From positions 34,516 through 98,515 of IMG/VR virus record IMGVR_UViG_3300028327_000833: a stretch of 64,000 nucleotides of DNA; one strand, written 5' to 3'. Within the stretch, counting starts at the first letter, position 1; each line of letters opens with the position of its first letter. The position numbers and the translations under genes are program-made. Shown in pieces: positions 1 to 64,000 of the stretch. The notes below the pieces were generated by a model that was not told where the DNA came from, did not search any database, and saw nothing but the letters and a program-made list of their open reading frames with translations. This DNA comes from a virus. Lineage: Duplodnaviria; Heunggongvirae; Uroviricota; Caudoviricetes.

Positions 1-103
1 CCTCCTCTACTGCGGTACGCGCCTGAAGTCGGGGTTTTGTCTCACAGTATCTAAAGATACTGAAGATCCGCGCGGTTTCGCAAGGATTAAATAGCGCCTC
101 GAT

Positions 104-136
104 AAATTTCGGTTGCGAATGGCGTACTGTAGTAGA
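104..136 (+). promoter_or_regulatory. conserved intergenic motif copy 1 (AAATTTCGG-N-GAA-N-GCGTACTGTAGTAG), putative phage promoter
   Basis: core GCGTACTGTAGTAG at 122-135; same 14-mer recurs 8x, always intergenic, always + strand. Confidence 0.55.
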
Positions 137-265
137 TGGCCGTACCGATAGCGCGGTTGATTCCGAAGAAGATTCTGTATCGTCGATAGGCATGGAAGAA
201 GTCGCGCCCTTTTTGAGCGGCATTGCAATTAAACTAATCAACAAATATAATAAGGAGGCTGTAAA

Positions 266-544
266 ATGAACGAAGGCAAGAAAATCGAAATCGCCGGCGA
301 CGTCATCAGGGAGCTGCCGCCCGTCGCGCACACGGATTTCGAGACGATCTCCGTAACCGTGCACAAGAATTACGCCCGCAAACTCGGCAAGAGCATCTCG
401 AAGAACAAGTGCGAGACGCTCGCCGACGCTGTCAAAGCGAAAGAGTCGCTGGCGTTTCTGAAGTCGCTGAATGACGCAGGTCTCACGTGGGAGGAACTCG
501 AAGTCCCTGCAGAGATTCACAATTTCATACAGGCATATCTATAA
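266..544 (+). CDS. hypothetical protein (92 aa)
   Basis: ORF with AAGGAGG RBS 8 nt upstream of ATG. Confidence 0.5.
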   Translation: MNEGKKIEIAGDVIRELPPVAHTDFETISVTVHKNYARKLGKSISKNKCETLADAVKAKESLAFLKSLNDAGLTWEELEVPAEIHNFIQAYL

Positions 545-595
545 TCAAATTTATCGCTATATCTGAGGTCTAAGACGAAAAGTTGAGGGCAATTT

Positions 596-940
596 ATGGG
601 TCTTTATCATCCTGGTTGGTTAGATGACGGCGGTTCTTACAGCGAATATTCTAGTGCTTGTGACGAAGGCTTTGTTAGCGGCTATCTTAAAGGCTATAAA
701 GCCGCTCAAAACGGAGAACCTAATAAATACCAACATGTTCTTGATCGCAAGTTGGAGCGCGAAGAGCGCCGGCTCAAGTTTTTGCAGGAAGAGGCGGAAA
801 GACGCGCGAAGCAAGAAGCCGCGTGGAAAAAGGTAGTCTTAGAACACGGTTGTCGAGAGGCTACAAACAACCTTGGCGCGGCATGTCACGCCGTCCTTGA
901 GGAGAGTAAAAACCAATGTCAGCCTATTCCTGTCACATAG
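596..940 (+). CDS. hypothetical protein (114 aa), charged coiled-coil-like
   Basis: ORF; overlaps start of next gene by 25 nt. Confidence 0.4.
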   Translation: MGLYHPGWLDDGGSYSEYSSACDEGFVSGYLKGYKAAQNGEPNKYQHVLDRKLEREERRLKFLQEEAERRAKQEAAWKKVVLEHGCREATNNLGAACHAVLEESKNQCQPIPVT

Positions 941-2376
941 CCAAGCATCCCGCGTACCGTATGAAGATTACGGGCGACGCCGAACTGCTGGACTCGATTC
1001 ACGATTTTTTTCAAAGCGTGAAATTCGTCAAGCAGTGCCGCCGCATGTGGGGTCGTGTACAATGGCATACCGTCCGCGAAGACGTGAACCTTGTCGAGGG
1101 CGCGAAGTACGACCGGTTCAGACGCCGCACCGAATTGATCTGTCATCGTGGGTACTTCGCATACCTAATCTTGTTTTTGTACGATTTGAAGCGGAAGCAC
1201 GGAATTAAGTATAACACAGACATCGTCTACAAAGGCGAGATCAAACTCAGCCCGAAGTGGGCGGGGATTCTGCGGGATTATCAAGTCGAGGCGTTCGAGA
1301 AGATTACGAAGCTGAAGGGCGGGATTGTGCAACTTCAGACCGGCTCAGGGAAGACCGAAATTTTCACGGCGATTATAGACTCGTATTTGGAGAGTTATCC
1401 TCAACAATGCGCTCTAATCACCGTTCCGAAGAACGCGATTATGGATGAAGTCCTCGCGAGATTTGAACGGTATAATTTGAGCGGATATTTTGAGGGAGAT
1501 TCTCCGAAAGCGCGTGTGCTTAACCCGATGGGTTACGGGCGCAGCGGTATGTATCACGATAAAGCTATGGATAAGTGGTTAGCGAGAGTCGGGATAGTAA
1601 TTAGTGACGAATGCCACCACATTGTGGCGAACTCCTACAATAAGTTATATAACAAATGCGTCAATGCGGAATACTCCTACGGATTCTCCGCAACAGCGTC
1701 CACGAAACGTTTGGACGACACCTCGCGGTTTCGCGGGTTTCCGTACGAAGCCCAAGTCCGTATCGGGTTGACCGGGCCGGCGGCGGTGTTCAAATTCGCT
1801 AAAGATATGGGCAAAGAGTTAGACTACGTCGCCGTACACGGCAATTTCGGCAAGCCTGAAAAACGCGACGGCAAAGATTACGCCAAAATAGTGCATACGC
1901 TCTGCCACCGCCCGGCATTTTTGAACGCTGTGAAGACGATCGTCAATATGTGGGGCAACAAAGTCATATACATCCCGATCCCGTTTATTCAAGCAGGCGA
2001 GAGCATTTATAACTATCTATCCGCGCATAATATCGCGGCGATCCATTGGACTGGCGGATACTTATGCCAGCCGAAAGAACTTGACACTTTAGACAAAATA
2101 AAATCCGCAATCGACAGCGGTGAGTACCGTGTCTTAATATCGACGTCTACAAGCAACGAAGGCGTCGATATTTCAGGGCTTACCGCCGCGCTTCTTGTTT
2201 GCGGACGCGACCACAAGAATATCGTGCAGAGCGCCGGACGCGCGGGTCGCCGCGGCATTCCGACCGTCATAAACATGTATAATGAGGAATCACCGATTCT
2301 TTTGAATCAGGCTAAACAGCGGAACACTTGGATCCGTCTGAATTATAACGTCGAACCTAAAAAAATTGCAATATAG
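916..2376 (+). CDS. superfamily-2 DEAD/DEAH-box helicase
   Basis: Walker A LQTGSGKTEIF, DExH-like SDECHH, motif VI QSAGRAGRRG. Confidence 0.75.
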   Translation: MSAYSCHIAKHPAYRMKITGDAELLDSIHDFFQSVKFVKQCRRMWGRVQWHTVREDVNLVEGAKYDRFRRRTELICHRGYFAYLILFLYDLKRKHGIKYNTDIVYKGEIKLSPKWAGILRDYQVEAFEKITKLKGGIVQLQTGSGKTEIFTAIIDSYLESYPQQCALITVPKNAIMDEVLARFERYNLSGYFEGDSPKARVLNPMGYGRSGMYHDKAMDKWLARVGIVISDECHHIVANSYNKLYNKCVNAEYSYGFSATASTKRLDDTSRFRGFPYEAQVRIGLTGPAAVFKFAKDMGKELDYVAVHGNFGKPEKRDGKDYAKIVHTLCHRPAFLNAVKTIVNMWGNKVIYIPIPFIQAGESIYNYLSAHNIAAIHWTGGYLCQPKELDTLDKIKSAIDSGEYRVLISTSTSNEGVDISGLTAALLVCGRDHKNIVQSAGRAGRRGIPTVINMYNEESPILLNQAKQRNTWIRLNYNVEPKKIAI

Positions 2377-2557
2377 GAGGAATTATGCACAAGGTCGAAA
2401 CTCGTGTTGAAGTAAAAACTTGTATTGATTGTTTTTATTTAAACCGCGAATATCGCCCGGATTTTAATGAGCGCGGCGAATTACTGATCGGTTGCAACGT
2501 GTACGGTGCTCAGTATGAATTTCAATTTGCAGATCAATGTAACGGTTTCGGGGAGGC

Positions 2558-3869
2558 TTGAATGTCATGGACGTTTTCAAAAGCGCTGATGGAGAGCTAC
2601 GTGAACTCGCGCTGTTCGCGGGCGGAGGCGGCGGCATCCTCGGAGGAATCCTCTGCGGTTTCCGCACAGTATGCGCGGTTGAGGTCGATGCTTACTGCCG
2701 CGCTGTACTGTGCGCCCGACAAAATCAAGGAATACTCCCGCCTTTCCCGCTATGGGACGACATCCGCACCTTTGACGGACGCCCGTGGCGAGACGGTGTT
2801 GACGTGGTTTCTGCAGGATTCCCGTGCGTTGACATCAGTACAGCGAATCCGAAAGGCCGCGGACTCGCTGGAGAGAAGAGCGGATTATGGTTCGAGGCTC
2901 GGAGAGTTATCGGCGAAGTACGACCGCGATTCGTCGTCATTGAAAACAGCCCCAACATCGTTAATAAAGGCGGCGTCCGGGTTATTGCAGACCTTGCCGA
3001 AATGGGGTATGACGCGCAATGGGGAATTGTTTCGGCTGCCGACGCCGGAGCGCCTCACATCAGGAAGCGGTGGTGGTGCTTGGCCTACCCCCGACGCGAA
3101 GGGGTTTGTCGGGACGGGGGCGCTGAAAATGCTTGCGGAGAAAGCCTGCGACCGCGAGGAGTGGCTGGGGATGGCGACGCGGTCGGCGGTGTCGCGGAGG
3201 GAAGCCGTGTGGCCGACGCCTACGGTCAGAGAGTCGGAACCCCATGACGCTAAACTGACGCCGAACGGTCGGCGCATATCGAAAGACGGTAAGAGCGGCC
3301 ACAGTCTTAACCTTGCCGACACGGTAAGAATCGCCGAATCGCAAAATACGCTGTGGCCGACGCCTAACGTGCACGGGTTTACGAACGAAGGCTCCTTGAA
3401 AAAGCTAGCAAATGCGGTTGCTGACAAAGCGGAATACTCCGCGATGGCGTACCGCGCTGGTGCGAACATGAAAGACCGCCTCTGGCCGACACCGATGGCC
3501 AACGACGCGAAGAACCGCGCTAACGAAGGGCAGTTTAACCGCGTAACGGTGCCGCTGAATTGCGTAGTTGCTGAAAAACGCGGCGACGCGCTGAATCCTG
3601 ATTGGACAGAGTGGCTGATGGGATGGCCGTTGCATTGGACGCATTTATCGTCCGCAGACGCGCCGCGATACTTCGAGTGCTGGGAACAGCAGATGAAACG
3701 CGGCGAATGGTGGGACGCAGACCCGTCCGAGTCCGCTTTATGCGGAAGCATAATCCCGCGCGTTACGAACGATTCCACGAACCGTTGCAACAGGATCAGG
3801 CTTCTAGGCAACGGGCAGGTTCCGAAAGCCTTAGAGTTGTTCTGGAGATTGATGACTGACCATACCTAA
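2558..3869 (+). CDS. DNA (cytosine-5)-methyltransferase, split over two frames (frame A 2558-3247 carries motifs I/IV/VI/VIII; frame B continues from about 3088 to 3869 with motif X)
   Basis: LFAGGGG (motif I), GFPCVDIS (motif IV PC), VVIENSPN (ENV), APHIRKRWWCLAY (QxRxR) in frame A; RLLGNGQVPKALELFW (motif X) in frame B; frames join at the run of five C's, ~3090-3094. Confidence 0.65.
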
Positions 3870-3870
3870 T

Positions 3871-3903
3871 ATTTTTTCGTTGCAAAATGCGTACTGTAGT
3901 AGA
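3871..3903 (+). promoter_or_regulatory. conserved intergenic motif copy 2
   Basis: core GCGTACTGTAGTAG at 3889-3902 preceded by TTTTCGTTGCAAAAT. Confidence 0.55.
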
Positions 3904-3940
3904 TAGGGCAGGAAAAACGCATAATTTACGGAGATACCGA

Positions 3941-4324
3941 ATGAAGAACAAAATATTCGTCCCAGGTCAGAAGCATTCCGCGCCGAAGATCCGCGTCCCT
4001 CAGCCGGGCGACATAATTCCGTTTCGTCCCGCGCTTTCCGCGGCGAAGACCCTCGAAGACGAGGGCGAGATCAAGGAGCCGATGCTGATGATTCAGATGG
4101 CTTGCGGCTGCCGCACTCTCGCGGGAAGAAAGAAATGCACGTGCTTCGTCGCGGACGAGACTGACGCGGACTTCGGCGATTGCGCGGGGCTGCTGAATCC
4201 GCAGACGGGCGAGCGCGACGGGCTGTGCTGGAGCGGAAACGCCCTGTTCCAGTGGGCGCTGAAAGTGACGGAGATTGCGAAAAACGCCAAAGAGAAGGCG
4301 GATCGGCAGAAAGGCGACGCATAA
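3941..4324 (+). CDS. hypothetical Cys-rich protein (127 aa)
   Basis: ORF; ATG at 3941 downstream of motif, upstream ATG of track ORF lies inside the motif. Confidence 0.45.
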   Translation: MKNKIFVPGQKHSAPKIRVPQPGDIIPFRPALSAAKTLEDEGEIKEPMLMIQMACGCRTLAGRKKCTCFVADETDADFGDCAGLLNPQTGERDGLCWSGNALFQWALKVTEIAKNAKEKADRQKGDA

Positions 4325-4443
4325 TGTCGTATATGTGCGAAGTTTGCGGCAGGTCGAAGAAGAAAATCGACATTGCCGTACTGTTTCGCTATGAACCCGC
4401 CAGCTACCCTAAAGGGCGGCGGTTTTTTCGCGAAAGCTTATAA
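4324..4443 (+). CDS. small Zn-ribbon-like ORF (39 aa)
   Basis: MSYMCEVCGRSKKK; ATGA overlap with preceding stop. Confidence 0.3.
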   Translation: MSYMCEVCGRSKKKIDIAVLFRYEPASYPKGRRFFRESL

Positions 4444-4541
4444 ACAATCTCACAAGCGGAGGCTGTTGTGATTAACCCGTCCGAAGCTATACCGAATGAC
4501 GGAGTTGAATTGCCTGATACTTCTGCAAGCATTATGGCGAA

Positions 4542-5826
4542 GTATTTAATACATTTATAGGTTTTATTATCAAATATTGTTTTTTGTTATCAAATGTGTT
4601 ATCTTTGAGTTATGAAACTATCTAATTATGCTAAAAATCTCGGAATCTCTTAAAGGAACTTGAAAAATGAAGTTCAACAGAAGCGTCAAATGCCATTTCT
4701 CGAAGTGGATAACCGGAAGCAAGTCTGACCGTATAAAAGACTTGCTTTCTGAATATGACGCCGTAGCGACTTCGGCTATCGACGCTGTAAAAAGCCGTAT
4801 AGAAGACGGCGACTCTAAGTTCGACGTCTTTAAAAATTATAAAGTATCTGAAACGTGGCTGACAGCTAGAGCGAAACAAGTCGTTTTAGCTGAAACCTAC
4901 GGTATGGTAGACGGCCAGATTAAAAGTTGCAAAGAGTTAAAACAGCCGTATACGAAACCTAAACACTGCAAAACAAAAGCCGTTTTGTCGAGTCAGCTGG
5001 TATCTGTAAACCTTAACCCTGATTTAGAAGACTTTGATCTTCTAGTAGAGTTAAAATGTTTCGATAGCAGAAGGAAAGCGGTTAAAATAGCGATACCCTT
5101 GAAAAAGAACCGTTGTTTTGAAAAATGGAACTCTAAAGGCAAACTTTCAAGTTCCGTTATTTTAACGGATAAATATATCCAGTTTTCTTTTGAGGCTGAC
5201 GTCCCTAAGAAAACGGAAGGCGGCATTATAGGCTTAGACCCCGGAGCCACGAATCTTTTAACCTCTGACGAGGGCGTTGTTTACGGCGACCGGATAAAGC
5301 CGCTTTTACAGAAACTGAGACGTAAAAAACGCAATTCCAGATCTTGGAAGAAATGCAAAAAAGAAATTAAATACTATATCTCTAAAACATGTAAAGAGTT
5401 GCCTTTTAAGGAGACTAAATTAATTTGTATTGAAAATAACAGGGGTATTAAAAGGAACAGCAAAGTTAAAGGACGCTTAACTAAAAGTATGCGTTCAGTT
5501 CTCGACGGCTGGACAAGCGGGTTGCTGGACAGCAGGGTAGAAATGCTCTCGGAGGAAAACGGTGTTTCCCTCAGACGGGTGCCTGCTTTCCACAACTCCA
5601 CTACTTGTCCGGTCTGTGGTCACGTCGAGAAGGGGAACCGGTTAAGTCAAGAGGCGTTCAGGTGTCTGTCTTGTGACTATGCAGACAAAGCCGATACGGT
5701 CGGCGCCTTGAACACCCTTGGCCGCTTCTCCCTCGGAAAATATGGTTCCGGGTTCAAAACCGATTTTGTTAAAAAACATGGAGGCTACTATGCCTGCAAG
5801 ATTTGATAATAAAAGAGGTAACTATG
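4542..5826 (+). mobile_element. IS607-family derivative, copy 1 (tnpA deleted, tnpB intact)
   Basis: conserved left end GTATTTAATACATTTATAGGTTTTATTATC... and right end ...GCCTGCAAGATTTGATAATAAAAGAGGTAACTATG shared with copies at 7900 and 29279; 13-aa TnpA remnant MKLSNYAKNLGIS* at 4612-4653. Confidence 0.7.
4667..5806 (+). CDS. tnpB: TnpB (IS605 OrfB-family RuvC-like RNA-guided nuclease), 379 aa
   Basis: RuvC-I GLDPGATN, RuvC-II LICIENN, Zn finger CPVCGH...CLSC, RuvC-III YADKADTVGALN. Confidence 0.85.
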   Translation: MKFNRSVKCHFSKWITGSKSDRIKDLLSEYDAVATSAIDAVKSRIEDGDSKFDVFKNYKVSETWLTARAKQVVLAETYGMVDGQIKSCKELKQPYTKPKHCKTKAVLSSQLVSVNLNPDLEDFDLLVELKCFDSRRKAVKIAIPLKKNRCFEKWNSKGKLSSSVILTDKYIQFSFEADVPKKTEGGIIGLDPGATNLLTSDEGVVYGDRIKPLLQKLRRKKRNSRSWKKCKKEIKYYISKTCKELPFKETKLICIENNRGIKRNSKVKGRLTKSMRSVLDGWTSGLLDSRVEMLSEENGVSLRRVPAFHNSTTCPVCGHVEKGNRLSQEAFRCLSCDYADKADTVGALNTLGRFSLGKYGSGFKTDFVKKHGGYYACKI

Positions 5827-5843
5827 CTCAAATTTTACGTGAA

Positions 5844-6680
5844 ATGGGCATTTCAGAGGTATCCGCGGATGTACCGTTCACGCAAGCTAACGCCTATACG
5901 CTCGCAATGTGTATGGATAGGGTTAAGAGATCCGCGGACGCCGACCCGAAGAACGTGCATCTACGCCCGGATTGCATTGATTTAATGGCGGCCTTTTTTG
6001 ACGTAAATCCGAACCGTTATCTGGTGTCGCATCAATACGTTCAAAAAAGCCCTAGCCCCGTCTATGCCCGCAAAGGCGGCAAGCTTGCAAGTTACGAGTC
6101 CGCTCCTATAACTACGTATGGGGTCAGTCTCAAACACGCTAAAGATGTAACCGATTGTTTGGCGCGGCAGTACGGGCATTCAGGTTTTCAGCGGCAACTC
6201 GCAGACGACTCCGCAATGGAACTTGTCTACGCTTGCGCCGGTCTTGAATATAAAGTTGTTGTAGACGAGATGGTAAAGACAAGTCATGCGCGTAAAGAAC
6301 CCAAATCTAATCATCTCGCCTATGCGTTAGGCAGCGTAGACGCCGAATTTTTGCGCGCAGGCAGGGTTACTGCGAACCGTTACGTTATAAACCCCGGTTC
6401 CTTGCAACACTTCCTATCTTTACCGGGATTTGTTTTAAATACCGTGAGGTTCGGTTATGTTAAATGCGGAGAGTTTTTAAAACGCCCGGTGCTCGTTTCC
6501 GAGCACGTTCCTGAAGACGAAATCATCTGCACCTGCGCAGATACGGCAAGCCCGTTCGGATACCCGATTATCGTATCCTACGAGTGTCCTTTGACAGCGA
6601 CGGACTGCGGACATACCGCGATAGCTTGCGGTGTAAAAGTAGCGTTACCGGAACTCATTCAGAAAGTCGTGCTGAAATGA
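5844..6680 (+). CDS. hypothetical protein (start chosen after IS right end; track ORF 5718-6680 reads through IS end)
   Basis: long ORF; N-terminal extension MPARFDNKRGNY is encoded by the IS right end and is therefore not native. Confidence 0.4.
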   Translation: MGISEVSADVPFTQANAYTLAMCMDRVKRSADADPKNVHLRPDCIDLMAAFFDVNPNRYLVSHQYVQKSPSPVYARKGGKLASYESAPITTYGVSLKHAKDVTDCLARQYGHSGFQRQLADDSAMELVYACAGLEYKVVVDEMVKTSHARKEPKSNHLAYALGSVDAEFLRAGRVTANRYVINPGSLQHFLSLPGFVLNTVRFGYVKCGEFLKRPVLVSEHVPEDEIICTCADTASPFGYPIIVSYECPLTATDCGHTAIACGVKVALPELIQKVVLK

Positions 6681-6838
6681 GCGGCGAGGAGAAAGATTGC
6701 GTCTGCCAGACCTGCATGTGGCTTGCGTGGTTTGAGGGCGTGTGCTGCAACGGCGATTCGGAACACCGCGGCGGATGGCCGCCGTCCTGGCTGACCGAAT
6801 GCGAACACTTTACCGAGAAGACAGAGGATCAAAAATGA
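6677..6838 (+). CDS. small Cys-rich protein (53 aa)
   Basis: CVCQTCMWLAWFEGVCCNGDSEHRGGWPPSWLTECEH; ATGA coupling to upstream stop. Confidence 0.3.
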   Translation: MSGEEKDCVCQTCMWLAWFEGVCCNGDSEHRGGWPPSWLTECEHFTEKTEDQK

Positions 6839-6855
6839 AATACCGTGAACCAAAA

Positions 6856-7134
6856 GGAGGTTATATGTCTCACGAAAAAGCAACTAAAATCGCTGAGATT
6901 GCAAGGTCGCAGATTCAAGAAAAGTTCGACGCACTGTGCAAGACTACTGAAGGCGTCACAAAAGAAAACTTTGACTATTTCGCGTTTCAGGCGCTACTCC
7001 AAGCTGATCCAAAGGCCTTTAAAGATTTTTGGGAAGCGGTTGAAGAAGACGGGCGCAGCAGGAGTCTGTTTGAAATTAATTGTTTATGGGCTGAAGCATT
7101 ACAAATTAAAAAACCTGAATGGGCGACAATATGA
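6856..7134 (+). CDS. hypothetical protein (92 aa)
   Basis: AAAAGGAGG RBS then ATG at 6856. Confidence 0.4.
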   Translation, partial: GGYMSHEKATKIAEIARSQIQEKFDALCKTTEGVTKENFDYFAFQALLQADPKAFKDFWEAVEEDGRSRSLFEINCLWAEALQIKKPEWATI

Positions 7135-7784
7135 CACTTTCTAAGGATTGGTCAGGCAACAAGACGACTGTATTTTCGACAATAGGGTCTAGTAGCCATT
7201 CGGATCGGGAGAGGGCTGAGCGCGACCTATATACGACAAATCAGGTAGATTTCGTCAGATTTATCAAAGCGTTACGGAGGGACGGCATCCAAATTCAAGG
7301 GCCTGTGTGGGAGTGCGCTTCTGGGTGCCACCATCTTGTAGAGGTCTTAGAACGGCTCGGCTATGAGGTGGTGTCCACGGATATAGAAGATCGTTCAGAA
7401 TGGCCTGAGTTTAGAAAAACTAAAGCGAAGTTGCAGAAGATCGATGTGCTGGAGACTACAGGCGTTGATTTGATTAAGTGGGATGTGCGAAGCGTTATCA
7501 CGAATCCGCCCTACAGCATCGCCGACCAATTCGTATCTCACATTATGCCGATGTTGCAGGATAAGCAATATTTAATGCTTTTGCTTAGGATTCAATGGCT
7601 TGAGAGTAAGAAGCGGTACGCGCTCTTTAAGAAGCATAATTATAAGTATGTATATGTATACGTTAGTAGGGCAAATTGTTATAGGAATGCGCAAACTAAA
7701 GACGACGGTGGGGCGATCTGCTTTGCTTGGTTTATTTATGAAAAGGGATACACCGGGGACACAGTCGTGAGATTCATAGAATAG
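7131..7784 (+). CDS. putative DNA N6-adenine methyltransferase (NPPY motif)
   Basis: VITNPPYSIADQF motif IV; candidate SAM site VWECASGCHHL upstream. Confidence 0.5.
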   Translation: MTLSKDWSGNKTTVFSTIGSSSHSDRERAERDLYTTNQVDFVRFIKALRRDGIQIQGPVWECASGCHHLVEVLERLGYEVVSTDIEDRSEWPEFRKTKAKLQKIDVLETTGVDLIKWDVRSVITNPPYSIADQFVSHIMPMLQDKQYLMLLLRIQWLESKKRYALFKKHNYKYVYVYVSRANCYRNAQTKDDGGAICFAWFIYEKGYTGDTVVRFIE

Positions 7785-7899
7785 GAGGCGATATGCGGAA
7801 GAACTTATGCAATTACACCGCAGTCGATTATGACGGCGTCACGTTCAAGGACTACGCATTCTGCGAGGGCAAGACTGCGGAGGCTAGGATTCTGTGCAA

Positions 7900-9184
7900 G
7901 TATTTAATGCATTTATAGGTTTTATTATCAAATATTGTTTTTTGTTATCGAATGTGTTAGCTTTGAGTTATGAAACTATACAGTCGGGCTAAAATTTTTA
8001 GACTCTCTTAAAGGAACTTGAAAAATGAAGTTCAACAGAAGCGTCAAATGTCATTTCTCGAAGTGGATAACCGGAAGCAAGTCTGACCGTATAAAAGACT
8101 TGCTTTCTGAGTATGACGCCGTAGCGACTTCGGCTATCGACGCTGTAAAAAACCGTATAGAAGACGGCGACACGAAGTTCGACGTCTTTAAAAATTACAA
8201 AGTACCGGAAACGTGGCTGACAGCTAGAGCGAAACAAGTCGTTTTAGCTGAAACCTACGGTATGGTAGACGGCCAGATTAAAAGTTGCAAAGAGTTAAAA
8301 CAGCCGTATACGAAACCTAAACACTGCAAAACAAAAGCCGTTTTGTCGAGTCAGCTGTTGTCTGTAAATCTTAACCCTCAATTAGAAGCGTTCGATCTTC
8401 TAGTGGAGTTAAAATGTTTCGATAGCAGACAGCGGGCGGTTAAAATAGCGGTACCTTTGAAAAAGAACCGCTGTTTTGAAAAATGGAACACTAAAGGCAA
8501 ACTCTCAAGTTCCGTTATTTTAACAGACAAATACATCCAGTTTTCTTTTGAGGCTGACGTCCCTAAGAAAACGGAAGGTGATATTATAGGTTTAGACCCC
8601 GGAGCCACGAACCTTTTAACCTCTGACGAGGGCGTTGTTTACGGCGACCTGATAAAGCCGCTTTTACAGAAACTGAAACGGAAAAAACGCAACTCAAGGT
8701 CGTGGAAAAAGTGTAAAAAAGAAATTAAATATTACGTCTCTAAAACATGTAAAGAATTGCCTTTTAAGGAGACTAAATTAATCTGTATTGAAAATAACAA
8801 GGGTATTAAACGGAACAGCAAAGTTAAAGGGCGCTTAACTAAAAATATGCGTTCAGTTCTCGACGGCTGGACAAGCGGGTTGCTGGACAGCAGGGTAGAA
8901 ATGCTTGCTGAAGAAAACGGTGTTTCCTTACGGCGGGTACCTGCTTTCCACAACTCTACTACTTGTCCGGTCTGCGGTCACGTTGAGAAGGGGAACCGGT
9001 TAAGTCAAGAGGCGTTCAGGTGTCTGTCTTGTGGCTATGCAGACAAAGCCGATATGGTCGGCGCCTTGAACACCCTTGGCCGCTTCTCCCTCGGAAAATA
9101 TGGTTCCGGGTTCAAAACCGATTTTGTTAAAAAACATGGAGGCTACTATGCCTGCAAGATTTGATAATAAAAGAGGTAACTATG
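7900..9184 (+). mobile_element. IS607-family derivative, copy 2 (tnpA deleted, tnpB intact)
   Basis: same ends and same tnpA deletion junction (..CTCTTAAAGGAACTTGAAAAATG) as copy 1. Confidence 0.7.
8025..9164 (+). CDS. tnpB: TnpB, 379 aa
   Basis: about 95% aa identity to 4667-5806; all RuvC and Zn-finger motifs intact. Confidence 0.85.
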   Translation: MKFNRSVKCHFSKWITGSKSDRIKDLLSEYDAVATSAIDAVKNRIEDGDTKFDVFKNYKVPETWLTARAKQVVLAETYGMVDGQIKSCKELKQPYTKPKHCKTKAVLSSQLLSVNLNPQLEAFDLLVELKCFDSRQRAVKIAVPLKKNRCFEKWNTKGKLSSSVILTDKYIQFSFEADVPKKTEGDIIGLDPGATNLLTSDEGVVYGDLIKPLLQKLKRKKRNSRSWKKCKKEIKYYVSKTCKELPFKETKLICIENNKGIKRNSKVKGRLTKNMRSVLDGWTSGLLDSRVEMLAEENGVSLRRVPAFHNSTTCPVCGHVEKGNRLSQEAFRCLSCGYADKADMVGALNTLGRFSLGKYGSGFKTDFVKKHGGYYACKI

Positions 9185-9188
9185 GCGA

Positions 9189-9238
9189 GGAGTTTATATG
9201 AAAACCACTGAAGACGCAAGTTTAGAGCTAGAATTCGC
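9189..9238 (+). repeat. 50-bp near-identical (48/50) duplicate of the 5' end of gene 10329-10646, immediately after the IS copy-2 right end
   Basis: GGAGTTTATATGAAAACCACTGAAGACGCAAGTTTAGAGCTAGAATTCGC vs 10320-10369. Confidence 0.8.
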
Positions 9239-9282
9239 AGGGTAAGTTCGGCAACCGTTTCTCTTAACATAGGATACCGCAA

Positions 9283-9567
9283 ATGCGCATATACCAGTCG
9301 CATGACATCGGGTGCATAACCCGCGAACCGTATTTCAAAATCGAACTCAGCGACCTTGAGTTCGCGCACCTTGTGTGGCGGTATCAAAATTGCACGGATC
9401 CTGGCGACTACTACGCAACTGCAGACGGCAGTGGCGTTGATCAAACTATGCAAGCAGAAATAAATAAGTTTTGCAAGGAAAATAACCTCGACGTAGATAC
9501 AATATGCCGTCCGTGGAACACTGATGATTACTGGGAGGAGCCTGAAGATGAAATATATGGGCAGTAA
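9283..9567 (+). CDS. hypothetical protein (94 aa)
   Basis: ORF. Confidence 0.35.
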   Translation: MRIYQSHDIGCITREPYFKIELSDLEFAHLVWRYQNCTDPGDYYATADGSGVDQTMQAEINKFCKENNLDVDTICRPWNTDDYWEEPEDEIYGQ

Positions 9568-10315
9568 GTCGCGCATTGCCAAACATATCGTCCCAATAAT
9601 TCAAGGCATCCTTGATCGTCATAACGTAACCTGCTACGTCGAACCGTTTGTCGGCGGCGCGAATGTTATAGACAAGATCAAGTGCGAGCGACGTATCGGC
9701 ACCGACAGCAACAACTATCTCATCGCGCTCCTCAAGCAGGTTACGGAGTCTGATCCAGGTCTGCCGGACGAAGTCAGCCGTCCGATGTACAACGAAATCC
9801 GCAGCAATTATAAAACAGGGCTTTATCAAGATTGGGTCGTAGGATGCGTCGGCTTCCTCGCCTCCTACAACGGACGCTTTTTCGACGGCGGCTACGCACA
9901 GCCCGGATACGAGACCTTGAAAGACGGCAAAAAGCGCTACCGTGACTACTATCGCGAAGCCAAAGACAACCTTCTCGCGCAGATTCCGCTGCTGAAGGGC
10001 GTCCGTTTTGAATGCCGAGATTATAAGGACGCGATTAAAACATTCAGCGGAGGTCTTCGCGAGCATCCGACGCTATTCTATTGCGATCCGCCGTACCAGA
10101 ATAAAAAGCAATATGGCGAAATTAAACCTAAAGAGTGGTATGACGAATTTTGGCAGACGATAGAAAAGTTATCGTCCGAAGCCATTGTAATAGTAAGCGA
10201 AGAAAACGCCCCTGGAAATTGGACATGCATTTGGGGGCAAGAGGTCTCACGAAGCATAAAAGCATCGGACAAATCCAGAAGCGTCGAAAAACTGTTTATG
10301 TTGAATCCTAAGTAA
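9548..10315 (+). CDS. dam: DNA adenine methyltransferase, Dam-like (D12 class)
   Basis: N-terminal MKYMGSKSRIAKHIVPII and catalytic FYCDPPYQ. Confidence 0.8.
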   Translation: MKYMGSKSRIAKHIVPIIQGILDRHNVTCYVEPFVGGANVIDKIKCERRIGTDSNNYLIALLKQVTESDPGLPDEVSRPMYNEIRSNYKTGLYQDWVVGCVGFLASYNGRFFDGGYAQPGYETLKDGKKRYRDYYREAKDNLLAQIPLLKGVRFECRDYKDAIKTFSGGLREHPTLFYCDPPYQNKKQYGEIKPKEWYDEFWQTIEKLSSEAIVIVSEENAPGNWTCIWGQEVSRSIKASDKSRSVEKLFMLNPK

Positions 10316-10328
10316 AGGGGGAGTTTAT

Positions 10329-10646
10329 ATGAAAACCGCTGAAGACGCAAGTTTAGAGCTGGAATTCGCGCGGAGTGTTGTTCACGGACTCCGCAAAATG
10401 CTCGAAATCCAGACGATACAGGAGTCCCTGCTGAAAGACTTCTGCATCCGCCGTCTGAAACAAGACGGAGTCAAACTGCCTGAGAAGTACAGTTGCGGCA
10501 TAGTCCATTATACGCAGAACCATTTCATACTAGCAATTTGCGAATCGCCTATGTGGGAGTACGCACGTACCTTGGACATTAAATTTAACAGTATAGATTT
10601 CAGTTACACAATTATTAAGCGCGGACACGCAGAGGAGGAAGAATGA
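10329..10646 (+). CDS. hypothetical protein (105 aa)
   Basis: ORF; its first 40 nt are duplicated at 9200-9238. Confidence 0.45.
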   Translation: MKTAEDASLELEFARSVVHGLRKMLEIQTIQESLLKDFCIRRLKQDGVKLPEKYSCGIVHYTQNHFILAICESPMWEYARTLDIKFNSIDFSYTIIKRGHAEEEE

Positions 10647-11353
10647 AGATCGTCGAACCGTCTTATGAATTCATTACGCCCCTGAACCGCGACGCTATCT
10701 TGAAACGGATAGAGGAGTGCGGCAGAACCTGTTACCGTTCGGAAGGCAAGATCGGGGAAGGCACCGCCGAGAAGTTCGCGGCAATGATCGTGAACCGCCA
10801 TCACGAAAGCGTGTTGGAGCACATCTCGCTGTCAGTACGGTTCGTGACCGATAACGGCATTTTGCGCGAGTTGACCCGTCATAGGATTGCATCTTTCAGC
10901 GTAGAGAGCACCCGCTATTGTAATTATAGCGGCGACAAGTTCAGCAACGAGATTTCAGTCGTCCGACCGAGCAGTCTGACACCGCCTGATCCCGCGAGTC
11001 TGTTTTGGTACGATGCCTGCGGGTTGGCCGAAAAACATTACTTCAAGTTGCTCGAAAATGGGTGCAAACCTGAAATTGCGCGGAGTGTCCTGCCTTTATG
11101 CACCGCTACCACGATTGTGATGACCGCCAACCTGCGCGAGTGGCGGCACGTGCTGCGGCTCAGATGCGCTCCTGCCGCGCACCCCGATATGCGCTTGCTA
11201 ATGCGCCCGCTTCTGCAAGAGTTCAAGAAAGAACTTCCAGAAATATTCAGCGACGTCGGCGAACAAGAAATCACCCTAGAACAGTGCGCGGAATTCTTAG
11301 AGCAGAGCCGAAAGGAACAGGACGGTGTCGATTCCCGGTTCGAGCCGAAATAG
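10643..11353 (+). CDS. thyX: flavin-dependent thymidylate synthase ThyX
   Basis: ThyX signature LTRHRIASFSVESTRY (RHRx7S..RY). Confidence 0.8.
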   Translation: MKIVEPSYEFITPLNRDAILKRIEECGRTCYRSEGKIGEGTAEKFAAMIVNRHHESVLEHISLSVRFVTDNGILRELTRHRIASFSVESTRYCNYSGDKFSNEISVVRPSSLTPPDPASLFWYDACGLAEKHYFKLLENGCKPEIARSVLPLCTATTIVMTANLREWRHVLRLRCAPAAHPDMRLLMRPLLQEFKKELPEIFSDVGEQEITLEQCAEFLEQSRKEQDGVDSRFEPK

Positions 11354-11390
11354 TGTTTTGACTAAGAATAATAAATTTTATAAAAAAAAA

Positions 11391-11418
11391 GTCAAAACGA
11401 GAAGCGTACTGTAGTAGA
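11391..11418 (+). promoter_or_regulatory. conserved intergenic motif copy 3
   Basis: core at 11404-11417; preceded by inverted repeat GTTTTGAC(11356-11363)/GTCAAAAC(11390-11397). Confidence 0.5.
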
Positions 11419-11465
11419 GGGCAGTATGCTTTTTTTTACAACTAATTTTGTCAGGAGGTTAAAAA

Positions 11466-11942
11466 ATGATGATCACAGCTATTGCATGTGCAGGCGCAGC
11501 GGCGGCTCTTGCGAGCGCCGTGGCGGCAAAGAACTTCGCTACAGTTGTAAGCGGGCAGCGCTTAAACGAAAACGGCGAAGACATCCCGCCGGAAGAAAAA
11601 CAAGCCCGTAAGATCGATGCCGCTATCAACGGCGTTTCCAAACGCTGTGGATGGTGGTATAAAACGGACGGCGGTAAATATAAGTTCTGCGAAGGAGCGC
11701 TGCACGACAAGATTGTGGGAAGACCGTCAGATTTTGTCCACGGTCTGCTGTCTGGGTACGAGCTGATGCAAGGGGAGCGCTATTTGGCGGCTGAAACCGA
11801 CATTCCTAAACCGCTAAAAAGTCTAATGGAGGCTCTTGGGATGGATAGCTGTGATCCAGCCTCTGTGGAAGAGTACAGACGTTTAAGAAAGGTCTATGCC
11901 GAAACGGGCGAAGTTAGACTTGCGGCGTGCGGTAAAAATTAA
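11466..11942 (+). CDS. hypothetical protein (158 aa), N-terminal Ala-rich hydrophobic segment
   Basis: ORF with GGAGG RBS. Confidence 0.45.
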   Translation: MMITAIACAGAAAALASAVAAKNFATVVSGQRLNENGEDIPPEEKQARKIDAAINGVSKRCGWWYKTDGGKYKFCEGALHDKIVGRPSDFVHGLLSGYELMQGERYLAAETDIPKPLKSLMEALGMDSCDPASVEEYRRLRKVYAETGEVRLAACGKN

Positions 11943-11989
11943 TAAAATGTTGATATATAACTTTAACCTTCAATCAAAGGAGCAGTATC

Positions 11990-12667
11990 ATGGCTGACAT
12001 CAGCAACGCGAACGTAGCGCCGAATCTTGCCGTAGACAAGCTGGAAAACGAGAACGTCTGTCTAATATCTGTTTTACTGGATGAGTCAGGGTCTATGAGT
12101 CCCTATGAGCAGGTGATGAAGCAAAGCATCGACACCTTTAAGCAGAGCATAAAAAACTCTAAAAGCGCTGATGAAATCCTTGTCAGCATCACTCGGTTTA
12201 ATGGAAATATCCATAGCGGAGGATTTCAGCTTATCAATGATATAAGCACAGACTACGCGCCCGCAGGCTGTACGGCCTTGTACGACGCCATAGTTTTAGG
12301 CCAGCGGAATCTCCACGTAGGCGATAAAAGCGGTTATCTAGAGCAATTAAAAGCGAACGGCATCCGCACTAAAGCGGTTCTCGTAGTCTTCTCAGACGGC
12401 GAGGATACGGCAAGCACCAACAACATCCGGGCGGCTGTGGACGCCGTCAACATCCTGAAATCCCAGGAAATTCTGACGGCTTTTGTAGCGTTCGGGTCGA
12501 ATTCGAGGGGTATCGCGTCGCAGTTGGGCATTGCTGACGCCGACGTGCTAGAAACATCTGCGACGGAGAGTGAGCTTAGGAAGGTATTCGAGATCCTCTC
12601 AAAAAGCGCCATAAGCAGCTCGCAGAGCGCGTCAAGCACGGTATCCAGCGGCTCGTTCTTCATCTAA
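11990..12667 (+). CDS. von Willebrand factor A (vWA) domain protein
   Basis: MIDAS motif LLDESGSMS. Confidence 0.7.
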   Translation: MADISNANVAPNLAVDKLENENVCLISVLLDESGSMSPYEQVMKQSIDTFKQSIKNSKSADEILVSITRFNGNIHSGGFQLINDISTDYAPAGCTALYDAIVLGQRNLHVGDKSGYLEQLKANGIRTKAVLVVFSDGEDTASTNNIRAAVDAVNILKSQEILTAFVAFGSNSRGIASQLGIADADVLETSATESELRKVFEILSKSAISSSQSASSTVSSGSFFI

Positions 12668-12677
12668 CAGGTGCGCT

Positions 12678-13400
12678 ATGATACTCATACGGAAACCGGG
12701 GTCGGATCACATTTTACGGGACATCAACTGTCACGATATGGCGGTTACGATCCCTGTCGGAGGCCGAGAAATGAAATTGGTGATGGATGGGTGCGGCAGT
12801 ACGCCGTACCCAGACTCAGGCGTCAGACTCTTTGCGTATATGCTGTCGCAGAAGTTAATCGCCCGTAGCGATTGGGTTTTAACAAAAGGTGAGCCTCACG
12901 CCAACCTGAAAGCGGTTATTGCTACGGTATTTGAGAAAATATTGCAACTGCAATCAACAAAAAACGCTGACCAATTCATATTCGATTTTATGTTGTTCAC
13001 AATACTTATCGTCGTAGAGTTGCAAGATTCGTGGATGGTGCTGGCTTCAGGCGACGGTTACATCATAAGTCATGCGCATTGTGAAGACCGTATTGCTTTT
13101 GAGCCTCTTGACTGCGGCGAATTCCCTGCATATCAGGGGTACAATTATATTATCGACAAAAACAAACTGCTAAGTTATAAGGACGGGGTCGGGTGGCATT
13201 TAGACTATTATCCTAAAACCATATTCAAAAATGTCGGCGTAGCTTCGGACGGCATCCGTTTTTTGGTAAACTTGCCTGAGCATAACATTGAAAGACAGCG
13301 GTTCGTAGAATTCTTAAAAGAAGACAAATGCGGCAAAATTAAAATGCTGATCAACCGAAACCAGTCTTTACTTACCGATGACGTGAGCATCGTTTTTTAA
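12678..13400 (+). CDS. PP2C-like Ser/Thr phosphatase (putative)
   Basis: VMDGCGS (DGHGG-like), LASGDGY, C-terminal LTDDVSIVF (PP2C DDiTvivv motif). Confidence 0.5.
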   Translation: MILIRKPGSDHILRDINCHDMAVTIPVGGREMKLVMDGCGSTPYPDSGVRLFAYMLSQKLIARSDWVLTKGEPHANLKAVIATVFEKILQLQSTKNADQFIFDFMLFTILIVVELQDSWMVLASGDGYIISHAHCEDRIAFEPLDCGEFPAYQGYNYIIDKNKLLSYKDGVGWHLDYYPKTIFKNVGVASDGIRFLVNLPEHNIERQRFVEFLKEDKCGKIKMLINRNQSLLTDDVSIVF

Positions 13401-13413
13401 GGATACTAAGAAA

Positions 13414-15222
13414 ATGATTATCGAAAAAAGACAACTCAAGACGCTCATAGCTTGCGGCGGCGAAGCTGAAATTTATGAAGGCGATACCTCTGATACCGTG
13501 TTTAAGATCTTTCAAAAACACATAAATTTCGCCGTAAAAGAACAGAAAGTGAAAGCTCTGCTTCAGAGCGGTCGTTTTGCGTCTCCCGCGTCCCGCGTTG
13601 TCGCGCCGCTCGATATTCTGACCGACAAAAAAGGCGCGTTCGTCGGCTACAAAATGACCAAAATAACGGACGCTGAAGCCTTGCACCAGTTTACGAAGAC
13701 TAAGTTCTGCAATCTGCGGAAGATTACCAATCTCGACATCTTTAAGATATTGTGCGCTGTCGGCGAAGCACTGCAAACGATTATCCATAACGGAGCCGCG
13801 GCCGTTATCGGCGATTTAAACGATCACAACGTAGTCGTTAAAACCAGCGAAAAAGACTTCGGCAAAGCGGCGTTCTTCATCGACACCGACTCGTGGGGTA
13901 TCGGCAATCTTCCGCCTGACGCCTACACGGACGGTTTCGTGCCGTCCGAAGCCTACGGCAAAAAGATGTCCCTGACTCCGCTAACAGACAACTTCAGCTA
14001 CAACGTTATAGCTTGGAACCTGCTTACGAAGATTCATCCCTTCGGCGGGGTTTACAACGGGCATGACAATATGTCTGTTGTAGACAGAATCCACAAAGGC
14101 GCGTCCGTTTTGGGCAAACATAAGAAAGAAATCACGATACCTAAGATAATACAGTCATGGACGTGGATGTCTCCTGAACTTCAAGATTCGTTCAAAAAGT
14201 CTTTTGAGGACGGTCAGCGGGACACGGTTTATGAAATAATTCGCGATCAGTTGCAGAACTACCGCTATTGCAACGCTCACAACACCTACTTCTACGACAA
14301 GTACGGAACTTGCCCTCTTTGCAGCGGCAAAGCTAAGATAGCCGTCGCGGTCAAGAAAATATCTACAGGACAATTCGTTGTCACGGAAATCTTCTCCGCG
14401 CCTAATATCGATTTCTTTCTCGACTTCGATAAGTACGTTATCAAGGGTGTGGATCCGTCCGCGTTTATAAGGCACGTTCCGAGCGGCAGGACGATTCCTA
14501 GGGGCGATTACACGCAAGTCGAAATCATTGACGACGGTAATGTCCGTAACGACTGCTTCTTTTACGCAGATAAGATAATCATATCCGGCGATAATCTTGC
14601 AGAAATACCTCGGCAGCATAGATCGCCCTATCAAGTCGGCAAAAACACAATATGGTACATTAGCCCTGACGGTCAGTTGACGTCGTTAAAGTTGACCAAA
14701 GCTGGCAATGTGCAGACCGTTATTGTGCCGACTCACAACTCGCTGTTTTGCGCAAACGACTCTACAGGAGAAGTGTTTGTGTTGCAACGCTACCATCACA
14801 TGTCAATGATAACGCGGGTCTATAATACGTCTAACGGACATCAAACAAGCCTGACTAATGAGTTGCCGCCTATCGGCAGAATTGACGAGTATTTCATTCA
14901 AATGGACGCTATCGGGCGTACATGGGTCTTTATCTATAAAATGCCGAACGGCTTGTTCAGAACCCTGCTGTTTGACGCTCCCGGCGTAAAGGTTGACCGT
15001 ACAGATATACGGTATACTGCGGATTCCTTGAATAACATGTTCTACGTGAACAACACGGTTTACGACGCCGGCGACGGGAAGATTACCGCCACGAACCTAA
15101 TCAAGAACGCAGTAAAAGAATTTCCGTGCGCGGAGATAACAGAAAGCAGCAGACTTAGGTTTGTGGACGGACATTTCGAGTTTATTAGCGGGAACAAAAT
15201 ATACAAGATGGAAGTTGTTTAA
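13414..15222 (+). CDS. Ser/Thr protein kinase-like protein with long C-terminal extension (602 aa)
   Basis: Gly-loop GGEAEIYEG, VFKIF Lys, catalytic-loop-like IGDLNDHNVVV, DTDS (DFG-like); CPLCSG Zn ribbon. Confidence 0.5.
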   Translation: MIIEKRQLKTLIACGGEAEIYEGDTSDTVFKIFQKHINFAVKEQKVKALLQSGRFASPASRVVAPLDILTDKKGAFVGYKMTKITDAEALHQFTKTKFCNLRKITNLDIFKILCAVGEALQTIIHNGAAAVIGDLNDHNVVVKTSEKDFGKAAFFIDTDSWGIGNLPPDAYTDGFVPSEAYGKKMSLTPLTDNFSYNVIAWNLLTKIHPFGGVYNGHDNMSVVDRIHKGASVLGKHKKEITIPKIIQSWTWMSPELQDSFKKSFEDGQRDTVYEIIRDQLQNYRYCNAHNTYFYDKYGTCPLCSGKAKIAVAVKKISTGQFVVTEIFSAPNIDFFLDFDKYVIKGVDPSAFIRHVPSGRTIPRGDYTQVEIIDDGNVRNDCFFYADKIIISGDNLAEIPRQHRSPYQVGKNTIWYISPDGQLTSLKLTKAGNVQTVIVPTHNSLFCANDSTGEVFVLQRYHHMSMITRVYNTSNGHQTSLTNELPPIGRIDEYFIQMDAIGRTWVFIYKMPNGLFRTLLFDAPGVKVDRTDIRYTADSLNNMFYVNNTVYDAGDGKITATNLIKNAVKEFPCAEITESSRLRFVDGHFEFISGNKIYKMEVV

Positions 15223-15241
15223 CACTAAAGAGGAGGAGTAT

Positions 15242-16189
15242 ATGGGCCTGATTACAAAGTACGAAGAAATCGTAACCGAAGCAAACATCGGTCAGGGCGC
15301 GCCTGTAAACATTGGCGACGTACTGGCTAAAGCGTCGAAAGAAAGCCTGAGACCTGCCGTAGAAGACGGCAAGCGCAACTTGCTGTTGCTGATCGACTAT
15401 CAGCGGGATTTCTGCGACGAAAAAGGCTCGCTGACGGTATATCCGGGAGCGAAGCGCGACATCTCGAATATCACGAAGTGGATATACAACAATATGGAAG
15501 GGATCACGGACATCTACCTGACCCTCGACAGCCACTTCCCGTTGCAGATATTCTTTCCGAGCTTCTGGAAGACGGCTACCAATCAGGAGGTCGCCCCGTT
15601 TACGTTGATCGACTACAAGAGCGTGCAAGAGGGCAAGTTCAAGTCGGTGCACGGGAACCCGAAAAACGTCCTTGACTGCCTGAAGACGCTGGAAACGGAG
15701 GGCAAGGGCGGCGTCTGCGTTTGGCCGTACCACTGCCTCATCGGGACGCCGGGCCACACGCTCGAACACGAGCTGTCGAAGATGGTGGCTTTCCACGGTA
15801 TCGCCAAAGTCAGCAAAGCCAACTTCATTTTCAAGGGTACGGACACCTACAGCGAGCGGTACGGCGTGATCGAGCCGTGCTACAATCCGCAGAACACGGT
15901 CGAATGGAGCGTCCTGAACGCGATCGCCGACGTCGGAGGCGGCACCGGGAAGATCAATTACGACCAGATCTTCATCGCTGGCGAGGCGAGCAGCCATTGC
16001 GTGCTCGAATCCGCCGCCCAAATTCTGAAGCGGTTCGCTGGACAGCAGGAAGTTCTCAGCCGGATCACGATTTTGAGCGATTGCACTTCGCCAGTAACAG
16101 GGTTCGAGCAGCAAGCGGATGACGGTTTGAACAAGCTCAAGGCGCAGTACGGAATTCGCATAGCGAACTCCGTCGATATTGCGCTTTAA
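15242..16189 (+). CDS. isochorismatase-family hydrolase, nicotinamidase PncA-like (paralogue 1)
   Basis: LLLIDYQRDFC, VWPYHC, IAGEASSHCV align to PncA blocks. Confidence 0.6.
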   Translation: MGLITKYEEIVTEANIGQGAPVNIGDVLAKASKESLRPAVEDGKRNLLLLIDYQRDFCDEKGSLTVYPGAKRDISNITKWIYNNMEGITDIYLTLDSHFPLQIFFPSFWKTATNQEVAPFTLIDYKSVQEGKFKSVHGNPKNVLDCLKTLETEGKGGVCVWPYHCLIGTPGHTLEHELSKMVAFHGIAKVSKANFIFKGTDTYSERYGVIEPCYNPQNTVEWSVLNAIADVGGGTGKINYDQIFIAGEASSHCVLESAAQILKRFAGQQEVLSRITILSDCTSPVTGFEQQADDGLNKLKAQYGIRIANSVDIAL

Positions 16190-16257
16190 CGCCGATCGGA
16201 ATGGCCGCGCCCTTCGCGGACGCGCGAGCCGAACAATTTATAGCAAACCGCCGATAA

Positions 16258-16288
16258 ATTTTGATTGCGGGAGGCGTACTGTAGTAGA
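16258..16288 (+). promoter_or_regulatory. conserved intergenic motif copy 4, followed by hairpin AGAGGG-N8-CCCTCT (16284-16303)
   Basis: core at 16274-16287. Confidence 0.55.
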
Positions 16289-16390
16289 GGGGGTGACTGC
16301 CCTCTAACTTGTTTTCATCCAGCGCGCGGCGGACGGCCTCTCGCCTGCCGTCTTTCGCCGCGCGTCTTTTAATCCACTAAATTAGGAGGG

Positions 16391-16879
16391 TTGGACATGC
16401 TGACAATCATAGCGTCGGCCGTTGTCTTGGCGGCCGTCGCCGCCGGAGATTACATACTGTGGCGGTATATGCGGCGGACGATAACCGCCCGGCTTGACGC
16501 CGCGAAAGCCGAGATTTTAGACGAAGCGCTGAAGCGCGGAAAAGCCTCCGCCGAGACGCTGGTCGCGGAAGTGCAGGGCATTCTGGATGCCGCGGCCAAA
16601 GATACGGAGGGTTTGCTCGAAGAGAGCGCGCAACAGCAGTCCAAGGCGATAGCGGCGGTCATTGCCGGGCAAAGCTCCGTAAACAAGGATCATAAAGCGA
16701 GGATCGAGGAACTGCTCGAACTGACGAGTCTCCACAGCAAGATCCTGAGATTCGACATGGCCGACGTTGCGGGAGGAGCGTCGACGGCCGCTATGCAGAA
16801 GCGTCCGCCGTCGGACAAAAGCAATCCCGCGGCAGGATCGGAATACGGCGATTTCCGGGGTGACTCGGGTTTATTGTAA
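16391..16879 (+). CDS. hypothetical membrane-anchored protein (162 aa)
   Basis: N-terminal hydrophobic helix; GGAGGG RBS. Confidence 0.4.
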   Translation: MDMLTIIASAVVLAAVAAGDYILWRYMRRTITARLDAAKAEILDEALKRGKASAETLVAEVQGILDAAAKDTEGLLEESAQQQSKAIAAVIAGQSSVNKDHKARIEELLELTSLHSKILRFDMADVAGGASTAAMQKRPPSDKSNPAAGSEYGDFRGDSGLL

Positions 16880-16940
16880 GCGACGGCGGCCGAAAAGGCG
16901 GCCGAAGTCAATCTTAACAAACAGTATATAGGGGTTTTCG

Positions 16941-17654
16941 ATGCGCGCCGCACAATATGCAGAGGGCATTCAGATCGCGTATGAGACGCCGTCCGCTATG
17001 ATGGAGTCGCTGAAGTCTATCGCCGCAAGCCGTCAGACTTCCGTCAAACAGGCTCCAGCCAAAGACATGGCCTTCGGAACCGGCGCGCGTTTGTACGAGA
17101 TGCACGACGGCGGCCTCGTTCTCTGTTTTTCCGCCGACAGGTGGAAACCGGGCGACACCGTCCGAATATCTATTCCATATATAATAGTCCGCGACAAGAA
17201 AATCGCCGTTCCGAAAGACCTTTGGACGGCGGAGGACGACGGCACGGGCGAAGACGTCCTCGTCGAATTTATCGAAAAGCATTGGACGGACGGGTATGAG
17301 CGGCCCAAGCGCAAACGCAAGCTGAAATCTTTGAACGGAGCTTTCCCGCCGCTTTTGATCGACGTCGTGCACACCCTGGAGGAACTCTCCGCGATGGGGC
17401 TGACCGCCGACGGTTTGAGCGAAGACGTTGCGGATTACGAAGCTGCGGTATGGTTGCGGAAACTCGCCGGCGATACGCTCAAGAGCGCGGAGAAGTATTA
17501 CGAGTTTCTCGACAGCGTCCGAAACCGCGTCGAAACCTCCGAGCTCAACGGCATGGATTACGAGTCGGCGGTCGTTCGGATTGAGTTGCGGCATCCTAAA
17601 ATTTACGCCTTTTTAAACTCGCGAGGTTTCCTTTCGACCCCGAAAGACGGTTAA
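16941..17654 (+). CDS. hypothetical protein (237 aa)
   Basis: ORF. Confidence 0.4.
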   Translation: MRAAQYAEGIQIAYETPSAMMESLKSIAASRQTSVKQAPAKDMAFGTGARLYEMHDGGLVLCFSADRWKPGDTVRISIPYIIVRDKKIAVPKDLWTAEDDGTGEDVLVEFIEKHWTDGYERPKRKRKLKSLNGAFPPLLIDVVHTLEELSAMGLTADGLSEDVADYEAAVWLRKLAGDTLKSAEKYYEFLDSVRNRVETSELNGMDYESAVVRIELRHPKIYAFLNSRGFLSTPKDG

Positions 17655-17743
17655 TCCGTATCCGGGGTGACGCCGTTATATTGAAAACAATACGTTGTTT
17701 GACAGCCATAACCACCTTTAGCCTGAAAGAGGAGGCAGTTGAA

Positions 17744-18532
17744 ATGTCGGATGAAAACAGTCATGTACGCGGCCGCGATAAAAGGCGCGGCGCGAAACGG
17801 TCAAGAGCATCGGAGACGCAGGAGACCGGCGAGATACTGCGTATGAACAAAATCGATTGGAAGAAGGCTACGCAGGACGGGGGGCAGTTTCAGCGTATAT
17901 TCTGCGCTAAAACAGTCCGAGAGCAGGACTGGGACAAAAAAGAGTATTGCGCCAATATGGCGGTTTTCGGGGCCAAGCACGTAGGTTTTGTGGAGGCCGA
18001 CAAGCGTAGGCGGCAGAAGGCGCGTCCCGAGGACGCGTTCAGCGCGATCATGGAGCACTCGGGACAGTACAGCTCCGCGGAAGACGGCGATCTCGAAACC
18101 TCCTGGTGCATCGAGTCGAAAATCGTAACCGCGGACGACCTGCCTTGGTACGGGTACATTTCGGACGCGGACAGGGAAGCGTCTTTTCCGTCTTTCGAAG
18201 ATTCTTTCGACGCGGAACTTCTCGCCGAGCTGAGAAGGATTTCGGAAGAGTCCCAGATACTGCGCATGACTGTCGCGTGGTTCTTGTGGAAGAGCTGCTG
18301 CATCAACCGCCTGACCGACGAACAGGCCGCGTGCTGGGAGAAGGATTTTCAGCTTTTCGACATACTCGCGGGCGAGGGCAGAGATCAAACCGGAGTTTGG
18401 GTGCTTGAGTACGCTCACGTCAGCAGTGTGGCGTACTACGATCGCCTCGACTACCTCAAGCGGATTTTGTCGAAGTTCCGCAGGCGTTACCTGACGTGTC
18501 GTAAAACCCCGTGCCTCAGCTCGGAGATATGA
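17744..18532 (+). CDS. hypothetical protein
   Basis: AAAGAGGAGG RBS before ATG 17744. Confidence 0.4.
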   Translation: MSDENSHVRGRDKRRGAKRSRASETQETGEILRMNKIDWKKATQDGGQFQRIFCAKTVREQDWDKKEYCANMAVFGAKHVGFVEADKRRRQKARPEDAFSAIMEHSGQYSSAEDGDLETSWCIESKIVTADDLPWYGYISDADREASFPSFEDSFDAELLAELRRISEESQILRMTVAWFLWKSCCINRLTDEQAACWEKDFQLFDILAGEGRDQTGVWVLEYAHVSSVAYYDRLDYLKRILSKFRRRYLTCRKTPCLSSEI

Positions 18533-18696
18533 GGCGCGAAGCGGGGACGCCGTCTTTTACGCGGCCGGCGGAAGATCGCGCCGTTCGGTGCGGAGATTAT
18601 GCCGGAACGTAAAAAGCCTGAAACAGCGGCGGCGGGGCTTTGACTTGAGGGGCGGCGAAACCGCCTCTCTATTTTAACCTAAAAAAGGACGGTCTT

Positions 18697-19065
18697 ATGG
18701 AACAGCCGAAAAAATGTCAGTCGTATTATGTCATAGAACTCGAATTGACGCGCACGCACGTTCACAAGCTGAAATACCTTAAACGCGATTTGGACGTCGA
18801 CGTCAGACACCGCCTCGATCAGGCGTTGCGCGTCTGCGGATACAAAGATCCGCGTCCGGCCGCGGGCAAGAAGCCGGACGGCTTGAACGGAATCGGCGCG
18901 TCGTATCCGAAGAAACGCGTCGCGGAGCTGACCGTGCCGGTCGACGGCTTCGCCGACCCAGGATTCAGGCCGGGGGCGCTGCTTGACGCGTTAAGGACGG
19001 AATTCGGCGAGGTCGTCAAAGGCGACATCGCGTTCGTCCGTAAAACCGTGGAGGTCGAAGCATGA
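18697..19065 (+). CDS. hypothetical protein (122 aa)
   Basis: ORF. Confidence 0.4.
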   Translation: MEQPKKCQSYYVIELELTRTHVHKLKYLKRDLDVDVRHRLDQALRVCGYKDPRPAAGKKPDGLNGIGASYPKKRVAELTVPVDGFADPGFRPGALLDALRTEFGEVVKGDIAFVRKTVEVEA

Positions 19066-19442
19066 TATTCACATACTTAGCGATGCTTTTTTGCCATGTC
19101 GTCGACGATTTCTGTTTGCAGCAACCGTTTTTGGCGAAGGGCAAACAGCGGTCGTGGTGGGCCGAGAACACGCCCGACAGGAAGTACTGTTTCGACTGGT
19201 TTCCGTGTCTGCTCGCGCATTCGCTGTCGTGGGCGTTCGCCGTAATGCTGCCGATCGCATGGAAACTCGGTTTCGAAGTCGACGGGAAGTTCGTGCTCAT
19301 ATTTCTTCTGAACGCGGCCGTTCACGGCGTAATCGACCATTTAAAGGCCAATCTGCGGCTTATAACCCTTGTCACGGATCAGCTTCTGCACTACATGCAG
19401 ATTTCGATCACGTTCATGCTGCTGAAAGACGGCCTGGTGTGA
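19062..19442 (+). CDS. hypothetical membrane protein (126 aa)
   Basis: hydrophobic segments; ATGA overlap with upstream stop. Confidence 0.4.
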   Translation: MIFTYLAMLFCHVVDDFCLQQPFLAKGKQRSWWAENTPDRKYCFDWFPCLLAHSLSWAFAVMLPIAWKLGFEVDGKFVLIFLLNAAVHGVIDHLKANLRLITLVTDQLLHYMQISITFMLLKDGLV

Positions 19443-19515
19443 CGGTTCCGCATCCGGGGTGACTCCGTTATATTGTTTCCGTAAACGGAACGGTTGACTT
19501 TGACGGGGAGGTTTT

Positions 19516-19938
19516 ATGGTCGTAGATAAGATTAACAACGCGGTCGTCGCGAAGGAGCTTCTTCCCGCCGTATGGAAGACGAAGCCGGTCAGGGACAGGA
19601 TCGTCAAAATCGACATTATCGGCGATTTGACGCCGGATCGTCCGGTATACGTCATAAAGTCGTGGGGGTCGATAACGCCCGAGGAGTCGGCGTATTATTA
19701 CGCGGCGGCCGCCGACTGCGAGGACGAAGCCGTAAATAAGTTTATAAGGTATTGCAAAGCCGAGCATAAAACCTACGCTTTCGCGGACGAAACCCGCTAC
19801 CTGTCGCGATGCCGCGCCGTTCCGTCGGATGCGGACAGGTTCGCCAAGTACAGCGAAGGCTACATCGAAAAGGCTTTTTTCGACATTAGAAAGTTTGATT
19901 TAAAAGAGTTCGTCGTCAACTACATGAAAGTAATGTAA
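19516..19938 (+). CDS. hypothetical protein (140 aa)
   Basis: ORF. Confidence 0.4.
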   Translation: MVVDKINNAVVAKELLPAVWKTKPVRDRIVKIDIIGDLTPDRPVYVIKSWGSITPEESAYYYAAAADCEDEAVNKFIRYCKAEHKTYAFADETRYLSRCRAVPSDADRFAKYSEGYIEKAFFDIRKFDLKEFVVNYMKVM

Positions 19939-19962
19939 ACCCTTAAAAACAGGAGGCTGTAA

Positions 19963-20358
19963 ATGGCGAGAGGCAAGAATGCTGTAAACGAGGACGGCGC
20001 GCCGGTAAAAAGGAGGACGTATTCGCGCAAACCGAAGGCCGCCGGCGAAACCGCCGACGGAGACGTTCCGCCGAAGAAAACGAGACGGGCTAAAAAACCG
20101 TCCGCGGCAACCGCCGTCTTCGGGGCGCACGACGCCGTGTTCGAGCGGACGGTGTCGCAGTGGGAGCGGCAGGCCGACGTCGCGAAGATTATGCGCAAAC
20201 ATCTCGCCAACCTTATGGCCGAGATCGGCGGATCCGGCGGCGAGTTCGGCAAAGCCGTAATCGATAAGCTGACGCAGTGCGGAGCGGATCTGATTGCGGA
20301 AGCGGCTAAAAAACCTTATTCCGCGCCGAAGCTCGCGGATGACAAGAAGGACGCTTAA
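19963..20358 (+). CDS. hypothetical Lys/Arg-rich protein (131 aa)
   Basis: AGGAGG RBS; highly basic N-terminus. Confidence 0.4.
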   Translation: MARGKNAVNEDGAPVKRRTYSRKPKAAGETADGDVPPKKTRRAKKPSAATAVFGAHDAVFERTVSQWERQADVAKIMRKHLANLMAEIGGSGGEFGKAVIDKLTQCGADLIAEAAKKPYSAPKLADDKKDA

Positions 20359-20451
20359 CAGGCGTCTGCGTTATAGCGGTTTGCGGCGGGCCTTGAAACG
20401 GTCTGCCGCGCATAAACCGACGCCGTTTTAACCTTAACGCTGGAGAAAAAC

Positions 20452-21456
20452 ATGTCAACGCAAGCAAACGCCGCCGAAACGGCGGCAAAAAACTTTTACA
20501 CCGTCCGCCGCACTATCGACTTCACCGCGGACAGGATCGTGAGATACGACCCGTTGGCGGCCAACGACCGCAAATCCAAACTCGACTGGACTGCGGAAGC
20601 CTACTCGCCCGACTGCGGATGGTTCACGCTGAACCTGTTCGGATTCTCGAATCTGACGGGGGCTTTCGGGATCACCGGTACTCAGGCTATGAGAGCGACG
20701 CCCGCGCATCTGAACGACACGATCAAGAGCATCGCCATGAGGCGGGACGTCGTGACGGCTTTGGCGGTCGGCGAGTCGAACCACGTGTTCACCCGCGACG
20801 AAGCGGGCATCGTCACGGCGGCGAATCTTATGGATAAGTATGATTCGCGCAAATACTCGAATACGAAATCCGTGTCGCTGACGTTGAGCCGCGAACCGTT
20901 CGCGCCGACGGGATACGACGGCGACGATCATTACATCGACGGCATAGTGACGGCGAACGTCTCGTTCGGGGCGGTGAATTTTTCGACATACACGGAGATT
21001 CTGAGACAGATCTGCTCGAACGGCCTGACGCGGACGATTAGCAAGTCGTCCTGTAAAAACCGATATAGCGCGGATTGGATACCGCAAGCCGTGGAAATTA
21101 CAAAGCGGAACGCGGTTGAGATTAAAAATTCGGTAGACGCTTTGGCATCGTCGAAGGTTAAAGACGAAGAGAAGTTCGTGGAGTCTTTGCGCGTGAGCGG
21201 GCTTCCGGCATGGGTCGGCGACGACGCCGAAATTCTGCTGAAAACAGCCAAGTCGGGAGATATGGCGGAAAACGTGCGCGAGGAAGCGTGCCCTTACGGG
21301 ATCGCCACGCCGTGGGACTACGTCAACCTCTGGACTTACGCCATGCGCAGAATAAAAGATCTCGGGGCGAAGCAAAAGCTTCAGACCCGGCTTTTCAACT
21401 GCATTTTCAGGAGCCTGTACATTAACTCGCTGAAAGAAGCGGCAATCATCGCATAG
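20452..21456 (+). CDS. hypothetical protein (334 aa)
   Basis: ORF; followed by intrinsic terminator. Confidence 0.45.
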   Translation: MSTQANAAETAAKNFYTVRRTIDFTADRIVRYDPLAANDRKSKLDWTAEAYSPDCGWFTLNLFGFSNLTGAFGITGTQAMRATPAHLNDTIKSIAMRRDVVTALAVGESNHVFTRDEAGIVTAANLMDKYDSRKYSNTKSVSLTLSREPFAPTGYDGDDHYIDGIVTANVSFGAVNFSTYTEILRQICSNGLTRTISKSSCKNRYSADWIPQAVEITKRNAVEIKNSVDALASSKVKDEEKFVESLRVSGLPAWVGDDAEILLKTAKSGDMAENVREEACPYGIATPWDYVNLWTYAMRRIKDLGAKQKLQTRLFNCIFRSLYINSLKEAAIIA

Positions 21457-21463
21457 TTTTCGA

Positions 21464-21494
21464 CAGCCCCGCGTATAACGCGGGGCTGTTTTTC
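21464..21494 (+). terminator. rho-independent terminator
   Basis: CAGCCCCGCG-TATAA-CGCGGGGCTG followed by TTTTT. Confidence 0.6.
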
Positions 21495-21522
21495 GGACGC
21501 GGCTTAAGAAAGGAAAACAATT

Positions 21523-21792
21523 ATGCTCATCGAAAAACTAACGCCGGGCGCGGAGTACCGCCTGACGCTCTCGATCAAGCAACTGTCGGCGATCGAACGC
21601 GGGCTATATAAACTGACGAAGCACGCTAACGACCCTGACAGTTACAGTTTGCAGTTTGAGCTGAAAGACTTTCTCCGCAAAGAGCTTGCGGAACTTAAGC
21701 GGCGCGACGCCGCGCCTAAAGAGACGGAGTCGGCGGACAAACTTAACTTGTTGTACAAGGACGAAGACGGGCGGAAAATTAAAACCGTCTGA
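21523..21792 (+). CDS. hypothetical protein (89 aa)
   Basis: ORF. Confidence 0.4.
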   Translation: MLIEKLTPGAEYRLTLSIKQLSAIERGLYKLTKHANDPDSYSLQFELKDFLRKELAELKRRDAAPKETESADKLNLLYKDEDGRKIKTV

Positions 21793-21836
21793 CGGCGGCG
21801 CCGTCCTAATAATTAACCTCAGCAAGGAGACGGGCA

Positions 21837-22228
21837 TGACTGCGGAAGACGAGCTTTTCGTTAATGAGTTTATGGAAAAAGTCCGTGAGAAGTTCGAGAC
21901 GACCAAGCGATATATCGTCGAGTTCACCAAGCATTGCAGGGAAGAGGGGCCGCTGAGTTTGCGCGGGCTGGCGGACGCTCGATTTCCAGAAATCGAAAAG
22001 GACTGCAGGCTCCTATACGACGGTTTAGAGTTAGTCGTCGACGGTACGGACAACGAACTGATCGAAGGGTGGTTTGACGACGTGTCGCTTCTTACGGATA
22101 ATTGGGTGGAGGCGGCTTACGTCGGACTGGTTAAACGCGGAATCCTCTACATTAACGACGGACTCCGCCCTGAAACTGTAAAGAAATTGCTCGACAGCGG
22201 TTTCGACTTCAACCGAAAGATACTATAG
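21837..22228 (+). CDS. hypothetical protein (130 aa)
   Basis: RBS AAGGAGA before ATG 21837. Confidence 0.4.
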
Positions 22229-22321
22229 CCTTTCGCGCACACGGGGTTCGATTTAGTGTCTTAAACGCTATTCATACGTAATCAAATTTAATCTTTTTGA
22301 CATCGATAAGGAGGGCGGGAT

Positions 22322-22525
22322 ATGCGGATAACATCGCCGGCATGCCCGTGCGGAGGCGGATACGAGTGCAAAGACGGAAGCATAACTTGCAAAGTCTGCG
22401 GAAAACCCATACACTCGGAATTCGACGACAAAGAGGAGATTTCAGGTCTGGATCAAAACCGTCTCGATCACGGTCTTCTTCCGCAGGGTTCGATTCAGCG
22501 TCTTAAATCCTATTCGAACGTGTAG
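22322..22525 (+). CDS. small Zn-ribbon protein (67 aa)
   Basis: CPCGGGYECKDGSITCKVCG. Confidence 0.35.
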   Translation: MRITSPACPCGGGYECKDGSITCKVCGKPIHSEFDDKEEISGLDQNRLDHGLLPQGSIQRLKSYSNV

Positions 22526-22601
22526 AGGCCGTATAGTCGGAACGGAGACAAGAACTGTCTTTGCAACAAGAACGATTCATCTTAAACCTTGGGAGGCAAC
22601 T

Positions 22602-22955
22602 ATGCTAGCTGCACAAGACGCGAGAGATTTAGAGCAAGCGTCGTCAGTGTGCTTGAAGTGGGCGGCTTTTTGCGCGTCAATAAGAACCGAGTTCGACGAT
22701 GTGCTGGAGCGTCTTGTCAAGAGAGCCGCAGAACGCGGCAACCGTGAGATATGCTTGACAAAGCTCTGCACCGCGTTTATCAAACGTTTCGGAAAATACG
22801 CCGGAAAGGAAAGTTTAGCCCGGTATCGAGCGGCTTCGACTGAATTTCAAGTTCAATGCATAAAGCGGCTTATCGGATATGACGGACTCCTGGTGTTAGG
22901 ATATACCTTGCGTCAAGACAAAGACGGCATGTTTTTATCATGGAGAAGATACTGA
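22602..22955 (+). CDS. hypothetical protein (117 aa)
   Basis: ORF. Confidence 0.4.
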   Translation: MLAAQDARDLEQASSVCLKWAAFCASIRTEFDDVLERLVKRAAERGNREICLTKLCTAFIKRFGKYAGKESLARYRAASTEFQVQCIKRLIGYDGLLVLGYTLRQDKDGMFLSWRRY

Positions 22956-23015
22956 AGAGGGTGCGGAATACCTCGTCCGCGACGCGTCGTACTTCAAATA
23001 CAAGGAGACTGAAAC

Positions 23016-23549
23016 ATGCCGGCCAAGAACAAACGCGGCCGCCCTGAAAAAGGCGTTGTAATGCGCATAGGGTGCTATAAGCGGGAGAAAGAAGCGACAG
23101 TGACCCGTCCTGAGTCTAAGAATTACGAGAAAGACTCTTTCGTGATGGATCGCCGTCTTACGGGTTTGCTCGGACGTACGCATTGGCGGCCTATGTCCAA
23201 GCGGTGGGATTACATCGTGAACGGCAACAAGGTCAGGCTCGCCGACTTGATTATGGAAACGCCTAAAGGCAAGCGCGTGCATTATATCGACGGCAACCCT
23301 AAGAATCTGTGCAAACGGAACTTGGCGTTGGTCGACCACGGCGAGCTTATGCACTTATGGAAGCGGAAACCTAACGTTACCGGGTATCGCGGAGTTTATG
23401 AATCCGGTTGCAAGTTCAGAGCGGAGATAAAGTACAACCGCAAGAACGTTTATTTGGGGACTTTTCCGACCAAGATACTGGCCGCGCAGGCCTACAACCG
23501 GGCGGCTCGAAAGTATTACGGAAGGCTCGCGGTTTTGAACAAGTTTTAA
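23016..23549 (+). CDS. HNH endonuclease with C-terminal AP2 DNA-binding domain (homing-endonuclease-like)
   Basis: HNH: HYIDGNPKNLCKRNLALVDH; AP2: YRGVYESGCKFRAEIKYNRKNVYLGTFPTKILAAQAYNRAARKYYG. Confidence 0.7.
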   Translation: MPAKNKRGRPEKGVVMRIGCYKREKEATVTRPESKNYEKDSFVMDRRLTGLLGRTHWRPMSKRWDYIVNGNKVRLADLIMETPKGKRVHYIDGNPKNLCKRNLALVDHGELMHLWKRKPNVTGYRGVYESGCKFRAEIKYNRKNVYLGTFPTKILAAQAYNRAARKYYGRLAVLNKF

Positions 23550-23606
23550 TTTAATCCAGGTGCGGCGGTATGCCTGAGAGGGGCGGCGGCGTTGAAAAAA
23601 TCGAAT

Positions 23607-24491
23607 ATGTCCGTTAGCGAAGACAAGAGTCTGGCGCTCTATTTCAAGGAGATAGGGGGCATTCAGCCGCTCACCTCCGAGCGCGAGGCGGAACTGGCCG
23701 CCAAAATCAAGCGCGGCGACCGTAAAGCCGTGCACGCGCTTGTAAAGGCCAACTTGCGCTTCGCGGTCAGCGTGGCCCGCAACTATCAGAATCAGGGGCT
23801 TTCCCTTAGCGATCTGATAAACGAAGGGAATATAGGGCTCGTCAAGGCGGCCGAACGGTTCGACGGAACGAAGAACTTCCGCTTCATTTCCTACGCCGTA
23901 TGGTGGATCAGGCAGACCATTCTGCAGGCGCTGGCGGATCATTCGCGGGGTATGCGTCTGCCGCTTAACCGCGTCGGGGCGATACATAAGATAAATAAGG
24001 CGCAAATCGACCTTGAACAACGTCTCAACCGTATGCCCGACACCGCCGAACTCGCCCGCGAACTGTCGATGACGGAGACCGGCGTCGCGGACGCGTTGGC
24101 GATGGCGGACAGCTGCAGTTCGCTCGACGCGCCTATGGCCGACGGCGGCTCCCCGCATATAAGCGGACTGGCGGACATATCGGCCGTCAACGGGCCGGAC
24201 GAGATACAGGCGAAATCCACGCACGAAGAACTCGAACGGATACTTGAGTGCCTGTCCGACCGCGAGCGGGAAGTCGTCAAAATGTCGTACGGCGTAGACT
24301 GCGACGCGGGTTACACTTTGGAAGAGATAGGGCGTAAATTGAAACTTACGCGGGAGCGGGTGCGGCAGATAAAAGACAAGGCGATGCGTCAGTTAAGGAG
24401 CTCTCAGGGCGTGGATCAGCCGGTGCGCAAGCGGAGGCCTAAAGCGGGTTCGCGCGACAGATCGTGCAATGCGTCGAAAGGCAAGGTCTGA
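23607..24491 (+). CDS. RNA polymerase sigma factor, sigma-70 family
   Basis: region 2 FRFISYAVWWIRQTI; region 4.2 HTH TLEEIGRKLKLTRERVRQIKDKAMRQLR. Confidence 0.8.
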   Translation: MSVSEDKSLALYFKEIGGIQPLTSEREAELAAKIKRGDRKAVHALVKANLRFAVSVARNYQNQGLSLSDLINEGNIGLVKAAERFDGTKNFRFISYAVWWIRQTILQALADHSRGMRLPLNRVGAIHKINKAQIDLEQRLNRMPDTAELARELSMTETGVADALAMADSCSSLDAPMADGGSPHISGLADISAVNGPDEIQAKSTHEELERILECLSDREREVVKMSYGVDCDAGYTLEEIGRKLKLTRERVRQIKDKAMRQLRSSQGVDQPVRKRRPKAGSRDRSCNASKGKV

Positions 24492-24493
24492 CG

Positions 24494-26206
24494 ATGGCCG
24501 TCAAATACCCTATATCCCGAATCGAGACGGTTTTCCGCCGGCTTATGCGGCACGTCCGCGGTATGCGCGAAACGGGCGAACCCGTCTTATCGGTCGCCGA
24601 GGTTGACCGCCTCGTCGGCAAAATTCGTAAAATTTCGCCAGGGCACCCGTCGCTTGAAATCTGTCCGTGGGGTTGGCGCGTCGGCCCGACCTATGAACAC
24701 CCTGAATTATGCGGACAGGTCATTCCTCGCATTCCGGCGGTTTACCGCAGCGCTTCCGAACTTCCAAAACCCGTGGAAGGAGATTCGCTGATTATAACGC
24801 CGAAATTCGAGGGAGTCTCTGTCGTCTGCCACTACCGTAAAGGTATATTGTTGCAATGTTCCGCGCAAATGGACGGGCGGTGCGGGTGGGACGTCACGAA
24901 TAACGTGATTTCACGCATACCGCTTGTAATTCGCCCGTATTCGCAGCGCAGAGAGCGGTTTACTGGATATATTCAGTGCGTCGCCACCGTCAACGCGAAA
25001 GAGTTTTTCAGGAAATTTCCGAAAGTAACCGCTTATGTCACCGACAACCCGCTCAAAGAAACTATCAGCAACCTACTGTGGGCTAAAACGGATGTTCCGC
25101 GAAGCTCGTGCTATATAAAGATTATCCCTGTGAATATCTATCACAGCGGCGAGGGGCAATTCGTGCGCGTCGGAAGCATGGGATGGCGCGGCTATACGCA
25201 AGATTTTAAGGATCAGTTGCAATACCGAAAGGTTGAGTTCAGTTCCAGGTGCGACCTCGGGCTGACGGAACGCACTGCGTCGGAGCTGGCAGGGCCGCAC
25301 CCGCACAACGGGCTTGTGGCGCGGATGTATAATGAAGACCTTGTGTTTAAAAAGATATTTGTATATAAACTGAAAGGGGATGTTATGTCTCATCAGACTA
25401 CGGTCGTAGAAACTAAATGGTTTACCTCCGACAGCGGCAGACTGGATCCTATGATCTTCTGTACGCCTGTTGACGTTGACGGTCGGTTTGTAGAATCAGT
25501 CTGGGGGCAGTCGCATCAATTCATTGCCGCAAACAAAATAAGCGCTGGAGCGAAACTAGAAATAGTTCGAAAACCGGGAGGACAGGTGGTTGTTCAAAAC
25601 GTCGCGCGCGGCGCGAACCCGTTCAATCCTAACGTGCGTTGCCAGTTCGGGTGCGACCCTGAATTTATCGAGATTGATACGGTTCACGCATACTGCCGCA
25701 ATCCGAGATGTCCGGGTACAACGTTAAACATGCTCGACAAACTGTGCTACATCTTCGCGCCGCAATTTTTCAATAAAGAAACGCGGCGGAAGATATTGGA
25801 TTATTTTCATAACAACATTTTCGAGTTTATTGACTTTTACAAAAACATGGAAGATTTAAGCGGTTTCTCAGCCAAAATCGACGGCGTGAAAGGGTTAGAC
25901 CACTACAGTTGGATAAAGTACGGACGCATGCTGGAGCGGGTATTGAAGTGGGAACTGACGCTCCCGCAGCTTTGCTACCTTGCCGGCATTGAATCTATGG
26001 GCGGGACTCAGGCGGATTTGATAAGCCGCAGGGCGTCATCCGACAAAGAGCTTACCGAGTGGGCTAAGGAAACTTCCGCGCTTCCGAGAGACTGGGGGAT
26101 CAAGCCGAGGGCGTCGGAGAATTGGGCCCGGCGGCATTACATGGTTAAAGAAATACTGAAATCTTTCAAACTGAGAAAGGACGGAAAAAGTGGTAAAGTT
26201 GCTTGA
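24494..26206 (+). CDS. divergent NAD-dependent DNA ligase (LigA)-like protein, no BRCT
   Basis: adenylation motif ITPKFEGVSVVCHYRKG (KxDG-like); LigA-type Zn finger CQFGCDPEFIEIDTVHAYCRNPRCPG. Confidence 0.55.
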   Translation: MAVKYPISRIETVFRRLMRHVRGMRETGEPVLSVAEVDRLVGKIRKISPGHPSLEICPWGWRVGPTYEHPELCGQVIPRIPAVYRSASELPKPVEGDSLIITPKFEGVSVVCHYRKGILLQCSAQMDGRCGWDVTNNVISRIPLVIRPYSQRRERFTGYIQCVATVNAKEFFRKFPKVTAYVTDNPLKETISNLLWAKTDVPRSSCYIKIIPVNIYHSGEGQFVRVGSMGWRGYTQDFKDQLQYRKVEFSSRCDLGLTERTASELAGPHPHNGLVARMYNEDLVFKKIFVYKLKGDVMSHQTTVVETKWFTSDSGRLDPMIFCTPVDVDGRFVESVWGQSHQFIAANKISAGAKLEIVRKPGGQVVVQNVARGANPFNPNVRCQFGCDPEFIEIDTVHAYCRNPRCPGTTLNMLDKLCYIFAPQFFNKETRRKILDYFHNNIFEFIDFYKNMEDLSGFSAKIDGVKGLDHYSWIKYGRMLERVLKWELTLPQLCYLAGIESMGGTQADLISRRASSDKELTEWAKETSALPRDWGIKPRASENWARRHYMVKEILKSFKLRKDGKSGKVA

Positions 26207-26396
26207 AGTTGAAAAGCATTATATCTTGGCTAAGATTCCCGACAATGAATTGGAGCTTGTGACATTTAAAAACGGTAAGACAGGATACGTCCGCTATACT
26301 TTTGTCAAGACGACTCCTGCAATTCTAAAGGAGATCGAAAACGGTTCGGATAAATATAGAACTCACCACAGGTCTACGGAAAGGAGCAAAAACTAA

Positions 26397-27239
26397 ATGG
26401 CTTTCAACGAGATGAGCACTCTGGAAAATTTATACGACCCGCGAAAAGAAAAGCGGCGGTTAAGGATAAGTCCGTCCGTAATTTGCAATTTGAAGTGCCC
26501 GTATTGCAACACCGCGCCGTGGATCAATAAGGGATGCAACGTCCCGATTTGGCCAGTAAATATTATTGAATTTTGCAAAATATACCGCCCGACTGAGATA
26601 ATCCTGTGCGGAACTGGTGAGACTGTCTTATGTCCTAATTTTTTAGACCTCTGGAAAGCGGTAAATAGCGTCGAATCGGTCACAAACATACGGCTGATCA
26701 GCAATATTATAGCCCGTCCAAAGCAGTGGTGGGATGCGTGTATTTTATCACGCAATCCTGCAATAGATGTCGGAATAATAGGGTCGGTGCATTTAGACCA
26801 GGGCAACATAGGCGCCGTCAAAGCGTTAATGCACGATTATGCGACCATCCGTAAAAAGACGGTCAACTCGGAGAATTTTTTGCATCTCGATAAAAAATTA
26901 CAAATATCAGCAAATATTTTAATCAGCTGCGGCTCCTCGGTTATTCTGAAAACCGAATATCAAAAAGACCCGGTTTGGTTTACCGAGCCGAATGTGTCGT
27001 TTTTTTGGGACTGTTTTATCGCCGAAACAGAAAAGAGTGAAATTATGCGGGAATTAGGCGTTTTATCCAGTATCCTGAATATTAGCCAACTACGCAGAGC
27101 TGACGATGCTAGTCTTAACTGCGAGTTTGATGCCGACTCTGTGGCGATAGCCTTAACCGACAAAAAAAATCTCTTAGTCATTAAAATCGATGCAGACTTA
27201 AAACAGTATTTGCTGTGTGACATAGTAAACAGGCCGTAA
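26397..27239 (+). CDS. radical SAM protein (small, single-cluster type)
   Basis: CNLKCPYC (Cx3Cx2C), CGTGETVL. Confidence 0.65.
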   Translation: MAFNEMSTLENLYDPRKEKRRLRISPSVICNLKCPYCNTAPWINKGCNVPIWPVNIIEFCKIYRPTEIILCGTGETVLCPNFLDLWKAVNSVESVTNIRLISNIIARPKQWWDACILSRNPAIDVGIIGSVHLDQGNIGAVKALMHDYATIRKKTVNSENFLHLDKKLQISANILISCGSSVILKTEYQKDPVWFTEPNVSFFWDCFIAETEKSEIMRELGVLSSILNISQLRRADDASLNCEFDADSVAIALTDKKNLLVIKIDADLKQYLLCDIVNRP

Positions 27240-27277
27240 ACTAAATCTGAATATTACTTGAAAAAGGAAATGCAGAT

Positions 27278-28093
27278 ATGCCGAATGAACAACCTATATG
27301 GGAAGCTGACAAAGTCGCGGTCTTCTCGCCGCATCACACTTGCAATTTCAAGTGCCCATACTGTATATCCGCGACGCAGACCGAGGCGAAGCCCGACTCG
27401 CGGGTATACGATAGCTCTATATGGATCGATTTAGTCCAAAATAACTGGATGATCGAAATTTCAGGCGGCGAGCCTCTATTATCGCCGCAAACTATCATGT
27501 TCGCCAACAAATTGGTCGCAATGGGCGGCAGAGTCCTGATTCTGACGAATGGCACGAATTTGCAGGAGTACGAGCGTCTGCTGTCGGACGGCGTCGGAGT
27601 CCTTGCCTGTTGGCACCCGTCACAAATACCGCTGAGGGAGTTTTATTGCGTGAGCGAGCGTAAGAACACGAAATACAAGTACATGCTGCATCCACAGTAC
27701 TTGGAGCAATGCGGGCGGTTTTGGCGGGATATGGAGCAATGGAAGTCCGCCGCAAAAAAAAACGTGCTTAACATCGGAGTGTTTGAAGGGGAAATTCAGG
27801 GAGAGTTCCTTTGCGCTGACCATCCGCGATACAGATTTTTGACAGAAGACGGACGGGACAGCTACATACGGCACCTGTTCATGCCAAGAAAGAACCTGAT
27901 AATCGAAAGTAATGGAAGCGTATACGGGAACTACTATATGGATCAGCCTATGGGCAGTGTGTTCGACTATGACATGAGGAATCTTGAAACGCTGCCGCCG
28001 AAACCATACATAGCGATCCGCAAGGATCTGAGGGATTTGGAAAAAGCGCAGATTGCGTATGCGAAGGCGATAGACAAAGTGTTTCAACCGTAA
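27278..28093 (+). CDS. radical SAM protein, paralogue of 26397-27239
   Basis: CNFKCPYC, ISGGEPLL. Confidence 0.65.
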   Translation: MPNEQPIWEADKVAVFSPHHTCNFKCPYCISATQTEAKPDSRVYDSSIWIDLVQNNWMIEISGGEPLLSPQTIMFANKLVAMGGRVLILTNGTNLQEYERLLSDGVGVLACWHPSQIPLREFYCVSERKNTKYKYMLHPQYLEQCGRFWRDMEQWKSAAKKNVLNIGVFEGEIQGEFLCADHPRYRFLTEDGRDSYIRHLFMPRKNLIIESNGSVYGNYYMDQPMGSVFDYDMRNLETLPPKPYIAIRKDLRDLEKAQIAYAKAIDKVFQP

Positions 28094-28102
28094 CCGAAAG
28101 AA

Positions 28103-28135
28103 AAATTTCGGCACCGAATAGCGTACTGTAGTAGA
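28103..28135 (+). promoter_or_regulatory. conserved intergenic motif copy 5, followed by perfect 10-bp hairpin GAGACTCCGT-GCAGAT-ACGGAGTCTC (28146-28171)
   Basis: core at 28121-28134. Confidence 0.55.
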
Positions 28136-28221
28136 AGCGTTTCGCGAGACTCCGTGCAGATACGGAGTCTCCTGATCTAACGCAATAACGAACCACAATC
28201 TATCCCTATGAGGCAACCGTT

Positions 28222-29295
28222 ATGTCACAAGTACAAGTAGATACGACGCCGCTGACCGAAGCCCAGCAAAAACGCTTAAAAAAACTTCTGAAAAAAGAGG
28301 CGCAGATAGAAGCGGAGCATAAGGAGTTGATCGAGTTGAAGTACGCCGACCCTGAGTTTTGGCGGCGGTCGCACGACCCCAAGCGATGGACGGTAACGGC
28401 TAAAGAGCGCTGGAAAAGCCGCGCCGAAAGGTGGCTGGAGGCTCCGGCGGACTATCGCCGTCAGGTGACCCGCAACGTTTCTTTGGGGGAGGTAGGAAAG
28501 AAGGCGCGAGTCAGTTGCGAAATTGTCGTGCCGTCGGTTAAAATCTACGAATACTTAAAAAGCAAAGCAAATTTACCCGAAACCGCCAGCGCGTCGAGTA
28601 AAGCCTACGAATACCCAAAAAGCGGAGCAGATTTACCTGAAATCGCCATCGCGCAGACGGTGCTGTCTATAGAGGCCGCCATAGAACGCAATTTTTTAGA
28701 TTGTAATTATACGGCGGTCTTTGCAATTCCAGAAGACCACATCAAATTCTGCATAACGCACGGATTTCTGTGGAGAGCCCCGTTTGCGAATCTCGAAGCG
28801 GCGGATTATATCTGCGGTCTCATACGCGAAGCCAACGTAGGTCATACTTTGCAAGTTGAGGAGTATATCGACGAAGCCGAGATCAAGAGCGCACGGTTGG
28901 CGGAGGCGGCAGCCGACCCTTCCCGCGCGATTAAATTCGTTAATGTGACTGTGACCGAAGAGCGCGAGTTCGTCATACCGACAGCTAAGATAAACCAATA
29001 CCTGAAAAAAATGCTGAAGTTTCCTGACGACGAAATCTCTGCGACGGTGACGGCGATCAGCAAGATAATAAAACAGGCGAACAAGAACGACGCTTCCGAC
29101 ATTCTTGTCATACCTTGGGTGTTGATTAAGGGTTGCTTAATGGGGAAAACTGGGCGCACGGATTACCAGTCGCAGCTGCTTATAGACGCCCTCTATTCTT
29201 TCTTCAAAGACGCCAACTACGGCAAGGTGTCTGCGAATGAAGGCGAAATCGTAGACGATTACGAGTTGCCGAGGCCGGTATTTAATACTTTATAG
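28222..29295 (+). CDS. hypothetical protein (357 aa) with internal 60-bp imperfect tandem repeat (28537-28656)
   Basis: KIYEYLKSKANLPETASAS / KAYEYPKSGADLPEIAIAQ; C-terminal codons and stop supplied by IS left end. Confidence 0.45.
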   Translation: MSQVQVDTTPLTEAQQKRLKKLLKKEAQIEAEHKELIELKYADPEFWRRSHDPKRWTVTAKERWKSRAERWLEAPADYRRQVTRNVSLGEVGKKARVSCEIVVPSVKIYEYLKSKANLPETASASSKAYEYPKSGADLPEIAIAQTVLSIEAAIERNFLDCNYTAVFAIPEDHIKFCITHGFLWRAPFANLEAADYICGLIREANVGHTLQVEEYIDEAEIKSARLAEAAADPSRAIKFVNVTVTEEREFVIPTAKINQYLKKMLKFPDDEISATVTAISKIIKQANKNDASDILVIPWVLIKGCLMGKTGRTDYQSQLLIDALYSFFKDANYGKVSANEGEIVDDYELPRPVFNTL

Positions 29296-29346
29296 GTTTT
29301 ATTATCAAATATTGTTTTTTGTTATCAAATGTGTTATCTTTGAGTT

Positions 29347-29904
29347 ATGAAACTATCTAATTATGCTAAAAATCTCGGAATCTCTTATTTGACCGCGTAC
29401 AGGCACTACAAAGCAAATAAGATTAAAGGCGCTTATCAGCTAGAGTCTGGGACAGTAATTGTTCCAGACTTAAATTCCGTAAGTAAACCTGACTATACTG
29501 TTATTTACAGCAGAGTCAGTTCGTCTGAAAATAAAAGCAACCTGGAGAGCCAGGCAGAGAGGCTTATGCAATTCTGTAATGCAAAAGGGTGGGTTGTTAA
29601 AGAAGTTATAAAAGAATGCGCATCAAGGTTAAACGATAACCGCCCTAAATTATTGAAGTTATTTAAGGAGAGGCGGGCAACTAGACTCGTGGTGGAGCAT
29701 AAAGACCGCCTAACCAGGTTTGGATTTAATTACATAAAAGAACTTTATAACGAGTGTGAAATTGTAATTTTAAATGAAGCTGAAAATCGAAATGATTTAA
29801 TGCAAGACTTTGTTTCGTTAGTAACCTCTTTTTGCGCTATGTTATATGGACAACGAAGGACAAAACGACAGACAGAAAAGTTAATCAAGGAACTTGAAAA
29901 ATGA
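29347..29904 (+). CDS. tnpA: IS607-family TnpA, serine recombinase with N-terminal MerR-like HTH
   Basis: catalytic serine motif VIYSRVSSSENKSNLESQ; 185 aa. Confidence 0.8.
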   Translation: MKLSNYAKNLGISYLTAYRHYKANKIKGAYQLESGTVIVPDLNSVSKPDYTVIYSRVSSSENKSNLESQAERLMQFCNAKGWVVKEVIKECASRLNDNRPKLLKLFKERRATRLVVEHKDRLTRFGFNYIKELYNECEIVILNEAENRNDLMQDFVSLVTSFCAMLYGQRRTKRQTEKLIKELEK

Positions 29905-31040
29905 AGTTCAACAGAAGCGTCAAATGCCACTTCTCGAAGTGGATAACCGGAAGCAAGTCCGGCCGTATAAAAGACTTGCTTTCTGAGTATGACGCCGTAG
30001 CGACTTCGGCTATAGACGGTATAAAAAACCGCATAGAAGACGGCGACTCTAAGTTCGACGTCTTTAAAAATTACAAAGTACCGGAAACGTGGCTGACGGC
30101 CAGAGCGAAACAAGTCGTTTTAGCCGAAACCTACGGCGTGGTAGACGGCCAGATTAAAAGTTGCAAAGAGTTAAAACAGCCGTATACGAAACCTAAACAC
30201 TGCAAAACAAAAGCCGTTTTGTCGAGTCAGCTGGTATCTGTAAACCTTAACCCTGATTTAGAAGACTTTGATCTTCTAGTAGAGTTAAAATGTTTCGACA
30301 GCAGAAGGAAAGCGGTTAAAATAGCGATACCCTTGAAAAAGAACCGTTGTTTTGAAAAATGGAACACTAAAGGCAAACTTTCAAGTTCCGTTATTTTAAC
30401 GGATAAATATATCCAGTTTTCGTTTGAGGCTGATGTCCCTAAGAAAACGGAAGGTGGCATTCTAGGCTTAGACCCCGGAGCCACGAATCTTTTAACATCA
30501 GACGAGGGCGTTGTTTACGGCGACCGTATAAAGCCGCTTTTACAGAAACTTAAACGTAAAAAACGCAACTCAAGGTCGTGGAAAAAATGTAAAAAAGAGA
30601 TTAAATATTACATTTCTAAAACATGTAAAGAGTTGCCTTTTAAAGAAACTAAATTAATCTGTATTGAAAATAACAAGGATATTAAAAGAAACAGCAAAGT
30701 TAAAGGACGCTTAACTAAAAATATGCGTTCAGTTCTCGACGGCTGGACAAGCGGGTTGCTGGACAGCAGGGTAGAAATGCTCTCAGAGGAAAACGGTGTT
30801 TCCCTCAGACGAGTGCCTGCTTTCCACAACTCCACTACTTGTCCGGTCTGCGGTCACGTCGAGAAGGGGAACCGGTTAAGTCAAGAGGCGTTCAGGTGTC
30901 TGTCTTGTGGCTATGCAGACAAAGCCGATATGGTCGGCGCTTTAAACGTCCTTGGCCGCTTCTCCCTCGGAAAATATGGTTCCGGGTTCAAAACCGAGTT
31001 TGTTAAAAAACATGCAGGTTATTACGCCTGCAAGATTTGA
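29901..31040 (+). CDS. tnpB: TnpB, 379 aa
   Basis: GLDPGATN, LICIENN, CPVCGH..CLSCGY, ADKADMVGALN. Confidence 0.85.
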   Translation: MKFNRSVKCHFSKWITGSKSGRIKDLLSEYDAVATSAIDGIKNRIEDGDSKFDVFKNYKVPETWLTARAKQVVLAETYGVVDGQIKSCKELKQPYTKPKHCKTKAVLSSQLVSVNLNPDLEDFDLLVELKCFDSRRKAVKIAIPLKKNRCFEKWNTKGKLSSSVILTDKYIQFSFEADVPKKTEGGILGLDPGATNLLTSDEGVVYGDRIKPLLQKLKRKKRNSRSWKKCKKEIKYYISKTCKELPFKETKLICIENNKDIKRNSKVKGRLTKNMRSVLDGWTSGLLDSRVEMLSEENGVSLRRVPAFHNSTTCPVCGHVEKGNRLSQEAFRCLSCGYADKADMVGALNVLGRFSLGKYGSGFKTEFVKKHAGYYACKI

Positions 31041-31057
31041 TAATAAAAGAGGTAACT

Positions 31058-31498
31058 ATGTACATAATGCTGTCGATTCATCCGCAGTACGCCGAAAAAA
31101 TTCTCGACGGGACGAAGCTGTGGGAATACCGCAAAACCTTGCCGACAACGCATCTCCTCGACGTAACGGGAGTTGTGGTGTACGCCACAGCGCCCGTGTC
31201 GAGAATTGTCGGCGAGTTCGAAACGGATTTGACGAAGACGCGTACGGCGTCCCCGTGCAAGCTGTGGCATGAAACGGACGGCGAACGAGACGGAGGCATC
31301 ACCAAAGAAGCCTTCGACAAATATTTCGAGGGGCACGACTACGGGTACGCGATCCCGGTCTTGCTGTATTCGGGCGGAAGTTCCGCCGTAAGATACGACG
31401 TCCCTCGGAGGCTCGCGGATTTCGGATTGAAAAAGCCGCCGCAAGGGTTCGCATATTTGAAGAAATATAACGGCTTAAAAACAATAGGCGCGGAATAA
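31058..31498 (+). CDS. ASCH/PUA-like domain protein; start ATG and RBS supplied by IS right end
   Basis: MLSIHPQYAEKILDGTKLWEYRKT resembles the ASCH N-terminus. Confidence 0.45.
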   Translation: MYIMLSIHPQYAEKILDGTKLWEYRKTLPTTHLLDVTGVVVYATAPVSRIVGEFETDLTKTRTASPCKLWHETDGERDGGITKEAFDKYFEGHDYGYAIPVLLYSGGSSAVRYDVPRRLADFGLKKPPQGFAYLKKYNGLKTIGAE

Positions 31499-31550
31499 AC
31501 AATGCCGCGCGAGGCTATAACTAAACATTCAACAATAAGGAGCAGGTTTT

Positions 31551-32465
31551 ATGAAGCAGGTTGATTTTAACGGGAAGTCTGTAGCCGCTGCCGTGATAGG
31601 GGTTACGCTGTTAATCGTCGCGATCGGGGCGTTCACTATCATAGGCCCTACGGACAGGGGCATTCTGCATACGCTCGGAAAGCCGTCCCAAGAGGTGCTG
31701 ACGCCGGGTCTTCAGTTCAAACTGCCTCTCGTGCAAAGAATTAAGAAATGGACGGTGGTGCCGAAGCTCTACAGAGTCAATGTCGGCATCGGGGACGACG
31801 GAGCGATCACGAAAGACAACCAGGTGATCGGCGCGACGATACGGTTGCAGTACGCCTACGACGAAGCCCGCTTGTACGAAGCGGCCACGAAATTCGACCG
31901 TTCGACTATCGAGCGCGGCATCGAGGCGCTCTCGGTAGCCTCCTTGAAAGCCGTCATCGGCAATTACACGATATTCGACGTAGCAGTGAACCAAGATACG
32001 ATAGTCCGTCAGGTCGGGTCGCGGATAAAAGACAATATAGGGCAATACCCTATCATCATCAGCCAGATCACGCTCGAAAATTTCGATTGGAGCGACAATT
32101 TCGACAAACAAATCCAAGAAACTATGGCGGCGGCTCAGAAAGTGAAACGGGCGGAACAAGAAGCCAACATCGCGGAACAAGAAAATAAAAAGAAAAAGAT
32201 AGTCGCGGAAGCCACGGCGCAAGCGGCTATCGCGGAAGCTGAGGGGCGTTATAAAGCGGCGGAACTGGATGCCAAAGCGGAGATCGAGAGGGCGAGGGGC
32301 AAGAGCGAGGCCAACCGTATGTTGCAACAGAATCTGGCGGTCGAGATCAAGATCAGGGAACTCGATATTGAGAAACTCCGCGCCGAACGCTGGGACGGGC
32401 GGCAAATTCCGACTTATCTTCCGCTCAACCCTGCAGGCGGCGTTGTTACGCTGCCGTCGAAGTAA
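31551..32465 (+). CDS. SPFH/band-7 (prohibitin/HflC-like) membrane protein
   Basis: N-terminal TM, SPFH-like core, C-terminal coiled coil EAEGRYKAAELDAKAEIERARGKSEANRM. Confidence 0.6.
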   Translation: MKQVDFNGKSVAAAVIGVTLLIVAIGAFTIIGPTDRGILHTLGKPSQEVLTPGLQFKLPLVQRIKKWTVVPKLYRVNVGIGDDGAITKDNQVIGATIRLQYAYDEARLYEAATKFDRSTIERGIEALSVASLKAVIGNYTIFDVAVNQDTIVRQVGSRIKDNIGQYPIIISQITLENFDWSDNFDKQIQETMAAAQKVKRAEQEANIAEQENKKKKIVAEATAQAAIAEAEGRYKAAELDAKAEIERARGKSEANRMLQQNLAVEIKIRELDIEKLRAERWDGRQIPTYLPLNPAGGVVTLPSK

Positions 32466-32475
32466 GGGGGACGCT

Positions 32476-32640
32476 GTGATTGAAGAGCTGAGCAAAAGTT
32501 GTCCGAATCACGTGAAGAACGAAATTAACGCGACGTTTGCCAAGAACGTAGTGAATCCTGACTTTACGGATAACTGCAACAAGCTGGCGAAACAAGCGGC
32601 AGGCAGAGTCAAACAACCTAAAGGCGAAGGACGGCTATGA
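32476..32640 (+). CDS. small hypothetical protein (GTG start)
   Basis: GGGGGA RBS; overlaps pncB start by ATGA. Confidence 0.3.
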   Translation: MIEELSKSCPNHVKNEINATFAKNVVNPDFTDNCNKLAKQAAGRVKQPKGEGRL

Positions 32641-33845
32641 TTATCACATCGCTGTTAGACTGCGATCTGTACAAATTTAGCATGGGAGCCGCGTATTTTG
32701 ACGGGTTTGCCAATACTACTGCGCGGTTTGTGTTCAAAGACCGTACTAATAAAATCCCAGTTACCGAGTTATTTATCGAAAGGCTCGGGCGCGAGGTCGA
32801 TTCGTTATGCAAGTTGAAATTCAGTACCGAAGAGTTAGATTATCTTTTCGGACTTAGATTTATGAAAGATAAGGTCGGGTATAGGGAATATTTGCGGAAC
32901 TTCCGACTCAATCCCGATTGGATTCATATTTACGGAGTAAATGACGGCGGCAAACTTGCGGCGGTAGAGATTCATACAGCAGAAGCCCCGCTGATAGCCG
33001 TCAGTATGTTTGAAATTTATATCCTTGCAATCGTGAACGAGTTGTATTGCCAGGATAACAACGTGTACCCTCCTCGGTATGAGCGCCAACTTGCGGAGGA
33101 CACTGCGAAGCGGTTTGATGCGCTCGAATGCCCTTTCATCGAAATGGGTACGCGAAGGCGAATATCGGGAAGTTTTCAAGATAAACTAATTGGCGAGTTA
33201 AAAAAGAATTCTAAATTTCTGGGGACAAGCAATGTTTATCTTGCGATGAAGCACGGCGTAACCCCAAGCGGGACGCAAGCTCACGAGTATTTGTGTACCG
33301 GGCAAGGACTTCCTCATGTGCCCGTAGCCGACAGTCAGCGGTATATGTTCGATTTCTGGGCGCGACACTTCAACGGGGACTTGGGCATAGCCTTGTCGGA
33401 TAATCTAGGCACGGACAAGTTTTTGGAAGACTTCACTTGCTACTATGCCAAACTGTTCGACGGTGTCAGACATGACTCAGGTGACCCGTTCGTATGGGGC
33501 GAGCAGATGATTAAAATGTACGAGGGTTACGGGATCGACCCGAAATCCAAAAAATTGGTATTCAGCGACAGTCTATCTCTGGAAAAGGCCAACGCTATCT
33601 ACCGCAAATTTAAGGATAGAGTCAAAGTTGTAGCTGGAATCGGGACGGCGTTGACGAATCCGATCAAGGATAAGGCGACCAATATCGTGATGAAGATGGT
33701 CAGTTGCAACGGGCGGCCTGTGGCTAAGTTATCAAACAACCCAGGCAAACAAATGTGCGAGAATGCCGATTATGTGCGTTATTTGAAACAGGTGGTTAAG
33801 TTCAATGACAGCTACGAACTGTCCGAAGAGGATGGCTGGGAATAA
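32637..33845 (+). CDS. pncB: nicotinate phosphoribosyltransferase (PncB)
   Basis: blocks GTRRRISGSF, GTSNVYLAMKHGVTPSGTQAHE, LGIALSD, GVRHDSGDPFVWGE, LVFSDSL, GIGTALTN, NIVMKMVSCNGRPVAKLSNNPGK align to E. coli PncB. Confidence 0.85.
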   Translation: MIITSLLDCDLYKFSMGAAYFDGFANTTARFVFKDRTNKIPVTELFIERLGREVDSLCKLKFSTEELDYLFGLRFMKDKVGYREYLRNFRLNPDWIHIYGVNDGGKLAAVEIHTAEAPLIAVSMFEIYILAIVNELYCQDNNVYPPRYERQLAEDTAKRFDALECPFIEMGTRRRISGSFQDKLIGELKKNSKFLGTSNVYLAMKHGVTPSGTQAHEYLCTGQGLPHVPVADSQRYMFDFWARHFNGDLGIALSDNLGTDKFLEDFTCYYAKLFDGVRHDSGDPFVWGEQMIKMYEGYGIDPKSKKLVFSDSLSLEKANAIYRKFKDRVKVVAGIGTALTNPIKDKATNIVMKMVSCNGRPVAKLSNNPGKQMCENADYVRYLKQVVKFNDSYELSEEDGWE

Positions 33846-33947
33846 ACTTTTAACCTTCTAAGGAGGGCGTTATGAGTGAACATAAGAAGCCTGGCGAGGT
33901 TCTTACTGAAGCCGAGGCGGGTTTTATCAGCGCAACGGAGGGAAAAA

Positions 33948-34835
33948 ATGTATACTTACAAGTTTGATGTAGAGAAAGTGACGAAAGATTGCGTCGCGTG
34001 GATAAAAAGATGGTTTGCCGAGAATGGCGGCGAGAGACCTGCCGCGATTGTCGGCGTCAGTGGAGGCAAGGACAGCGCGGTCGTCGCGGCATTGTGCGCC
34101 GAAGCTCTCGGCAAGGACAACGTTATAGCGGTGCTGATGCCGAACGGCGAGCAAAAGGACATTGCGGATTCCTGGAAAATTATATATCACATAGGTTTGA
34201 AGAGAATTATCCTCTCTAACATCAGCGACACTGTCAATGGGCTATTCGCTAATTGCGGTGTTGTTGAAGATTGTGTTAAGTACAACCTAAACCAACGGTT
34301 TTGGTATCCAGAAACAGCAAGCATTGCTTGGAACAATCAAGCCGCGGTAAACGCACCTGCGCGGATTCGGATGGCTACGCTGTACGCGATGGCGGCTCAA
34401 TACGGCGGTCGGGTGGCGAACACCTGCAACCGCAGCGAGGATGTGTGCGGGTACGCGACCCTCTACGGCGATTCGGCTGGCGACTTCAGTCCGCTGTCCA
34501 AGCTAACTGTGACGGAAGTCATCGCAATCGGCGAATACTTGGGTTTGCCACAAGAGATTACTCGTAAGACTCCGAGCGACGGCCTGTGCGGGAAGTCGGA
34601 TGAGGAATCTTTGGGCATGAAGTACGCCGAACTCGATGAGTGGCTCCGCGAAAGTAAGCGCGAGAGTACTATCGGCATCAAAGTCTGGGATATGTGGATG
34701 AGCCGCGGAAGGTTCAAACTATCTCTGATAAATCTACCGTCTTTCGACCCCGACCTTTATGACAGGATAGAAGATGTGGATTATGAGCGCAATCAACCAA
34801 GAGGCGAAGTAAGACTCATAAAGAGTATGCCTTGA
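33948..34835 (+). CDS. nadE: NH3-dependent NAD+ synthetase (NadE)
   Basis: PP-loop VGVSGGKDSAV; RBS ACGGAGGG before ATG 33948. Confidence 0.85.
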   Translation: MYTYKFDVEKVTKDCVAWIKRWFAENGGERPAAIVGVSGGKDSAVVAALCAEALGKDNVIAVLMPNGEQKDIADSWKIIYHIGLKRIILSNISDTVNGLFANCGVVEDCVKYNLNQRFWYPETASIAWNNQAAVNAPARIRMATLYAMAAQYGGRVANTCNRSEDVCGYATLYGDSAGDFSPLSKLTVTEVIAIGEYLGLPQEITRKTPSDGLCGKSDEESLGMKYAELDEWLRESKRESTIGIKVWDMWMSRGRFKLSLINLPSFDPDLYDRIEDVDYERNQPRGEVRLIKSMP

Positions 34836-35388
34836 TATGCCTGAATACTATTGCAATAAGCTGGCGGAGCAGGCGGCGAGCAGGATTAAGCCGGAAAAGT
34901 CGACGGCGAGGAATTACCGTGCTCTTGCGTAGTTAAGGGGTACGATAACGCTATCATAATCAAGTGGTAATACCGGAGGTGTAGAATGGAATGGAACCTT
35001 ACGCTCGACGGCGGTCAGTTGAATTTCCTGCACGATCTTGTAGCGGAGTACATGAAACAAGCGGAAAAACCGTCTTTAGCGAGCGTCTACCCGACAGGCA
35101 TCGCGCTTGAAGTCTATGACGCATTACAGGGAGCGTTGCCTAAAGAAAGGACGGCATAATGTCGGAAGAGCGCACCGTCTATCGCTGTCTGCACGAAACG
35201 GCGGGTCAGAACCAATGCCCTACCCTCGGCATGGCTAAAAACGACATCTATTGCAGATACGCCTGTTACGTCTGCAAAGACGAAGTCGCCGTGGATAAAA
35301 AATTCAAATGTCCGTTGGAAGCTAAATGAGCTATACGCTACGTTGATACTGTTTATAAACGAAGCTTTATGCGACGAGGAGGATATAG

Positions 35389-36504
35389 ATGCTGAATAGA
35401 GACCTTTCAGTTGTCATAGGACGGTTTCAGCCGTTGACGTCTGGACACACTGCGCTTATCAACGAAGCCCTTGACAGCCACTCCGACCTGCTCGTGATAG
35501 TCGGCGGGGCGAATGTCAGCCGAAGCATCAAGAATCCGTTTACGGCGTCCGAGCGAGTCGATATGCTCCGCAACTACTTTCAAGGCGGCTATCTGTCCGA
35601 GCGGAAATATGCTAATCCGATTATGGTTACTATAGCCTGTGTCGACGACTCAGATTACGACTCCGAATGGTGGGAGATTGCCGTAAGGGAATGCGTGTCG
35701 AAAGTCGCAGACGGACGCCGCGTTACCCACTACGGGCACAAGCGGGACGCTTCCTCATATTACATGGGCGATGCGCTCGTAGGAATCGCTGAGTATAAAG
35801 AGATTGAAGCCCTCGCGAAGAACATCAGCGCGACGAAAGTACGCAAAGCGTTATTTGAATGCGATGACGGAACTGTGAAAATTTATACGCCTTCTTGCGT
35901 ATCCTCGTTTTTGCGCGAATTCGTGGAATCGCGAGAGTACACTCATTTGACTGCGCAATATACGCGGATTCAGGAATACAAGGAAAAATGGAAATCCGCG
36001 CCGTACCCTCCAACCTTCGTAACAGTGGACGCTACAGTGTTCTGGTGCAAGACACTCGGCGATCACGACGGATGCCAAACGGAGACTCGAGTCTTGCTGA
36101 TTAGGCGACGGGACAACGGCTTATGGGCTGTCCCCGGCGGCTTCCTTAACCCTGACGAGCCGCTTAATAAAGCTGTGTGCAGAGAGTTATTCGAAGAGAC
36201 TAGAATCGATCTTGACGCAAAAAACGCCAACGTGTGTAGCGTTTTCGACGATCCTGACAGGGACTTGCGCGGACGTATTATAACCTACAACTACGCGTGG
36301 GTTTTCAACGGTCGTTGGTTAGCGGATCCAATCGCCTCAGATGACGCAATACAAGCGAAGTGGGTTCCGCTGGAATGGGTACGTCAAAATCCGACGCAAT
36401 TTTACGCCGACCACTTTAAAATGCTGAACGTTATGGCGCAAAAAGCGGGGGTGCTGGAACCGAGAGTACCTTGCGTTCTGATGCAAGAAATTAATCTTAA
36501 CTGA
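35389..36504 (+). CDS. bifunctional NMN/NaMN adenylyltransferase (NadM-type) with C-terminal Nudix hydrolase domain
   Basis: VVIGRFQPLTSGH (HxGH-type); Nudix box GGFLNPDEPLNKAVCRELFEETRI. Confidence 0.8.
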   Translation: MLNRDLSVVIGRFQPLTSGHTALINEALDSHSDLLVIVGGANVSRSIKNPFTASERVDMLRNYFQGGYLSERKYANPIMVTIACVDDSDYDSEWWEIAVRECVSKVADGRRVTHYGHKRDASSYYMGDALVGIAEYKEIEALAKNISATKVRKALFECDDGTVKIYTPSCVSSFLREFVESREYTHLTAQYTRIQEYKEKWKSAPYPPTFVTVDATVFWCKTLGDHDGCQTETRVLLIRRRDNGLWAVPGGFLNPDEPLNKAVCRELFEETRIDLDAKNANVCSVFDDPDRDLRGRIITYNYAWVFNGRWLADPIASDDAIQAKWVPLEWVRQNPTQFYADHFKMLNVMAQKAGVLEPRVPCVLMQEINLN

Positions 36505-36509
36505 GCGTC

Positions 36510-36540
36510 TAATTTCGGGGTCAATTTAGCGTACTATTGC
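36510..36540 (+). promoter_or_regulatory. degenerate copy of conserved motif (AATTTCGGGGTCAATTTAGCGTACT|ATTGCC), truncated at the cassette junction
   Basis: 26/30 identical to 37262-37291 up to GCGTACT, then diverges. Confidence 0.5.
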
Positions 36541-36576
36541 CACTTGCGGTTTGGTGTTACATGAAGGGCTTTCTAT

Positions 36577-37233
36577 ATGAACGATCTAAAAATGATTTGG
36601 CAAATATCGTGGTGTAGAAAACTTATTTTAATACACCTATTATATGTTTTTAATTATTTTACAGCTAGTATATTTTTTCGTACATTGATAGGACAATTTC
36701 CAAATGAATCTGTAGCATTAGATAAAATTTTCGTGCCGTCAATAATGCTATTATGCACCATATTTTTATTGTCTAATTCATTTAAGGAAAAATTTGTACA
36801 GAAAGAATATTTATTCGGCATAGCATTAATATCAATAGGATCTATAGGAATTGTTGCCGACGTTATTATATTATGCGGATATATGACATGGCATCTATAT
36901 TTGCTGCAAACAATATCAGATATAATGGGAATGATTTTCGCTTATCCTGTTTTAGAATATTTTAAAAATACGCATTTGATAAATAAGATAGTTAAAGGTG
37001 AGACAATGACTGCTTTTAATCAAATTGATAATGTATTAGGTGGAACTGTTTTAGGAATACTCGGAGGAATCGTTGCTTTGTCAATTATGAACTCGATAAA
37101 AACACCCTTAAATTTATTAATGTTTACGGCTTGGTTTGATATATTCGCTAATATTCTATATCCGTTAGCATATTGGATAACTTATAAAACGTATAAAAAT
37201 TTGAATTGTTTGAACAAGATAATCACACAGTGA
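36577..37233 (+). CDS. multi-pass membrane protein in AT-rich cassette (218 aa)
   Basis: strongly AT-rich ORF, I/L/F/N/K-rich with about 5 TM helices, against a ~50% GC background. Confidence 0.5.
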   Translation: MNDLKMIWQISWCRKLILIHLLYVFNYFTASIFFRTLIGQFPNESVALDKIFVPSIMLLCTIFLLSNSFKEKFVQKEYLFGIALISIGSIGIVADVIILCGYMTWHLYLLQTISDIMGMIFAYPVLEYFKNTHLINKIVKGETMTAFNQIDNVLGGTVLGILGGIVALSIMNSIKTPLNLLMFTAWFDIFANILYPLAYWITYKTYKNLNCLNKIITQ

Positions 37234-37261
37234 TAGGGAGACGTAAGGCTGAGCGCATAAT

Positions 37262-37291
37262 TTCAAGGTCAATTTAACGTACTGTAGTAGG
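37262..37291 (+). promoter_or_regulatory. conserved intergenic motif copy 6 (core ACGTACTGTAGTAG)
   Basis: core at 37277-37290; GGAGG RBS follows. Confidence 0.5.
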
Positions 37292-37320
37292 AGGCTGTTA
37301 TATGAACGACGGAGGTTTAA

Positions 37321-37488
37321 ATGGCGATAACGGTTAAAATGGGCGGCCTCGACTTGGCGGACTATATGCCGGAAGTGGTGGCGGATTTGGAAGCTCGAAT
37401 GGCGCAAACGGATGCAGAGTATGAACGCTTGCGCGCGCAGGGATTAAGCGAAGAGGAAGCAATTAGAACGCTCAATGAGGAGGATTAG
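37321..37488 (+). CDS. small hypothetical protein (55 aa)
   Basis: ORF after motif and RBS. Confidence 0.3.
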   Translation: MAITVKMGGLDLADYMPEVVADLEARMAQTDAEYERLRAQGLSEEEAIRTLNEED

Positions 37489-38400
37489 GTGTTTCATAGG
37501 GAAGCAGTGCCCGAGTACGGAATCTTGCTGATAATTGACGTTCAAAACGATTTTTGCGAAGGCGGAAGCATCGCCCGCAAAGGCGGACGGAAGATAGTGC
37601 CTATAATAAACGACCTGATGAAGCAGGATCGGATCCATTTGGTTGTCGCGACGCAGGACTGGCATCCGAAGAATCACATATCGTTCGCGAGCAGCCACAT
37701 GGACGGCGAACGCGTAGGGACTGAACCCTTACAGGGCGAGATCGCGCCGTTCAAGAGGGCGCTGGTGAGAAGCCCGAATACTGTGAGTTACGCGCCTGGG
37801 ACGGGCAAAGTCGATAAAATGCTGTGGCCCGACCACTGCGTAGCCGGAAGCATCGGGTCAGGGTTTTACTATCAGCAGAGCGGCGACTTATGGCTTGACT
37901 ATAAAAATATCGACCTGATTTACCGTAAAGGGACGGATTCCGAGTTGGACGCTTATGACGTTCTGTGGGACGAAATAGGACGTCCCAGTGCGTTACACTT
38001 TTTATTCGAGTCCATGATACGAAATATGGACAACGATTTGGCGTTCTACATCGTTGGAATCGCCACCGACGGTTGCGTGGCGTACACTGCCGACAGGTTG
38101 GTTCAACTCATCAGCAGCGTAAAAGAGCAGCACGAACCCAAAGTCTGTATGGAGCGCGGCTGTTTCGGAGATCCGAAGGCGTCCTTAGATAAAAAGGTAA
38201 CGGTAAAAGTCGTCTCCAACGCTTGTGTCGGGACGTCTGAAGAAGAGCACCAAAATGCGCTTGAGCGCTTGAAAACCACATCGATTGAAGTCGTCGAGCA
38301 CATCATACCATTTCCGCATAATTGCGGCAGAGCGGCAGAATTACGTAAAGACGGGCTTACTGAGGCTGAAATCACATACATAATTGAGGAGGGTAAGTAA
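37489..38400 (+). CDS. pncA: nicotinamidase PncA (paralogue 2, with C-terminal extension)
   Basis: LLIIDVQNDFCEGGSIA, VATQDWHPKNHISFAS, LWPDHCV, IVGIATDGCV align block by block to E. coli PncA; GTG start. Confidence 0.85.
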   Translation: MFHREAVPEYGILLIIDVQNDFCEGGSIARKGGRKIVPIINDLMKQDRIHLVVATQDWHPKNHISFASSHMDGERVGTEPLQGEIAPFKRALVRSPNTVSYAPGTGKVDKMLWPDHCVAGSIGSGFYYQQSGDLWLDYKNIDLIYRKGTDSELDAYDVLWDEIGRPSALHFLFESMIRNMDNDLAFYIVGIATDGCVAYTADRLVQLISSVKEQHEPKVCMERGCFGDPKASLDKKVTVKVVSNACVGTSEEEHQNALERLKTTSIEVVEHIIPFPHNCGRAAELRKDGLTEAEITYIIEEGK

Positions 38401-38444
38401 AGTGTCTGACTATTTCAAATTCAGCAGAGCAATGGAAGCGCGTA

Positions 38445-39296
38445 ATGCCTGAATACTATAAATTCATCTACGGCAAAGACATCCTGGAAGCCTTCTATGA
38501 CGAGGTCTTCGGGACGCATCCGTTGCGGTCAGAGGACGAGTACCGTCTCGTAGCGGCGTCGTCCAGAAACAAGGAGCTGACCAAGGAAGAGCGGGAACGC
38601 TACGGAATCAGCGACAAAGAGATGTACAAGACGGAGCCGATTTATCAGGGCGACTGGACGTCGTTCCATAGCGCGATTTGCAAATTCGAGTGCAACGTCA
38701 ACGGGTTTATGACGAAGCTGAAGCAGGTGCCCCTGCCTCAGAAGTCGCTGACGTTATATATGAACCTAAATCCTATTTCGATTAGGAAGTCGTTTTTGTA
38801 CAAGCATAAGCAGATGAGCGAGGTATTTGAGTTTGTCATTAATAATCAAAACGCGGTCGCGGTCGGCAGCAAAGACCAATGTACGAATCTGATGCGGAAG
38901 TGTCTTAAGTTACCGAACGCGGTGGCTATGGAGTGTCTGGCTCGGCGAGATTGGATCGACTACGACATCGACTTCGAGGACGCCGACAACGCGCCCTGCG
39001 TCGCCAAAGAAAAGATCAAATCTGCGCTGAAAGACGTGATGTCGAAGGGGCGGTATATCATAGTCCGTTCTAAGGGCGGGTTACATTTGCTGATTCCGAC
39101 CGATTTATTTGACCACAAAACGAATCCGACGACGATTAAGGCGGCGTTGATAAACTCTATTGCCGGATACGGGTGCAAGGAGATCGGCGAGGTTAAAGGC
39201 GGGGTGCCGTTGCCTGGGTGCTTGCAACGCGAGTTCCCCGTAACGTTCGAGACAGTCAGCTGGGACGGGACGTCAGAAATAGGGTACAAACCTTAG
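38445..39296 (+). CDS. hypothetical protein (283 aa)
   Basis: ORF. Confidence 0.4.
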   Translation: MPEYYKFIYGKDILEAFYDEVFGTHPLRSEDEYRLVAASSRNKELTKEERERYGISDKEMYKTEPIYQGDWTSFHSAICKFECNVNGFMTKLKQVPLPQKSLTLYMNLNPISIRKSFLYKHKQMSEVFEFVINNQNAVAVGSKDQCTNLMRKCLKLPNAVAMECLARRDWIDYDIDFEDADNAPCVAKEKIKSALKDVMSKGRYIIVRSKGGLHLLIPTDLFDHKTNPTTIKAALINSIAGYGCKEIGEVKGGVPLPGCLQREFPVTFETVSWDGTSEIGYKP

Positions 39297-39317
39297 CAAG
39301 GTCGATGGGCGGTCGTT

Positions 39318-39518
39318 ATGGCGAAGAGACGCGTGAAGAAGATCAGGAAGAAAGAAGCGGTAAGGAAATTTCGTCAGATGCAGAATTATATAGCTAAGAG
39401 ATATGGGCATATTCTCACCGAGGAGTGCATAAGCGCGGCTGATTTCGGAATAGAGGCTTATCACATCGCATTTTTGATAGAGCCTTATCTTGCAATGCAA
39501 AAGGAGAGCGAATCTTGA
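39318..39518 (+). CDS. small basic protein
   Basis: ORF. Confidence 0.3.
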   Translation: MAKRRVKKIRKKEAVRKFRQMQNYIAKRYGHILTEECISAADFGIEAYHIAFLIEPYLAMQKESES

Positions 39519-39841
39519 ATAGTAATATTCTTATGCCGAAAAACTGTAACGGCGCCGTTTTCAGTGCGCGTAGAGACATAGATACTGCGTGCGATGTTTT
39601 GCTAGAAAAAATCGCGCGGATTTCTAAGACAAAGAGGAAGCGGGTAACTAAGAGGATTGCGCGAAAGAGGTATAACCGCGCCAAACGCGAGTATGAAGAC
39701 GATTGCGCCAATCCGTTAAACATAGGTACAGGCAGGTCGCGATCGGCCGTACTGCGTTTGCTGAAGTTTATGCTATATATTGGAACCTATTGCCATAGCA
39801 AACGACCGTTTCTCAGGACGTCGCATGCCGGTCGCGTATGA
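39515..39841 (+). CDS. small basic protein (KR-rich)
   Basis: ORF. Confidence 0.3.
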   Translation: MNSNILMPKNCNGAVFSARRDIDTACDVLLEKIARISKTKRKRVTKRIARKRYNRAKREYEDDCANPLNIGTGRSRSAVLRLLKFMLYIGTYCHSKRPFLRTSHAGRV

Positions 39842-40008
39842 TGAAGGTCGCGCCGAAGCCGTCTTCGGCGAATTCTGGGCGAACGTGGCGAAGACTCGCC
39901 GTGATCCTCCGCGCGCGGAGACTTCCTCACGGGACTCTGAAACCGCGAAAAAGGACACGTTGCTGGAGATTCTGTCGCAATTATTAATATTAGACACGGG
40001 AGGCGAAG

Positions 40009-40242
40009 ATGATTGCTTGCAGTCCGAATGAGACCGTTATAATTAGCAATGGTAAGGCAGAAGTCGTAGATTTTCGCGTAAATTTTCGCGAGCGCATGAC
40101 CGCTTATAGAGAATTGGACGACACGCCGGAGGAGCGATGGCGTAATCATTGCGTTATCAAGGCTGAAGTGGCGCGCGACCTCGCGCAACGTGAACTTGAA
40201 CGTTGCGAAAAAGAACTAAATGAATTGCGAGGAATAACGTGA
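40009..40242 (+). CDS. hypothetical protein (77 aa)
   Basis: ORF. Confidence 0.35.
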   Translation: MIACSPNETVIISNGKAEVVDFRVNFRERMTAYRELDDTPEERWRNHCVIKAEVARDLAQRELERCEKELNELRGIT

Positions 40243-40354
40243 GCGAGCGGAACCTTTACGACGAATATGAAGCATTTTCGGACAGTACCGAAAACGAAGC
40301 CCTTGGCACGTTGCCAAAAATCACGGCGGATATGATCCCGAAAGGAGTAATGAT

Positions 40355-41575
40355 ATGTTAGGGTTAGATCGAATTGAAGTCAAAAAAGTGTTTATCAGCC
40401 AGCCGATGAGACGCAAGTCCGAAGCCGAGATCAAGGCTGTTCGCGAGGAAATCGTCAAATTTCTCGGCAAGAAGTTCGGGACGCAGGGTTTTACCGTCAT
40501 AGACTCATACCATCCTGAGTGGGCCGAAGAACTCAAAGCGGGCTCCGACAAGCGCGTCTTCTTCCTCGGCAAAAGCATTCAGATGCTGGCCGACGCCGAC
40601 TATGCGTTTTTCGCAGACGGCTGGAGCGAATTTGACGGGTGCTTAATTGAACATGACGTGTGCAGACTGTACAAAATTCCTAACAATATCTACCGGATTC
40701 GCGAGGATTCCGCGCGGAACTCCGCCGAAATTGACGGGGAATCGGCGGCTTCCGAAACGCCGTGCGGCGGGGCGTCCGCCGAAGACCGTGCCGACGGCGG
40801 CGAAACCGCGCGGAACGGCATTTTCACCGACACGGTGAAAATAATTCTGCAAGGCGCTAGGGACGCGGCGGTGAGGCTCGGCAACGATTATGTCGGCACG
40901 GAACACTTGCTGTTCAGTATACTCAAGCACGGCGGCAACTCCGCCGCGGAGATTTTGCAGAATCTAGACATAGAACTTAGCGCCTTGATCGATCTCGTCG
41001 TGCGCGACATACTCAGTGTCGGCCAGTCAGGGACGGAGCAGAGGTTGCCGTTTACGCCGAGATTGAAAAGGGTTTTGGAAAACGCCGCAAGGCAGGCGAG
41101 AGAGGTATCCGACAGGCACATAAGCACGCAATATCTGCTTCTCGCGCTGCTGAAAGATTCTGAGTCCCCTGCGGCTCAGTTGCTTATCAGAATGGGAGTC
41201 GATTATGTCAGCGTATTGAACGAAATCCGCCGGATTCGCGAGGATTCCGCGCGGAACTCCGCCGAAATTGACGGGGAATCGGCGGCTTCCGAAACGCCGT
41301 GCGGCGGGGCGTCCGCCGCAAACACGGCATCCGACGGCAGTACGCGGAGTGAAGAACCGATATATAAAATTCTCCGCTCTTATAACATTAACCATGAGTT
41401 AGAGCTATTCAAGCTGGCGGTTGATATAACTAACAGCACTACGGACTACCTGACAGACTACTTATGCGGTGATAAACCGTGGGAAGACCGCAATAAACTT
41501 GAAGCGAACATCATGGCGGCATACAGCCTGCTCCGCGAAACATGGGAGCGGATTAAGCAGGAGCGCGGAATATGA
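40355..41575 (+). CDS. protein with Clp N-terminal (Clp_N) repeat domain flanked by an 88-bp perfect direct repeat
   Basis: Clp_N repeats GTEHLLFSILKHGGNSAAEILQNL and STQYLLLALLKDSESPAAQLL. Confidence 0.5.
   Translation: MLGLDRIEVKKVFISQPMRRKSEAEIKAVREEIVKFLGKKFGTQGFTVIDSYHPEWAEELKAGSDKRVFFLGKSIQMLADADYAFFADGWSEFDGCLIEHDVCRLYKIPNNIYRIREDSARNSAEIDGESAASETPCGGASAEDRADGGETARNGIFTDTVKIILQGARDAAVRLGNDYVGTEHLLFSILKHGGNSAAEILQNLDIELSALIDLVVRDILSVGQSGTEQRLPFTPRLKRVLENAARQAREVSDRHISTQYLLLALLKDSESPAAQLLIRMGVDYVSVLNEIRRIREDSARNSAEIDGESAASETPCGGASAANTASDGSTRSEEPIYKILRSYNINHELELFKLAVDITNSTTDYLTDYLCGDKPWEDRNKLEANIMAAYSLLRETWERIKQERGI
40693..40780 (+). repeat. 88-bp direct repeat, copy 1 (identical to 41230-41317)
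   Basis: CCGGATTCGCGAGGATTCCGCGCGGAACTCCGCCGAAATTGACGGGGAATCGGCGGCTTCCGAAACGCCGTGCGGCGGGGCGTCCGCC. Confidence 0.85.
41230..41317 (+). repeat. 88-bp direct repeat, copy 2
   Basis: identical to 40693-40780; encodes RIREDSARNSAEIDGESAASETPCGGASA twice in one ORF. Confidence 0.85.
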
Positions 41576-42009
41576 GCGAAGAGGTAATAGCGGTTAAACA
41601 ACAGATCACCGAACTTAAGACAGTTAAATTCGACAGGCCTTTCGGCGGGATACCTGATCCGTTCAGATACTGGAGCAACCTTGAAGAGGGCGAGGCGTTA
41701 GATTTGCTCCCGCTCTTTGAAATAGCGGTTCGCGAGCGTAAATTGACCGAATCCGACGATATTGAAGCCGCAGAAAAAATGCTGCGGGATTTGCAAAGCG
41801 GCGAAGCGGTCGGTCAAATATATTTTCGCGGAGATGACGAGAAGGGCGGGAAGACACTAGATACGCTTATCGCGAAAATCAAGGCGACCCTGACGGAAGC
41901 CGAACAAAATGCGGTTAAGAAGCATTGTCAGGAACGGCCAATGACGGCGGCGGAGCGAGGGATAACGGACGGTTACATTAAACTTGCCGAGGCAATCAGA
42001 AATGACTGA
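41572..42009 (+). CDS. hypothetical protein (145 aa)
   Basis: ATGA overlap with upstream gene. Confidence 0.4.
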   Translation: MSEEVIAVKQQITELKTVKFDRPFGGIPDPFRYWSNLEEGEALDLLPLFEIAVRERKLTESDDIEAAEKMLRDLQSGEAVGQIYFRGDDEKGGKTLDTLIAKIKATLTEAEQNAVKKHCQERPMTAAERGITDGYIKLAEAIRND

Positions 42010-42356
42010 AATACCTAAGATAGACATGACTCTCACAGAGACACCTGTAGAAGCTGACGTCCGCGAGCTCCCATACGCCCGTCCGTTAAACTTACGCTAT
42101 TAATTTTGAAAAATCGGCGCGAAACGGTTATCTTTAGTAAGCAGGTTAGCAAGACCGCGTCACGAACCGTACGACTGATGGAGTGCTGTATGTGGGATGA
42201 AAAAGTAGTCGAGGCGTACTATAAGCCCGTCTTTAAAAGGCCTTGCATATTGTCGCGGTTGCGGCAGACTTTAAGACTCGCATATAAGCGGCTTTTGTCG
42301 CGGGACTTTCCGCTATTCGGGTACAGAATCTGGAAACCGTAGCTAAAAAGACATAC

Positions 42357-42428
42357 CGCGGGGTACAGTAGGAGTTACTGACGAGGCCCATAACCTCGGA
42401 CACGCAGGTGCAAATCCTGCCCCCGCTA
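42357..42428 (+). tRNA. tRNA-Met/Ile2 (anticodon CAT); position 1-72 is a C-U mismatch
   Basis: hand-folded cloverleaf: D stem CAGT/ACTG, anticodon stem CGAGG/CCTCG, loop CCCATAA, T arm GCAGG-TGCAAAT-CCTGC, acceptor CGCGGGG/CCCCGCT. Confidence 0.55.
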
Positions 42429-42435
42429 ATTACAT

Positions 42436-42510
42436 ATCGGCGCGGCTCAATAGGTTTAGAGCGCTACCTTGCCGAGGTAGATGTTGCGGGTTCGAGACCC
42501 GCTATCGGTT
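42436..42510 (+). tRNA. tRNA-Gly(GCC)-like with weak acceptor stem (3 G-U pairs, 1 mismatch)
   Basis: D arm GCTC-AATAGGTTTA-GAGC, anticodon arm CTACC-TTGCCGA-GGTAG, T arm GCGGG-TTCGAGA-CCCGC. Confidence 0.4.
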
Positions 42511-42530
42511 CCGCGATAAAGGAGGACGCT

Positions 42531-42761
42531 ATGAAAGACAAAGGAAATTGGGACTACGACCATCGGGAAGAATTCAGGACGAAAGGCCACGTCCCGTACT
42601 CTATGCTCGACAGAAGCCATACGAGCAGTTCCAAGTGGGCGCAGGATAGGCGTCAGCATAGTTCGTCCGAAGCCCGCAGACGATATAAGTCGTCTGCGAA
42701 CAAGCATACGCGGCAGTATCTAAACAAGCGAATGGAAGAGGCGATTCAAGATGATAATTAA
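42531..42761 (+). CDS. hypothetical protein (76 aa)
   Basis: AAAGGAGG RBS; the longer track ORF overlaps the tRNAs. Confidence 0.35.
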   Translation: MKDKGNWDYDHREEFRTKGHVPYSMLDRSHTSSSKWAQDRRQHSSSEARRRYKSSANKHTRQYLNKRMEEAIQDDN

Positions 42762-43215
42762 AGCCGAGATAAACGTTCCCGATAAAATCAAGGGCAAGTG
42801 TTATAATAACGACGACCACCCGGAAAGACCGAGCGAACATTGCGACTGGCTTGAAACATGTTTAGACGGAGGAAACTTTTGCATAGTTTTTGAGCAGGAC
42901 GTGAACGCCGCTATGGATAAATGCGAGAAGTGCGAAACGCAATGCAGATCGCAGGAGGCCGCGGCATCCGACGAATTCGCCTTGGACGCTCTCGGAAACC
43001 ATGTGAGGGTCGGCGACTACGTCATACATCAGTGGCGGCTAAGGAAATCAAAGTGGTACCACGGCAAAACCCTAATGTTGCAGTCGAAAGTGGCGGAGGT
43101 GTACCCTGACCGGCGGCGAATACGTGTCGCGGCGTACCAATCGCTAATAGCGTGGGACAGAGAGAACAGCCCCGACACTATGGTTATCAGGCATTTCGTT
43201 CTTTTAAAGAAATGA
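42751..43215 (+). CDS. hypothetical Cys-rich protein (154 aa)
   Basis: ORF. Confidence 0.4.
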   Translation: MIIKAEINVPDKIKGKCYNNDDHPERPSEHCDWLETCLDGGNFCIVFEQDVNAAMDKCEKCETQCRSQEAAASDEFALDALGNHVRVGDYVIHQWRLRKSKWYHGKTLMLQSKVAEVYPDRRRIRVAAYQSLIAWDRENSPDTMVIRHFVLLKK

Positions 43216-43220
43216 TTTTT

Positions 43221-43302
43221 GGCGGGGTAGACTAACGGCAAGTCAGCGGCCTCGAATGCCGCCGGCCTCACGGCCTTCTGGGTTCAAATCCTAGTCCCGC
43301 CG
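43221..43302 (+). tRNA. tRNA-Ser (anticodon CGA), long variable arm
   Basis: acceptor GGCGGGG/TCCCGCC, anticodon arm GCGGC-CTCGAAT-GCCGC, variable hairpin GGCC-TCAC-GGCC, T arm CTGGG-TTCAAAT-CCTAG. Confidence 0.6.
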
Positions 43303-43308
43303 AGTTTA

Positions 43309-43395
43309 GGAGGAGCGCGTTGACTGTAAGCAACCTGCTTTGAAAGTAGGCGATGCCTTGAAATAGGCGTCGGGAGTTCAAATCTCTCCTCCGTT
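43309..43395 (+). tRNA. tRNA-like (anticodon arm CCTGC-TTTGAAA-GTAGG = UGA, long variable arm, T arm GGGAG-TTCAAAT-CTCTC); acceptor pairing not resolved by eye
   Basis: partial cloverleaf only. Confidence 0.3.
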
Positions 43396-43405
43396 ATCAG
43401 GCATA

Positions 43406-43441
43406 AATATTTTTCGGTGTCGAAAGGCGTACTGTAGTAGG
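43406..43441 (+). promoter_or_regulatory. conserved intergenic motif copy 7, followed by nested hairpins 43441-43495
   Basis: core at 43427-43440. Confidence 0.55.
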
Positions 43442-43511
43442 ACACGCGCCCGTAACTCAGTCGGGAGACTTCCGCCCTTTCGGAGCGCGTCTAACCATCT
43501 GGGAGGCTGTC

Positions 43512-43850
43512 ATGGATGTTGCAGGAACTCTTTCGGTTCAGTCGGCGATAGCCGCCGTTTTGATGATAGCCGCGCTCGCGATGCTTTCGGCGGTGACGGT
43601 TCTCGACCTCTACGTGTGCAGCGGAATGCGCGACTTCCTGCATGACGCGCGGGAATACCTGTCAGCCGCCACCGGAGCGTGGAAAAGAGCCCTAGAGCTA
43701 AGAGCGGACATAGAGGTGAAACTGATGGGATTCGCCGACGGCTCCGCCGAAACGCCGCCGCGCGTCTCCGGCGCGGCAACGGAAGACGCCGAAATTTGCG
43801 GCGAAAATACGGCGAAGCCTTCGGCGGACGGCGCAGGCCGAGCCGGTTAG
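43512..43850 (+). CDS. hypothetical protein (112 aa), N-terminal hydrophobic
   Basis: ORF. Confidence 0.35.
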   Translation: MDVAGTLSVQSAIAAVLMIAALAMLSAVTVLDLYVCSGMRDFLHDAREYLSAATGAWKRALELRADIEVKLMGFADGSAETPPRVSGAATEDAEICGENTAKPSADGAGRAG

Positions 43851-43990
43851 AGGCCGCGAAGGATTCGGTAATCAAAGGAGGCTATATGCGTAAGGCGATG
43901 CTATGGGCGGTCAACGCGGTTATCCGAAAACTATATGCCGTTCAGCGTCTTCTGTGGTTCTCGCTGTACGGACGGAAGAACTGAGGAGGG

Positions 43991-44455
43991 TTGAAAATGC
44001 GCGACATATTGTCGCAAGACGAAATCGACGCGTTGCTTAACGGGTTGGGCTGTCAGGACGTTATTTTTTCCAAACCTAACGATTGGAGGGACTGTATGGG
44101 GTACGGACGCGATACAACCAACTGTTCGGAGTGCGCCGTAAATATCAACGGGATGTGTCACAGCGGTTATACCCGCAAAACCGTCATCGACGAGATTAAG
44201 CGCGGATGGAAACAGCTGGACGAGCACATTCCTGAAAATTTGAAGACCACGAAGTACGAAAAAATGATCCATTACTTTTTGGAAGTGATGGATTCCGTCG
44301 CTAAGAACGGCGTTCCGTTGCCGAAGTGCACTTTCAACAATTCGTGCTTTACGGCAAAACCGGATGCCTGCGGGGAGGGGCGCAAATCGGAGACGGATTG
44401 CGAAGACGGCCCCGGAGATATGTTGACCGCCCTATTCGGGGACGACGGTGATTAA
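43991..44455 (+). CDS. hypothetical Cys-rich protein (154 aa)
   Basis: ORF with GGAGGG RBS. Confidence 0.4.
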   Translation: MKMRDILSQDEIDALLNGLGCQDVIFSKPNDWRDCMGYGRDTTNCSECAVNINGMCHSGYTRKTVIDEIKRGWKQLDEHIPENLKTTKYEKMIHYFLEVMDSVAKNGVPLPKCTFNNSCFTAKPDACGEGRKSETDCEDGPGDMLTALFGDDGD

Positions 44456-44501
44456 GGAGACGAATCTTGCCCCGAATGCTTAACTGGTTTAGGAGGTTAA
44501 T

Positions 44502-45377
44502 TTGAGCAATGTACTGTCACAAGAGGAAGTAACCGCGCTGCTGAACGCTAAAGCCGACGGCAAACTCGCCGATTCTGCGGACAAGCCGAAGTACGACAGC
44601 AACGACAGCCCGATCGCGAGCTATATGACTTGCGGGCATATCGATAAGCTGTATGCGGAAGGAATCGCTGACGATAGGCGTTCCGAGCGCTATTCTAAAA
44701 AGCAGATAAGATTGTTTACAGAGTTGTTTGAAGACGTTGTCGAGAAGGTTTCAGGCGACTGTTCGGAGCACCTGAAAAAGAAATGCGAGCTGGAACTTGT
44801 ATCTGTAGACGAGCTTACGACAAGCGAGTATATCTGTTCAATGTCGAATCCGTGCTACGTGAAACTGTTCAAATTGCCGAAAGCCGCGGATCGCGGGATC
44901 TTTGAAATGTCGCCGCATTATTTAAAGATGTTCGGCGCTCCTGACGACGCGAAAGACATCGACTGGAAGCCGCAGCCTCCGACCGTAGAGGAAAAACGAA
45001 TCGGCGAATATTTCGGCAAATGTCTTTTTACGAGAATTGCCGAGGCGTTTAATACCGTGTCGAGAATAAAGTTCGAGTATGCCGACAAATACACCGTCAC
45101 ATCGCCGCTACGGATTGACGCCGAGTCAGTGACGCCTAACGTGTTATTAGTCTGCATAGAGGCGAGAATGTCTTACGGAAGCGGATTGGTGTCGCTCGCG
45201 TTTCCACAATCGTATGTGAATTTTTTACTGCTGACGCAGAATCTTAAAAAGACGTCGGACTGCGTTAGGGACAATTTCAACAAAAACTGCATGTGCTGTA
45301 AACTGTTGCAGGATTATCTGAGAAATAACTTCGAGGATTTAAGAAAGATAGAGAAGGAATATTACTACGAGTCATAG
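44502..45377 (+). CDS. hypothetical protein (291 aa), TTG start
   Basis: AGGAGG RBS before TTG. Confidence 0.4.
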   Translation: MSNVLSQEEVTALLNAKADGKLADSADKPKYDSNDSPIASYMTCGHIDKLYAEGIADDRRSERYSKKQIRLFTELFEDVVEKVSGDCSEHLKKKCELELVSVDELTTSEYICSMSNPCYVKLFKLPKAADRGIFEMSPHYLKMFGAPDDAKDIDWKPQPPTVEEKRIGEYFGKCLFTRIAEAFNTVSRIKFEYADKYTVTSPLRIDAESVTPNVLLVCIEARMSYGSGLVSLAFPQSYVNFLLLTQNLKKTSDCVRDNFNKNCMCCKLLQDYLRNNFEDLRKIEKEYYYES

Positions 45378-45447
45378 CCCTGTTAAGCAAATCGACTTGA
45401 TTTTTCAGACTGCGAAATGAAAAAAAAAACGGAAAGAGATATATCTT

Positions 45448-45867
45448 ATGACGGCTTATCAAAAAACATATTTTTGGCGGCATGACAATCCCGTGTGGAC
45501 AGAATGTTATGCTCACGGAGATATACCGACCACAGCCGAGATTTATAACTGGGAGCCGGTAGGGCCTAAAACCGTCGGTCTTAACGGAAAAGAATATTAC
45601 GTCGAAAGCAGTTTTCCGGGATATTTGTACTCTCCGCCGGTAAATTCGCTGGTAAATTTTTATTTTAATCCGTCAAATAGAACAATAGCTCTGAACTGGT
45701 CGTTTTCTTACGGCATCGTTCAGAAGTCTGTCGAATTCAAAGCCGTAGACAAAACGCGGCTTCCGTCGGGCTGTCCCGAATTCAGCGAGGACTCGCTGTA
45801 TTTTATAATCTCTGATAAAGGCGGTTTAAGCGTAATAGCGGTGCAACTCTGTTCGCCTGACGAGTAG
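45448..45867 (+). CDS. hypothetical protein (139 aa)
   Basis: ORF. Confidence 0.4.
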   Translation: MTAYQKTYFWRHDNPVWTECYAHGDIPTTAEIYNWEPVGPKTVGLNGKEYYVESSFPGYLYSPPVNSLVNFYFNPSNRTIALNWSFSYGIVQKSVEFKAVDKTRLPSGCPEFSEDSLYFIISDKGGLSVIAVQLCSPDE

Positions 45868-45946
45868 GCGCCGGACTACGGACGTGGTGATTAAGGGTTC
45901 GAGTCCTTTATGAAGTGTTTAAACTTAAACTTAAAGGAGGCGTAAC

Positions 45947-46189
45947 ATGTCGGATTATGTAGCGGTGCTTGCCATTGTTGTGGCGATAATCAGTCTCGTT
46001 CTCGCGATTTATGCCGATAAAAAGTCGAGGTCGGCTTTAGCGCACGTGATTTGGCTGTCGAAAGAATACGGCAAGCTGATTAAACTCGGAAAAGAAACCT
46101 TAGAGATTGTCGAATCCAAACCGGTTGTGACGTTGCATACGATTCACGAGGTTCCGGCTGAGAAGAAGGATGCGCTTGAAGCGGATTGA
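45947..46189 (+). CDS. small membrane protein (80 aa)
   Basis: N-terminal TM helix; AAGGAGG RBS. Confidence 0.4.
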   Translation: MSDYVAVLAIVVAIISLVLAIYADKKSRSALAHVIWLSKEYGKLIKLGKETLEIVESKPVVTLHTIHEVPAEKKDALEAD

Positions 46190-46217
46190 TACAGCGCCTC
46201 GTCAGTCTAATTGATTT

Positions 46218-46294
46218 AGGGCGGCCGCCTAACGGCTGTGGCGTCGGTCTCCAAAACCACTTTTCGCGGGTTCGACTCCTGCCCGCCCTGTTAA
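46218..46294 (+). ncRNA. tRNA-like RNA: acceptor AGGGCGG/CCGCCCT, D arm, T arm GCGGG-TTCGACT-CCTGC, but no foldable canonical anticodon arm
   Basis: all 5+7+5 anticodon-arm registers in the 46239-46265 segment fail. Confidence 0.35.
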
Positions 46295-46307
46295 AGAAAG
46301 GCGTAGC

Positions 46308-46604
46308 ATGGTACAGTTAAAACAAAATTTCGAGGCGTACCGTGCGCATATTACGGCGAGCGTCGCGCAAAACCGCGTCCATCCGAACGTGCCGTACGCT
46401 ACGTTCGAGTCTTGGATTACAAGCATTCTGACGAATGTCGGCGCGATGATTGACGCGGCATCCGCGCGGAATGCGCCGTCATACTCTGCGCCGCCGTCCG
46501 TGCCGCCGAAGCTGTACGAGACGATTTGCGACACGCCGCAGAACACGGCGATATTTGAGATGCAGTCTGCAACAGTGCTGCCTCAAACGAATATTTTCTA
46601 TTAA
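46308..46604 (+). CDS. hypothetical protein (98 aa)
   Basis: ORF. Confidence 0.35.
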   Translation: MVQLKQNFEAYRAHITASVAQNRVHPNVPYATFESWITSILTNVGAMIDAASARNAPSYSAPPSVPPKLYETICDTPQNTAIFEMQSATVLPQTNIFY

Positions 46605-46618
46605 AATAGGAGGCGTTA

Positions 46619-46950
46619 TGGACGAAATTAACGAGGTAAAATCCGGCCCGAACGACGCTCTCGGCTGCCGTTGCGCCAAGTGCAAATTCCGTGTCGCCGT
46701 TGACGGCGGCGGGTTGGAGTCGAACGACTACTGCTCGAACCCTGAAAACCAAAAAACAGGGCTCGGCGTGCTGACCACAGTTTGGCGGCAGACCAAGGAA
46801 TTGTACGAGCACAACATTCTGACGCATTCGGCGTCTAAGAGCATTGAAAACGCTATAAAAAGCGGTATAGACTATATTCAGGATTACGGCATTCCGCTGA
46901 ATACGCCTTACGGACAGCGGTGTTTCGTCGCGAAAGAGACGGTTGAATGA
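46619..46950 (+). CDS. hypothetical protein (110 aa)
   Basis: AGGAGG RBS before ATG 46619. Confidence 0.35.
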
Positions 46951-47219
46951 GCGATTACATAAAATTGGACGTCCGAATTAACGGGACATGCAAAGCCGCG
47001 ACGTCCGACGAGGTCGGGTCATGCGACGGTTTCCGCGAAGGCCGAAGCGACGGAGGCAAACGCAGGTGCGCACACCGTCGCAACAACGGCGTCTATTGGA
47101 CGTGCGACCGGTACGCGCCGCTGATAGATTCGGCGAAGGACTATCTTGAACGTCTTTTCAAGCAATATCCGCCGAATAAGGATGGAGCGTCGGATCGCGT
47201 CTTCGAAAACTATAAATAA
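46947..47219 (+). CDS. hypothetical protein (90 aa)
   Basis: ATGA overlap. Confidence 0.35.
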   Translation: MSDYIKLDVRINGTCKAATSDEVGSCDGFREGRSDGGKRRCAHRRNNGVYWTCDRYAPLIDSAKDYLERLFKQYPPNKDGASDRVFENYK

Positions 47220-47250
47220 ATTTTGACGGCGAAAGGCGTACTGTAGTAGG
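47214..47250 (+). promoter_or_regulatory. conserved intergenic motif copy 8
   Basis: core at 47236-47249. Confidence 0.55.
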
Positions 47251-47373
47251 GGGAGCCGTGCAGGACGGGCGAAGTCAGGAACGGAGCGGTCTTTGACAAT
47301 GCGGGGGTTCAGCAGCGCGCGGCGGATCCATGCTGTTCGGGGCCAGCTACCCTACCCCCGCAGGTTTTTTTTT
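47250..47373 (+). ncRNA. candidate ~120-nt small RNA: promoter motif upstream, closing stem GCGGGGG(47301-07)/CCCCCGC(47355-61), then T9 (47365-47373)
   Basis: no coding ORF in the segment; long-range stem plus U tract typical of an sRNA 3' end. Confidence 0.35.
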
Positions 47374-47592
47374 GCAGATGTTTAATGCGTTGAAATATGC
47401 CCTGATGCGCAGTCGAGGAGTTCCTCCTGATAAGAGCGAGGCAGCGGGTTCGACTCCCGCCGTCCAACGGCGAAAGCCTGCGGTTAGTAGCTCAACGGCA
47501 GAGCGCGATACTCTTTGACGCATTTCTCAGGGCTACTTTATTTTTGAGACATTAAGGCTGCGATGTGAGTTATTGGTTACTTCTATTCGATT

Positions 47593-47662
47593 GCGGATAT
47601 AGCTTAACGGTAAAGCGCCCGATTTATAGTCGGGAGATGAGGGTTCAAATCCCTATAGCCTA
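47593..47662 (+). tRNA. tRNA-Ile(TAT)-like: clean D arm, anticodon arm CCCGA-TTTATAG-TCGGG and T arm, but acceptor ends do not pair
   Basis: partial cloverleaf. Confidence 0.35.
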
Positions 47663-47979
47663 TAACGCTTTTCACGCAGCCTTATCTCTCTTAGGGAGGC
47701 GCGGCGATGTGGTCTAAAATATTTTCCGTGCTTTCGGTTACAACTTGCGTTTGTTTTATGTTCGCCATTAAATACCATGCGGCTAACGCCGTTTGCGTCG
47801 GCTTAAGCATAGTAAGCACGGTCAGCAGTGCCTTGAGCCTATTATTATTATTAGGCGCGGAATGCCTCTCTAGCGATATTGACGGTGCGCCTGAACCTAA
47901 ACGCGCAAAGAGCCTGAAAAATTGCCGGATTTGTGCGCCTATACTGAAATGCTGTCGTAGCGTAACAAGGAGCCTCAAA

Positions 47980-49560
47980 ATGGCTAAGTTCAACAAATTG
48001 ACGGAGCCGCCGGTTAAAACCGCCAACCTGCAGGGATTCCCGGCCTACAAGCTGAACGACGAAGCGACCCTGACGTCCCAGGCGTTTACCACTTTCTTCG
48101 GCGAGCCTAAGTTCTACAAATCAGGCGGCGATGCGGACGGCCTCGTCAAGCTCGCCGCGGCCGTCGCGCAAAAGGATCCTGAATATGTCGCGAATCTCGC
48201 GGTATATGCGCGAACCGTCTTCAATATGCGTTCGGTTTCGCATGCCCTTACCGCGATTCTCGCGAAACTATATCGACTTAAGGCTCTCGACAGAGATTAC
48301 GGCAATCAGCGGGGACTTGTCCGCCGCCTCGTGAATAATGTCGTAATCCGGCCCGACGACATGACCGAAATTATAGCGTGTTATATCGGGATGTTCGGGA
48401 AACCGTTGCCTCAGAGCTTGAAGCGCGGCGTAGCCGACTGTTTAAATCGAACCGATTCCTACGGTATGGCCAAATATAAGGGGAACGGTCACGAGGTCAA
48501 GATGAAAGACCTAATCAACCTCTGCCACCCCAAACCTAAAGACAGGGAGCAGGAAGCCTTGTTCAAGCGTTGCCTTGAGGACAAGCTGGAGACCCCCGTG
48601 ACTTGGGAGACCGAGCTTTCGGCGAAGGGGAACAAGAAGGAAGTTTGGGAAAACCTAATCGAGGGTAAGCACCTTGGCGGGATGGCCTGTCTGAGGAATC
48701 TGCGCAATATTCTACAGGCCGGGGTTTCCGAAGCTCACCTTAACGAAGTTATATACAAAATATCGAATAAAGCGGATGTCTTGAAGAGCCGTCAGCTTCC
48801 GTTCCGCTACTTGTCGGCATACAAGGAACTGCAGGACGTCCCGGAAGCCGGCTCCAAGGTTTTCGACGCACTTGAAACCGCGCTGGAGCACAGCGTCGAT
48901 AATCTGCCTAAGTTCGACGGGCGGACGGCCGTGATCGCGGATGTGTCAGGTTCGATGGACGCGCCCGTCAGCAAAAAAAGCAAAATGACTTGCTCGGAAA
49001 TCGGTTTGCTGTTAGGAAGCATAGCCGCCAAGTTATCGCCCGACACCGTATTCTTGACTTTCGATTCTGAAGTTTACCCGCAATCGGTGTCCGCCAAGGG
49101 CAGGATTCTGAGCCAGGTCAAGAGTATTCAGGGACTGTTCGGCGGCGGCACGGCTGTCTACAAACCTATGGAATACCTTTTAACTAAAAAGATAAAGGTT
49201 GACAGAATTATTTTGCTGTCAGACAATGAGGCGAACGTGTTCAGCGCCGAATACTATTACAACAAGTTGCCGTTCGAGACGTTCTGTGACAGAGCGCCGA
49301 AAGGCGCTGCCGCGCAAGCGGTCGTGAACTCGTACCGCAAGAATGTGAACCCCGACGTTTGGGTGCACGCCGTCGATTTGCAGGGGTACGGAACCGTGCA
49401 GTTCAATCCGCACGACAATCGCGTGAACTATATTGCCGGTTGGTCGGAGAAACTGTTGCAGTTTATACAATACGCGGAAGCCGGAGTCACGACGCTCGTA
49501 AAGACCGTGCGCGATTTCAAAATCGACCGGGCCGGGCGCGAGGAAGCGGAAGCGGCGTAA
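47980..49560 (+). CDS. rsr: Ro60/Rsr orthologue (TROVE domain + C-terminal vWA)
   Basis: N-terminal FTTFFGEPKFYKSGGD resembles the Ro60 FLCFGSEGGTYY block; C-terminal MIDAS DVSGSMD; 526 aa from ATG 47980 (RBS AAGGAG). Confidence 0.7.
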   Translation: MAKFNKLTEPPVKTANLQGFPAYKLNDEATLTSQAFTTFFGEPKFYKSGGDADGLVKLAAAVAQKDPEYVANLAVYARTVFNMRSVSHALTAILAKLYRLKALDRDYGNQRGLVRRLVNNVVIRPDDMTEIIACYIGMFGKPLPQSLKRGVADCLNRTDSYGMAKYKGNGHEVKMKDLINLCHPKPKDREQEALFKRCLEDKLETPVTWETELSAKGNKKEVWENLIEGKHLGGMACLRNLRNILQAGVSEAHLNEVIYKISNKADVLKSRQLPFRYLSAYKELQDVPEAGSKVFDALETALEHSVDNLPKFDGRTAVIADVSGSMDAPVSKKSKMTCSEIGLLLGSIAAKLSPDTVFLTFDSEVYPQSVSAKGRILSQVKSIQGLFGGGTAVYKPMEYLLTKKIKVDRIILLSDNEANVFSAEYYYNKLPFETFCDRAPKGAAAQAVVNSYRKNVNPDVWVHAVDLQGYGTVQFNPHDNRVNYIAGWSEKLLQFIQYAEAGVTTLVKTVRDFKIDRAGREEAEAA

Positions 49561-49868
49561 TTTTTAACACGACCGAGTAAGACTCTGCGGCTATCCAAAA
49601 TTATTCGAAAGAAGGTACTTATGGTGTGGCTGATATGTTTTTTACTGATGATGGTCTTAGTGGTTGCAATTTCTCGCATGTGAAGAATCGCAGGGCCGAT
49701 CGTTTAAGGCCGGCCGTAACAAGCCGTCTGAAGACGGCCGCTCCCCTGCCTCATTATAGACGGAGTCAAAGGTCGCGGTTAAATAACCCGTTTCGACAGC
49801 GGCGGGGGATTCGCGAGGGCCTGACATGCGCCTTTTCAGCCGAGTAAGCTCCGTCTTTTTTTTTACGC
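49561..49868 (+). ncRNA. candidate structured ncRNA (possible Y-RNA-like partner of Rsr) ending in U9
   Basis: nested complementarity: GCCGTC-TGAA-GACGGC; CCCCTGCC(49743-50)/GGCGGGGG(49801-08); GACGGAG(49760-66)/CTCCGTC(49848-54) followed by T9; the only ORF is a 73-aa low-complexity basic one. Confidence 0.3.
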
Positions 49869-49878
49869 CGACTGCAAC

Positions 49879-49951
49879 GCCTCGTTAGCCTAGCGGATCA
49901 GGCGGTAGCCTTCTAAGCTACATGAGAATGGTTCAACTCCATTACGGGGTG
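49879..49951 (+). tRNA. tRNA-Arg (anticodon TCT)
   Basis: acceptor GCCTCGT/ACGGGGT, D arm GCCT-AGCGGATC-AGGC, anticodon arm GTAGC-CTTCTAA-GCTAC, T arm AATGG-TTCAACT-CCATT. Confidence 0.65.
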
Positions 49952-49957
49952 TTTTCT

Positions 49958-50257
49958 ATGACTGTCGTATACGCGTTCCGTTATCTATGGGGCTTGCCGA
50001 TTATCGCCCCTTGCAAACATTGCAGGGTCTCCGTCAAAGTCTTCCGCAACGCGCGCAACCGCCCGTTCGACGCGTTCTATCTCTGCAACGCCGGCAACGA
50101 TAAGACGCAATGCAACGGAAACACGGGAGCGTCGCCCGAAGCGGCGGCGCCGTTCGCCGAACCCGAGCGTCCCGAAGACATGATCGCGAAACGCGGCGAC
50201 GCCAATCTCAACCAGGACGAAATCAGCGCCCTCTTCGCGAAGGCTAGTAAAACATGA
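49958..50257 (+). CDS. hypothetical Cys-containing protein (99 aa)
   Basis: ATG after tRNA; ATGA overlap with next gene. Confidence 0.35.
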   Translation: MTVVYAFRYLWGLPIIAPCKHCRVSVKVFRNARNRPFDAFYLCNAGNDKTQCNGNTGASPEAAAPFAEPERPEDMIAKRGDANLNQDEISALFAKASKT

Positions 50258-51006
50258 CCTGCCGAATCAAAAATATCGACGCTGTCGAAGGCATGTCGGA
50301 ACTCGCCGGCAAAAGCGTCGACATGATTTTCGTCGATCCTCCCTACGGCAAAACCGCCCTGAAATGGGACAATGTAATTCCGTTCGACCGTTTGTGGCCG
50401 CAATTCAACCGCATAATCAAGGACAACGGCGCAATCGCGATAACCTGCCGCCAGCCGTTCACATCCGCGTTAATTATGAGCAATCTGAAGATGTTCCGTC
50501 AGACTTGGGTCTGGGACAAGGTCATTGCTACGAATTTTATGAACGCCCGTAAAATGCACACGCAGGGATTCGAGGACGTCGCCGTCTTCTACAAGGAGCC
50601 GCCGACCTACAACCCGCAGATGGAACCGGGCGAGCCGTACAAAGACGGCAGATCGACTTCGCACAGGACTTCCACGGAAGCTCTATGCAGCCGGGCGAAG
50701 TACGTCGCGCAAGACAACAAGGGCGAGCGGTTTCCGCGAGGAATCGTACGAATATCCGCGCGAAACAATTCGCCCGTTCACCCGACGCAGAAACCCGTGG
50801 AATTGTGCGAATACTTCATCAGGACGTACACGAACGTAGGCGATACGGTGTTAGACTGCTGTATGGGCAGCGGAAGCATAGGCGTCGCCGCCTTGAATCT
50901 GGGCAGAAGTTTCATCGGCTTCGAGATCGACGAAGGCTACTTCAAAACCGCCGAAGGGCGGCTGAAGGCGGCGGGCGCGGAAACCGAGACCGCGCCTGTT
51001 ACGTAA
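50254..51006 (+). CDS. DNA N6-adenine/N4-cytosine methyltransferase (beta class, DPPY)
   Basis: motif IV IFVDPPYG precedes motif I LDCCMGSGSIGVAA. Confidence 0.75.
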   Translation: MTCRIKNIDAVEGMSELAGKSVDMIFVDPPYGKTALKWDNVIPFDRLWPQFNRIIKDNGAIAITCRQPFTSALIMSNLKMFRQTWVWDKVIATNFMNARKMHTQGFEDVAVFYKEPPTYNPQMEPGEPYKDGRSTSHRTSTEALCSRAKYVAQDNKGERFPRGIVRISARNNSPVHPTQKPVELCEYFIRTYTNVGDTVLDCCMGSGSIGVAALNLGRSFIGFEIDEGYFKTAEGRLKAAGAETETAPVT

Positions 51007-52168
51007 AAGAAGCGTATTGAATGAATAAGTAGACGTCGGTTACTCCCACTGTAATTTCGCTGCCGTCGGGTTTTTGCCCGGCAGACGGAACGATATGCGG
51101 GTCGTAAATAAATAAACGCAACCCGTCCGGTGACCCTTCTTGCAGTTTGGCTTTATATATCCATTTTGCAATACCCCAGCGGGGGTTAGAATGGCGAGGG
51201 CAGCCCATAGCCACGCTTACAATAGCCGTGTTTTTGCTGTCGAATATCGGCGGGACTTGAACAACTAACGGCCCGTTATTGTTTATTGCAAATGTTTCTT
51301 TACCGCCCGTTACCCCATTGTCTCCGCGCTCGAAACTACCGGAAATTGTCCCGCCCTTCTCCAGTCTCAAAGTTATCGAGTGGTATTGCACGTTTTGCAG
51401 CAAGTTTATGTTATTGCCGGACAGTTTGCAAGGGTCGTCGTTTTCTGGCGCGCTGCCGGGTTCTCCTGCTATAGCGTCGGCTATGGAGAGCAAGGACTTC
51501 ACCATTTGGCTTTCCCTTACGCCGTATTCCCATTCTTTGTTTTCGGAGGTCACGCCCCTGACGCCGTTATGATCCACCGTCGCGCGGTGATCCGGATTCC
51601 CTCCGCGCAACTGCAACCCGTCCGAGCTTATCCACACGCCGCTGGAGCCGCTGTCGCGGTTCAATCCTTTGCCGCCCGTAATCTCGAACTTCCGGCCCTG
51701 CACGCGGTCGGCGTCCAAACCCCACATGTCCGTGTTCGCGACCGCGCCGACGGTTCTGTCGGCGGCGTCGGGGAGGCTGGTTCCCCACACCTGCGCCACG
51801 TTTATGCCGAAATTTCCGTTCGTCTCGGTTCCGCCGTCAAGGAGGTTCTTCTGACGATACCCTATAACCTGATTGACGCGGTGCGCGATATGAGGGCCGT
51901 TTTCCGTCCCTATCAAAAGGGAACCGTTATTATAGTTTAATTTATCGCCGTCGGTCATAAGCGCCACGTTGCCGTAATTGCTTATGGCGTTTTCAACGTG
52001 TTTTCGAATAGAGGCGAAATTCTCGACCTTGAATTCCGCGCCGTCGAAGAAGCGGAAAACGACTTCGGCGGGATCGGGGGACAGCATCTCCTGCCACTTC
52101 GCCACAAGCTCCCGCATGTCGTAGTGGGAGTTCGCGAGAATGTTTAAAACATCGTCGAATGATTTCAT
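50999..52168 (-). CDS. putative tail fibre/receptor-binding protein 1
   Basis: N-terminal about 60 aa (ELVAKWQEML..FRFFDGAEF..NFA) paralogous to N-terminus of 52181-53797; Gly/Asn-rich C-terminus. Confidence 0.45.
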   Translation of the reverse strand: MKSFDDVLNILANSHYDMRELVAKWQEMLSPDPAEVVFRFFDGAEFKVENFASIRKHVENAISNYGNVALMTDGDKLNYNNGSLLIGTENGPHIAHRVNQVIGYRQKNLLDGGTETNGNFGINVAQVWGTSLPDAADRTVGAVANTDMWGLDADRVQGRKFEITGGKGLNRDSGSSGVWISSDGLQLRGGNPDHRATVDHNGVRGVTSENKEWEYGVRESQMVKSLLSIADAIAGEPGSAPENDDPCKLSGNNINLLQNVQYHSITLRLEKGGTISGSFERGDNGVTGGKETFAINNNGPLVVQVPPIFDSKNTAIVSVAMGCPRHSNPRWGIAKWIYKAKLQEGSPDGLRLFIYDPHIVPSAGQKPDGSEITVGVTDVYLFIQYASFT

Positions 52169-52180
52169 ATAGGTTCCTCG

Positions 52181-53797
52181 TCAGTCGTCGTTAATTAGCT
52201 CGGAATCGAGATTATCGGTGATAAAATGAAACATCCCGTTATATACCATAGGGGGTTCTAGAGCAGAAGGCAAACCGCTTCCGGTTAGGTGGACTCCGTA
52301 GATAACTTCCCATAGCGGCTGCCACACTCGACACACTTCGGCGCGACCGGTATCAGCTAAGATATTCGCGGACGGCGGATACAGTTGCCTAATCTGATGA
52401 GATGCAGCATCGCGTTCTGATGCGTTGCGCACCAGTTTCGCGAAACTACGACCTTGCGAACGCGTTTCATGGTCGTTGTCCCACACCCAAAACCTACGGC
52501 CCTTGCTATATTTACCGCCGTCTGTTTCGCCAGGCGCGGTAGGTCTGTATAAAAGCGATAAATCTTCCGCTCGATAGAGTTTATTGTCAGTGCCTTTTAC
52601 AACGTCTCCGGTATCAATCTCGGCTTTCTCGCTCCACAGCGGAACATTACGAAGTCGCTTAGAAGCTACGGCGTATAACTGACTCTCCGTAATATTAAAA
52701 TTTGCTACCAGCCCATTCGGTAATTTAAAACTTAAATATCCCCAATTTATCGCATTGAAATATGTCTGCGCCAATTTATGTCGCGGGTTGGTTGTTTTAC
52801 CATCGATAGTTTCAGAGTCGGCGGTAGTCTCTAAAGCATCTAATAAGTCTTTAGGGAAGGGGATAACAAAATCGTATATGCCGTTTAGCCACAGCTTATT
52901 AGGGTATACGGTGTTGAAGACATTTACATCCAGGGCTGTCAGATTTTCCCATTTAAAACCTAGCGCTGAGTTGGCATACGCCGCTAGAGGCTTTTCTTCC
53001 TTTTCCGTCAAGCGTCCTACAACCAACCTAGTAGACTCTACCGACTGATTGAATTTGATGTGATTGGCCGACATGGAAAAGATCCCGTTTTCGGAATTTC
53101 CCCACAGCGCGTCCGCACGGAGCGCCGCCGATCTCGTATGCCCGGCCGCGCTTCTAGACGCGTGAGTATTGAGATATAAGTACGGGCCTGATTTGTCCGT
53201 GCCAGTCCCGTCGTCAATGCTCCACACGGTATCGTACTCGGAATCTATAACTCTGTCCGAGCGATAGTTGATGCCGTTCTTGCTCACGGTCAAAGCGCCT
53301 CCCGACTTCGGTTTCATCGTGAGTCGCGGATCGCTGTCCGCGCCGCCTCTAGTGAGTTTGATAACCTCCGGGGCTCCTTCTCTGCCGCCTAACCCGTCCC
53401 CGTAAACGGTAAGCCCGTCCCAATTATGTCTTGCGCTGTATGCTTGAGCCTTACTGAACTCCCCGTCCGGGGCGTGTTTTATATCCGTCCAGCAAGGGTT
53501 TATTTCGGTTTTGCAGCGCCCGTCCTCCAATCCGACGTTCTTAGCGGTTATGCCGCCGCGCTCGTCTCTCAGCACCAGCGTGCCCGGATCGCTCGCGGCG
53601 CTCCACACGGTCATCTGTCCCAGCATTTTGGCGAAATTCGGAATAGTATACATGGATCCGTCGAAGAAATGAAACTCGACGCAACCGGGCTCGGTATTGA
53701 GCATCTCTTTCCACTTCGACACGAGTTCTTTCACGTCCTCTTGAGCCTCGGACATGAATTTAAGAGCGTTTTCCCACTGCTGAAACGGATGGTTCAT
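52181..53797 (-). CDS. putative tail fibre/receptor-binding protein 2
   Basis: N-terminus ELVSKWKEML..FHFFDGSMY..NFA shared with neighbour; start at ATG 53797 sharing a base with the upstream stop. Confidence 0.45.
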   Translation of the reverse strand: MNHPFQQWENALKFMSEAQEDVKELVSKWKEMLNTEPGCVEFHFFDGSMYTIPNFAKMLGQMTVWSAASDPGTLVLRDERGGITAKNVGLEDGRCKTEINPCWTDIKHAPDGEFSKAQAYSARHNWDGLTVYGDGLGGREGAPEVIKLTRGGADSDPRLTMKPKSGGALTVSKNGINYRSDRVIDSEYDTVWSIDDGTGTDKSGPYLYLNTHASRSAAGHTRSAALRADALWGNSENGIFSMSANHIKFNQSVESTRLVVGRLTEKEEKPLAAYANSALGFKWENLTALDVNVFNTVYPNKLWLNGIYDFVIPFPKDLLDALETTADSETIDGKTTNPRHKLAQTYFNAINWGYLSFKLPNGLVANFNITESQLYAVASKRLRNVPLWSEKAEIDTGDVVKGTDNKLYRAEDLSLLYRPTAPGETDGGKYSKGRRFWVWDNDHETRSQGRSFAKLVRNASERDAASHQIRQLYPPSANILADTGRAEVCRVWQPLWEVIYGVHLTGSGLPSALEPPMVYNGMFHFITDNLDSELINDD

Positions 53798-54981
53798 TAT
53801 GTCCCCCTGCCTATTTTGAATTCTTTCCAAATTGCGGAATTTGTGCCGGGTTCCGGGTTGGAAGCGGTCGAAGTCTTGCACCTGTAAAACAGTCTTCCGC
53901 GCCACACGACTATCCGGCCTCCCGGATAAAGCTTGCCGTCAAGGGTTCCGTCCCACGTGTCGATCAGGTTGATTATTTCGCGGCTTAAATGCACCCAAGA
54001 AATTACGGCCGTCGGATTGGACGTCCCGACCCACTCGACTTGAGCGTTGTTCGGATCGGGAAACCTTTTTAGGCTTTTTAAAAGCTGATTGCCGCTCCAA
54101 TTCGTACTGTTCACCATAATCCATAGGCGCCCGTCCTTCTTTACGACGTCGCCGCGGGAGTACGCTTTGTCCGCAACGAACTCCCCCTGCAGACTTTTAA
54201 CCGCCACCTCCGCTATCCGCTGTTCGTTTCTGGCCGCTCTCATGGCTTGGCTTATGTTTTCCAAATACGCCAGCTGAACTTCGGGGAAGCCGTGCGCGTC
54301 TTCGGGCGGCAGGTATATCGCGTCAGCCTGCTCTTCGCGCAGCTCTATGTCGAGCGTGTACTTGATCGCCGTCTGATTGTCCAGGCAAATCGGGTGCGCG
54401 CGCTTCGAGACGACGTAAAAAAGGAAAGGGTCGCCCTCTTCGCCCGGTATCGGATACCATCGCTGATGCGTAAGCGTCTGTTCGGCCGCCGGCCTCGGCA
54501 GCCGCAACCACGCCTCTCCGGCGGCCAACGCGGCTCCGTTGGCGGGTTTCAGGCTTCGGAACAGGCCGCCGTCCGCAGGATTTACGACGACGTCCCCGAA
54601 TCGGTACTGACGCCCCGAATCGTACTCTGGCGGGTTGTTCTGACAGATCTGCGCGTATATCCCGATTTCGTGAAACCGCTCGAAGCTGTCGTCCTTGACG
54701 GAATTTCTGTCGATCAGGATCGAAACCCGCGCGGCGAAATTTCCGTCGCCGTAGGAAGTCCCCGATACGTTGTTTATGGGGATCATTGAACCGTCCGACG
54801 GCTCTTCGCGCCCTTGCAGCCTCTCTAAATTTCTGAGGCTGTCGGGAGCGTCGGATGCGTCCGGGTATCCGTCTACGTTCGACAGTTTGGCCCCGCAAAG
54901 CATGAACCTTACGGTCGGGCGCAGATATGCGCGGTTGAACTCGCGCGAACCCTTGACGGTTATGAATCCTGGTTTGTCCAT
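53797..54981 (-). CDS. hypothetical structural protein (394 aa)
   Basis: ORF in tail module with GGAGG RBS. Confidence 0.4.
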   Translation of the reverse strand: MDKPGFITVKGSREFNRAYLRPTVRFMLCGAKLSNVDGYPDASDAPDSLRNLERLQGREEPSDGSMIPINNVSGTSYGDGNFAARVSILIDRNSVKDDSFERFHEIGIYAQICQNNPPEYDSGRQYRFGDVVVNPADGGLFRSLKPANGAALAAGEAWLRLPRPAAEQTLTHQRWYPIPGEEGDPFLFYVVSKRAHPICLDNQTAIKYTLDIELREEQADAIYLPPEDAHGFPEVQLAYLENISQAMRAARNEQRIAEVAVKSLQGEFVADKAYSRGDVVKKDGRLWIMVNSTNWSGNQLLKSLKRFPDPNNAQVEWVGTSNPTAVISWVHLSREIINLIDTWDGTLDGKLYPGGRIVVWRGRLFYRCKTSTASNPEPGTNSAIWKEFKIGRGT

Positions 54982-55364
54982 ACTACAGCCTCCGTTGAAA
55001 ATCTAGGACGCAGTTCCACGTCCCCGCGCGTCAAGTACAGCGTAAACCCGCCCCCTTCGCGGCCCGCCCCGTCTTTCGGGTCGGTTTCATCGACGGGTTC
55101 CCAGTCGGCGGGATTCCGGTGCGGAGGAACCGCGGGGTTCCGTCCGCTCAGGTTTCTGTAAAACAGTCCGTAACGCTTAAAACCGTCTTTTATCGTAATT
55201 CCCATGCCCATAGACAGGGTTTCGTCCCTAGGGGCGTCCGGGTCGTATACGTAATATCCGGCAGGATACTCCATATCGGGGAACCACTCGTTCGGAATCC
55301 CCGTCTTTATGAAACCGGGACGCCCGTTCCTGACGCGCGCGAGAATAAGTTCCGCGTCCGGCAT
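54960..55364 (-). CDS. hypothetical protein (134 aa)
   Basis: ORF. Confidence 0.35.
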   Translation of the reverse strand: MPDAELILARVRNGRPGFIKTGIPNEWFPDMEYPAGYYVYDPDAPRDETLSMGMGITIKDGFKRYGLFYRNLSGRNPAVPPHRNPADWEPVDETDPKDGAGREGGGFTLYLTRGDVELRPRFSTEAVVWTNQDS

Positions 55365-55369
55365 CCGCG

Positions 55370-56467
55370 TCAGTCCCCGCCTAACTCGTTGATGAGCTCT
55401 TCGGCGCTGTTGATAGCCCCGATAAGCTCCCTGCCGCGATCCGTCAAAATAGCGATCTGCTGTTTGTACTCGGTGATCCTGGCGTCGATTTGGCTGAACT
55501 CCAGTCGGTACTTATCCAGCTTCGTGATAAGTTTCTGCCTGAAGGGCGTCGGATCGCCGGTAAGCGCAGTCTCCCCCGCTTCGCGCAAGGGCTTTGCCGT
55601 TACCGCCTGAACATGGTTTACGTCTAAATTCGGAGCTTCCACTTTCAACTCTCCTGTGGTTAGTTTGTTTATGGAATAGTTAGGGTCGTACCAGTCGTCT
55701 AAAACGTTGCCTATCGGTTTCGGATCCTGCCAGCACCCGATCACGTCTCCCGCGAAGTAATCGAAACCGCGCACGATGATGTTTTTGTAACCGGGTCTGC
55801 AGGCGCAGTGCGGCCCTCCGTGACAGTATTCGGGATGCACCAAAGCCATCTCTTCGGGCGTGTAGTACGGCGTGCGGCTGCGCCCCGCGATCGGTTTGAA
55901 GTCCTGAATCCGGAACTCAATGCCTTGCGCCTCCGCGCTCGCTTTGTGTTCCAGGATACTCTGCTTCAGATACGGAAACAGTATCTCTTTTATGTAGACG
56001 GTAAAACCCGCGTTCTTGAACAGATAGACGGTTTTGTAGAACTTGTCTATCGCGGCTTGCGGATCGGGCGTCTTATCGATAGACTTTCTATGATAAGTGA
56101 AACCTATCCTGTCGATGACGTCTTTCCGCTTGACGACTTCGTTGTAGAAGTCCTCGTCTCCGAGGCCGTTCGTCTGAAGCTGAAAAGAACTCTTGCCTAA
56201 GTTGTCGAGAACGTTCAGCACGTACTCTTGACACTTAGGGTGGGACATCTCGCCGCCCGAGAGCTCGACGAGGAACTCGCTCGCGTCCGCGAGGTGCTTG
56301 TCGCGCCACGCTTTGAACCGGTCGAGCGTGAAGACGCAGACGTCCTCGTACTTTTCAAGGAATTTTTCGCGGCTTTCCGCTTGCAGTTTCCAAGCCTCGG
56401 AGTGGAAACAGTACGGGCATTGCAGCCCGCATTCGATTGGAATCGGAAATTCCAAGTAGTATTTCAC
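55370..56467 (-). CDS. radical SAM protein (third paralogue), GTG start
   Basis: CGLQCPYC, LSGGEMS; AGGAGG RBS. Confidence 0.6.
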   Translation of the reverse strand: MKYYLEFPIPIECGLQCPYCFHSEAWKLQAESREKFLEKYEDVCVFTLDRFKAWRDKHLADASEFLVELSGGEMSHPKCQEYVLNVLDNLGKSSFQLQTNGLGDEDFYNEVVKRKDVIDRIGFTYHRKSIDKTPDPQAAIDKFYKTVYLFKNAGFTVYIKEILFPYLKQSILEHKASAEAQGIEFRIQDFKPIAGRSRTPYYTPEEMALVHPEYCHGGPHCACRPGYKNIIVRGFDYFAGDVIGCWQDPKPIGNVLDDWYDPNYSINKLTTGELKVEAPNLDVNHVQAVTAKPLREAGETALTGDPTPFRQKLITKLDKYRLEFSQIDARITEYKQQIAILTDRGRELIGAINSAEELINELGGD

Positions 56468-56481
56468 AGCTAACCTCCTAA

Positions 56482-57477
56482 CTACGGTTGATTCTGTAAG
56501 GTTTTAAGTAAAGCGTAAATATCTGTTATTCCGGTACTGTCGTCGTCTTTAGTTAAAGACAAGGCGTTTCCGTTTGCCGTGAATGTAAACTCGCCTATTT
56601 TTAAGCTGGCTGTCGTGCCTTGTAAATTGACAAACGCGGATCGACTGTTCGCCGTTCCGCAAATAAGCATAGGCGAGTTACCTTGTATCTTGACTGTCGC
56701 GCCGGCCGAGTCTTCCGTTCCGCAAATAATACGGGATCCGTCGCCGTGAACTTGAAGCGTATTGCCGCTAGCCCCCAAACCGATGTTTACGTCGCTACGA
56801 CCGTGCATACTAAACTCGTTAGAATTCCCCATCATGTGCAACTCGCGTTTACTCTGCAGACCAGTGCCGATATACACATACGAGTCGTTGTGTTCGTCGC
56901 CAAAAACAGCGGACACAGCCGGTCTGCTATCGCCGATTCCGAGATATAGCTCGTGCGAAGACAAATACGTGCCAGTGTATCTGTCAAAAGAACCGTATGG
57001 AAGCTGAATGCCGCTCCAATTTTCTGAGGATACAATGTCGTACAAGGTCGAACCCGACTCATGCTTCCAGTAGGCGGAGGTGTATCTGGTGCAGAAAGAG
57101 TATCTTCCGGCTCCGAACTTCAGTGTCGTATCTTCATCGCCGTTGACACTGATATGAGAATTTTGATCTATACGGGTATGGACGTCCTTACTGAACGAAA
57201 TGCCACCCCTGGAGTAGACTGTGTCTGTGCTCGCAACTACATGATCGCGGTTTAACACCTCTTTCGAGGGAACGAAACTTAGACAGTTAATACTCTTTTT
57301 GTCCCCTCGGTCGCCTATCAGTCCTCCGCCGTTCCAGATAAAATCGGCGTCTATCTTTTGAAAATTATAGTTTAAATCAGCCACCCGGACATTGTCGGTT
57401 CTGTCAGGCAAGGCTAAGTCCGCTTTCGGCGTCCACTTCCCGTCGGGATTCAACTCAGGTTTCTCGAAATTGCTCAT
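56482..57477 (-). CDS. putative tail fibre/beta-helix protein (331 aa)
   Basis: start at MSNFEKPE (RBS AGAGGAG); repetitive Gly/Ser/Thr-rich beta-strand-like segments. Confidence 0.4.
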   Translation of the reverse strand: MSNFEKPELNPDGKWTPKADLALPDRTDNVRVADLNYNFQKIDADFIWNGGGLIGDRGDKKSINCLSFVPSKEVLNRDHVVASTDTVYSRGGISFSKDVHTRIDQNSHISVNGDEDTTLKFGAGRYSFCTRYTSAYWKHESGSTLYDIVSSENWSGIQLPYGSFDRYTGTYLSSHELYLGIGDSRPAVSAVFGDEHNDSYVYIGTGLQSKRELHMMGNSNEFSMHGRSDVNIGLGASGNTLQVHGDGSRIICGTEDSAGATVKIQGNSPMLICGTANSRSAFVNLQGTTASLKIGEFTFTANGNALSLTKDDDSTGITDIYALLKTLQNQP

Positions 57478-57481
57478 TTTT

Positions 57482-59530
57482 TTAGTCTCCTCTCGTGTTA
57501 CAGCAGGCATATCGCGAAGTTCCGTTATTGCCGCTAATATCCGCCCACCGCGTATTCGCCCATCTCCCCCACGCCGTAGGTTCCATATCCATCCACCGCC
57601 CGTCGCTTCCGCAGTCCGCAACCCTGAAATGCGGCAGGTAGTGGTACGAGTTCAGCAGCGACCACCGCTGAAAACCGTCCGCGGCCGCGACTCCGCTTTC
57701 CAACGACCCCCACGTCCGTATCTCATACTCCCGCCACGCATGAGGCTCCAAATCCCGCCAGCGTTTGCCGCCGCCCGTAAGCCTTGCCGTCAGTTTCACT
57801 TTTTGGAACGCCGGAACCCTGACCTTCAGCGTCGCGTCAGGGTACTTTCCGTCCATATAGTTTTCCCGCCAATAATAACCTTTTATCTCCCCGCTCAAAA
57901 CCCGCCCGTCCATTTCCGCGTCGGAAACCAATGCGTCCCGCTCCGTCAGCCCGAACTCGGAACCGTCCTCCCTTACGCCTACGGCGTCCGTACGGGAAAT
58001 CCATGCCCCCATAGGCCCTATGCAGGGAAGCACGGTCAAAGTGTGCGGCTCTGCCCCGACGGAATCCTGCGGCGGAAAAACCCCGAAACTCGACGCGTGG
58101 TTTAAAACGCCGCCGTCCGCCCGATCCAGTAAATAGACTTCGCTCTCCATCCTGATCCACGCGGGGATCAGGAACTCGATCAGTCCGCGCAGATGGCAGG
58201 TTATGCGCTGCTGCGCTTCGGGATTCGTAACCGACCCGTCGGCGTTCGCGTCCGGCCCTAAAAAATTCGCCAAATGCAGACGGTACATACTATTGTCGGG
58301 ATTGTAATTCGCCGTCCACAGACGCAACTCTTTCGACAGCTCTTTATAGTACCCCGCCTCGCGCGTAATTACTTTATAAGTGTATATCCATTCCCAATCG
58401 TCGGAATCCCGCGCCTTTCCGTCCGAATCGGGTTCGGGAGGCCTGATCGGATTTTCACGGTTTTCCCAATCGCGTTTCTTCCTGAAAAGCAGACATCCGC
58501 GATAATCTTTCCCGCCGCCGTTCCCTGTCCAGTTTAAGAAACAGTAGTCGCCGGCTTTAAAATCCTTGTTCGCTTCGCGGTCTTCGTCAGACCACGCTTT
58601 TCCGCGTATGTGCGTAAATCCGCCGGCCGCGTTTTTGACTCCTAAACCGAATTCAGGTTCCGCGAAGCTGTCTCTTAAGCGTTCGAACTCCTGATAATTC
58701 CGTTTCAGGCGGCTGTCGAAGTCCTTTAACGCCTCTTCGAGTTTAAGTTTTATCGCGGCGTTGAATTCGTACGCCTCTTCAGGCTTCAGCCTTTCGACGT
58801 CGGCCTCCAAGTTTATCAGGTTCAGGTACGCTTTCAGCCCGTAAACCGTCCCTCTTACCGAACGGAGCAGGTCGACGACGCCTTTAAGCTGCCGCCTCGA
58901 ATCGGGATGTCCGAGCAAATCGTAATAGTACCAAGCCGGCACGCCCTTCGACAAAACGAACGCGTCCAGCAGCTGCGGCTGCACGGACTGCAGCCTCACG
59001 TATTTGTTAGGATATTGCGTAACCTCTTCCGTCACGTTCTCCCAGACGGACGGCTTCCAAAAACAACGGCCGTCGGAATCCCGATGCGTCAGTTCCGCTT
59101 TTACTCCGCCGCCGGAATTCGACGGCGCTAAATAATAAGCCCCGCCGATTTCGCGGATTTCCGACGGGACGGGTTCCGCGCCGCCGGCCTCCCTGTACGT
59201 CACCCGCAAGGCCGGACGGCGGTTCAGGTTCATGGACTGCCTGAATTTGTCCGGAGATTCGGCGCGGGCGGCCTCGATTTCGTCGGGAGCCGCGACCCAC
59301 CACCGCGGAGGTTTGCGCAGCTTGCCTGTTTCGTCCGCGTAGCCCGCGATTTCCGCTCCCGGCGGAAGACCGTCCGTCTTCCCGTCCGCTCCCAGAATCC
59401 TGACCTCGCCCTCGGCGTCCGCAAGATCGCCTTCGGAGTACCTTACGTCGGGACGCCACCGCCCTTTTAACCGTCCGGGCGCGGGAGGCGCGTCAAGCTG
59501 GAAATAGGTCTCGGAAGTTTCGGTAGCCAT
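57482..59530 (-). CDS. large structural (baseplate-like) protein (682 aa)
   Basis: long ORF at head of the - strand operon. Confidence 0.4.
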   Translation of the reverse strand: MATETSETYFQLDAPPAPGRLKGRWRPDVRYSEGDLADAEGEVRILGADGKTDGLPPGAEIAGYADETGKLRKPPRWWVAAPDEIEAARAESPDKFRQSMNLNRRPALRVTYREAGGAEPVPSEIREIGGAYYLAPSNSGGGVKAELTHRDSDGRCFWKPSVWENVTEEVTQYPNKYVRLQSVQPQLLDAFVLSKGVPAWYYYDLLGHPDSRRQLKGVVDLLRSVRGTVYGLKAYLNLINLEADVERLKPEEAYEFNAAIKLKLEEALKDFDSRLKRNYQEFERLRDSFAEPEFGLGVKNAAGGFTHIRGKAWSDEDREANKDFKAGDYCFLNWTGNGGGKDYRGCLLFRKKRDWENRENPIRPPEPDSDGKARDSDDWEWIYTYKVITREAGYYKELSKELRLWTANYNPDNSMYRLHLANFLGPDANADGSVTNPEAQQRITCHLRGLIEFLIPAWIRMESEVYLLDRADGGVLNHASSFGVFPPQDSVGAEPHTLTVLPCIGPMGAWISRTDAVGVREDGSEFGLTERDALVSDAEMDGRVLSGEIKGYYWRENYMDGKYPDATLKVRVPAFQKVKLTARLTGGGKRWRDLEPHAWREYEIRTWGSLESGVAAADGFQRWSLLNSYHYLPHFRVADCGSDGRWMDMEPTAWGRWANTRWADISGNNGTSRYACCNTRGD

Positions 59531-59603
59531 TTCCTAAAGATAGCGAAATACCTGAAAATTTACAACCGTTGTATTTTTTGCAAATTTTCGCTATATTTAT
59601 AAC
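59531..59603. promoter_or_regulatory. divergent promoter/operator region
   Basis: 9-bp inverted repeat ATAGCGAAA(59540-48)/TTTCGCTAT(59586-94) enclosing palindrome ACAACCGTTGT; AT-rich. Confidence 0.5.
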
Positions 59604-60437
59604 ATGGCTACCGCGCGAAAAATCATCGAACTTTACGCCCAGACGCGGCCGAACGGCTTCGATTCGGCCAAAATAGGCCGCGCGGACGCTTCGCGCTTCT
59701 ACGGCGCGTGTTTCGCGCCCGATCGTCCGCAGACCGGAAACCCCGTCGCCGACCGTCAAAGCCGTTATTTGACGGACAATCTTAAACGGTGTAAGTCGGA
59801 CGGAGCCCGATACTTTGACCGCGAACGCCCGCTGAAAACGACGACCGCCGATTCTTCGCCGCCGCCTCCGATTATAGGCGGCATGGCCGAAAATTCGGGC
59901 GATCCGGCGAATCCGCCGAATCCGTCGAACGCCCCGCGCGAACCTGCGGAAAAAGAGCGCGAACACGACGGAGGCGGCGAAGACATCGCCAAAGCCCAAA
60001 AAGACAGTTTAAGCAAATTTTCCAAACCCGCAAACTCTACGTTTCAGGAGGATGTTATGGATGAATTGGACGCCGCGGTTCAAAGGATTTTGAAGCTGTA
60101 CGAGAACGTGCCCGAAGACGGGTACGGCGAGATCGACGAGGGCAAACGTCTCCGCACCGCCGCCATGATCGGCATGATGGGGCTGTCCGCTTTGGGGGCG
60201 GGCAAAGCCAGAGCCCAAGACCACGCCTCCGACTGGGGCAGGTTCCCGTCTGGCGGGGAACAGACGCTCTCGTGGCAGCACAGCCATCCCGACAGCACGG
60301 CGAGGCATACGGTTTCGGGCAAAGACAATATCGACAGCCACGTCAAAGAGCGCGGCCATAAAAACCTCGACTCGTTTATAAAAGACATGTCGCAGCGCGG
60401 CTACAACACCCGTTTCAGCACCCGCAAAACGGACTGA
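59604..60437 (+). CDS. hypothetical protein with Pro/Gly-rich low-complexity region (277 aa)
   Basis: ORF. Confidence 0.4.
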   Translation: MATARKIIELYAQTRPNGFDSAKIGRADASRFYGACFAPDRPQTGNPVADRQSRYLTDNLKRCKSDGARYFDRERPLKTTTADSSPPPPIIGGMAENSGDPANPPNPSNAPREPAEKEREHDGGGEDIAKAQKDSLSKFSKPANSTFQEDVMDELDAAVQRILKLYENVPEDGYGEIDEGKRLRTAAMIGMMGLSALGAGKARAQDHASDWGRFPSGGEQTLSWQHSHPDSTARHTVSGKDNIDSHVKERGHKNLDSFIKDMSQRGYNTRFSTRKTD

Positions 60438-60447
60438 GGGGGAGCTT

Positions 60448-60759
60448 ATGGCGGCGTCGAAATTCGCGGAAAAGAATTTCGCTGAGTTCGTCGACGGAGA
60501 CAGCGACATTATCGGCGACAGATTTTTCGATTATCTGTGCAACCACGCGACAATCAGAAAATACCGCGTCAACCAGCGGGAAGAGTACCGCATGGACTTG
60601 ATAGCCGACAATATATGGGGCAATAAGAATCTATACTGGATATTGAGACGGTTAAACGCGATTCTGTGCATTACCGAGCTTTCGGCGGGAGCGGTGATCG
60701 ACTATATCGACATGCCCGATTTGGAATCCGCCTACATGCACTGGAAGAGCGTAAAATGA
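60448..60759 (+). CDS. hypothetical protein (103 aa)
   Basis: ORF. Confidence 0.35.
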   Translation: MAASKFAEKNFAEFVDGDSDIIGDRFFDYLCNHATIRKYRVNQREEYRMDLIADNIWGNKNLYWILRRLNAILCITELSAGAVIDYIDMPDLESAYMHWKSVK

Positions 60760-61991
60760 TACAGCTGAACAATCAAGTCTACTTCCGAATGGATTTCGGC
60801 AATATCGAAGACGTGGTAGGGCCGGAAACGGCCGTCGACGTGTCTATCGCCGAACGGCTCGGCAACGACATCCCGTGCGCCGCCGTGACCTTAGATTTCG
60901 CTTCGGAAATTCAAGACTATATGCTGCACGAACTGACTTCCGTAAACATGGTCATAGGGTTTTCGGAGGATGTCGCGGCGCACAGCCGCTGGCAAGTGGC
61001 GGGGCATAGAAAATCCGCCGGCGGATTTGTGATGGCTCTTACGTCGAACCGCGACTACGTGAACGTCAGCGGGTATAAAGCGTACAAGAACAAAGATTCC
61101 GTCGGAGCGATAAAAGACGCCGTAAAGGAGTATTTCTGCATAGAAGACGCGGACGGCAAATCCACGCTGGAAGCGTCCAACTACAACGATAAGATGACAT
61201 GGCTGCGAAGGGAGCAGACCGCGCGGGAGTTCGTGGACTCCGTGTGGCTGCATTCGTACAAGGCGGGGAGCCTCATGGTTCCGGGGATCACCGGCAACAT
61301 TCTAGGCAAAGGCGAAGACAAGTTCGGCACGTTCAGATTGATTGATCTATACCAACGCAACAAAATTATAGAACTCAGGCGCGACTCCAAAGACGCCGAA
61401 GTCTCCGTCGACGACGGAACTCCGATGAAAGACACGACCTTGATGTCGGACGACGCGTACGCCAGCAGCTCCGCGCTGTTCAACTACCGCGTGGGCAGCA
61501 GAAAGCTTAACCAATTCGACGTCGACACCGCGGACGGCGTGTGCAAACCCGTGGACTCGGAACCGATTTTCAAAGGCGTTTTTAACGCCGCCCCGCAGGC
61601 GAAAGACAACGACGGGTTTTACGGCAAAAGTTCGGTTCGGGCTTACGCCGGAGCCGACAGATTCGTCAGCGGCAATGTTCATAAACACTATCACGAAGCG
61701 GCGATATTGAACATGAACCGCCTGAGCAAATTCGGCGGGACGTCCAAAATGCTTCAAATCGCAGACAGGCGGAAAGTGCCGATAATGGTAGGGGATTTCG
61801 TCAGAGTCCATTCGCTGATTCCCGGCACGTCGATGAATTCCGAAGTTCAGTCCGGGGATTACGTGGTGACGGGCGTTCTTACCAAAGTAGTCTCGAACCC
61901 GCAAACGAGAGCTTTCGCCAAGACCTTGCTGTTAAACCGAGACGCGTTGGACATTCAAGAATACGACGGCTTTTTCAAGCCGCCGAAATGA
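60756..61991 (+). CDS. hypothetical structural protein (411 aa)
   Basis: ATGA overlap with upstream gene. Confidence 0.45.
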   Translation: MIQLNNQVYFRMDFGNIEDVVGPETAVDVSIAERLGNDIPCAAVTLDFASEIQDYMLHELTSVNMVIGFSEDVAAHSRWQVAGHRKSAGGFVMALTSNRDYVNVSGYKAYKNKDSVGAIKDAVKEYFCIEDADGKSTLEASNYNDKMTWLRREQTAREFVDSVWLHSYKAGSLMVPGITGNILGKGEDKFGTFRLIDLYQRNKIIELRRDSKDAEVSVDDGTPMKDTTLMSDDAYASSSALFNYRVGSRKLNQFDVDTADGVCKPVDSEPIFKGVFNAAPQAKDNDGFYGKSSVRAYAGADRFVSGNVHKHYHEAAILNMNRLSKFGGTSKMLQIADRRKVPIMVGDFVRVHSLIPGTSMNSEVQSGDYVVTGVLTKVVSNPQTRAFAKTLLLNRDALDIQEYDGFFKPPK

Positions 61992-62001
61992 GGAGGGCGT
62001 T

Positions 62002-62445
62002 ATGAGAGGAATCGAACTGCTGCATCCAGACGTACGGAAACAAGCCGAACAGCTTGTCGTCGAAGCCGCGAAGGAAGGTTTGCCCGTGCTGATCACGGAA
62101 ACGTTCAGAAGCCGGTCGGAGCAGGACAAGCTGTACGCGCAAGGCCGAACGACGCCGGGAAAGCAGGTCACGTGGGTGCAATATCCGAATTCCGCGCATA
62201 ATTGGGGAGTCGCTTTTGATTTTTGCCGCAATGCGCGCGGGAAAGAATACGACGACGACGACGGTTTTTTCGCGCGGGTCGGGGCGATCGCCAAACGCAT
62301 AGGCTTGTTTTGGGGCGGCGATTTCCGTATTTCGAAAGATAAGCCGCATTGCGAGAGTCCTTTGTATTTTCCGGGAAATTGCGCGGAAACGCTCATAGCT
62401 AAGTACGGGACGCCGGAAGAATTCAAGAAGACTTGGGCGGCGTAA
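62002..62445 (+). CDS. peptidase M15 (VanY/L-alanyl-D-glutamate peptidase-type) endolysin
   Basis: Zn-site motif NSAHNWGVAFDF and downstream DKPHCES. Confidence 0.7.
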   Translation: MRGIELLHPDVRKQAEQLVVEAAKEGLPVLITETFRSRSEQDKLYAQGRTTPGKQVTWVQYPNSAHNWGVAFDFCRNARGKEYDDDDGFFARVGAIAKRIGLFWGGDFRISKDKPHCESPLYFPGNCAETLIAKYGTPEEFKKTWAA

Positions 62446-62488
62446 GCGAACTTTAAGCGTTAAATCCGCGCCGCCGCGGGAGGTTCCA

Positions 62489-62920
62489 ATGTTCGAATAC
62501 GGAATTTTGAAGCCGAACACCGGTTATCGAACCGAGGACGCCTGCCCGCTGAAGTTCGGAGGCGGGGGCGACGGCCTAGACGCCGCGGTCAAACATATAA
62601 TCAAGCGAGGAGAACCGTTCAAAATGACCGATACAGAACTGCCGGAATACGCGGTCGGCAACACGCCGCCGAAAAAGATACGACTGGAGGACGTCGCAGG
62701 GCCTGAGCTGCTCGCGAAATATTACGCGCAGGAGGGGCTCGTCGAGACCGACGAAAAGATTGAGCGCCTTTTGAAACTCACCGGAGTTATAGCGTATCGC
62801 GCGGATCCGCCGCAGTTTAAGCCTGAATGGCTGCTGAGTCTGCTCGAAGAGTCGGTTTACGACGGGCGTTGGACAGCCTTTTCGGATCGCAAGGATGCTT
62901 GCCGTGACATCGGAAGCTAA
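62489..62920 (+). CDS. hypothetical protein (143 aa)
   Basis: ORF. Confidence 0.4.
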   Translation: MFEYGILKPNTGYRTEDACPLKFGGGGDGLDAAVKHIIKRGEPFKMTDTELPEYAVGNTPPKKIRLEDVAGPELLAKYYAQEGLVETDEKIERLLKLTGVIAYRADPPQFKPEWLLSLLEESVYDGRWTAFSDRKDACRDIGS

Positions 62921-63122
62921 AACCTATGAAGACTGTCTGCGGGAAGCGCGGAGCGTAAGCAAAGAGCGATTGCAGGAGCTGTACGCCGCGACGGCGTTTC
63001 TCGTACGCGGACGGCGGGGGTCTCTGTTGGATTTTAAACCGTGCGGGAGTCCGAGCGGAGCGGACGTGAAATATTTTGCAAACAGCCGGACGGACGGCTG
63101 ATCCGGCCGTCGAAGCGGTCAA

Positions 63123-63683
63123 TCACAAAACCTCGTAATTGCTGTATTTCAAATCCACGGTGCAGGTCATAAACTGCCCGTCGTTCGACGGATTGCTTAA
63201 GACGACGTTCGTAGGCTGCACGTCGAACATCTCAAACGACATCGTCGGGACGGTGCGGCTCCCCGTATAAAGCCACAGGAAGACCCCTCGCGGCAAACTG
63301 ACCCACTTCCGCGTCAAATGCGAGAACGTTTTAGCCGAGTTCATTCCAAGGTCGCGCCACACGGTGAATAATCTGTAATTTATATGCAGGTCGTCCTCAT
63401 AGATTACGAGCTGTATGGAATTGGATTGCTCCGCGTCTATAATTTGCGTAGTCCGAAGCCCGTACACTTTAGCGGTCGCCGTTTTCAGCGTAGTGGTGAG
63501 CATCGTCGCGGACGTGCATTTGATGTTCGGAGACATTGCGCCTGCGATAGCTTTAGACACGTCTCCCGGTATGAGGCTGATGAGTCCGCTGAGAAGATCG
63601 ATAGGGAGGACTAGATCCCAGTTGTGAGAGAGCGCGAACCTTTGCGTCCTTAATTTGCCGTAATCTGGAGAAACGAACGACAT
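63123..63683 (-). CDS. hypothetical protein (186 aa)
   Basis: internal ATG 63683 with GGAGGCGC RBS preferred over the TTG start at 63731. Confidence 0.4.
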   Translation of the reverse strand: MSFVSPDYGKLRTQRFALSHNWDLVLPIDLLSGLISLIPGDVSKAIAGAMSPNIKCTSATMLTTTLKTATAKVYGLRTTQIIDAEQSNSIQLVIYEDDLHINYRLFTVWRDLGMNSAKTFSHLTRKWVSLPRGVFLWLYTGSRTVPTMSFEMFDVQPTNVVLSNPSNDGQFMTCTVDLKYSNYEVL

Positions 63684-63694
63684 ATAGCGCCTCC

Positions 63695-64000
63695 TTACAC
63701 GGTACGCTTTTTGCCGTCGCCCGACATCCAAGTTTTGGAGTTTCCGAGATAGTCGGCGTCGCTGTTTCCGTCCTTATCCTTTATCTGCTGATACGCGGGA
63801 ATGCCGTCCGCGTTATACACGATAATGCCGTAATTCGCGCTCTGCAGAGTTACGCTGACTTGCTGAAGCGACCCCGATCCTTGCGGATCCGAGATAGCCG
63901 CGGATGCGCAAAAAGTCTCGTACAGCGGATAATCTATGACGGACTTATTCCTGTCATGCGTAAGCAGACTGATGACCGCCCCGCTGTGGATCCTGCACTC
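63695..64000 (-). CDS. 3' end of a CDS continuing beyond the window (partial)
   Basis: open frame from window edge to stop TAA (complement of 63695-63697). Confidence 0.4.
   Translation of the reverse strand, partial: ECRIHSGAVISLLTHDRNKSVIDYPLYETFCASAAISDPQGSGSLQQVSVTLQSANYGIIVYNADGIPAYQQIKDKDGNSDADYLGNSKTWMSGDGKKRTV

What the first reader, a model, noticed from the sequence alone, without database searches (positions are those of the whole stretch)
104..136. A 14-bp core motif with conserved upstream arm, GCGTACTGTAGTAG, recurs 8 times in + strand intergenic regions: candidate phage-specific promoter
Exact core copies lie at 122, 3889, 11404, 16274, 28121, 43427 and 47236. A copy with ACGTACTGTAGTAG is at 37277, and a truncated copy sits at 36510-36540. 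Most share an upstream arm (A)ATTT(T)CGG-N3-5-GAA-N-G. All are on the coding strand, in gaps after gene ends, 30-130 nt upstream of the next start codon. Three (16274, 28121, 43427) are followed within 15 nt by stable hairpins. The motif does not fit a sigma-70 -35/-10 spacing. It may be read by the phage-encoded sigma factor (23607-24491) or another phage-directed polymerase specificity. No reverse-complement copy occurs in the - strand module, so that module uses different signals.
Basis: seen in the sequence. Interest (0 to 1): 0.6.

Follow-up and report, generated by a model that had tools for sequence, protein, structure and literature searches.

The report
Phage-specific promoter cassette, unknown reader
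A 34-base signal repeated in front of the non-structural gene blocks of an uncultured termite-gut phage is most likely that phage's own promoter type, which is an ordinary kind of feature, although the factor that reads it was not found.

Summary
GCGTACTGTAGTAG occurs 7 times exactly and once with one mismatch. All copies are on the + strand and all are intergenic (0.2 expected by chance).

The copies align without gaps into a 34-nt cassette: an A-rich block (ATAAATTT), 12 nt, then the 14-mer and R-N-G-G.

DNA just beyond the window holds three more copies. One is on the minus strand, in front of a minus-strand gene and back-to-back with a plus-strand copy. Orientation therefore follows the gene, as for a promoter.

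Two related phages carry the same layout with different cores. Only the A-block and CGTA(C/T)T are shared, so these are the likely -35-like and -10-like elements.

Terminator hairpins that straddle the core, and ribosome-binding sites that abut it, place the inferred start at the 3' end of the core.

The layout matches sigma-28 promoters (TAAAGTTT-n11-GCCGATAA), but the -10 sequence differs.

The window's sigma factor is a near copy of the host's primary sigma (Fibrobacterota type). It more plausibly reads a second, host-type promoter class (TTG-N19-20-TAnnTTTA), found at the structural genes, tRNA clusters and IS ends.

No other sigma or polymerase was found in about 83 kb. No transcription start was mapped.

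The parts
102..135 (+). Class I cassette 1: A-block ATAAATTT at 102-109, core at 122-135. It lies in a divergent gap at the head of the + strand block (92-aa gene, helicase, methylase-like gene).
3869..3902 (+). Class I cassette 2: ATATTTTT, core at 3889-3902. The A-block overlaps the stop codon of the preceding gene. It is 38 nt before the ATG at 3941.
11384..11417 (+). Class I cassette 3: AAAAAAAG, core at 11404-11417. It is 48 nt before the ATG at 11466.
11399..11437 (+). Intrinsic terminator that straddles cassette 3. The 5' arm is 11399-11412 (this includes core bases 1-9), the 3' arm is 11421-11434 and the T8 run is 11430-11437. It would stop transcripts coming from thyX. Transcripts that start at the end of the core would lack the 5' arm.
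   Evidence: dG -17.8, z -5.3, 0/200 shuffles
16254..16287 (+). Class I cassette 4: ATAAATTT, core at 16274-16287. It is 109 nt before the gene start at 16397.
16283..16371 (+). Two hairpins after cassette 4. The first (16283-16309) has a weak stem that uses the last core bases, and a T-rich tail. The second (16322-16365) is a strong stem followed by TCTTTT.
   Evidence: (whole 102 nt: dG -42.4, z -3.1)
28101..28134 (+). Class I cassette 5: AAAAATTT, core at 28121-28134. It is 87 nt before the ATG at 28222.
28137..28183 (+). Stable hairpin in the presumed 5' leader after cassette 5. It has no T run.
   Evidence: dG -25.8, z -3.1
36509..36542 (+). Subtype-2 cassette: CTAATTTC, core GCGTACTATTGCCA. 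It is 35 nt before the ATG at 36577. The same subtype (CCGTACTATTACTG) occurs in relative L301.
37257..37290 (+). Class I cassette 6: ATAATTTC, core ACGTACTGTAGTAG at 37277-37290. A ribosome-binding site (GAGG) follows immediately.
43407..43440 (+). Class I cassette 7: ATATTTTT, core at 43427-43440. It comes after a tRNA cluster and is 71 nt before the ATG at 43512.
47216..47249 (+). Class I cassette 8: ATAAATTT, core at 47236-47249. It heads a 457-nt non-coding stretch (tRNA-like pieces, T9 run near 47371, tRNA-Ile) before the Ro60 gene.
7..40 (-). Degenerate minus-strand copy: core GCGTACCGCAGTAG at 20->7, A-block ACAAAACC. It sits directly before AGGAGG and the ATG of a 183-aa gene that begins just left of the window. 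It lies downstream of a host-type promoter at 83->52.
23592..24491 (+). RpoD-type sigma factor lacking region 1.1, closest to Chitinispirillales and Fibrobacter chromosomal sigmas. It is the only sigma found and is probably not the reader of this motif.
59535..59599 (.). Contrast class, not part of the family. These are back-to-back host-type (class II) promoters: TTGTAAATTTTCAGGTATTTCGCTATCTTTA on the minus strand (59565->59535) and TTGTATTTTTTGCAAATTTTCGCTATATTTA on the plus strand (59569-59599). Each ends 5 nt before an ATG, at the head of the structural modules.
52..83 (-). Contrast class: host-type promoter TTGCGAAACCGCGCGGATCTTCAGTATCTTTA for the left-edge minus-strand operon. Its -7 box overlaps the palindrome CAGTATCTaaAGATACTG (45-62).

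Best explanation
The 14-mer is the downstream half of a 34-38-nt promoter cassette ('class I'). The phage uses it to start transcription of its non-structural gene blocks: replication, nucleotide and NAD metabolism, kinase/phosphatase, regulators, tRNAs and Ro60.

Anatomy, numbering the core 1-14:
- an A-rich -35-like block, A(T/A)AAA(T/C)TT, at -20 to -13;
- an 11-12-nt spacer with a weak CGAAA;
- a -10-like element, (G/C)CGTA(C/T)T, at core positions 1-7;
- a phage-specific stretch, GTAGTAG, followed by a purine.

Inferred steps:
- Transcription starts within the last bases of the core or the next two nucleotides.
- The cassette is read by the host core RNA polymerase carrying a specificity factor other than the primary-type sigma. 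This would be an alternative sigma of group 3/4 style, or an unrecognised phage protein.
- That factor is probably made early from host-type promoters.
- The window's RpoD-like sigma, or the host's own, reads the separate host-type class II promoters at the structural genes.
- At some sites an intrinsic terminator is wrapped around the start point. Transcripts from upstream then stop, while transcripts born in the hairpin loop escape.

Shown: recurrence, location, orientation, layout, conservation in relatives, and the hairpins.
For: 1. Non-random and intergenic. There are 8 copies against 0.2 expected. All lie in the 11.6% non-coding DNA and partition the 51-kb + block into units of 3.6-12 kb.

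2. Orientation follows the gene. L305 is identical to the window over 62489-64000. It holds copies at 16278(+), 12 nt before an ATG, and 18912(+), 13 nt before an ATG. It also holds GCGTACTGTAGTAT on the minus strand at 16224, before a minus-strand methylase gene and back-to-back with 16278(+) in a 133-nt divergent gap. The 7-20(-) variant likewise precedes a minus-strand gene.

3. Fixed bipartite layout.

4. Conservation in relatives found through the helicase, at 81% and 72% identity.
- L301 has CCGTACTGTAGTA (26/33 ungapped identity to copy 47236) and CCGTACTATTACTG.
- L300 has three CCGTATTA(C/G)... copies.
- Every copy has the A-block starting 20 nt upstream.
- Only the A-block and CGTA(C/T)T are common to all.

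5. Bounds on the start site.
- Terminators in window 11399-11437 and L301:348-397 (z -5.3 and -5.8) have their 5' arm inside or upstream of the core.
- Ribosome-binding sites begin 0-3 nt after the core in four copies.

6. The layout equals the sigma-28 consensus TAAAGTTT-n11-GCCGATAA (PMC2859248). It is close to the PvdS box TAAAT-N16-CGT (PMC6037834). A CGT -10 box marks ECF-type promoters in Flavobacterium (PMC9723704).

7. A distinct host-type class exists, so this motif is a separate class. TTG-N18-21-TAnnTTT[GA] gives 13 matches against 3.9 +/- 2.0 expected, 8 of them intergenic. The same type lies upstream of genes in host contig L181 and at two further structural-gene gaps.
Against: - No transcription start has been mapped. 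Everything about initiation is inference.
- No reader was found. Apart from the RpoD-like protein, there is no sigma or RNA polymerase in about 83 kb.
- The 14 invariant bases, including the stretch between the -10-like element and the start, are more than a sigma normally needs. This may mean a second function or recent copying.
- Copy 16274 is followed by a strong terminator that its own transcripts would meet.
- The -10-like element fails the sigma-28 consensus (3/8). The spacer is one base short of the PvdS box.
- The relatives are few and short: five copies in 9.8 kb.
Confidence: 0.68

Rival explanations
1. Composite element. The A-rich block is the real promoter element (a -10/-7 box read by a host-type or T4-gp55-like factor). 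Transcription starts about 5 nt after it. The invariant 14-mer is then a transcribed leader that works as RNA or as non-template DNA, for example as a pause, antitermination or stability signal.
For: - ATAAATTT contains TAnnTTT, the Bacteroidota-type -7 box placed at -12 to -5 (PMC9723704). It also contains ATAAAT as in T4 late promoters (own knowledge).
- In copy 11404 a perfect ATAAATTTT lies 12 nt further upstream than usual.
- The 7-20(-) variant lies 31 nt downstream of a host-type promoter.
- Terminator-like structures follow several copies, as expected for an antitermination leader.
- Invariance of 14 bases suits a specific binding site.
Against: - Ten of 18 A-blocks lack the T of the TA (AAAAATTT, AAAAACTT, AAAAAAAG). 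Genuine host-type boxes here are TATCTTTA or TATATTTA.
- No TTG lies at the -33 position.
- With a start about 7 nt before the core, copies 11404 and L301:359 would terminate their own transcripts in strong terminators.
- No NusG/RfaH-like or Q-like protein was found.
- The 3' half of the core differs between related phages, while the spacing to the A-block is kept.
Confidence: 0.12
2. Operator. The cassette is the binding site of a phage DNA-binding regulator, for example the multi-HTH protein encoded just after copy L305:16278. It overlaps otherwise unremarkable promoters and switches the whole non-structural regulon on or off.
For: - A 295-aa protein with several HTH motifs lies directly behind a cassette. 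It has a homologue (26% identity, E 2e-18) next to the helicase in relative L300.
- A long asymmetric invariant site suits a multi-domain binder.
- No dedicated sigma was found.
Against: - No recognisable host-type promoter accompanies most copies.
- The conserved parts sit exactly at the -35 and -10 positions relative to the inferred start.
- There is no dyad symmetry. The apparent small inverted repeat in the arm is no better than shuffled controls (62% against 60% paired).
Confidence: 0.1
3. RNA processing or stability site. The motif acts in polycistronic RNA as a cleavage or protection signal between cistrons.
For: - It lies between genes, often with no terminator upstream.
- Hairpins follow some copies. 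In T7, RNase III sites follow promoters in a similar way (own knowledge).
Against: - Copies 122 and L305:16278/16224 lie in divergent gaps where no upstream transcript of that strand is expected.
- No common RNA structure exists. The motif sits in a stem, in a loop or outside the hairpin in different copies.
- A fixed A-block 20 nt upstream is not explained.
Confidence: 0.06
4. A DNA-level signal unrelated to expression: a strand-specific nick site as in T5, phiKMV or tf, or a selfish REP/MITE-like repeat.
For: - Inside the window all copies are on one strand.
- TACTGT is shared with the tf nick consensus TACT/RTGMC (PMC3517423).
Against: - Minus-strand copies exist and follow gene direction.
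- All copies are intergenic, although 88% of the DNA is coding.
- Flanks are not repeated and there is no palindrome.
- The motif is absent from IMG/VR and GTDB genomes as a multi-copy element.
Confidence: 0.03

Closest known systems
Sigma-28 (FliA/WhiG/SigD) promoters, TAAAGTTT-n11-GCCGATAA
   Same: The layout is the same 8-n11-8: (A)TAAATTT(C/T)-n11-GCGTACTG. The -35 half matches at 6-7 of 8 positions. There are 15 nt between TAAA and the downstream octamer. The inferred start lies about 7 nt after the octamer.
   Different: The -10 half matches at only 3 of 8 positions. The CGA core is replaced by CGTA. The window, L079 and the tested ORFs of L305 yielded no FliA-type sigma (one search covered window, L079, L300, L301; seven L305 ORFs). 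The genes served are phage replication and metabolism genes, not flagellar genes. The motif is invariant for a further 6 bases.
ECF (group 4) sigma promoters, e.g. the PvdS iron-starvation box TAAAT-N16-CGT, and the CGT -10 box of Flavobacterium ECF-type promoters
   Same: TAAAT plus CGT separated by about 1.5 helical turns. CGTA is the only core segment invariant across three related phages.
   Different: The spacer is 15 nt, not 16. The usual AAC of ECF -35 elements is absent in the window copies (AAAAAC occurs only in relatives). No ECF sigma gene was detected.
Phage-specific promoter classes read through phage-directed changes of host RNA polymerase (T4 middle and late, SPO1 gp28 and gp33/34, phiEco32 gp36; own knowledge)
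   Same: A short, highly conserved sequence unlike host promoters is repeated at the heads of one temporal or functional set of genes. It coexists with host-type promoters in the same genome.
   Different: Here the specificity factor is unidentified. The only phage sigma present looks host-like. Temporal class is not known.
T7-type single-subunit polymerase promoters followed by RNase III hairpins (own knowledge)
   Same: A long invariant block runs up to the start site, purines follow it, and hairpins follow some copies.
   Different: No single-subunit polymerase gene was found among the called and six-frame ORFs searched in ~83 kb (no ORF above 1116 aa; Pfam hits listed). Between related phages the part next to the start varies while the upstream part is conserved, which is the opposite of T7/T3/SP6. 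The additional A-block 20 nt upstream has no counterpart.
Bacteroidota/FCB primary-sigma promoters, TTG-N19-21-TAnnTTTG
   Same: These occur in the same genome (class II) and in host contigs. The A-block superficially contains TAnnTTT.
   Different: The motif lacks TTG at -33. TACTGTAG matches the -7 box at 4 of 6 positions. Half of the A-blocks lack the T of the TA.

Membership tests
Promoter (transcription initiation signal) of a phage-specific class | Conserved sequence over-represented and confined to non-coding DNA upstream of genes | tested here: met
   8 copies against 0.2 expected. All are in the 11.6% non-coding DNA, 30-130 nt before starts. Three more lie outside the window.
Promoter (transcription initiation signal) of a phage-specific class | Orientation follows the direction of the downstream gene, including divergent pairs | tested here: met
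   L305:16224(-) and 16278(+) are back-to-back in a divergent gap. The 7-20(-) copy precedes a minus-strand gene.
Promoter (transcription initiation signal) of a phage-specific class | Primary transcript 5' ends map next to the motif | not testable with these tools
   Only indirect bounds are available, from straddling terminators and abutting ribosome-binding sites.
Promoter (transcription initiation signal) of a phage-specific class | A cognate specificity factor (sigma or polymerase) is encoded or available | tested here: inconclusive
   Only an RpoD-like sigma was found in ~83 kb. The rest of the genome (a contig of 204,996 bases is on record) could not be read.
Sigma-28/FliA-type promoter | -35 TAAA(GTTT), with 15 nt between TAAA and the -10 octamer | tested here: met
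   TAAATTTY-n11-octamer in the window copies, compared with the consensus in PMC2859248.
Sigma-28/FliA-type promoter | -10 GCCGATAA (CGA core) | tested here: not met
   GCGTACTG matches at 3 of 8 positions. Relatives have CCGTAYT.
Sigma-28/FliA-type promoter | Dependence on a FliA-family sigma | not testable with these tools
   None is encoded in the DNA read. Host flagellar promoters could not be examined.
ECF-sigma promoter | -10 CGT box | tested here: met
   CGTA is invariant in all 14 aligned copies of three phages.
ECF-sigma promoter | -35 with AAC, and a 16-17-nt spacer | tested here: inconclusive
   Window copies have TAAAT, not AAC. AAAAAC occurs in L300 and L301. The spacer from TAAAT to CGT is 15 nt.
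Host primary-sigma (FCB-type) promoter | TTG at -33 and TAnnTTTG at -12 to -5 | tested here: not met
   No TTG lies at the required distance. The core matches the -7 box at 4 of 6 positions. Genuine examples elsewhere in the phage and host look different.
T7-like single-subunit polymerase promoter | Phage-encoded single-subunit polymerase, and a promoter conserved around the start across relatives | tested here: not met
   No such gene was found in ~83 kb. The start-proximal half varies between relatives.
Strand-specific nick sites (T5, phiKMV, tf) | All sites on one DNA strand irrespective of gene direction | tested here: not met
   Minus-strand copies precede minus-strand genes. Literature: PMC3517423.
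Intrinsic terminator | G+C-rich hairpin followed by a U run at each copy | tested here: not met
   Present only at 11404, partly at 16274, and at L301:359. Absent at the other copies.
Structured RNA motif | Conserved base-paired structure with covariation | tested here: not met
   The arm helix is 62% paired against 60% in shuffles, with no excess covariation. There is no Rfam match at any copy.

The most novel reading that the evidence does not exclude
The cassette may be read by something that is not a recognisable phage sigma. One possibility is the host's flagellar-type sigma: the layout is that of sigma-28 promoters and the phage carries a fliM-like gene, so the phage's whole non-structural programme would be tied to the host's motility state. 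The other is a new kind of phage specificity factor, with promoters deliberately built inside terminator loops as insulating start/stop units.
Probability: 0.15. Interest if true: 0.65.

Novelty: new member of a known kind. Interest (0 to 1): 0.4.

Why it matters
Conserved phage-specific promoters are common, so the finding is not surprising in kind. Its use is practical.

- It gives the likely transcription-unit map of an uncultured phage of at least 83 kb (a contig of 204,996 bases is on record). The phage probably infects termite-gut Fibrobacterota (TG3/Chitinispirillia), a group with no phage transcription data.
- It separates two promoter classes: a phage-specific one and a host-type one.
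This points to a missing specificity factor.
- The start points inferred inside terminator loops, and the sigma-28-like layout, are testable details that could be of wider interest.

Tried and rejected
- Scans for the 14-mer. IMG/VR gave 78 single chance hits. GTDB genomes with a stricter pattern gave one chance hit. These scans yielded no relatives.
- Megablast of 25 kb against cultured phages found nothing. tblastn of the helicase found only relatives below 28% identity.
- Relatives sought in IMG/VR through the sigma factor gave 80 jumbo-phage loci at 39-51% identity. None has the cassette.
- Searches through the helicase, a putative capsid gene and the gene after copy 28121 gave nothing useful.
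- The small inverted repeat in the arm (TTTCG-N4-CGAAA) is rejected. Pairing is no better than in shuffled or slid controls.
- A common downstream RNA structure is rejected. Folds after 47236, 43427, 3889, 122 and 37277 are no better than shuffles.
- The minus-strand hit at 63707 is rejected because it lies in a coding 3' end.
- Sigma-54, primary sigma-70 and FCB readings of the core were considered and rejected on spacing or sequence.
- Search for a second sigma or polymerase: Pfam, PHROGs and NCBIfam on about 70 proteins, plus a sigma profile against all six-frame ORFs of window, L079, L300 and L301. Nothing was found.
- The 183-aa product of the left-edge early-looking operon has 3 homologues and no domains. 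Its AlphaFold model was too poor to use (pLDDT 59), so no fold search was run.
- Distant relatives L302 and L303 (GC 30-35%) lack the motif.

Full report
**1.

GCGTACTGTAGTAG occurs exactly at 122, 3889, 11404, 16274, 28121, 43427 and 47236. It occurs with one mismatch (ACGTACTGTAGTAG) at 37277. All copies are on the + strand. At <=2 mismatches, 0.20 +/- 0.45 matches are expected by chance, and 0 of 100 shuffles reach the observed number.

With a gene list built from the ORFs and from the gene calls of public contigs, 88.4% of the window is coding. All eight copies lie in the remaining 11.6%. Anchored on the 14-mer, the flanks align without gaps:
- an A-rich block, consensus ATAAATTT, starts 20 nt upstream, with A invariant at -20 and -18;
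- a weaker CGAAA lies at -6 to -2;
- the base after the core is a purine in 8 of 8 copies, followed by N-G-G.

The eight copies cut the 51-kb + strand block into units of 3.6-12 kb. Distances to the next start codon are 30-130 nt. The exception is 47236, which heads a 457-nt non-coding stretch before the Ro60 gene.

**2. What the window is**

It is part of a large uncultured phage. Genes identified:
- a UvsW-like helicase, several DNA methylases, ThyX and an NAD-dependent ligase;
- a PP2C phosphatase and a kinase-like protein;
- an NAD salvage cluster, a Clp_N protein, a FliM-like protein and a Ro60/TROVE protein;
- five to seven tRNAs and three TnpB copies;
- a minus-strand structural module, a gp53-like baseplate protein and a VanY-type lysin.

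The same DNA occurs in termite-gut metagenomes (JGI 3300002119 and ENA assemblies). Those contigs break at the TnpB repeats. It has no close relative among cultured phages, IMG/VR or GTDB genomes.

**3. The sigma factor is host-like**

The product of 23592-24491 has regions 1.2, 2, 3 and 4 and scores as RpoD/RpoS-type. Its nearest relatives (60-68% identity) are about 280-aa RpoD/SigA proteins of Chitinispirillales and Fibrobacter. Two that I looked up sit in ordinary bacterial chromosomal contexts, one beside dnaA and dnaN.

The DNA-contact segments are nearly unchanged:
- region 2.4: YAVWWIRQ(T/A)ILQ;
- region 4.2: TRERVRQIK.

The host is therefore probably a member of Fibrobacterota. The phage sigma should recognise what the host's primary sigma recognises.

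**4. Host-type promoters exist, and they differ from the motif**

The pattern TTG-N18-21-TAnnTTT[GA] is the Bacteroidota-type primary-sigma promoter, with its -7 box at -12 to -5 (PMC9723704). It occurs 13 times against 3.9 +/- 2.0 in shuffles, and 8 of the 13 are intergenic. The sites are:
- the left ends of the three TnpB elements;
- upstream of two tRNA groups;
- upstream of the left-edge minus-strand operon (83->52);
- back-to-back in the divergent gap 59531-59603, each 5 nt before an ATG.

Two more lie in gaps of the next minus-strand structural block. They share the extended form TTTCG(C/T)TATCTTTA. The same type lies just upstream of the host sigma gene and in a divergent gap of host contig L181.

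This is a second promoter class (class II).

The finding's motif (class I) does not fit this type:
- no TTG lies at the -33 position;
- TACTGTAG matches the -7 box at 4 of 6 specified positions;
- half of the A-blocks lack the T of the TA.

**5. Orientation follows the gene**

L305 continues the window to about 72.9 kb and is identical to it over 62489-64000. It holds three further copies:
- ACGTACTGTAGTAG at 16278(+), with a perfect ATAAATTT block, 12 nt before the ATG of a multi-HTH protein;
- an exact core at 18912(+), 13 nt before an ATG, with its A-block inside the preceding gene;
- GCGTACTGTAGTAT on the minus strand at 16224, upstream of a minus-strand methylase gene and back-to-back with the 16278 copy in a 133-nt divergent gap.

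The 2-mismatch copy at 7-20(-) likewise sits just before AGGAGG and the ATG of a minus-strand gene. This removes explanations that need a single strand, such as nick sites as in phage tf (PMC3517423), or either orientation, such as REP-like repeats.

**6. Relatives keep the layout but not the sequence**

Helicase homologues led to two short contigs of related phages.
- L301 (helicase 81% identical) has CCGTACTGTAGTA at its end. It matches copy 47236 at 26 of 33 ungapped positions.
- L301 also has CCGTACTATTACTG, which resembles the window's 'truncated' copy GCGTACTATTGCCA. That copy is therefore a second subtype, not a wreck.
- L300 (72% identical) has three copies of CCGTATTA(C/G)nAnTwAAG.

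In all five copies an A-rich block (AAAAACTT, AAAAAATT, GTAAATTT) starts 20 nt upstream of the core. Across the 14 aligned copies, only the A-block and CGTA(C/T)T are shared. A pattern for this layout occurs nowhere else in 3.2 Mb of fetched DNA beyond chance, including 80 jumbo-phage loci with related sigma genes. More distant relatives (helicase 43-48% identical, GC 30-35%) lack it. One of them, L303, has a different intergenic repeat of its own.

**7. Where transcription would start (inference)**

Two canonical intrinsic terminators straddle the core:
- window 11399-11437 (dG -17.8, z -5.3, U8), where core bases 1-9 are part of the 5' arm;
- L301:348-397 (dG -20.0, z -5.8, U9), where the 5' arm lies in the spacer and the core lies in the loop.

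A weaker hairpin at 16283-16309 uses the last core bases. If transcription begins at the 3' end of the core, incoming transcripts are stopped, while the cassette's own transcripts lack the 5' arm.

Conversely, in four copies the ribosome-binding site begins 0-3 nt after the core (37277, L305:16278, L305:18912 and 7-20(-)). The start therefore cannot lie further downstream.

Together these place the start within core positions 10-14 or the next two bases. That puts CGTACT at about -12 to -7 and the A-block at about -34 to -27, which is the geometry of a bipartite bacterial promoter.

**8. Comparison with known promoter types**

- Sigma-28. The layout TAAATTT(C/T)-n11-GCGTACTG is that of the consensus TAAAGTTT-n11-GCCGATAA (PMC2859248; PMC8325347). 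The -35 half matches at 6-7 of 8 positions, but the -10 half at only 3 of 8.
- PvdS box. The motif also resembles TAAAT-N16-CGT (PMC6037834), with a 15-nt spacer.
- ECF type. It shares the CGT -10 box of ECF-type promoters.

It therefore works like an alternative-sigma promoter but is not a member of either family.

No such sigma, and no phage polymerase, was found in about 83 kb. The best-placed candidate is the 183-aa product of an operon with a host-type promoter at the left edge. It has no domains, and its structure model was unusable.

**9. Rivals**

- A promoter in the A-block with the 14-mer as a transcribed leader is the main alternative (0.12). The displaced ATAAATTTT at 11404 and the downstream terminators favour it. 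The poor TA conservation and the self-termination it implies at two copies count against it.
- An operator for the conserved multi-HTH protein (0.10).
- An RNA processing site (0.06).
- Non-expression DNA signals (0.03).

No common RNA structure exists. The arm helix is at chance level, downstream folds are mostly at chance level, and there are no Rfam hits at the copies.

**10. Verdict**

This is a real phage-lineage-specific promoter-type cassette. It is ordinary in kind and well defined in anatomy, but its reader is unidentified. The suggested link to the window's sigma factor is unlikely.

Noticed in passing
window 59535-59599; 52-83(-); 42106-42136; 47515-47546; L305:14593(-), 15345(-): A second, host-type promoter class, TTG-N19-20-TAnnTTTA (extended form TTTCGCTATCTTTA). 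It lies at the heads of the structural modules, the tRNA groups and the left-edge operon. The same type lies upstream of genes in host-like contig L181.
   Followed up: yes
window 4667-5806, 8025-9164, 29901-31040 (TnpB); 29347-29904 (resolvase): Three TnpB (Cas12f-like TNB domain) copies, one paired with a serine-recombinase TnpA (IS607-like). Their shared left ends carry a host-type promoter at 4577, 7935 and 29312. Public assemblies of this phage break at these repeats.
   Followed up: partly
window 47250-49560: A Ro60/TROVE homologue (47707-49560) is preceded by tRNA-Ile(UAU), tRNA-like fragments and a ~125-nt stretch ending in a T9 run. These are candidate Y-RNA-like partners. There is no Rfam Y RNA match, and the fold is no better than shuffles.
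   Followed up: partly
window 23592-24491; L181, L182: The phage sigma is 60-68% identical to short (~280 aa, no region 1.1) primary-type sigmas of Chitinispirillales and Fibrobacter. This suggests a Fibrobacterota (TG3) host and recent capture of a host gene. An HNH endonuclease gene (23016-23549) lies directly upstream.
   Followed up: yes
window 44502-45377: A FliM-like protein (flagellar motor switch family; weak but specific hits) is encoded by the phage.
   Followed up: no
window 12678-15222: An adjacent PP2C-type phosphatase (12678-13400) and a protein-kinase-like gene (13414-15222).
   Followed up: no
window 32637-38400: An NAD cluster: nicotinate phosphoribosyltransferase, NAD synthase, an NMN adenylyltransferase/Nudix protein and an isochorismatase-like (nicotinamidase-type) protein.
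   Followed up: no
window 16288-16305, 16854-16869, ~17660-17685, 19455-19467: A family of small terminator-like hairpins with the same loop, (C/G)GGGGTGAC(T/G)CC, followed by GTTATATTG or a T-rich tail.
   Followed up: no
window 45-62: A perfect palindrome, CAGTATCT-AA-AGATACTG, overlaps the -7 box of the host-type promoter of the left-edge minus-strand operon. It looks like an operator.
   Followed up: no
window 42357-42512, 43220-43392, 46218-46290, 47594-47662, 49878-49952: Dispersed tRNA genes: Met, Gly, Ser, Ile and Arg by ARAGORN, one more at 46218-46290 by Rfam only, and a weak tRNA-like hit at 43309-43392. Further T-arm-like fragments lie in the 45.9, 46.2 and 47.4 kb gaps.
   Followed up: partly
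L305:16304-17191; L300:368-1315: A conserved protein with several HTH motifs and repeated GxxFGR...CxCDCG motifs lies directly behind a class I cassette. It is found in this phage and in a relative (26% identity, E 2e-18). It is a candidate regulator.
   Followed up: partly
L303:~3000 and ~3340: A distant relative (GC 35%) has its own intergenic repeat, CCACTTTACTTTAAC, upstream of two consecutive genes, and a hairpin CGTACCGTA-GAAA-TACGGTACG at 9291.
   Followed up: no
L079:1126-4476: Upstream of the window, the phage DNA polymerase A gene (1116 aa) carries a faint precomputed Pfam Intein_splicing hit, suggesting an intein. NrdD and a Toprim primase follow.
   Followed up: no

What the first reader, a model, noticed from the sequence alone, without database searches (positions are those of the whole stretch)
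9185..9245. IS copy 2 is followed by a 50-bp duplicate of the start of a gene 1.1 kb downstream, which is also its predicted TnpB guide region
Bases 9189-9238, immediately after the IS right end, match 10320-10369 at 48/50. The second site is the RBS and first 40 nt of gene 10329-10646. The upstream copy encodes only MKTTEDASLELEFAG*. Between the two copies lie a small ORF and the Dam methyltransferase. Two explanations seem possible. The element may have carried flank DNA, and hence its omega-RNA guide, from an earlier insertion next to a homologue of this gene. Alternatively the Dam module was inserted between duplicated sequence. Either way, the copy-2 guide is predicted to match a second site in the same genome.
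Basis: partly seen in the sequence, partly recalled or inferred. Interest (0 to 1): 0.55.

Follow-up and report, generated by a model that had tools for sequence, protein, structure and literature searches.

The report
Fossil flank beside a phage IS607
A jumping gene in a large termite-gut phage is followed by a 54-base leftover of the gene junction it once sat in; this rearrangement scar now forms its guide-RNA template and probably cannot direct cutting of the intact copy 1.1 kb away.

Summary
Bases 9189-9238 match 10320-10369 at 48/50, with no such match in 100 shuffles. Five independent metagenome assemblies show both copies. The element is IS607-family: copy 3 carries a serine-recombinase tnpA, and copies 1 and 2 share a 499-bp tnpA deletion. 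Its conserved right end stops at 9184, so the predicted guide starts at 9185.

The only available relative (L007, 69% identical gene product) has Dam, then the 105-aa gene, then ThyX. Copy B is therefore the native junction. L007 reads GCGAGGAG before the start codon, exactly like 9185-9192, whereas copy B reads AGGGGGAG. L007 also sides with copy A at both internal mismatches. Copy A is thus 54 nt, abuts the IS end exactly, and descends from a different allele of the Dam-tail/gene-start junction.

My best reading is that copy A is a fossil of an earlier insertion site of the IS. How it was separated from a full gene is unresolved.

The guide matches site B at 17/20, with mismatches at positions 1, 2 and 4. 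Site B also lacks the G found before all six left ends. Self-cleavage is therefore not expected.

Interest is modest: this is a known kind of element with an informative rearrangement scar.

The parts
7793..7918 (+). Small ORF (41 aa as it stands) that reads into the IS left end and stops at a TAG inside it. This is the left flank of IS copy 2.
   Evidence: Its first 35 aa have no homologues in 1.84 billion representative proteins.
7901..9184 (+). IS copy 2, an IS607-family element lacking tnpA. It shares the same 499-bp deletion as copy 1.
   Evidence: Alignment of the copies. The left end starts TATTTAAT after a G in all six left flanks seen. The right end stops at ...AACTATG in all three copies.
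7920..7937 (+). Left arm of the subterminal 18-nt inverted repeat (TTTTATTATCAAATATTG). It is probably a TnpA binding site.
   Evidence: It is 94% complementary to 9155-9172, and the same pair occurs in copy 3.
8025..9164 (+). tnpB-2, 379 aa. The Zn-ribbon and the RuvC-III Asp are present.
   Evidence: Pfam PF07282. Alignment to solved Cas12f/TnpB chains.
8965..9184 (+). Predicted omega-RNA scaffold region, covering the 3' end of tnpB and the right end.
   Evidence: The RNA fold has z = -2.9 against shuffles. There are 14 variable columns in the last 236 alignment columns, against 155 in all 1286. This is an inference by analogy with IS607 omega-RNAs. No Rfam family matched.
9155..9172 (+). 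Right arm of the subterminal inverted repeat.
9185..9238 (+). Copy A, a 54-nt fossil of a Dam-tail/gene105-start junction. Bases 9185-9204 are the predicted 20-nt guide template, GCGAGGAGTTTATATGAAAA.
9198..9245 (+). Truncated ORF MKTTEDASLELEFAG*, a remnant of a gene105 homologue.
   Evidence: read directly from the sequence.
9239..9282 (+). Spacer after the novel joint at 9238/9239. It has no similarity to gene105. If 7901-9240 is removed, ORF 7793 would continue ...ILCKGKFGNRFS* and stop at 9264-9266.
   Evidence: The ORF continuation is an inference and is not statistically significant.
9283..9567 (+). 94-aa ORF of unknown function.
   Evidence: It shows no similarity to the 109-aa ORF that occupies this place in L007.
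9548..10315 (+). Dam (D12-class N6-adenine DNA methyltransferase), 255 aa. It lacks the KYSEELI tail present in L007.
10316..10369 (+). Copy B, the native Dam/gene105 junction. Bases 10320-10369 match copy A at 48/50. Bases 10316-10319 (AGGG) differ from GCGA.
10329..10646 (+). gene105, a 105-aa protein of unknown function. Only two sequence clusters of it are known.
10643..11353 (+). ThyX, the downstream member of the block conserved with L007.
4543..5826 (+). IS copy 1, lacking tnpA. It was used to define the IS ends.
29279..31060 (+). IS copy 3, the full-length element. It carries tnpA (29347-29904, Pfam Resolvase) and tnpB (29901-31040).

Best explanation
Copy A (9185-9238) is a molecular fossil. 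It is the right-hand target flank of an earlier insertion of this IS607-family element into the last codons of a Dam gene, just upstream of the ribosome-binding site of a gene105 homologue. That insertion happened in a related phage or in an earlier state of this genome.

The IS/A junction at 9184/9185 is a genuine right-end/target junction. The only non-IS joint is at 9238/9239, where the gene105 fragment breaks off. The IS and 54 nt of its old flank now sit 98 nt upstream of orf94, the gene preceding Dam-gene105-ThyX. They arrived either as a unit or through recombination between IS copies followed by an illegitimate joint.

IS607 TnpB takes its guide from the DNA just beyond the right end. 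Copy 2's omega-RNA is therefore predicted to carry the guide GCGAGGAGTTTATATGAAAA. This would still serve normal homing, that is, cutting the donor joint if copy 2 excises.

The intact native junction (copy B) differs from the guide at positions 1, 2 and 4. It also lacks the conserved G at TAM position -1. The phage is therefore not expected to cut itself.

What is shown: the repeat, the IS family and its ends, the conserved synteny, and the allelic character of copy A. What is inferred: the existence and the 3' end of the omega-RNA, the TAM, the non-cleavage of B, and the route by which A was displaced.
For: 1. The repeat is real and reproducible.
2. The IS is IS607-family with defined ends. 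Copy 3 has a Resolvase-domain TnpA, and all copies have a TnpB. All three right ends stop at AACTATG and then diverge. A 63%-identical relative IS ends ...GTAACTATA.
3. L007 shows Dam-gene105-ThyX in the same order, with DNA homology starting at the Dam start. Copy B is therefore the native site.
4. The L007 junction TATAGCGAGGAGCTTATATGAAACGCACTGAAG matches copy A through GCGA, right up to the IS end. It keeps the same reading frame for a Dam tail (YSEELI* in L007, YGEEFI* in copy A). It also agrees with A, not B, at both internal A/B differences. All five informative sites favour A = L007.
5. The IS copies are mosaics of one another, so recombination among them is frequent. Copies 1 and 2 differ at 12 of 100 positions in one stretch and at 2 of 186 in the next.
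6. Contigs from other samples share the right flank of an IS copy but carry different left flanks.
7. In IS607 elements the guide is the flank next to the right end, and the TAM lies next to the left end.
Against: - There is only one outgroup, L007, and it is distant (75% DNA identity). The argument that A is allelic rests on 5 informative positions, 3 of them within 4 adjacent bases.
- No IS-free allele of either site was found, and no genome with the IS at a Dam/gene105 junction was found.
- Moving the IS plus 54 nt as a unit would need TnpA to cross over outside its normal right end, which has not been described.
- The alternative routes need two or more events.
- The omega-RNA and the TAM are not demonstrated. 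The six left flanks share only G at -1, and A at -3 in five of six.
- The linkage of the two flanks of copy 2 depends on a single assembly.
Confidence: 0.55

Rival explanations
1. Loss and regain of Dam, a modified form of the reader's second explanation. The IS still sits at its original insertion site, so copy A is native. The Dam gene that lay to its left was deleted by recombination between two IS copies, which gave copy 2 a foreign left flank. Segment 9239-10319 (orf94 plus Dam), with a second copy of the junction, was then brought in from a related genome. One crossover was homologous, within or beyond gene105. The other was illegitimate, at 9238/9239.
For: Direct repeats flanking a 1.08-kb segment are what one homologous plus one illegitimate crossover produces. 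Upstream of Dam the window and L007 are unrelated: orf94 and the 109-aa ORF show no similarity, and homology starts at the Dam start. That border is therefore a recombination boundary. The IS copies are mosaic, and their left flanks differ between assemblies. Hybrid-flank IS copies are therefore plausible.
Against: This route needs three events: insertion, deletion and re-acquisition. It must recreate exactly the ancestral Dam-gene105 adjacency seen in L007. No variant lacking orf94-Dam is seen among 9 contigs that carry gene105.
Confidence: 0.25
2. Coincidental adjacency. The 50-bp duplication arose by replication slippage or unequal crossover unrelated to the IS, and the IS later happened to insert at its left edge.
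For: Short partial duplications of gene starts occur at module boundaries in phage genomes (general knowledge). All three IS copies in the window sit 6-17 nt upstream of a start codon. An insertion close to an RBS is therefore not surprising in itself.
Against: Homology to the L007 junction runs up to the last base before the IS end. The DNA left of the IS is unrelated to a Dam tail. A later insertion into a longer duplicate would have left the rest of the Dam tail on the left side. Copy A also carries the outgroup state at all five informative sites. That is unexpected for a recent, unconstrained copy of B.
Confidence: 0.1
3. Retained weapon or homing guide. The old flank is kept because TnpB-2 with this guide cuts the Dam/gene105 junction of co-infecting related phages that carry the (TATG)GCGAGGAG allele. 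The resident junction B is immune through its TAM and seed changes.
For: The guide matches the L007 junction at 18/20, with mismatches at positions 9 and 20. Its differences from B are concentrated in the TAM and the first four guide positions. TnpB-2 is an intact ORF with a Zn-ribbon and the RuvC-III Asp. IS607 TnpB drives homing by cutting guide-matching sites.
Against: L007 has A, not G, at -1, and a mismatch at position 9 inside the mismatch-sensitive region. Any rearrangement joint would also make the homology end somewhere. There is no evidence of selection on copy A. No target-bearing relative has been sampled.
Confidence: 0.08
4. Assembly artefact. The duplicate was created by a mis-join at the repeated IS.
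For: The IS is present in at least 7 copies, and contigs break or differ at IS copies.
Against: Five contigs from different samples and assemblers contain right end + A + orf94 + Dam + B on one molecule. They are identical to the window.
Confidence: 0.02

Closest known systems
IS607-family insertion sequences with TnpB and a flank-derived omega-RNA guide (for example CboIStron, ISXfa1, ISFba1)
   Same: A serine-recombinase TnpA lies upstream of TnpB, overlapping it by 4 nt (copy 3). The TnpB is about 380 aa with a Zn-ribbon and RuvC. No target duplication is seen. Subterminal inverted repeats are present. A G lies next to the left end, as in the G-ending TAMs TGGG, AGGAG and GAGGG. The guide template is the DNA immediately beyond the right end.
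   Different: Only 20 nt separate the tnpB stop from the right end. Any omega-RNA must therefore overlap the ORF, unlike the RAGATH-18 type. No Rfam family and no group I intron is detected. The element lives in a large phage, in at least 7 copies, most without tnpA. The flank of copy 2 is a displaced fragment of another locus rather than contiguous target DNA.
IS copies with hybrid flanks produced by recombination between IS copies (a classic signature of IS-mediated deletion or rearrangement in bacterial genomes)
   Same: The left and right flanks of copy 2 do not belong to the same original locus. The IS copies are mosaics of each other. Left flanks differ between assemblies.
   Different: An additional non-IS joint (9238/9239) truncates the old flank to 54 nt. 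IS607 makes no target duplication, so the usual duplication-mismatch test cannot be applied.
Self-targeting CRISPR spacers with a mutated PAM or protospacer
   Same: A guide template has a near-match elsewhere in the same genome. That near-match is disabled at the adjacent motif and in the seed.
   Different: There is no array and no acquisition machinery. The 'spacer' is simply flank DNA. Whether the changes in B were selected is unknown.
TldR (TnpB-like nuclease-dead repressors with fixed guides against promoters)
   Same: The guide region corresponds to the RBS and start of a specific gene rather than to an empty transposon site.
   Different: TnpB-2 keeps the RuvC-III Asp and still lies inside an IS with both ends. 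The guide does not match the resident gene copy in the seed.

Membership tests
IS607 family | Serine-recombinase (resolvase-type) TnpA | tested here: met
   Copy 3 ORF 29347-29904 matches Pfam PF00239 Resolvase, E = 4e-15. Copies 1 and 2 have lost it through an identical 499-bp deletion.
IS607 family | TnpB (RuvC plus Zn-ribbon, Cas12f-like) downstream of tnpA | tested here: met
   Pfam PF07282, E = 2e-12. The ORF aligns to solved Cas12f/TnpB chains across the Zn-ribbon and the RuvC-III Asp. The RuvC-I and RuvC-II motifs (GLDPG, IEN) were read by eye only.
IS607 family | No target-site duplication, with conserved ends carrying subterminal repeats | tested here: met
   The flanks of copies 1-3 share no duplication. 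An 18-nt subterminal inverted repeat is present in copies 2 and 3.
IS607 family | Matching core dinucleotide at both junctions, with a TAM next to the left end | tested here: inconclusive
   The right end always ends in TG. The left flanks end in AG, AG, GG, TG, TG and GG. G at -1 is found in 6/6 and A at -3 in 5/6. Six junctions are too few for a TAM logo.
IS607 family | Omega-RNA whose scaffold ends at the right end and whose guide is the flank | not testable with these tools
   The evidence is indirect: fold z = -2.9 and analogy with the literature. No Rfam match was found. RNA-seq is needed.
IS200/IS605 family | Y1 (HUH) TnpA and hairpin-forming ends | tested here: not met
   The only transposase is a serine recombinase.
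IStron (IS fused to a group I intron) | Group I intron ribozyme at the 5' end of the element | tested here: not met
   No Intron_gpI hit appeared at the gathering threshold or at E <= 5. The left end is only 124 nt before tnpB.
TldR (nuclease-dead TnpB repressor) | Loss of RuvC catalytic residues, and loss of the transposon context | tested here: not met
   The RuvC-III Asp aligns with that of active relatives. Both IS ends are intact.

The most novel reading that the evidence does not exclude
The displaced 54-nt flank acts as a fixed guide. TnpB-2 uses it to cut the Dam/gene105 junction of co-infecting related phages, giving homing or marker exclusion. The resident junction has escaped through changes confined to the TAM and the first four guide positions. 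That would be a transposon guide frozen away from its own empty site, a small step towards a spacer-like, CRISPR-like use of TnpB in phage-phage conflict.
Probability: 0.08. Interest if true: 0.7.

Novelty: new member of a known kind. Interest (0 to 1): 0.33.

Why it matters
For IS605 and IS607 elements the guide is assumed to be re-specified by each new insertion, because it is simply the adjacent DNA. Here an element appears to have kept a piece of its previous neighbourhood. That fragment records where the element used to be.

It also shows that recombination can uncouple the guide from the current target site. The result is a near self-target, which the genome tolerates because the seed and TAM differ.

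This is a useful natural example for anyone studying how TnpB guides could become fixed, as in TldR or early Cas12 evolution. It also shows how multi-copy IS607 elements restructure large phage genomes. As it stands, it is a rearrangement scar, not a new mechanism.

Tried and rejected
- A megablast of 9165-11400 against 50,697 phage records gave no match.
- A viral-contig scan with the gene105 alignment found no relative. The scan with Dam found only homologues of 60% identity or less, in unrelated contexts.
- Pattern scans for the junction (GGAGNTTATATGAAANNCNCTGAAG) found nothing in the metagenome and viral collections. Scans for the IS right end (25-mer) found nothing in the metagenome, viral or genome collections. 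These collections evidently do not hold this phage.
- Three further tnpB variants of the 205-kb source contig could not be located. A TAM logo from all 7 or more copies was therefore impossible.
- No IS-free allele was found for copy 2 through the neighbouring methyltransferase.
- The N-terminal 35 aa of ORF 7793 have no homologues. I therefore could not test whether that ORF continues at 9239.
- I considered that AGGATACCGCAAATG (9268-9282) is homologous to the Dam upstream region of L007. I dropped this as unsupported, because orf94 and the L007 109-aa ORF are not similar.
- IStron or group I intron: rejected.
- A tandem duplication followed by two deletions and a precise excision: rejected as needing too many steps.
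- Promoter and terminator scans around the repeat gave no more sites than shuffles.

Full report
**Observation**

Bases 9189-9238 and 10320-10369 match at 48 of 50 positions. None of 100 dinucleotide-preserving shuffles of the window gave a second match. The upstream copy, here called A, contains an RBS and an ATG and encodes MKTTEDASLELEFAG*. The downstream copy, B, is the RBS plus the first 41 nt of ORF 10329-10646, here called gene105. Between them lie a 94-aa ORF and a D12-class Dam methyltransferase.

Five contigs come from different samples and assemblers (ENA megahit, JGI, Logan). Each carries the IS right end, copy A, orf94, Dam and copy B on one molecule, identical to the window. The duplication is therefore not an assembly artefact. 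No independent contig spans the whole of IS copy 2. Copies 1 and 2 are identical over about 150 nt in the region where the left-anchored and right-anchored contigs overlap. The linkage of copy 2's two flanks therefore rests on the window contig alone.

**What the IS is**

The window holds three copies.
- Copy 3 (29279-31060) encodes a 185-aa serine recombinase (Pfam Resolvase) that overlaps the start of a 379-aa TnpB (Pfam Cas12f1-like_TNB).
- Copies 1 (4543-5826) and 2 (7901-9184) have the same 499-bp deletion, which removes tnpA.

This is an IS607-family element, not IS200/IS605. Rfam finds no group I intron and no known omega-RNA family.

All three right ends read ...GATAATAAAAGAGGTAACTATG and diverge immediately afterwards. 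A 63%-identical relative IS ends ...GAGTAACTATA. An 18-nt subterminal inverted repeat lies 19 nt inside the left end and 12 nt inside the right end.

Six different left flanks are available: three in the window and three in contigs L008, L094 and L095. All have G immediately before TATTTAAT, and five of six have A at -3.

In characterised IS607 elements the TAM abuts the left end. The omega-RNA scaffold ends at the right end, and the guide is the next 16-20 nt of flank (bioRxiv 10.1101/2023.11.20.567912; PMC11061315). By that rule copy 2's guide template starts at 9185: GCGAGGAGTTTATATGAAAA. The 3' 220 nt of the element fold better than shuffles, with z = -2.9. The omega-RNA itself is inferred, not shown.

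The source contig is 204,996 bp. It carries at least six full-length tnpB variants plus a 105-aa remnant. The window's other genes look like the replication and nucleotide-metabolism region of a large phage: helicase, methyltransferases, NAD-dependent ligase, ThyX and tRNAs.

**Which copy is native**

gene105 has only two sequence clusters among 5.8 billion proteins: the window's own, and a 69%-identical one on a 4.1-kb JGI contig, L007. L007 has Dam, gene105 and ThyX in the same order. DNA homology to the window (75%) starts at the Dam start codon. Upstream of Dam the two genomes are unrelated. L007 has no extra copy of the gene105 start. Copy B is therefore the native junction, and copy A is the displaced one.

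**The key comparison**

In L007, Dam has a seven-residue tail (KYSEELI*) that overlaps the gene105 start codon. The junction reads ...AAAAAGTATAGCGAGGAGCTTATATGAAACGCACTGAAG. The window reads, at copy A, (IS end ...AACTATG)GCGAGGAGTTTATATGAAAACCACTGAAG. At copy B it reads ...CCTAAGTAAAGGGGGAGTTTATATGAAAACCGCTGAAG.

Three things follow.
- The four bases between the IS end and the intragenomic repeat (GCGA, 9185-9188) are part of the same ancestral junction. Copy A is therefore 54 nt long and abuts the IS end exactly.
- Copy A preserves the reading frame of a Dam tail: YGEEFI*, against YSEELI* in L007.
- At both positions where A and B differ inside the repeat, L007 has the A state.

All five informative positions therefore group A with the outgroup. 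Copy A is not a recent decaying copy of B. It derives from another allele of the Dam-tail/gene105 junction. The IS/A boundary looks like a bona fide insertion junction in that allele. The evidence is thin, with one outgroup and five sites, but it is consistent.

**How copy A came to be where it is**

The only joint that is not an IS junction is 9238/9239, where the gene105 fragment stops. I see two routes.

(i) The IS plus 54 nt of its old right flank was inserted as a unit into ORF 7793.
- Removing 7901-9240 restores a 44-aa ORF that ends 16 nt before orf94. This is suggestive but not significant.
- AG occurs at both outer junctions.
- This route needs a crossover outside the normal right end, which has not been described for this family.

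(ii) The IS is still at its original site.
- Recombination between two IS copies deleted the old Dam gene and gave copy 2 a foreign left flank.
- orf94-Dam-junction was then regained from a relative through one homologous and one illegitimate crossover.

The IS copies are clearly mosaic. Copies 1 and 2 differ at 12 of 100 positions in one stretch and at 2 of 186 in the next. Copies 1 and 3 differ at 0 of 100 in one stretch and at 11 of 100 in another. Contigs from other samples share the DNA to the right of an IS left end but have different DNA to its left. These contigs could be real rearrangements or assembly chimeras. Recombination at IS copies is therefore plausible, but the two routes cannot be separated with the data available. 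No IS-free allele and no source allele could be found.

**Does the guide hit the second site?**

The 20-nt guide template matches 10316-10335 at 17 of 20 positions, with mismatches at positions 1, 2 and 4. The base at -1 is A rather than the G seen at all six left ends. For the IS607 TnpB ISFba1, single mismatches at positions 1-13 abolish or strongly impair cleavage. Every single change in its 5-nt TAM abolishes cleavage (PMC11061315).

By inference, TnpB-2 should not cut site B. The guide still matches its own donor joint (GCAAG|GCGAGGAG...) if copy 2 excises, so ordinary homing is unaffected. The guide regions of copies 1 and 3 have no second match in the window.

**Comparison with known systems and novelty**

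This is an IS607-family element working, as far as can be inferred, like the characterised ones. It meets the family's testable features: serine TnpA, TnpB, no target duplication and subterminal repeats. The core-dinucleotide/TAM feature is inconclusive, and the omega-RNA is untested. It is not an IStron and not a TldR.

What is unusual is that one copy's guide template is a displaced fragment of another locus. It records an earlier residence and creates a disabled near self-target.

The most novel reading that the evidence does not exclude is that the frozen guide targets the corresponding junction of competing relatives while the resident allele is immune. I rate that at about 8%.

**Verdict**

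The self-match claim needs to be weakened. I file this as a new member of a known kind, of modest interest.

Noticed in passing
window 4543-5826, 7901-9184, 29279-31060; cluster P0123: The source contig (204,996 bp) carries at least six full-length tnpB variants plus a 105-aa remnant of the same IS607 element. Only copy 3 in the window has tnpA. Copies 1 and 2 share an identical 499-bp tnpA deletion, so tnpA-less derivatives have multiplied.
   Followed up: partly
IS copies 1-3 and the IS copies in L008 (7424-8708) and L094 (4876-6160): The IS copies are mosaics of each other. Stretches of 0-2% divergence alternate with stretches of 10-14% between the same pair. This indicates gene conversion among copies.
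   Followed up: partly
L008 1-7423, L094 1-4875, L095 1-3075: In contigs from other samples, homology to the window begins exactly at an IS left end, and the DNA to the left is different. Either the phage population is rearranged at IS copies or the assemblies are chimeric at the repeat.
   Followed up: partly
L095 3076-3510 (equivalent to the window copy 3 position): A miniature derivative of the IS (about 70 bp of left end joined to 368 bp of right end) sits before the ASCH-domain gene in one assembly. Its truncated TnpB remnant resembles the 105-aa remnant P0211.
   Followed up: no
L008 4162-4288: An isolated 127-bp fragment of the IS right end, in inverted orientation.
   Followed up: no
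window 9170-9184, 5812-5826, 31046-31060: The IS right end finishes with a Shine-Dalgarno-like AAGAGG followed by ATG. At copy 3 this ATG is in frame with the downstream ASCH-domain gene, and gene callers use it as that gene's start. At copy 1 an ATG inside the right end (5790) reads out in frame into the downstream 296-aa gene. The element may supply translation signals to genes it lands in front of. All three copies lie 6-17 nt upstream of a start codon.
   Followed up: partly
window 100-139, 3867-3906, 11379-11421, 16252-16291, 28099-28138, 43405-43444, 47214-47253: A conserved motif, GCGTACTGTAGTAG(A/G), occurs seven times on the + strand, each in an AT-rich stretch just upstream. It is probably a phage-specific promoter or another regulatory signal.
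   Followed up: no
window 42436-42510, 43221-43302, 46218-46290, 47595-47660: Four tRNA genes.
   Followed up: no
window 32637-36504: An NAD salvage and synthesis cluster (NAPRTase, NAD synthase, NMNAT-NUDIX fusion) lies next to a Band_7/SPFH gene. The Pfam labels come from the identical contigs L095 and L096.
   Followed up: no
window 40682-40801 and 41219-41338: A 120-nt direct repeat, 89% identical, with the copies 537 nt apart.
   Followed up: no
window 7119-7784 and 2562-3869: At least two further DNA methyltransferase-like genes lie near Dam. One is a 221-aa NPPY-motif protein with a weak EcoRI_methylase hit. The other is a 435-aa protein matching the PHROG family 'DNA methyltransferase'.
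   Followed up: no

What the first reader, a model, noticed from the sequence alone, without database searches (positions are those of the whole stretch)
26397..28093. Three paralogous small radical-SAM enzymes (tandem pair here plus one inside the tail module at 55370-56467)
All three carry an N-terminal CxxxCPYC cluster motif (CNLKCPYC, CNFKCPYC, CGLQCPYC) and a GGE SAM-binding motif (GTGETVL, SGGEPLL, SGGEMS). They are otherwise diverged, at 280, 271 and 365 aa. The motif resembles the QueE, NrdG, PFL-activase and viperin subgroup (CNxxCxYC). No NrdD, QueC/QueD, or peptide substrate gene is evident nearby. Three copies in one phage, including one between tail-fibre genes, is unusual. They may point to nucleotide or nucleic-acid modification (7-deazaguanine or another hypermodification, possibly on tRNA given the tRNA load) or to post-translational modification of virion proteins.
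Basis: partly seen in the sequence, partly recalled or inferred. Interest (0 to 1): 0.55.

Follow-up and report, generated by a model that had tools for sequence, protein, structure and literature searches.

The report
Three divergent phage radical-SAM enzymes
This large phage carries three real but only distantly related radical-SAM enzymes from uncharacterised phage lineages, and one of them belongs to a family that is repeatedly encoded right behind tail-fibre genes, hinting at an unstudied radical-chemistry step in making phage tails.

Summary
Three ORFs carry CxxxCPYC plus a GGE-type motif: rSAM-A (26397-27239, +), rSAM-B (27278-28093, +) and rSAM-C (55370-56467, -). They are the only 3 of 268 ORFs with that motif. 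They are not close paralogs, because only the N-terminal core aligns.

No family assignment holds for NrdG, PFL-AE, QueE, viperin or MoaA; all scores fall far below the curated cut-offs. AlphaFold models of B and C are closest to the MoaA / twitch-SPASM / viperin structural branch.

- **rSAM-C:** it belongs to an uncharacterised family found in phages, prophage-like regions and metagenomes (about 45 members seen). The family has three invariant C-terminal cysteines, possibly a MoaA-like auxiliary cluster. Long forms also carry a C-terminal coiled-coil-like helix. In most long-form loci the gene sits directly after large tail-fibre or tail proteins and before holin and endolysin genes.
- **rSAM-B:** it has about 6 relatives among 1.84 billion representatives, in mixed contexts. 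These include ThyX and dCMP deaminase, a Dam-like methylase, and fibre genes alongside C-type rSAMs.
- **rSAM-A:** it is an orphan.

My best reading is that C is a tail-fibre-linked maturation or modification enzyme, and that A and B are a nucleotide- or nucleic-acid-directed pair. Function is inferred from gene neighbourhood only. Multi-rSAM phages are already known (CP220 has 11). Interest is moderate.

The parts
26397..27239 (+). rSAM-A, 280 aa. It is an orphan and a highly divergent radical-SAM-like protein. The cluster motif C30/C34/C37 lies at 26484-26507 and GTGE at 26610-26621.
   Evidence: ORF. Pfam Radical_SAM 20.6 bits, below the gathering score. The only database match is itself. 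hhalign against the B-family profile gives 76% probability over 107 columns covering beta1-beta4, and against the combined profile 60%. GC is 0.42-0.45 against about 0.50 in the surroundings.
27278..28093 (+). rSAM-B, 271 aa. It starts 39 nt after rSAM-A. The cluster motif C22/C26/C29 lies at 27341-27364 and GGE at 27464-27472. It has no conserved auxiliary cysteines.
55370..56467 (-). rSAM-C, 365 aa. The cluster motif C13/C17/C20 lies at 56408-56431 and GGE at 56249-56257.
55733..55807 (-). Putative auxiliary-cluster site of rSAM-C: C221-x-C223 ... G240-x4-C245. All three cysteines are invariant in the family.
   Evidence: Invariant columns in A1 (34 sequences) and A4 (10 sequences, including distant short forms). 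The spacing C223-x16-G240-x4-C245 resembles the first half of the SPASM/twitch signature (my own knowledge). The top fold match, MoaA, has an auxiliary cluster held by three cysteines (PMC9012708). Metal binding was not tested.
55385..55549 (-). C-terminal 55-residue amphipathic, coiled-coil-like helix of rSAM-C (residues 307-361). It follows a disordered linker at residues 285-304.
   Evidence: AF2 secondary structure and pLDDT. The feature is present in the long-form family members and absent from short forms of 262-299 aa. A profile search gives only weak matches to myosin rod at E 0.15-0.9.
26190..26396 (+). A 68-aa ORF that abuts the start of rSAM-A and overlaps the end of the LigA-like gene. 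Its function is unknown and it has no cysteine.
   Evidence: no family hit.
23592..26206 (+). Upstream genes in the same orientation as rSAM-A and B: a sigma-70 factor (23592-24491) and a 580-aa protein like an NAD-dependent DNA ligase (24464-26206).
   Evidence: Pfam Sigma70 regions r1.2 to r4 are hit. DNA_ligase_aden scores 25.2 bits, below the gathering score of 27.
28222..29295 (+). A 357-aa protein of unknown function downstream of rSAM-B. An IS607-like element follows it.
   Evidence: no significant family.
56482..59530 (-). Two genes upstream of rSAM-C on the same strand, of 682 aa (57482-59530) and 379 aa (56482-57621). They are putative tail or fibre proteins. A 14-nt gap separates them from rSAM-C.
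   Evidence: The 682-aa protein is 38% identical over 509 aa to a 1226-aa protein two genes downstream of the rSAM-C homolog in L006; that protein carries a Fib_succ_major domain. Neither gene has a PHROG, Pfam or GenBank phage match.
50999..55364 (-). Four genes downstream of rSAM-C on the same strand, of 134, 394, 574 and 389 aa. They are putative receptor-binding or fibre proteins. A 5-nt gap separates rSAM-C from the first.
   Evidence: The 394-aa protein hits CBM_5_12 at 24.1 bits, below the gathering score of 26.2. 'Y..GD.V' repeats are visible by eye. There is no PHROG or GenBank phage match.
62002..62445 (+). An M15/VanY endolysin near the rSAM-C operon.
   Evidence: Pfam VanY 42.5 bits and Peptidase_M15_4 40.7 bits. 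It is 52% identical to the endolysin in rSAM-C locus L007.

Best explanation
The window encodes three genuine radical-SAM (rSAM) enzymes that are only anciently related. They come from uncharacterised lineages found in phages and metagenomes, within the MoaA / twitch-SPASM / viperin-like structural branch. Each should bind a [4Fe-4S] cluster through CX3CX2C, cleave SAM to a 5'-deoxyadenosyl radical, and abstract a hydrogen atom from a substrate. This follows from superfamily membership and was not assayed.

rSAM-C belongs to a family defined by CX3CxYC, GGE, QLQTNG, FT(Y/F)HR, VYVKE, RIQDF and an invariant CxC...GxxxxC triad. I infer that the triad holds a MoaA-like auxiliary cluster with three cysteine ligands. 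The long forms, including this one, add a flexible linker and a coiled-coil-like helix. They are encoded inside late tail operons, typically as the gene straight after a large fibre or tail protein and before holin and endolysin genes.

The most likely role is a late-expressed enzyme that modifies or matures a tail-fibre or receptor-binding protein, or a group attached to it, before assembly. The helix would dock it onto the fibre. It occupies the genomic slot usually held by a tail-fibre assembly chaperone. This role is inferred from gene neighbourhood.

rSAM-A and rSAM-B form a tight gene pair in the sigma-factor and ligase region. B, and perhaps A, most likely acts on a nucleotide or nucleic acid. 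This is inferred from one ThyX / B-like / dCMP-deaminase arrangement and from weak viperin-like and QueE-like N-terminal similarity.
For: Motifs and their non-random occurrence.

Superfamily and fold. No known subfamily cut-off is reached. No solved structure matches by sequence beyond the N-terminal core.

C-family conservation, including the Cys triad in the distant short forms. MoaA's auxiliary cluster held by three cysteines: PMC9012708.

Gene neighbourhood of C-type genes:
- L003/L004: tape measure, 318 aa, 858 aa, rSAM, holin, M15 endolysin.
- L007: tape measure, 656 aa, 1116 aa, rSAM, holin.
- L008/L015: 737 aa, 1285 aa, rSAM.
- L016: 997 aa, rSAM. L019: 1605 aa, 125 aa, rSAM, 567 aa, 728 aa.
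- L006: the rSAM sits among proteins of 627-1226 aa.
- L002: next to a holin and structural genes.
- Start and stop codons often overlap.

The rSAM is the only gene conserved across these loci; its neighbours are mosaic. A pooled PHROG scan of 66 flanking proteins gave holin in 3 members, many tail fibre and tail protein families, a baseplate hub and a collagen-like minor tail protein. Five of the upstream proteins share a C-terminal motif.

In L013 the order is fibre-like 684 aa, C-like rSAM, collagen-like protein, C-like rSAM, B-like rSAM.

B-type contexts: ThyX | B-like | dCMP deaminase, with the ThyX stop and B-like start overlapping, and a Dam-like methylase next to a B-like gene.

Deep relatedness: C versus B profiles give 82% probability over about 200 columns. 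Cluster cysteines, GGE, NG of the (T)NG motif and the beta4 His are invariant across the B-type, C-type and L013-type families.
Against: There is no biochemical or proteomic evidence; function rests on gene neighbourhood.

Within the window itself, the genes flanking rSAM-C have no significant tail annotation.

Short-form C-family members in 131-264 kb phages sit among small, non-structural-looking genes (L018, L020, L023). L001 has a Cpn10 gene upstream. L017 lies near integrase-like and HNH-like genes. So the catalytic core is not restricted to tail modules.

The compact architecture lacks a peptide-recognition (RRE) domain and a full SPASM domain. That resembles small-molecule enzymes (MoaA, BlsE, AbmM, BtrN, viperin) as much as protein modifiers.

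B-family contexts are heterogeneous. rSAM-A has no relatives and may be inactive.

Some of the PHROG tail-fibre hits may be driven by collagen-like repeats in two of the proteins.
Confidence: 0.4

Rival explanations
1. All three enzymes, or at least A and B, belong to a nucleotide or DNA hypermodification or nucleotide-metabolism pathway and act on free nucleotides or on DNA/tRNA. On this view, the tail location of rSAM-C is incidental.
For: The B-like gene sits between ThyX and dCMP deaminase with overlapping stop and start codons. Another lies next to a Dam-like methylase. In the window, A and B follow a ligase-like gene. The best profile hits for B are viperin, NrdG2, MoaA and QueE. The top fold matches include the nucleotide- or sugar-nucleotide-acting enzymes MoaA, BlsE, AbmM and viperin. 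The architecture is compact, without a peptide-recognition domain. Short C-family forms sit in non-structural regions.
Against: No QueC, QueD, FolE or DpdA was found in the window. All equivalog scores are 4-10 times below their cut-offs, and only the N-terminal 80-100 residues align. The recurrent fibre and lysis neighbourhood of long C forms, and of B-like genes in L013 and L014, is left unexplained.
Confidence: 0.25
2. rSAM-C is a cargo or auxiliary gene ('moron') that tends to lodge at the junction between tail and lysis genes, with no functional tie to tail proteins. It might, for example, alter host metabolism or host surface glycans.
For: Junctions between tail-fibre and lysis genes are common insertion sites for accessory genes (my own knowledge). 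The family also occurs away from structural genes (L001, L017, L018, L020, L023). The neighbouring genes are not conserved.
Against: In the window and in L006, L019 and L013 the gene lies between fibre-like genes, not at a module border. Starts and stops overlap with the upstream fibre gene. The coiled-coil tail is specific to the tail-linked subset. Five upstream proteins share a C-terminal motif.
Confidence: 0.2
3. They are maturases of ribosomal peptides (RiPPs), of the SPASM/twitch type, acting on a small phage-encoded precursor peptide.
Against: There is no N-terminal peptide-recognition domain; the cluster motif starts at residues 13-30. There is no full seven-cysteine SPASM motif and no Pfam or NCBIfam SPASM hit. 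The 68-aa ORF has no cysteine and no family. No conserved small ORF accompanies the C family.
Confidence: 0.08
4. They are activases of glycyl-radical enzymes, like NrdG or PFL-AE, and their partner (for example NrdD) lies outside the window.
For: JGI automated names for two C-family members read 'organic radical activating enzyme'. NrdG2 is the second-best NCBIfam hit for B.
Confidence: 0.04
5. rSAM-A is a decaying or non-catalytic duplicate (a pseudoenzyme or adaptor) rather than an active enzyme.
For: It has no relative in 5.8 billion clusters or in IMG/VR. Its Pfam score is below the gathering score. The TNG motif is replaced by SNI, and only beta1-beta4 align to the relatives' profiles. 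Its GC content is lower than its surroundings.
Against: The CX3CX2C motif and a GxGE motif like that of RlmN are intact. The ORF is an uninterrupted 280 codons, tightly packed between its neighbours.
Confidence: 0.3

Closest known systems
MoaA (GTP 3',8-cyclase), a twitch-domain radical-SAM enzyme
   Different: Sequence identity is 13%. TIGR02666 scores 17.8 bits for A and 29.8 for B, with no hit for C, against a cut-off of 284. The cysteine spacing is CxC...x21...C, not MoaA's CX2CX13C (my own knowledge). No molybdenum-cofactor genes are nearby. B has no auxiliary cysteines.
SPASM/twitch protein and peptide modifiers (anSME, SuiB, CteB, SkfB, PqqE, ChlB)
   Different: There is no peptide-recognition domain, no seven-cysteine motif and no SPASM profile hit. 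The core is much smaller, at about 265 aa.
Viperin and prokaryotic viperins (pVip)
   Different: Only the N-terminal roughly 80 residues match, and the curated cut-off of 180 bits is far from met. The gene is phage-encoded rather than part of a host defence system.
Multi-copy radical-SAM genes of Campylobacter phages (CP220, CPt10, CP21)
   Same: These are phages of low-oxygen hosts with many small rSAM genes of unknown function: 11 in CP220 and 12 in CPt10 (PMC2853527). They give the best GenBank phage match for B (30% over 128 aa) and are among the best viral fold matches for C.
   Different: Similarity is at superfamily level only (TM-score 0.4-0.5). Those genes were described as an exchangeable metabolic module, and no link to tail-fibre genes was reported.
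Tail-fibre assembly chaperones (lambda/P2 Tfa, T4 gp57A and gp38)
   Same: The genomic slot is the same, namely the gene immediately after a fibre gene. T4 gp57A is a small coiled-coil protein, and the C-terminal helix of rSAM-C could play a comparable docking role. Both points are my own knowledge and inference.
   Different: There is no sequence or fold relationship. The known chaperones are not enzymes, whereas rSAM-C has a complete radical-SAM catalytic core.
QueE, NrdG and PFL-AE
   Same: They share the CxxxCxYC-type motif and small size. The N-terminal region gives weak profile hits.

Membership tests
Radical SAM superfamily (PF04055) | A CX3CX2C motif that binds the [4Fe-4S] cluster | tested here: met
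   It is present in A (C30/34/37), B (C22/26/29) and C (C13/17/20), and in no other ORF of the window. It is conserved in all full-length B-family and C-family members.
Radical SAM superfamily (PF04055) | A GGE-type SAM-binding motif and a partial TIM-barrel fold | tested here: met
Radical SAM superfamily (PF04055) | Pfam gathering score of 29.5 bits | tested here: inconclusive
   B scores 30.2 bits and passes. A scores 20.6 and C 13.1, which do not pass. The fold nonetheless shows C to be a member.
NrdG / PFL-AE glycyl-radical activases | An equivalog profile score above the cut-off, and a partner glycyl-radical enzyme | tested here: not met
QueE (7-carboxy-7-deazaguanine synthase) | An equivalog score above the cut-off, and co-occurrence with FolE, QueD, QueC and DpdA | tested here: not met
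   TIGR03963 scores 26.5 bits for B and 14.0 for A against a cut-off of 260. No pathway genes were found among the window ORFs scanned.
Viperin / pVip | A full-length match to NF038283 at 180 bits or more | tested here: not met
   B scores 41.8 bits over residues 20-97 only. A and C give no NCBIfam hit. PADLOC pVip hits are N-terminal only.
MoaA | The TIGR02666 cut-off of 284 bits and a C-terminal auxiliary-cluster motif | tested here: not met
   Scores are 29.8 bits for B and 17.8 for A, with none for C. C has three invariant C-terminal cysteines but with different spacing. The resemblance is at the level of fold.
SPASM/twitch-domain radical-SAM enzymes | A C-terminal cysteine-rich domain that binds one or two auxiliary Fe-S clusters (SPASM seven-cysteine motif, or a twitch subset) | tested here: inconclusive
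   There is no SPASM or Fer4_14 profile hit. C has the invariant C221, C223 and C245, with CX16GX4C spacing close to the first SPASM half-motif. B and A have no conserved extra cysteines. Metal content cannot be tested with these tools.
rSAM-C family (uncharacterised, found in phages and metagenomes; defined here) | The motifs CX3CxYC, GGE, QLQTNG, FT(Y/F)HR, VYVKE, RIQDF and CxC...GxxxxC | tested here: met
   The window protein is the query of alignments A1 and A4 and has every invariant column. Its relatives are 34-83% identical.
Tail-fibre assembly chaperones (Tfa-like) | Homology to known Tfa, gp38 or gp57A families | tested here: not met
   rSAM-C gives no PHROG or Pfam hit of that kind. 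Only the gene position is analogous.

The most novel reading that the evidence does not exclude
The long-form rSAM-C family is a dedicated, radical-SAM-dependent maturase of phage tail fibres or receptor-binding proteins. It docks through its coiled-coil tail and installs a radical-derived modification on the fibre. Candidates include a carbon-carbon or thioether cross-link, an epimerisation or a C-methylation. This would be the first radical-SAM post-translational modification of a virion protein. B-type rSAMs would cooperate in some phages, as in L013.
Probability: 0.25. Interest if true: 0.85.

Novelty: new variant of a known kind. Interest (0 to 1): 0.55.

Why it matters
Radical-SAM enzymes are the largest enzyme superfamily and most remain uncharacterised. 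In phages the well-understood examples are essentially QueE and NrdG (my own knowledge). Here, a family seen in phage, prophage-like and metagenomic contigs, with a distinctive conserved core and a possible auxiliary cluster, is repeatedly wired into tail-fibre operons. The sequences appear to come from anaerobic communities, and their relatives occur in Fibrobacteres and Chitinispirillales assemblies.

If the enzyme modifies fibres, it would reveal a new, oxygen-independent way for phages to stabilise or diversify their host-recognition apparatus. It would also add a new substrate class for radical-SAM chemistry. Even if it acts on a small molecule, the family gives a defined target: about 45 sequences, a confident structural model, and candidate partner proteins encoded next door.

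The work also corrects the idea that these genes are QueE-like or NrdG-like, or an unusual triplication.

Tried and rejected
- **DNA and protein searches of GenBank phages.** Megablast of the A/B region found no match. tblastn of rSAM-C and of three flanking proteins found no match. For B there were only weak N-terminal hits.
- **Word-index homology search.** For A and B it returned only self matches.
- **IMG/VR scans** for A and for the B family found nothing.
- **Genome collection scan (GTDB species representatives)** with the C-family profile found no confirmed relative.
It was repeated with 6 sequences and gave 2 loci.
- **PADLOC** showed only N-terminal pVip similarity, so these are not defence-system members.
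- **PDB sequence searches** found nothing beyond the N-terminal core.
- **Glycosyltransferase idea.** The roughly 200-aa insert in family member P0020 gave no Pfam hit, so the idea was dropped.
- **Is rSAM-A the counterpart of the second rSAM in L013?** No. The L013 rSAMs are distant C-family members and unrelated to A.
- **Does the window's upstream protein share the fibre C-terminal motif?** An HMM built from five loci recovered only its own training sequences and not the window's 379-aa protein. The similarity seen by eye is therefore not supported.
- **Literature.** Searches for a link between radical-SAM enzymes and tail fibres or virion modification found nothing relevant.
- **Promoter/terminator scan and composition profile** around A and B were not informative beyond showing lower GC in A and in the IS element.
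Full report
**Observation.** The three ORFs are real: rSAM-A at 26397-27239 (+, 280 aa), rSAM-B at 27278-28093 (+, 271 aa) and rSAM-C at 55370-56467 (-, 365 aa). Each has the quoted CxxxCPYC motif and a GGE-type motif 40-50 residues later. Among 268 ORFs of at least 60 aa in all six frames, these are the only three with CX3CX2C. Residue shuffles of the 138 ORFs of at least 100 aa give a mean of 0.28 ORFs with the motif. Chance is excluded.

**Relationship between the three.** Pairwise BLASTP aligns only the 17-60 residues around the cluster motif, at E 1e-4 to 9e-3. Profile-profile comparison is more informative. The C-family profile aligns to the B-family profile over about 200 columns (probability 82%, E 1e-5). 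That stretch runs from the cluster motif to a C-terminal hairpin (KNIIVRG..AGDVIGCW aligned with KNLIIE.NGSVYGNY). rSAM-A aligns to the B family only over beta1-beta4 (76% probability, 107 columns). In a combined alignment of the B-type, C-type and a third (L013) type, the invariant positions are the three cluster cysteines, GGE, the NG of the (T)NG motif, a histidine at the end of beta4 and a hairpin glycine. The three are therefore ancient relatives within one clade, not recent paralogs.

**Family assignment.**
- Pfam Radical_SAM scores B at 30.2 bits (gathering score 29.5), A at 20.6 and C at 13.1.
- NCBIfam equivalogs are all missed by a wide margin. For B: viperin 41.8 bits (cut-off 180), NrdG2 36.8 (131), MoaA 29.8 (284) and QueE 26.5 (260). 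A and C score even lower.
- All three touch phrog_13987, described only as 'radical SAM domain-containing protein' (B at E 4e-16).
- PADLOC finds only N-terminal pVip similarity.
- PDB sequence searches find nothing beyond the N-terminal core.

**Structures.** The AlphaFold2 model of rSAM-C, built with its 34-sequence alignment, is confident (pLDDT 86.7). It shows a six-stranded beta/alpha core, a beta-rich C-terminal subdomain, a disordered linker at residues 285-304 and one long helix at 307-361.
- rSAM-B was modelled with 6 sequences (pLDDT 80.6). Its nearest structures are similar: AbmM 12.7, PqqE 12.6, SuiB 12.5, MoaA 12.3 and anSME 12.1. QueE scores 9.8 and PFL-AE 8.9.
- Both sit in the MoaA / twitch-SPASM / viperin branch, not the activase/QueE branch.
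- In the viral structure library, the best matches for C are generic phage rSAMs, including many from Campylobacter phages, at TM-score 0.4-0.5.

**rSAM-C family.**
- The word-index search found 34 proteins at 33-100% identity. They come from metagenomes plus a Fibrobacteres and a Chitinispirillales assembly. IMG/VR added nine loci, including phages of 111-467 kb.
- The family conserves CX3CxYC, ELxGGE, QLQTNG, RIGFT(Y/F)HR, VYVKE and EFRIQDF.
- It also conserves an invariant triad C221-x-C223 ... G240-x4-C245. The spacing C-x16-G-x4-C is close to the first half of the SPASM/twitch signature (my own knowledge).
- MoaA, the top fold match, holds its auxiliary [4Fe-4S] cluster with three cysteines and an open iron site for substrate (PMC9012708). 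I infer a comparable auxiliary site here, but it is untested.
- Long forms (365-473 aa, including the window protein) add a linker, an amphipathic coiled-coil-like helix and often a low-complexity tail. Short forms (262-299 aa) lack these and keep every core motif.

**Context of rSAM-C-type genes.**
- In L003/L004 (Fibrobacteres contigs) the order is tape measure, 318 aa, 858 aa, rSAM, holin, 54 aa, M15 endolysin. Stop and start codons overlap.
- L007 has tape measure, 122 aa, 656 aa, 1116 aa, rSAM, holin.
- L008/L015 has 737 aa, 1285 aa, rSAM.
- L016 has 997 aa, then rSAM. L019 has 1605 aa, 125 aa, rSAM, 567 aa, 728 aa.
- In L006 the gene lies among proteins of 627-1226 aa.
- L005 has 486 aa, 213 aa, rSAM, 61 aa, M15 endolysin.
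- L002 lies beside a holin, with portal-side genes downstream.
- All-against-all BLAST shows the rSAM is the only gene shared by all loci. Its neighbours are mosaic, as expected for fibres.
- A pooled PHROG scan of 66 flanking proteins returned holin (3 members), about ten tail-fibre families, several 'tail protein' families, a baseplate hub, a collagen-like minor tail protein and a virion structural protein. It also returned one integrase and one HNH endonuclease. Some fibre hits may stem from collagen-like repeats.
- In five loci the protein immediately upstream ends in a shared motif, FRLxY...[VI]QK[RH]..SG.W....W.
- Exceptions: L001 has Cpn10 upstream, L017 is near an integrase, and the short forms in L018, L020 and L023 sit among small genes.

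**In the window.** rSAM-C lies in a tightly packed minus-strand run, with gaps of 14 and 5 nt to its neighbours.
- Upstream are proteins of 682 and 379 aa. Downstream are proteins of 134, 394, 574 and 389 aa.
- The 682-aa protein is 38% identical to a protein in L006 that carries a Fib_succ_major domain.
- The 394-aa protein has a sub-threshold CBM_5_12 hit.
- An M15 endolysin lies at 62002-62445.
- None of the flanking proteins matches PHROGs or GenBank phages. The 'tail module' label here therefore rests on analogy with homologous loci.

**rSAM-B family.** The exhaustive HMMER search found 126 hits. Only about six are full-length relatives (E 1e-46 to 1e-21, about 30-37% identity), and the rest match the generic N-terminal core. 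The family conserves the cluster motif, W-x-x-E-I-(T/S)-GGE, TNG, (T)WH(S/P), an SERExT.Y.Y..HP stretch and FFEG. It has no extra cysteines. The contexts are mixed:
- L011: ThyX, B-like, dCMP deaminase, with the ThyX stop overlapping the B-like start. The sample is the same one that holds a 64%-identical rSAM-C homolog.
- L009: Dam-like methylase, a 70-aa cysteine-rich ORF, B-like.
- L012: genes of unknown function, with a GH108 lysin downstream.
- L013: fibre-like 684 aa, rSAM 295 aa, collagen-like 370 aa, rSAM 300 aa, B-like 267 aa.
- L014: fibre-like 421 aa, a fragmented rSAM, B-like.
- The two extra rSAMs in L013 are distant C-family members (hhalign probability 96.4%, E 1e-9). The combination of B-type and C-type rSAMs therefore recurs in another phage, where they are adjacent and interleaved with fibre genes.

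**rSAM-A.** It has no relative anywhere, and only its N-terminal half is recognisable. Its GxGE motif resembles that of RlmN, TNG is replaced by SNI, and its GC content is lower than its surroundings. It may be a very divergent enzyme or a degenerating copy.

**Wider window.** Genes scanned include:
- a helicase, Dam, ThyX, a PP2C phosphatase, a kinase-like protein, a sigma-70 factor and a LigA-like protein;
- an IS607-like TnpA/TnpB element, plus two extra TnpB copies;
- an SPFH protein and an NAD salvage set (NAPRTase, NadE, NMNAT-Nudix and a nicotinamidase-like protein);
- a Clp_N protein, a FliM-like protein and an N4/N6 methylase;
- five tRNAs.

No NrdD, QueC, QueD, FolE or DpdA was seen. 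About 140 kb of the 205-kb contig lies outside the window and could not be examined.

**Mechanism.**
- Shown: the three proteins have the cluster and SAM motifs, and B and C have the fold of radical-SAM enzymes. C-type genes are preferentially embedded in tail-fibre and lysis neighbourhoods.
- Inferred: rSAM-C generates a 5'-deoxyadenosyl radical and uses an auxiliary site held by three cysteines. Through its coiled-coil tail it acts on a neighbouring fibre or receptor-binding protein, or on something attached to it, late in infection.
- A and B act earlier, on a nucleotide or nucleic acid.
- The compact architecture without a peptide-recognition domain keeps a small-molecule substrate fully possible for all three.

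**Comparison and novelty.** These are new, uncharacterised lineages of a known superfamily. Multi-rSAM phages are already documented, with 11 in CP220 and 12 in CPt10 (PMC2853527). What is new is the recurrent placement of a conserved rSAM family in the chaperone slot of tail-fibre operons. I found no literature on this. I rate the finding as a new variant of a known kind, of moderate interest. The interest would be high if fibre modification were demonstrated.

Noticed in passing
window 4667-5806, 8025-9164, 29347-31040: There are three roughly 95%-identical 379-aa TnpB/Cas12f-like genes. Only the third keeps an IS607-type serine-recombinase TnpA (29347-29904). The other two retain just 80-110 nt of the upstream element sequence. 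The element has low GC (0.38-0.41) compared with about 0.50 in the phage, so an IS has multiplied inside a phage genome.
   Followed up: partly
window 32637-38400: A complete-looking NAD salvage set is present: NAPRTase (32637-33845), NAD synthase (33876-34835), an NMNAT-Nudix fusion (35389-36504) and an isochorismatase/nicotinamidase-like protein (37489-38400). This may be NAD+ replenishment against NAD-depleting host defences.
   Followed up: no
window 24464-26206: This 580-aa protein has only a sub-threshold hit to the adenylation domain of NAD-dependent DNA ligase (25.2 bits, gathering score 27). Its candidate motif I reads KFEG where KxDG would be expected (by eye). It could be a divergent ligase or an inactive one.
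   Followed up: no
window 11990-15222: A signalling-like trio is encoded here: a VWA-like protein, a PP2C phosphatase and a 602-aa protein with a weak kinase domain. A phage sigma-70 factor lies at 23592-24491.
   Followed up: no
window 40355-41575 and 44502-45377: A protein with Clp_N repeats and a FliM-like protein (flagellar switch domain, E 2e-12) are encoded in the phage. Both are unexpected for a phage.
   Followed up: no
window 47707-49560: A 617-aa phrog_850 'RNA-binding protein' with an HNH-like segment lies between tRNA-Ile(TAT) and tRNA-Arg(TCT). The window holds five tRNAs in all, between 42357 and 49952.
   Followed up: no
L003, L005, L007, L008, L016 (C-termini of the genes upstream of the rSAM): The proteins encoded directly before rSAM-C-type genes are otherwise mosaic fibre-like proteins, but they share a C-terminal motif FRLxY...[VI]QK[RH]..SG.W....W. 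The conserved Lys and Trp residues would be worth checking as modification sites.
   Followed up: partly
L013 3052-8804: In a metagenomic phage contig, three small rSAM genes are interleaved with a 684-aa fibre-like protein and a collagen-like protein. This is the most compact example of fibre and rSAM pairing.
   Followed up: partly
P0020 (609 aa, rSAM-C family member): This member carries an extra domain of about 200 aa between the rSAM core and the coiled-coil tail. Pfam does not recognise it. By eye it looked like a glycosyltransferase, which is unconfirmed.
   Followed up: partly
window 53797-54981 and 52181-53905 (minus strand): Repeated 'Y..GD.V...G.LY' segments resemble CBM5/12 carbohydrate-binding modules (24.1 bits, just below the gathering score). 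This suggests glycan-binding receptor-recognition proteins.
   Followed up: partly
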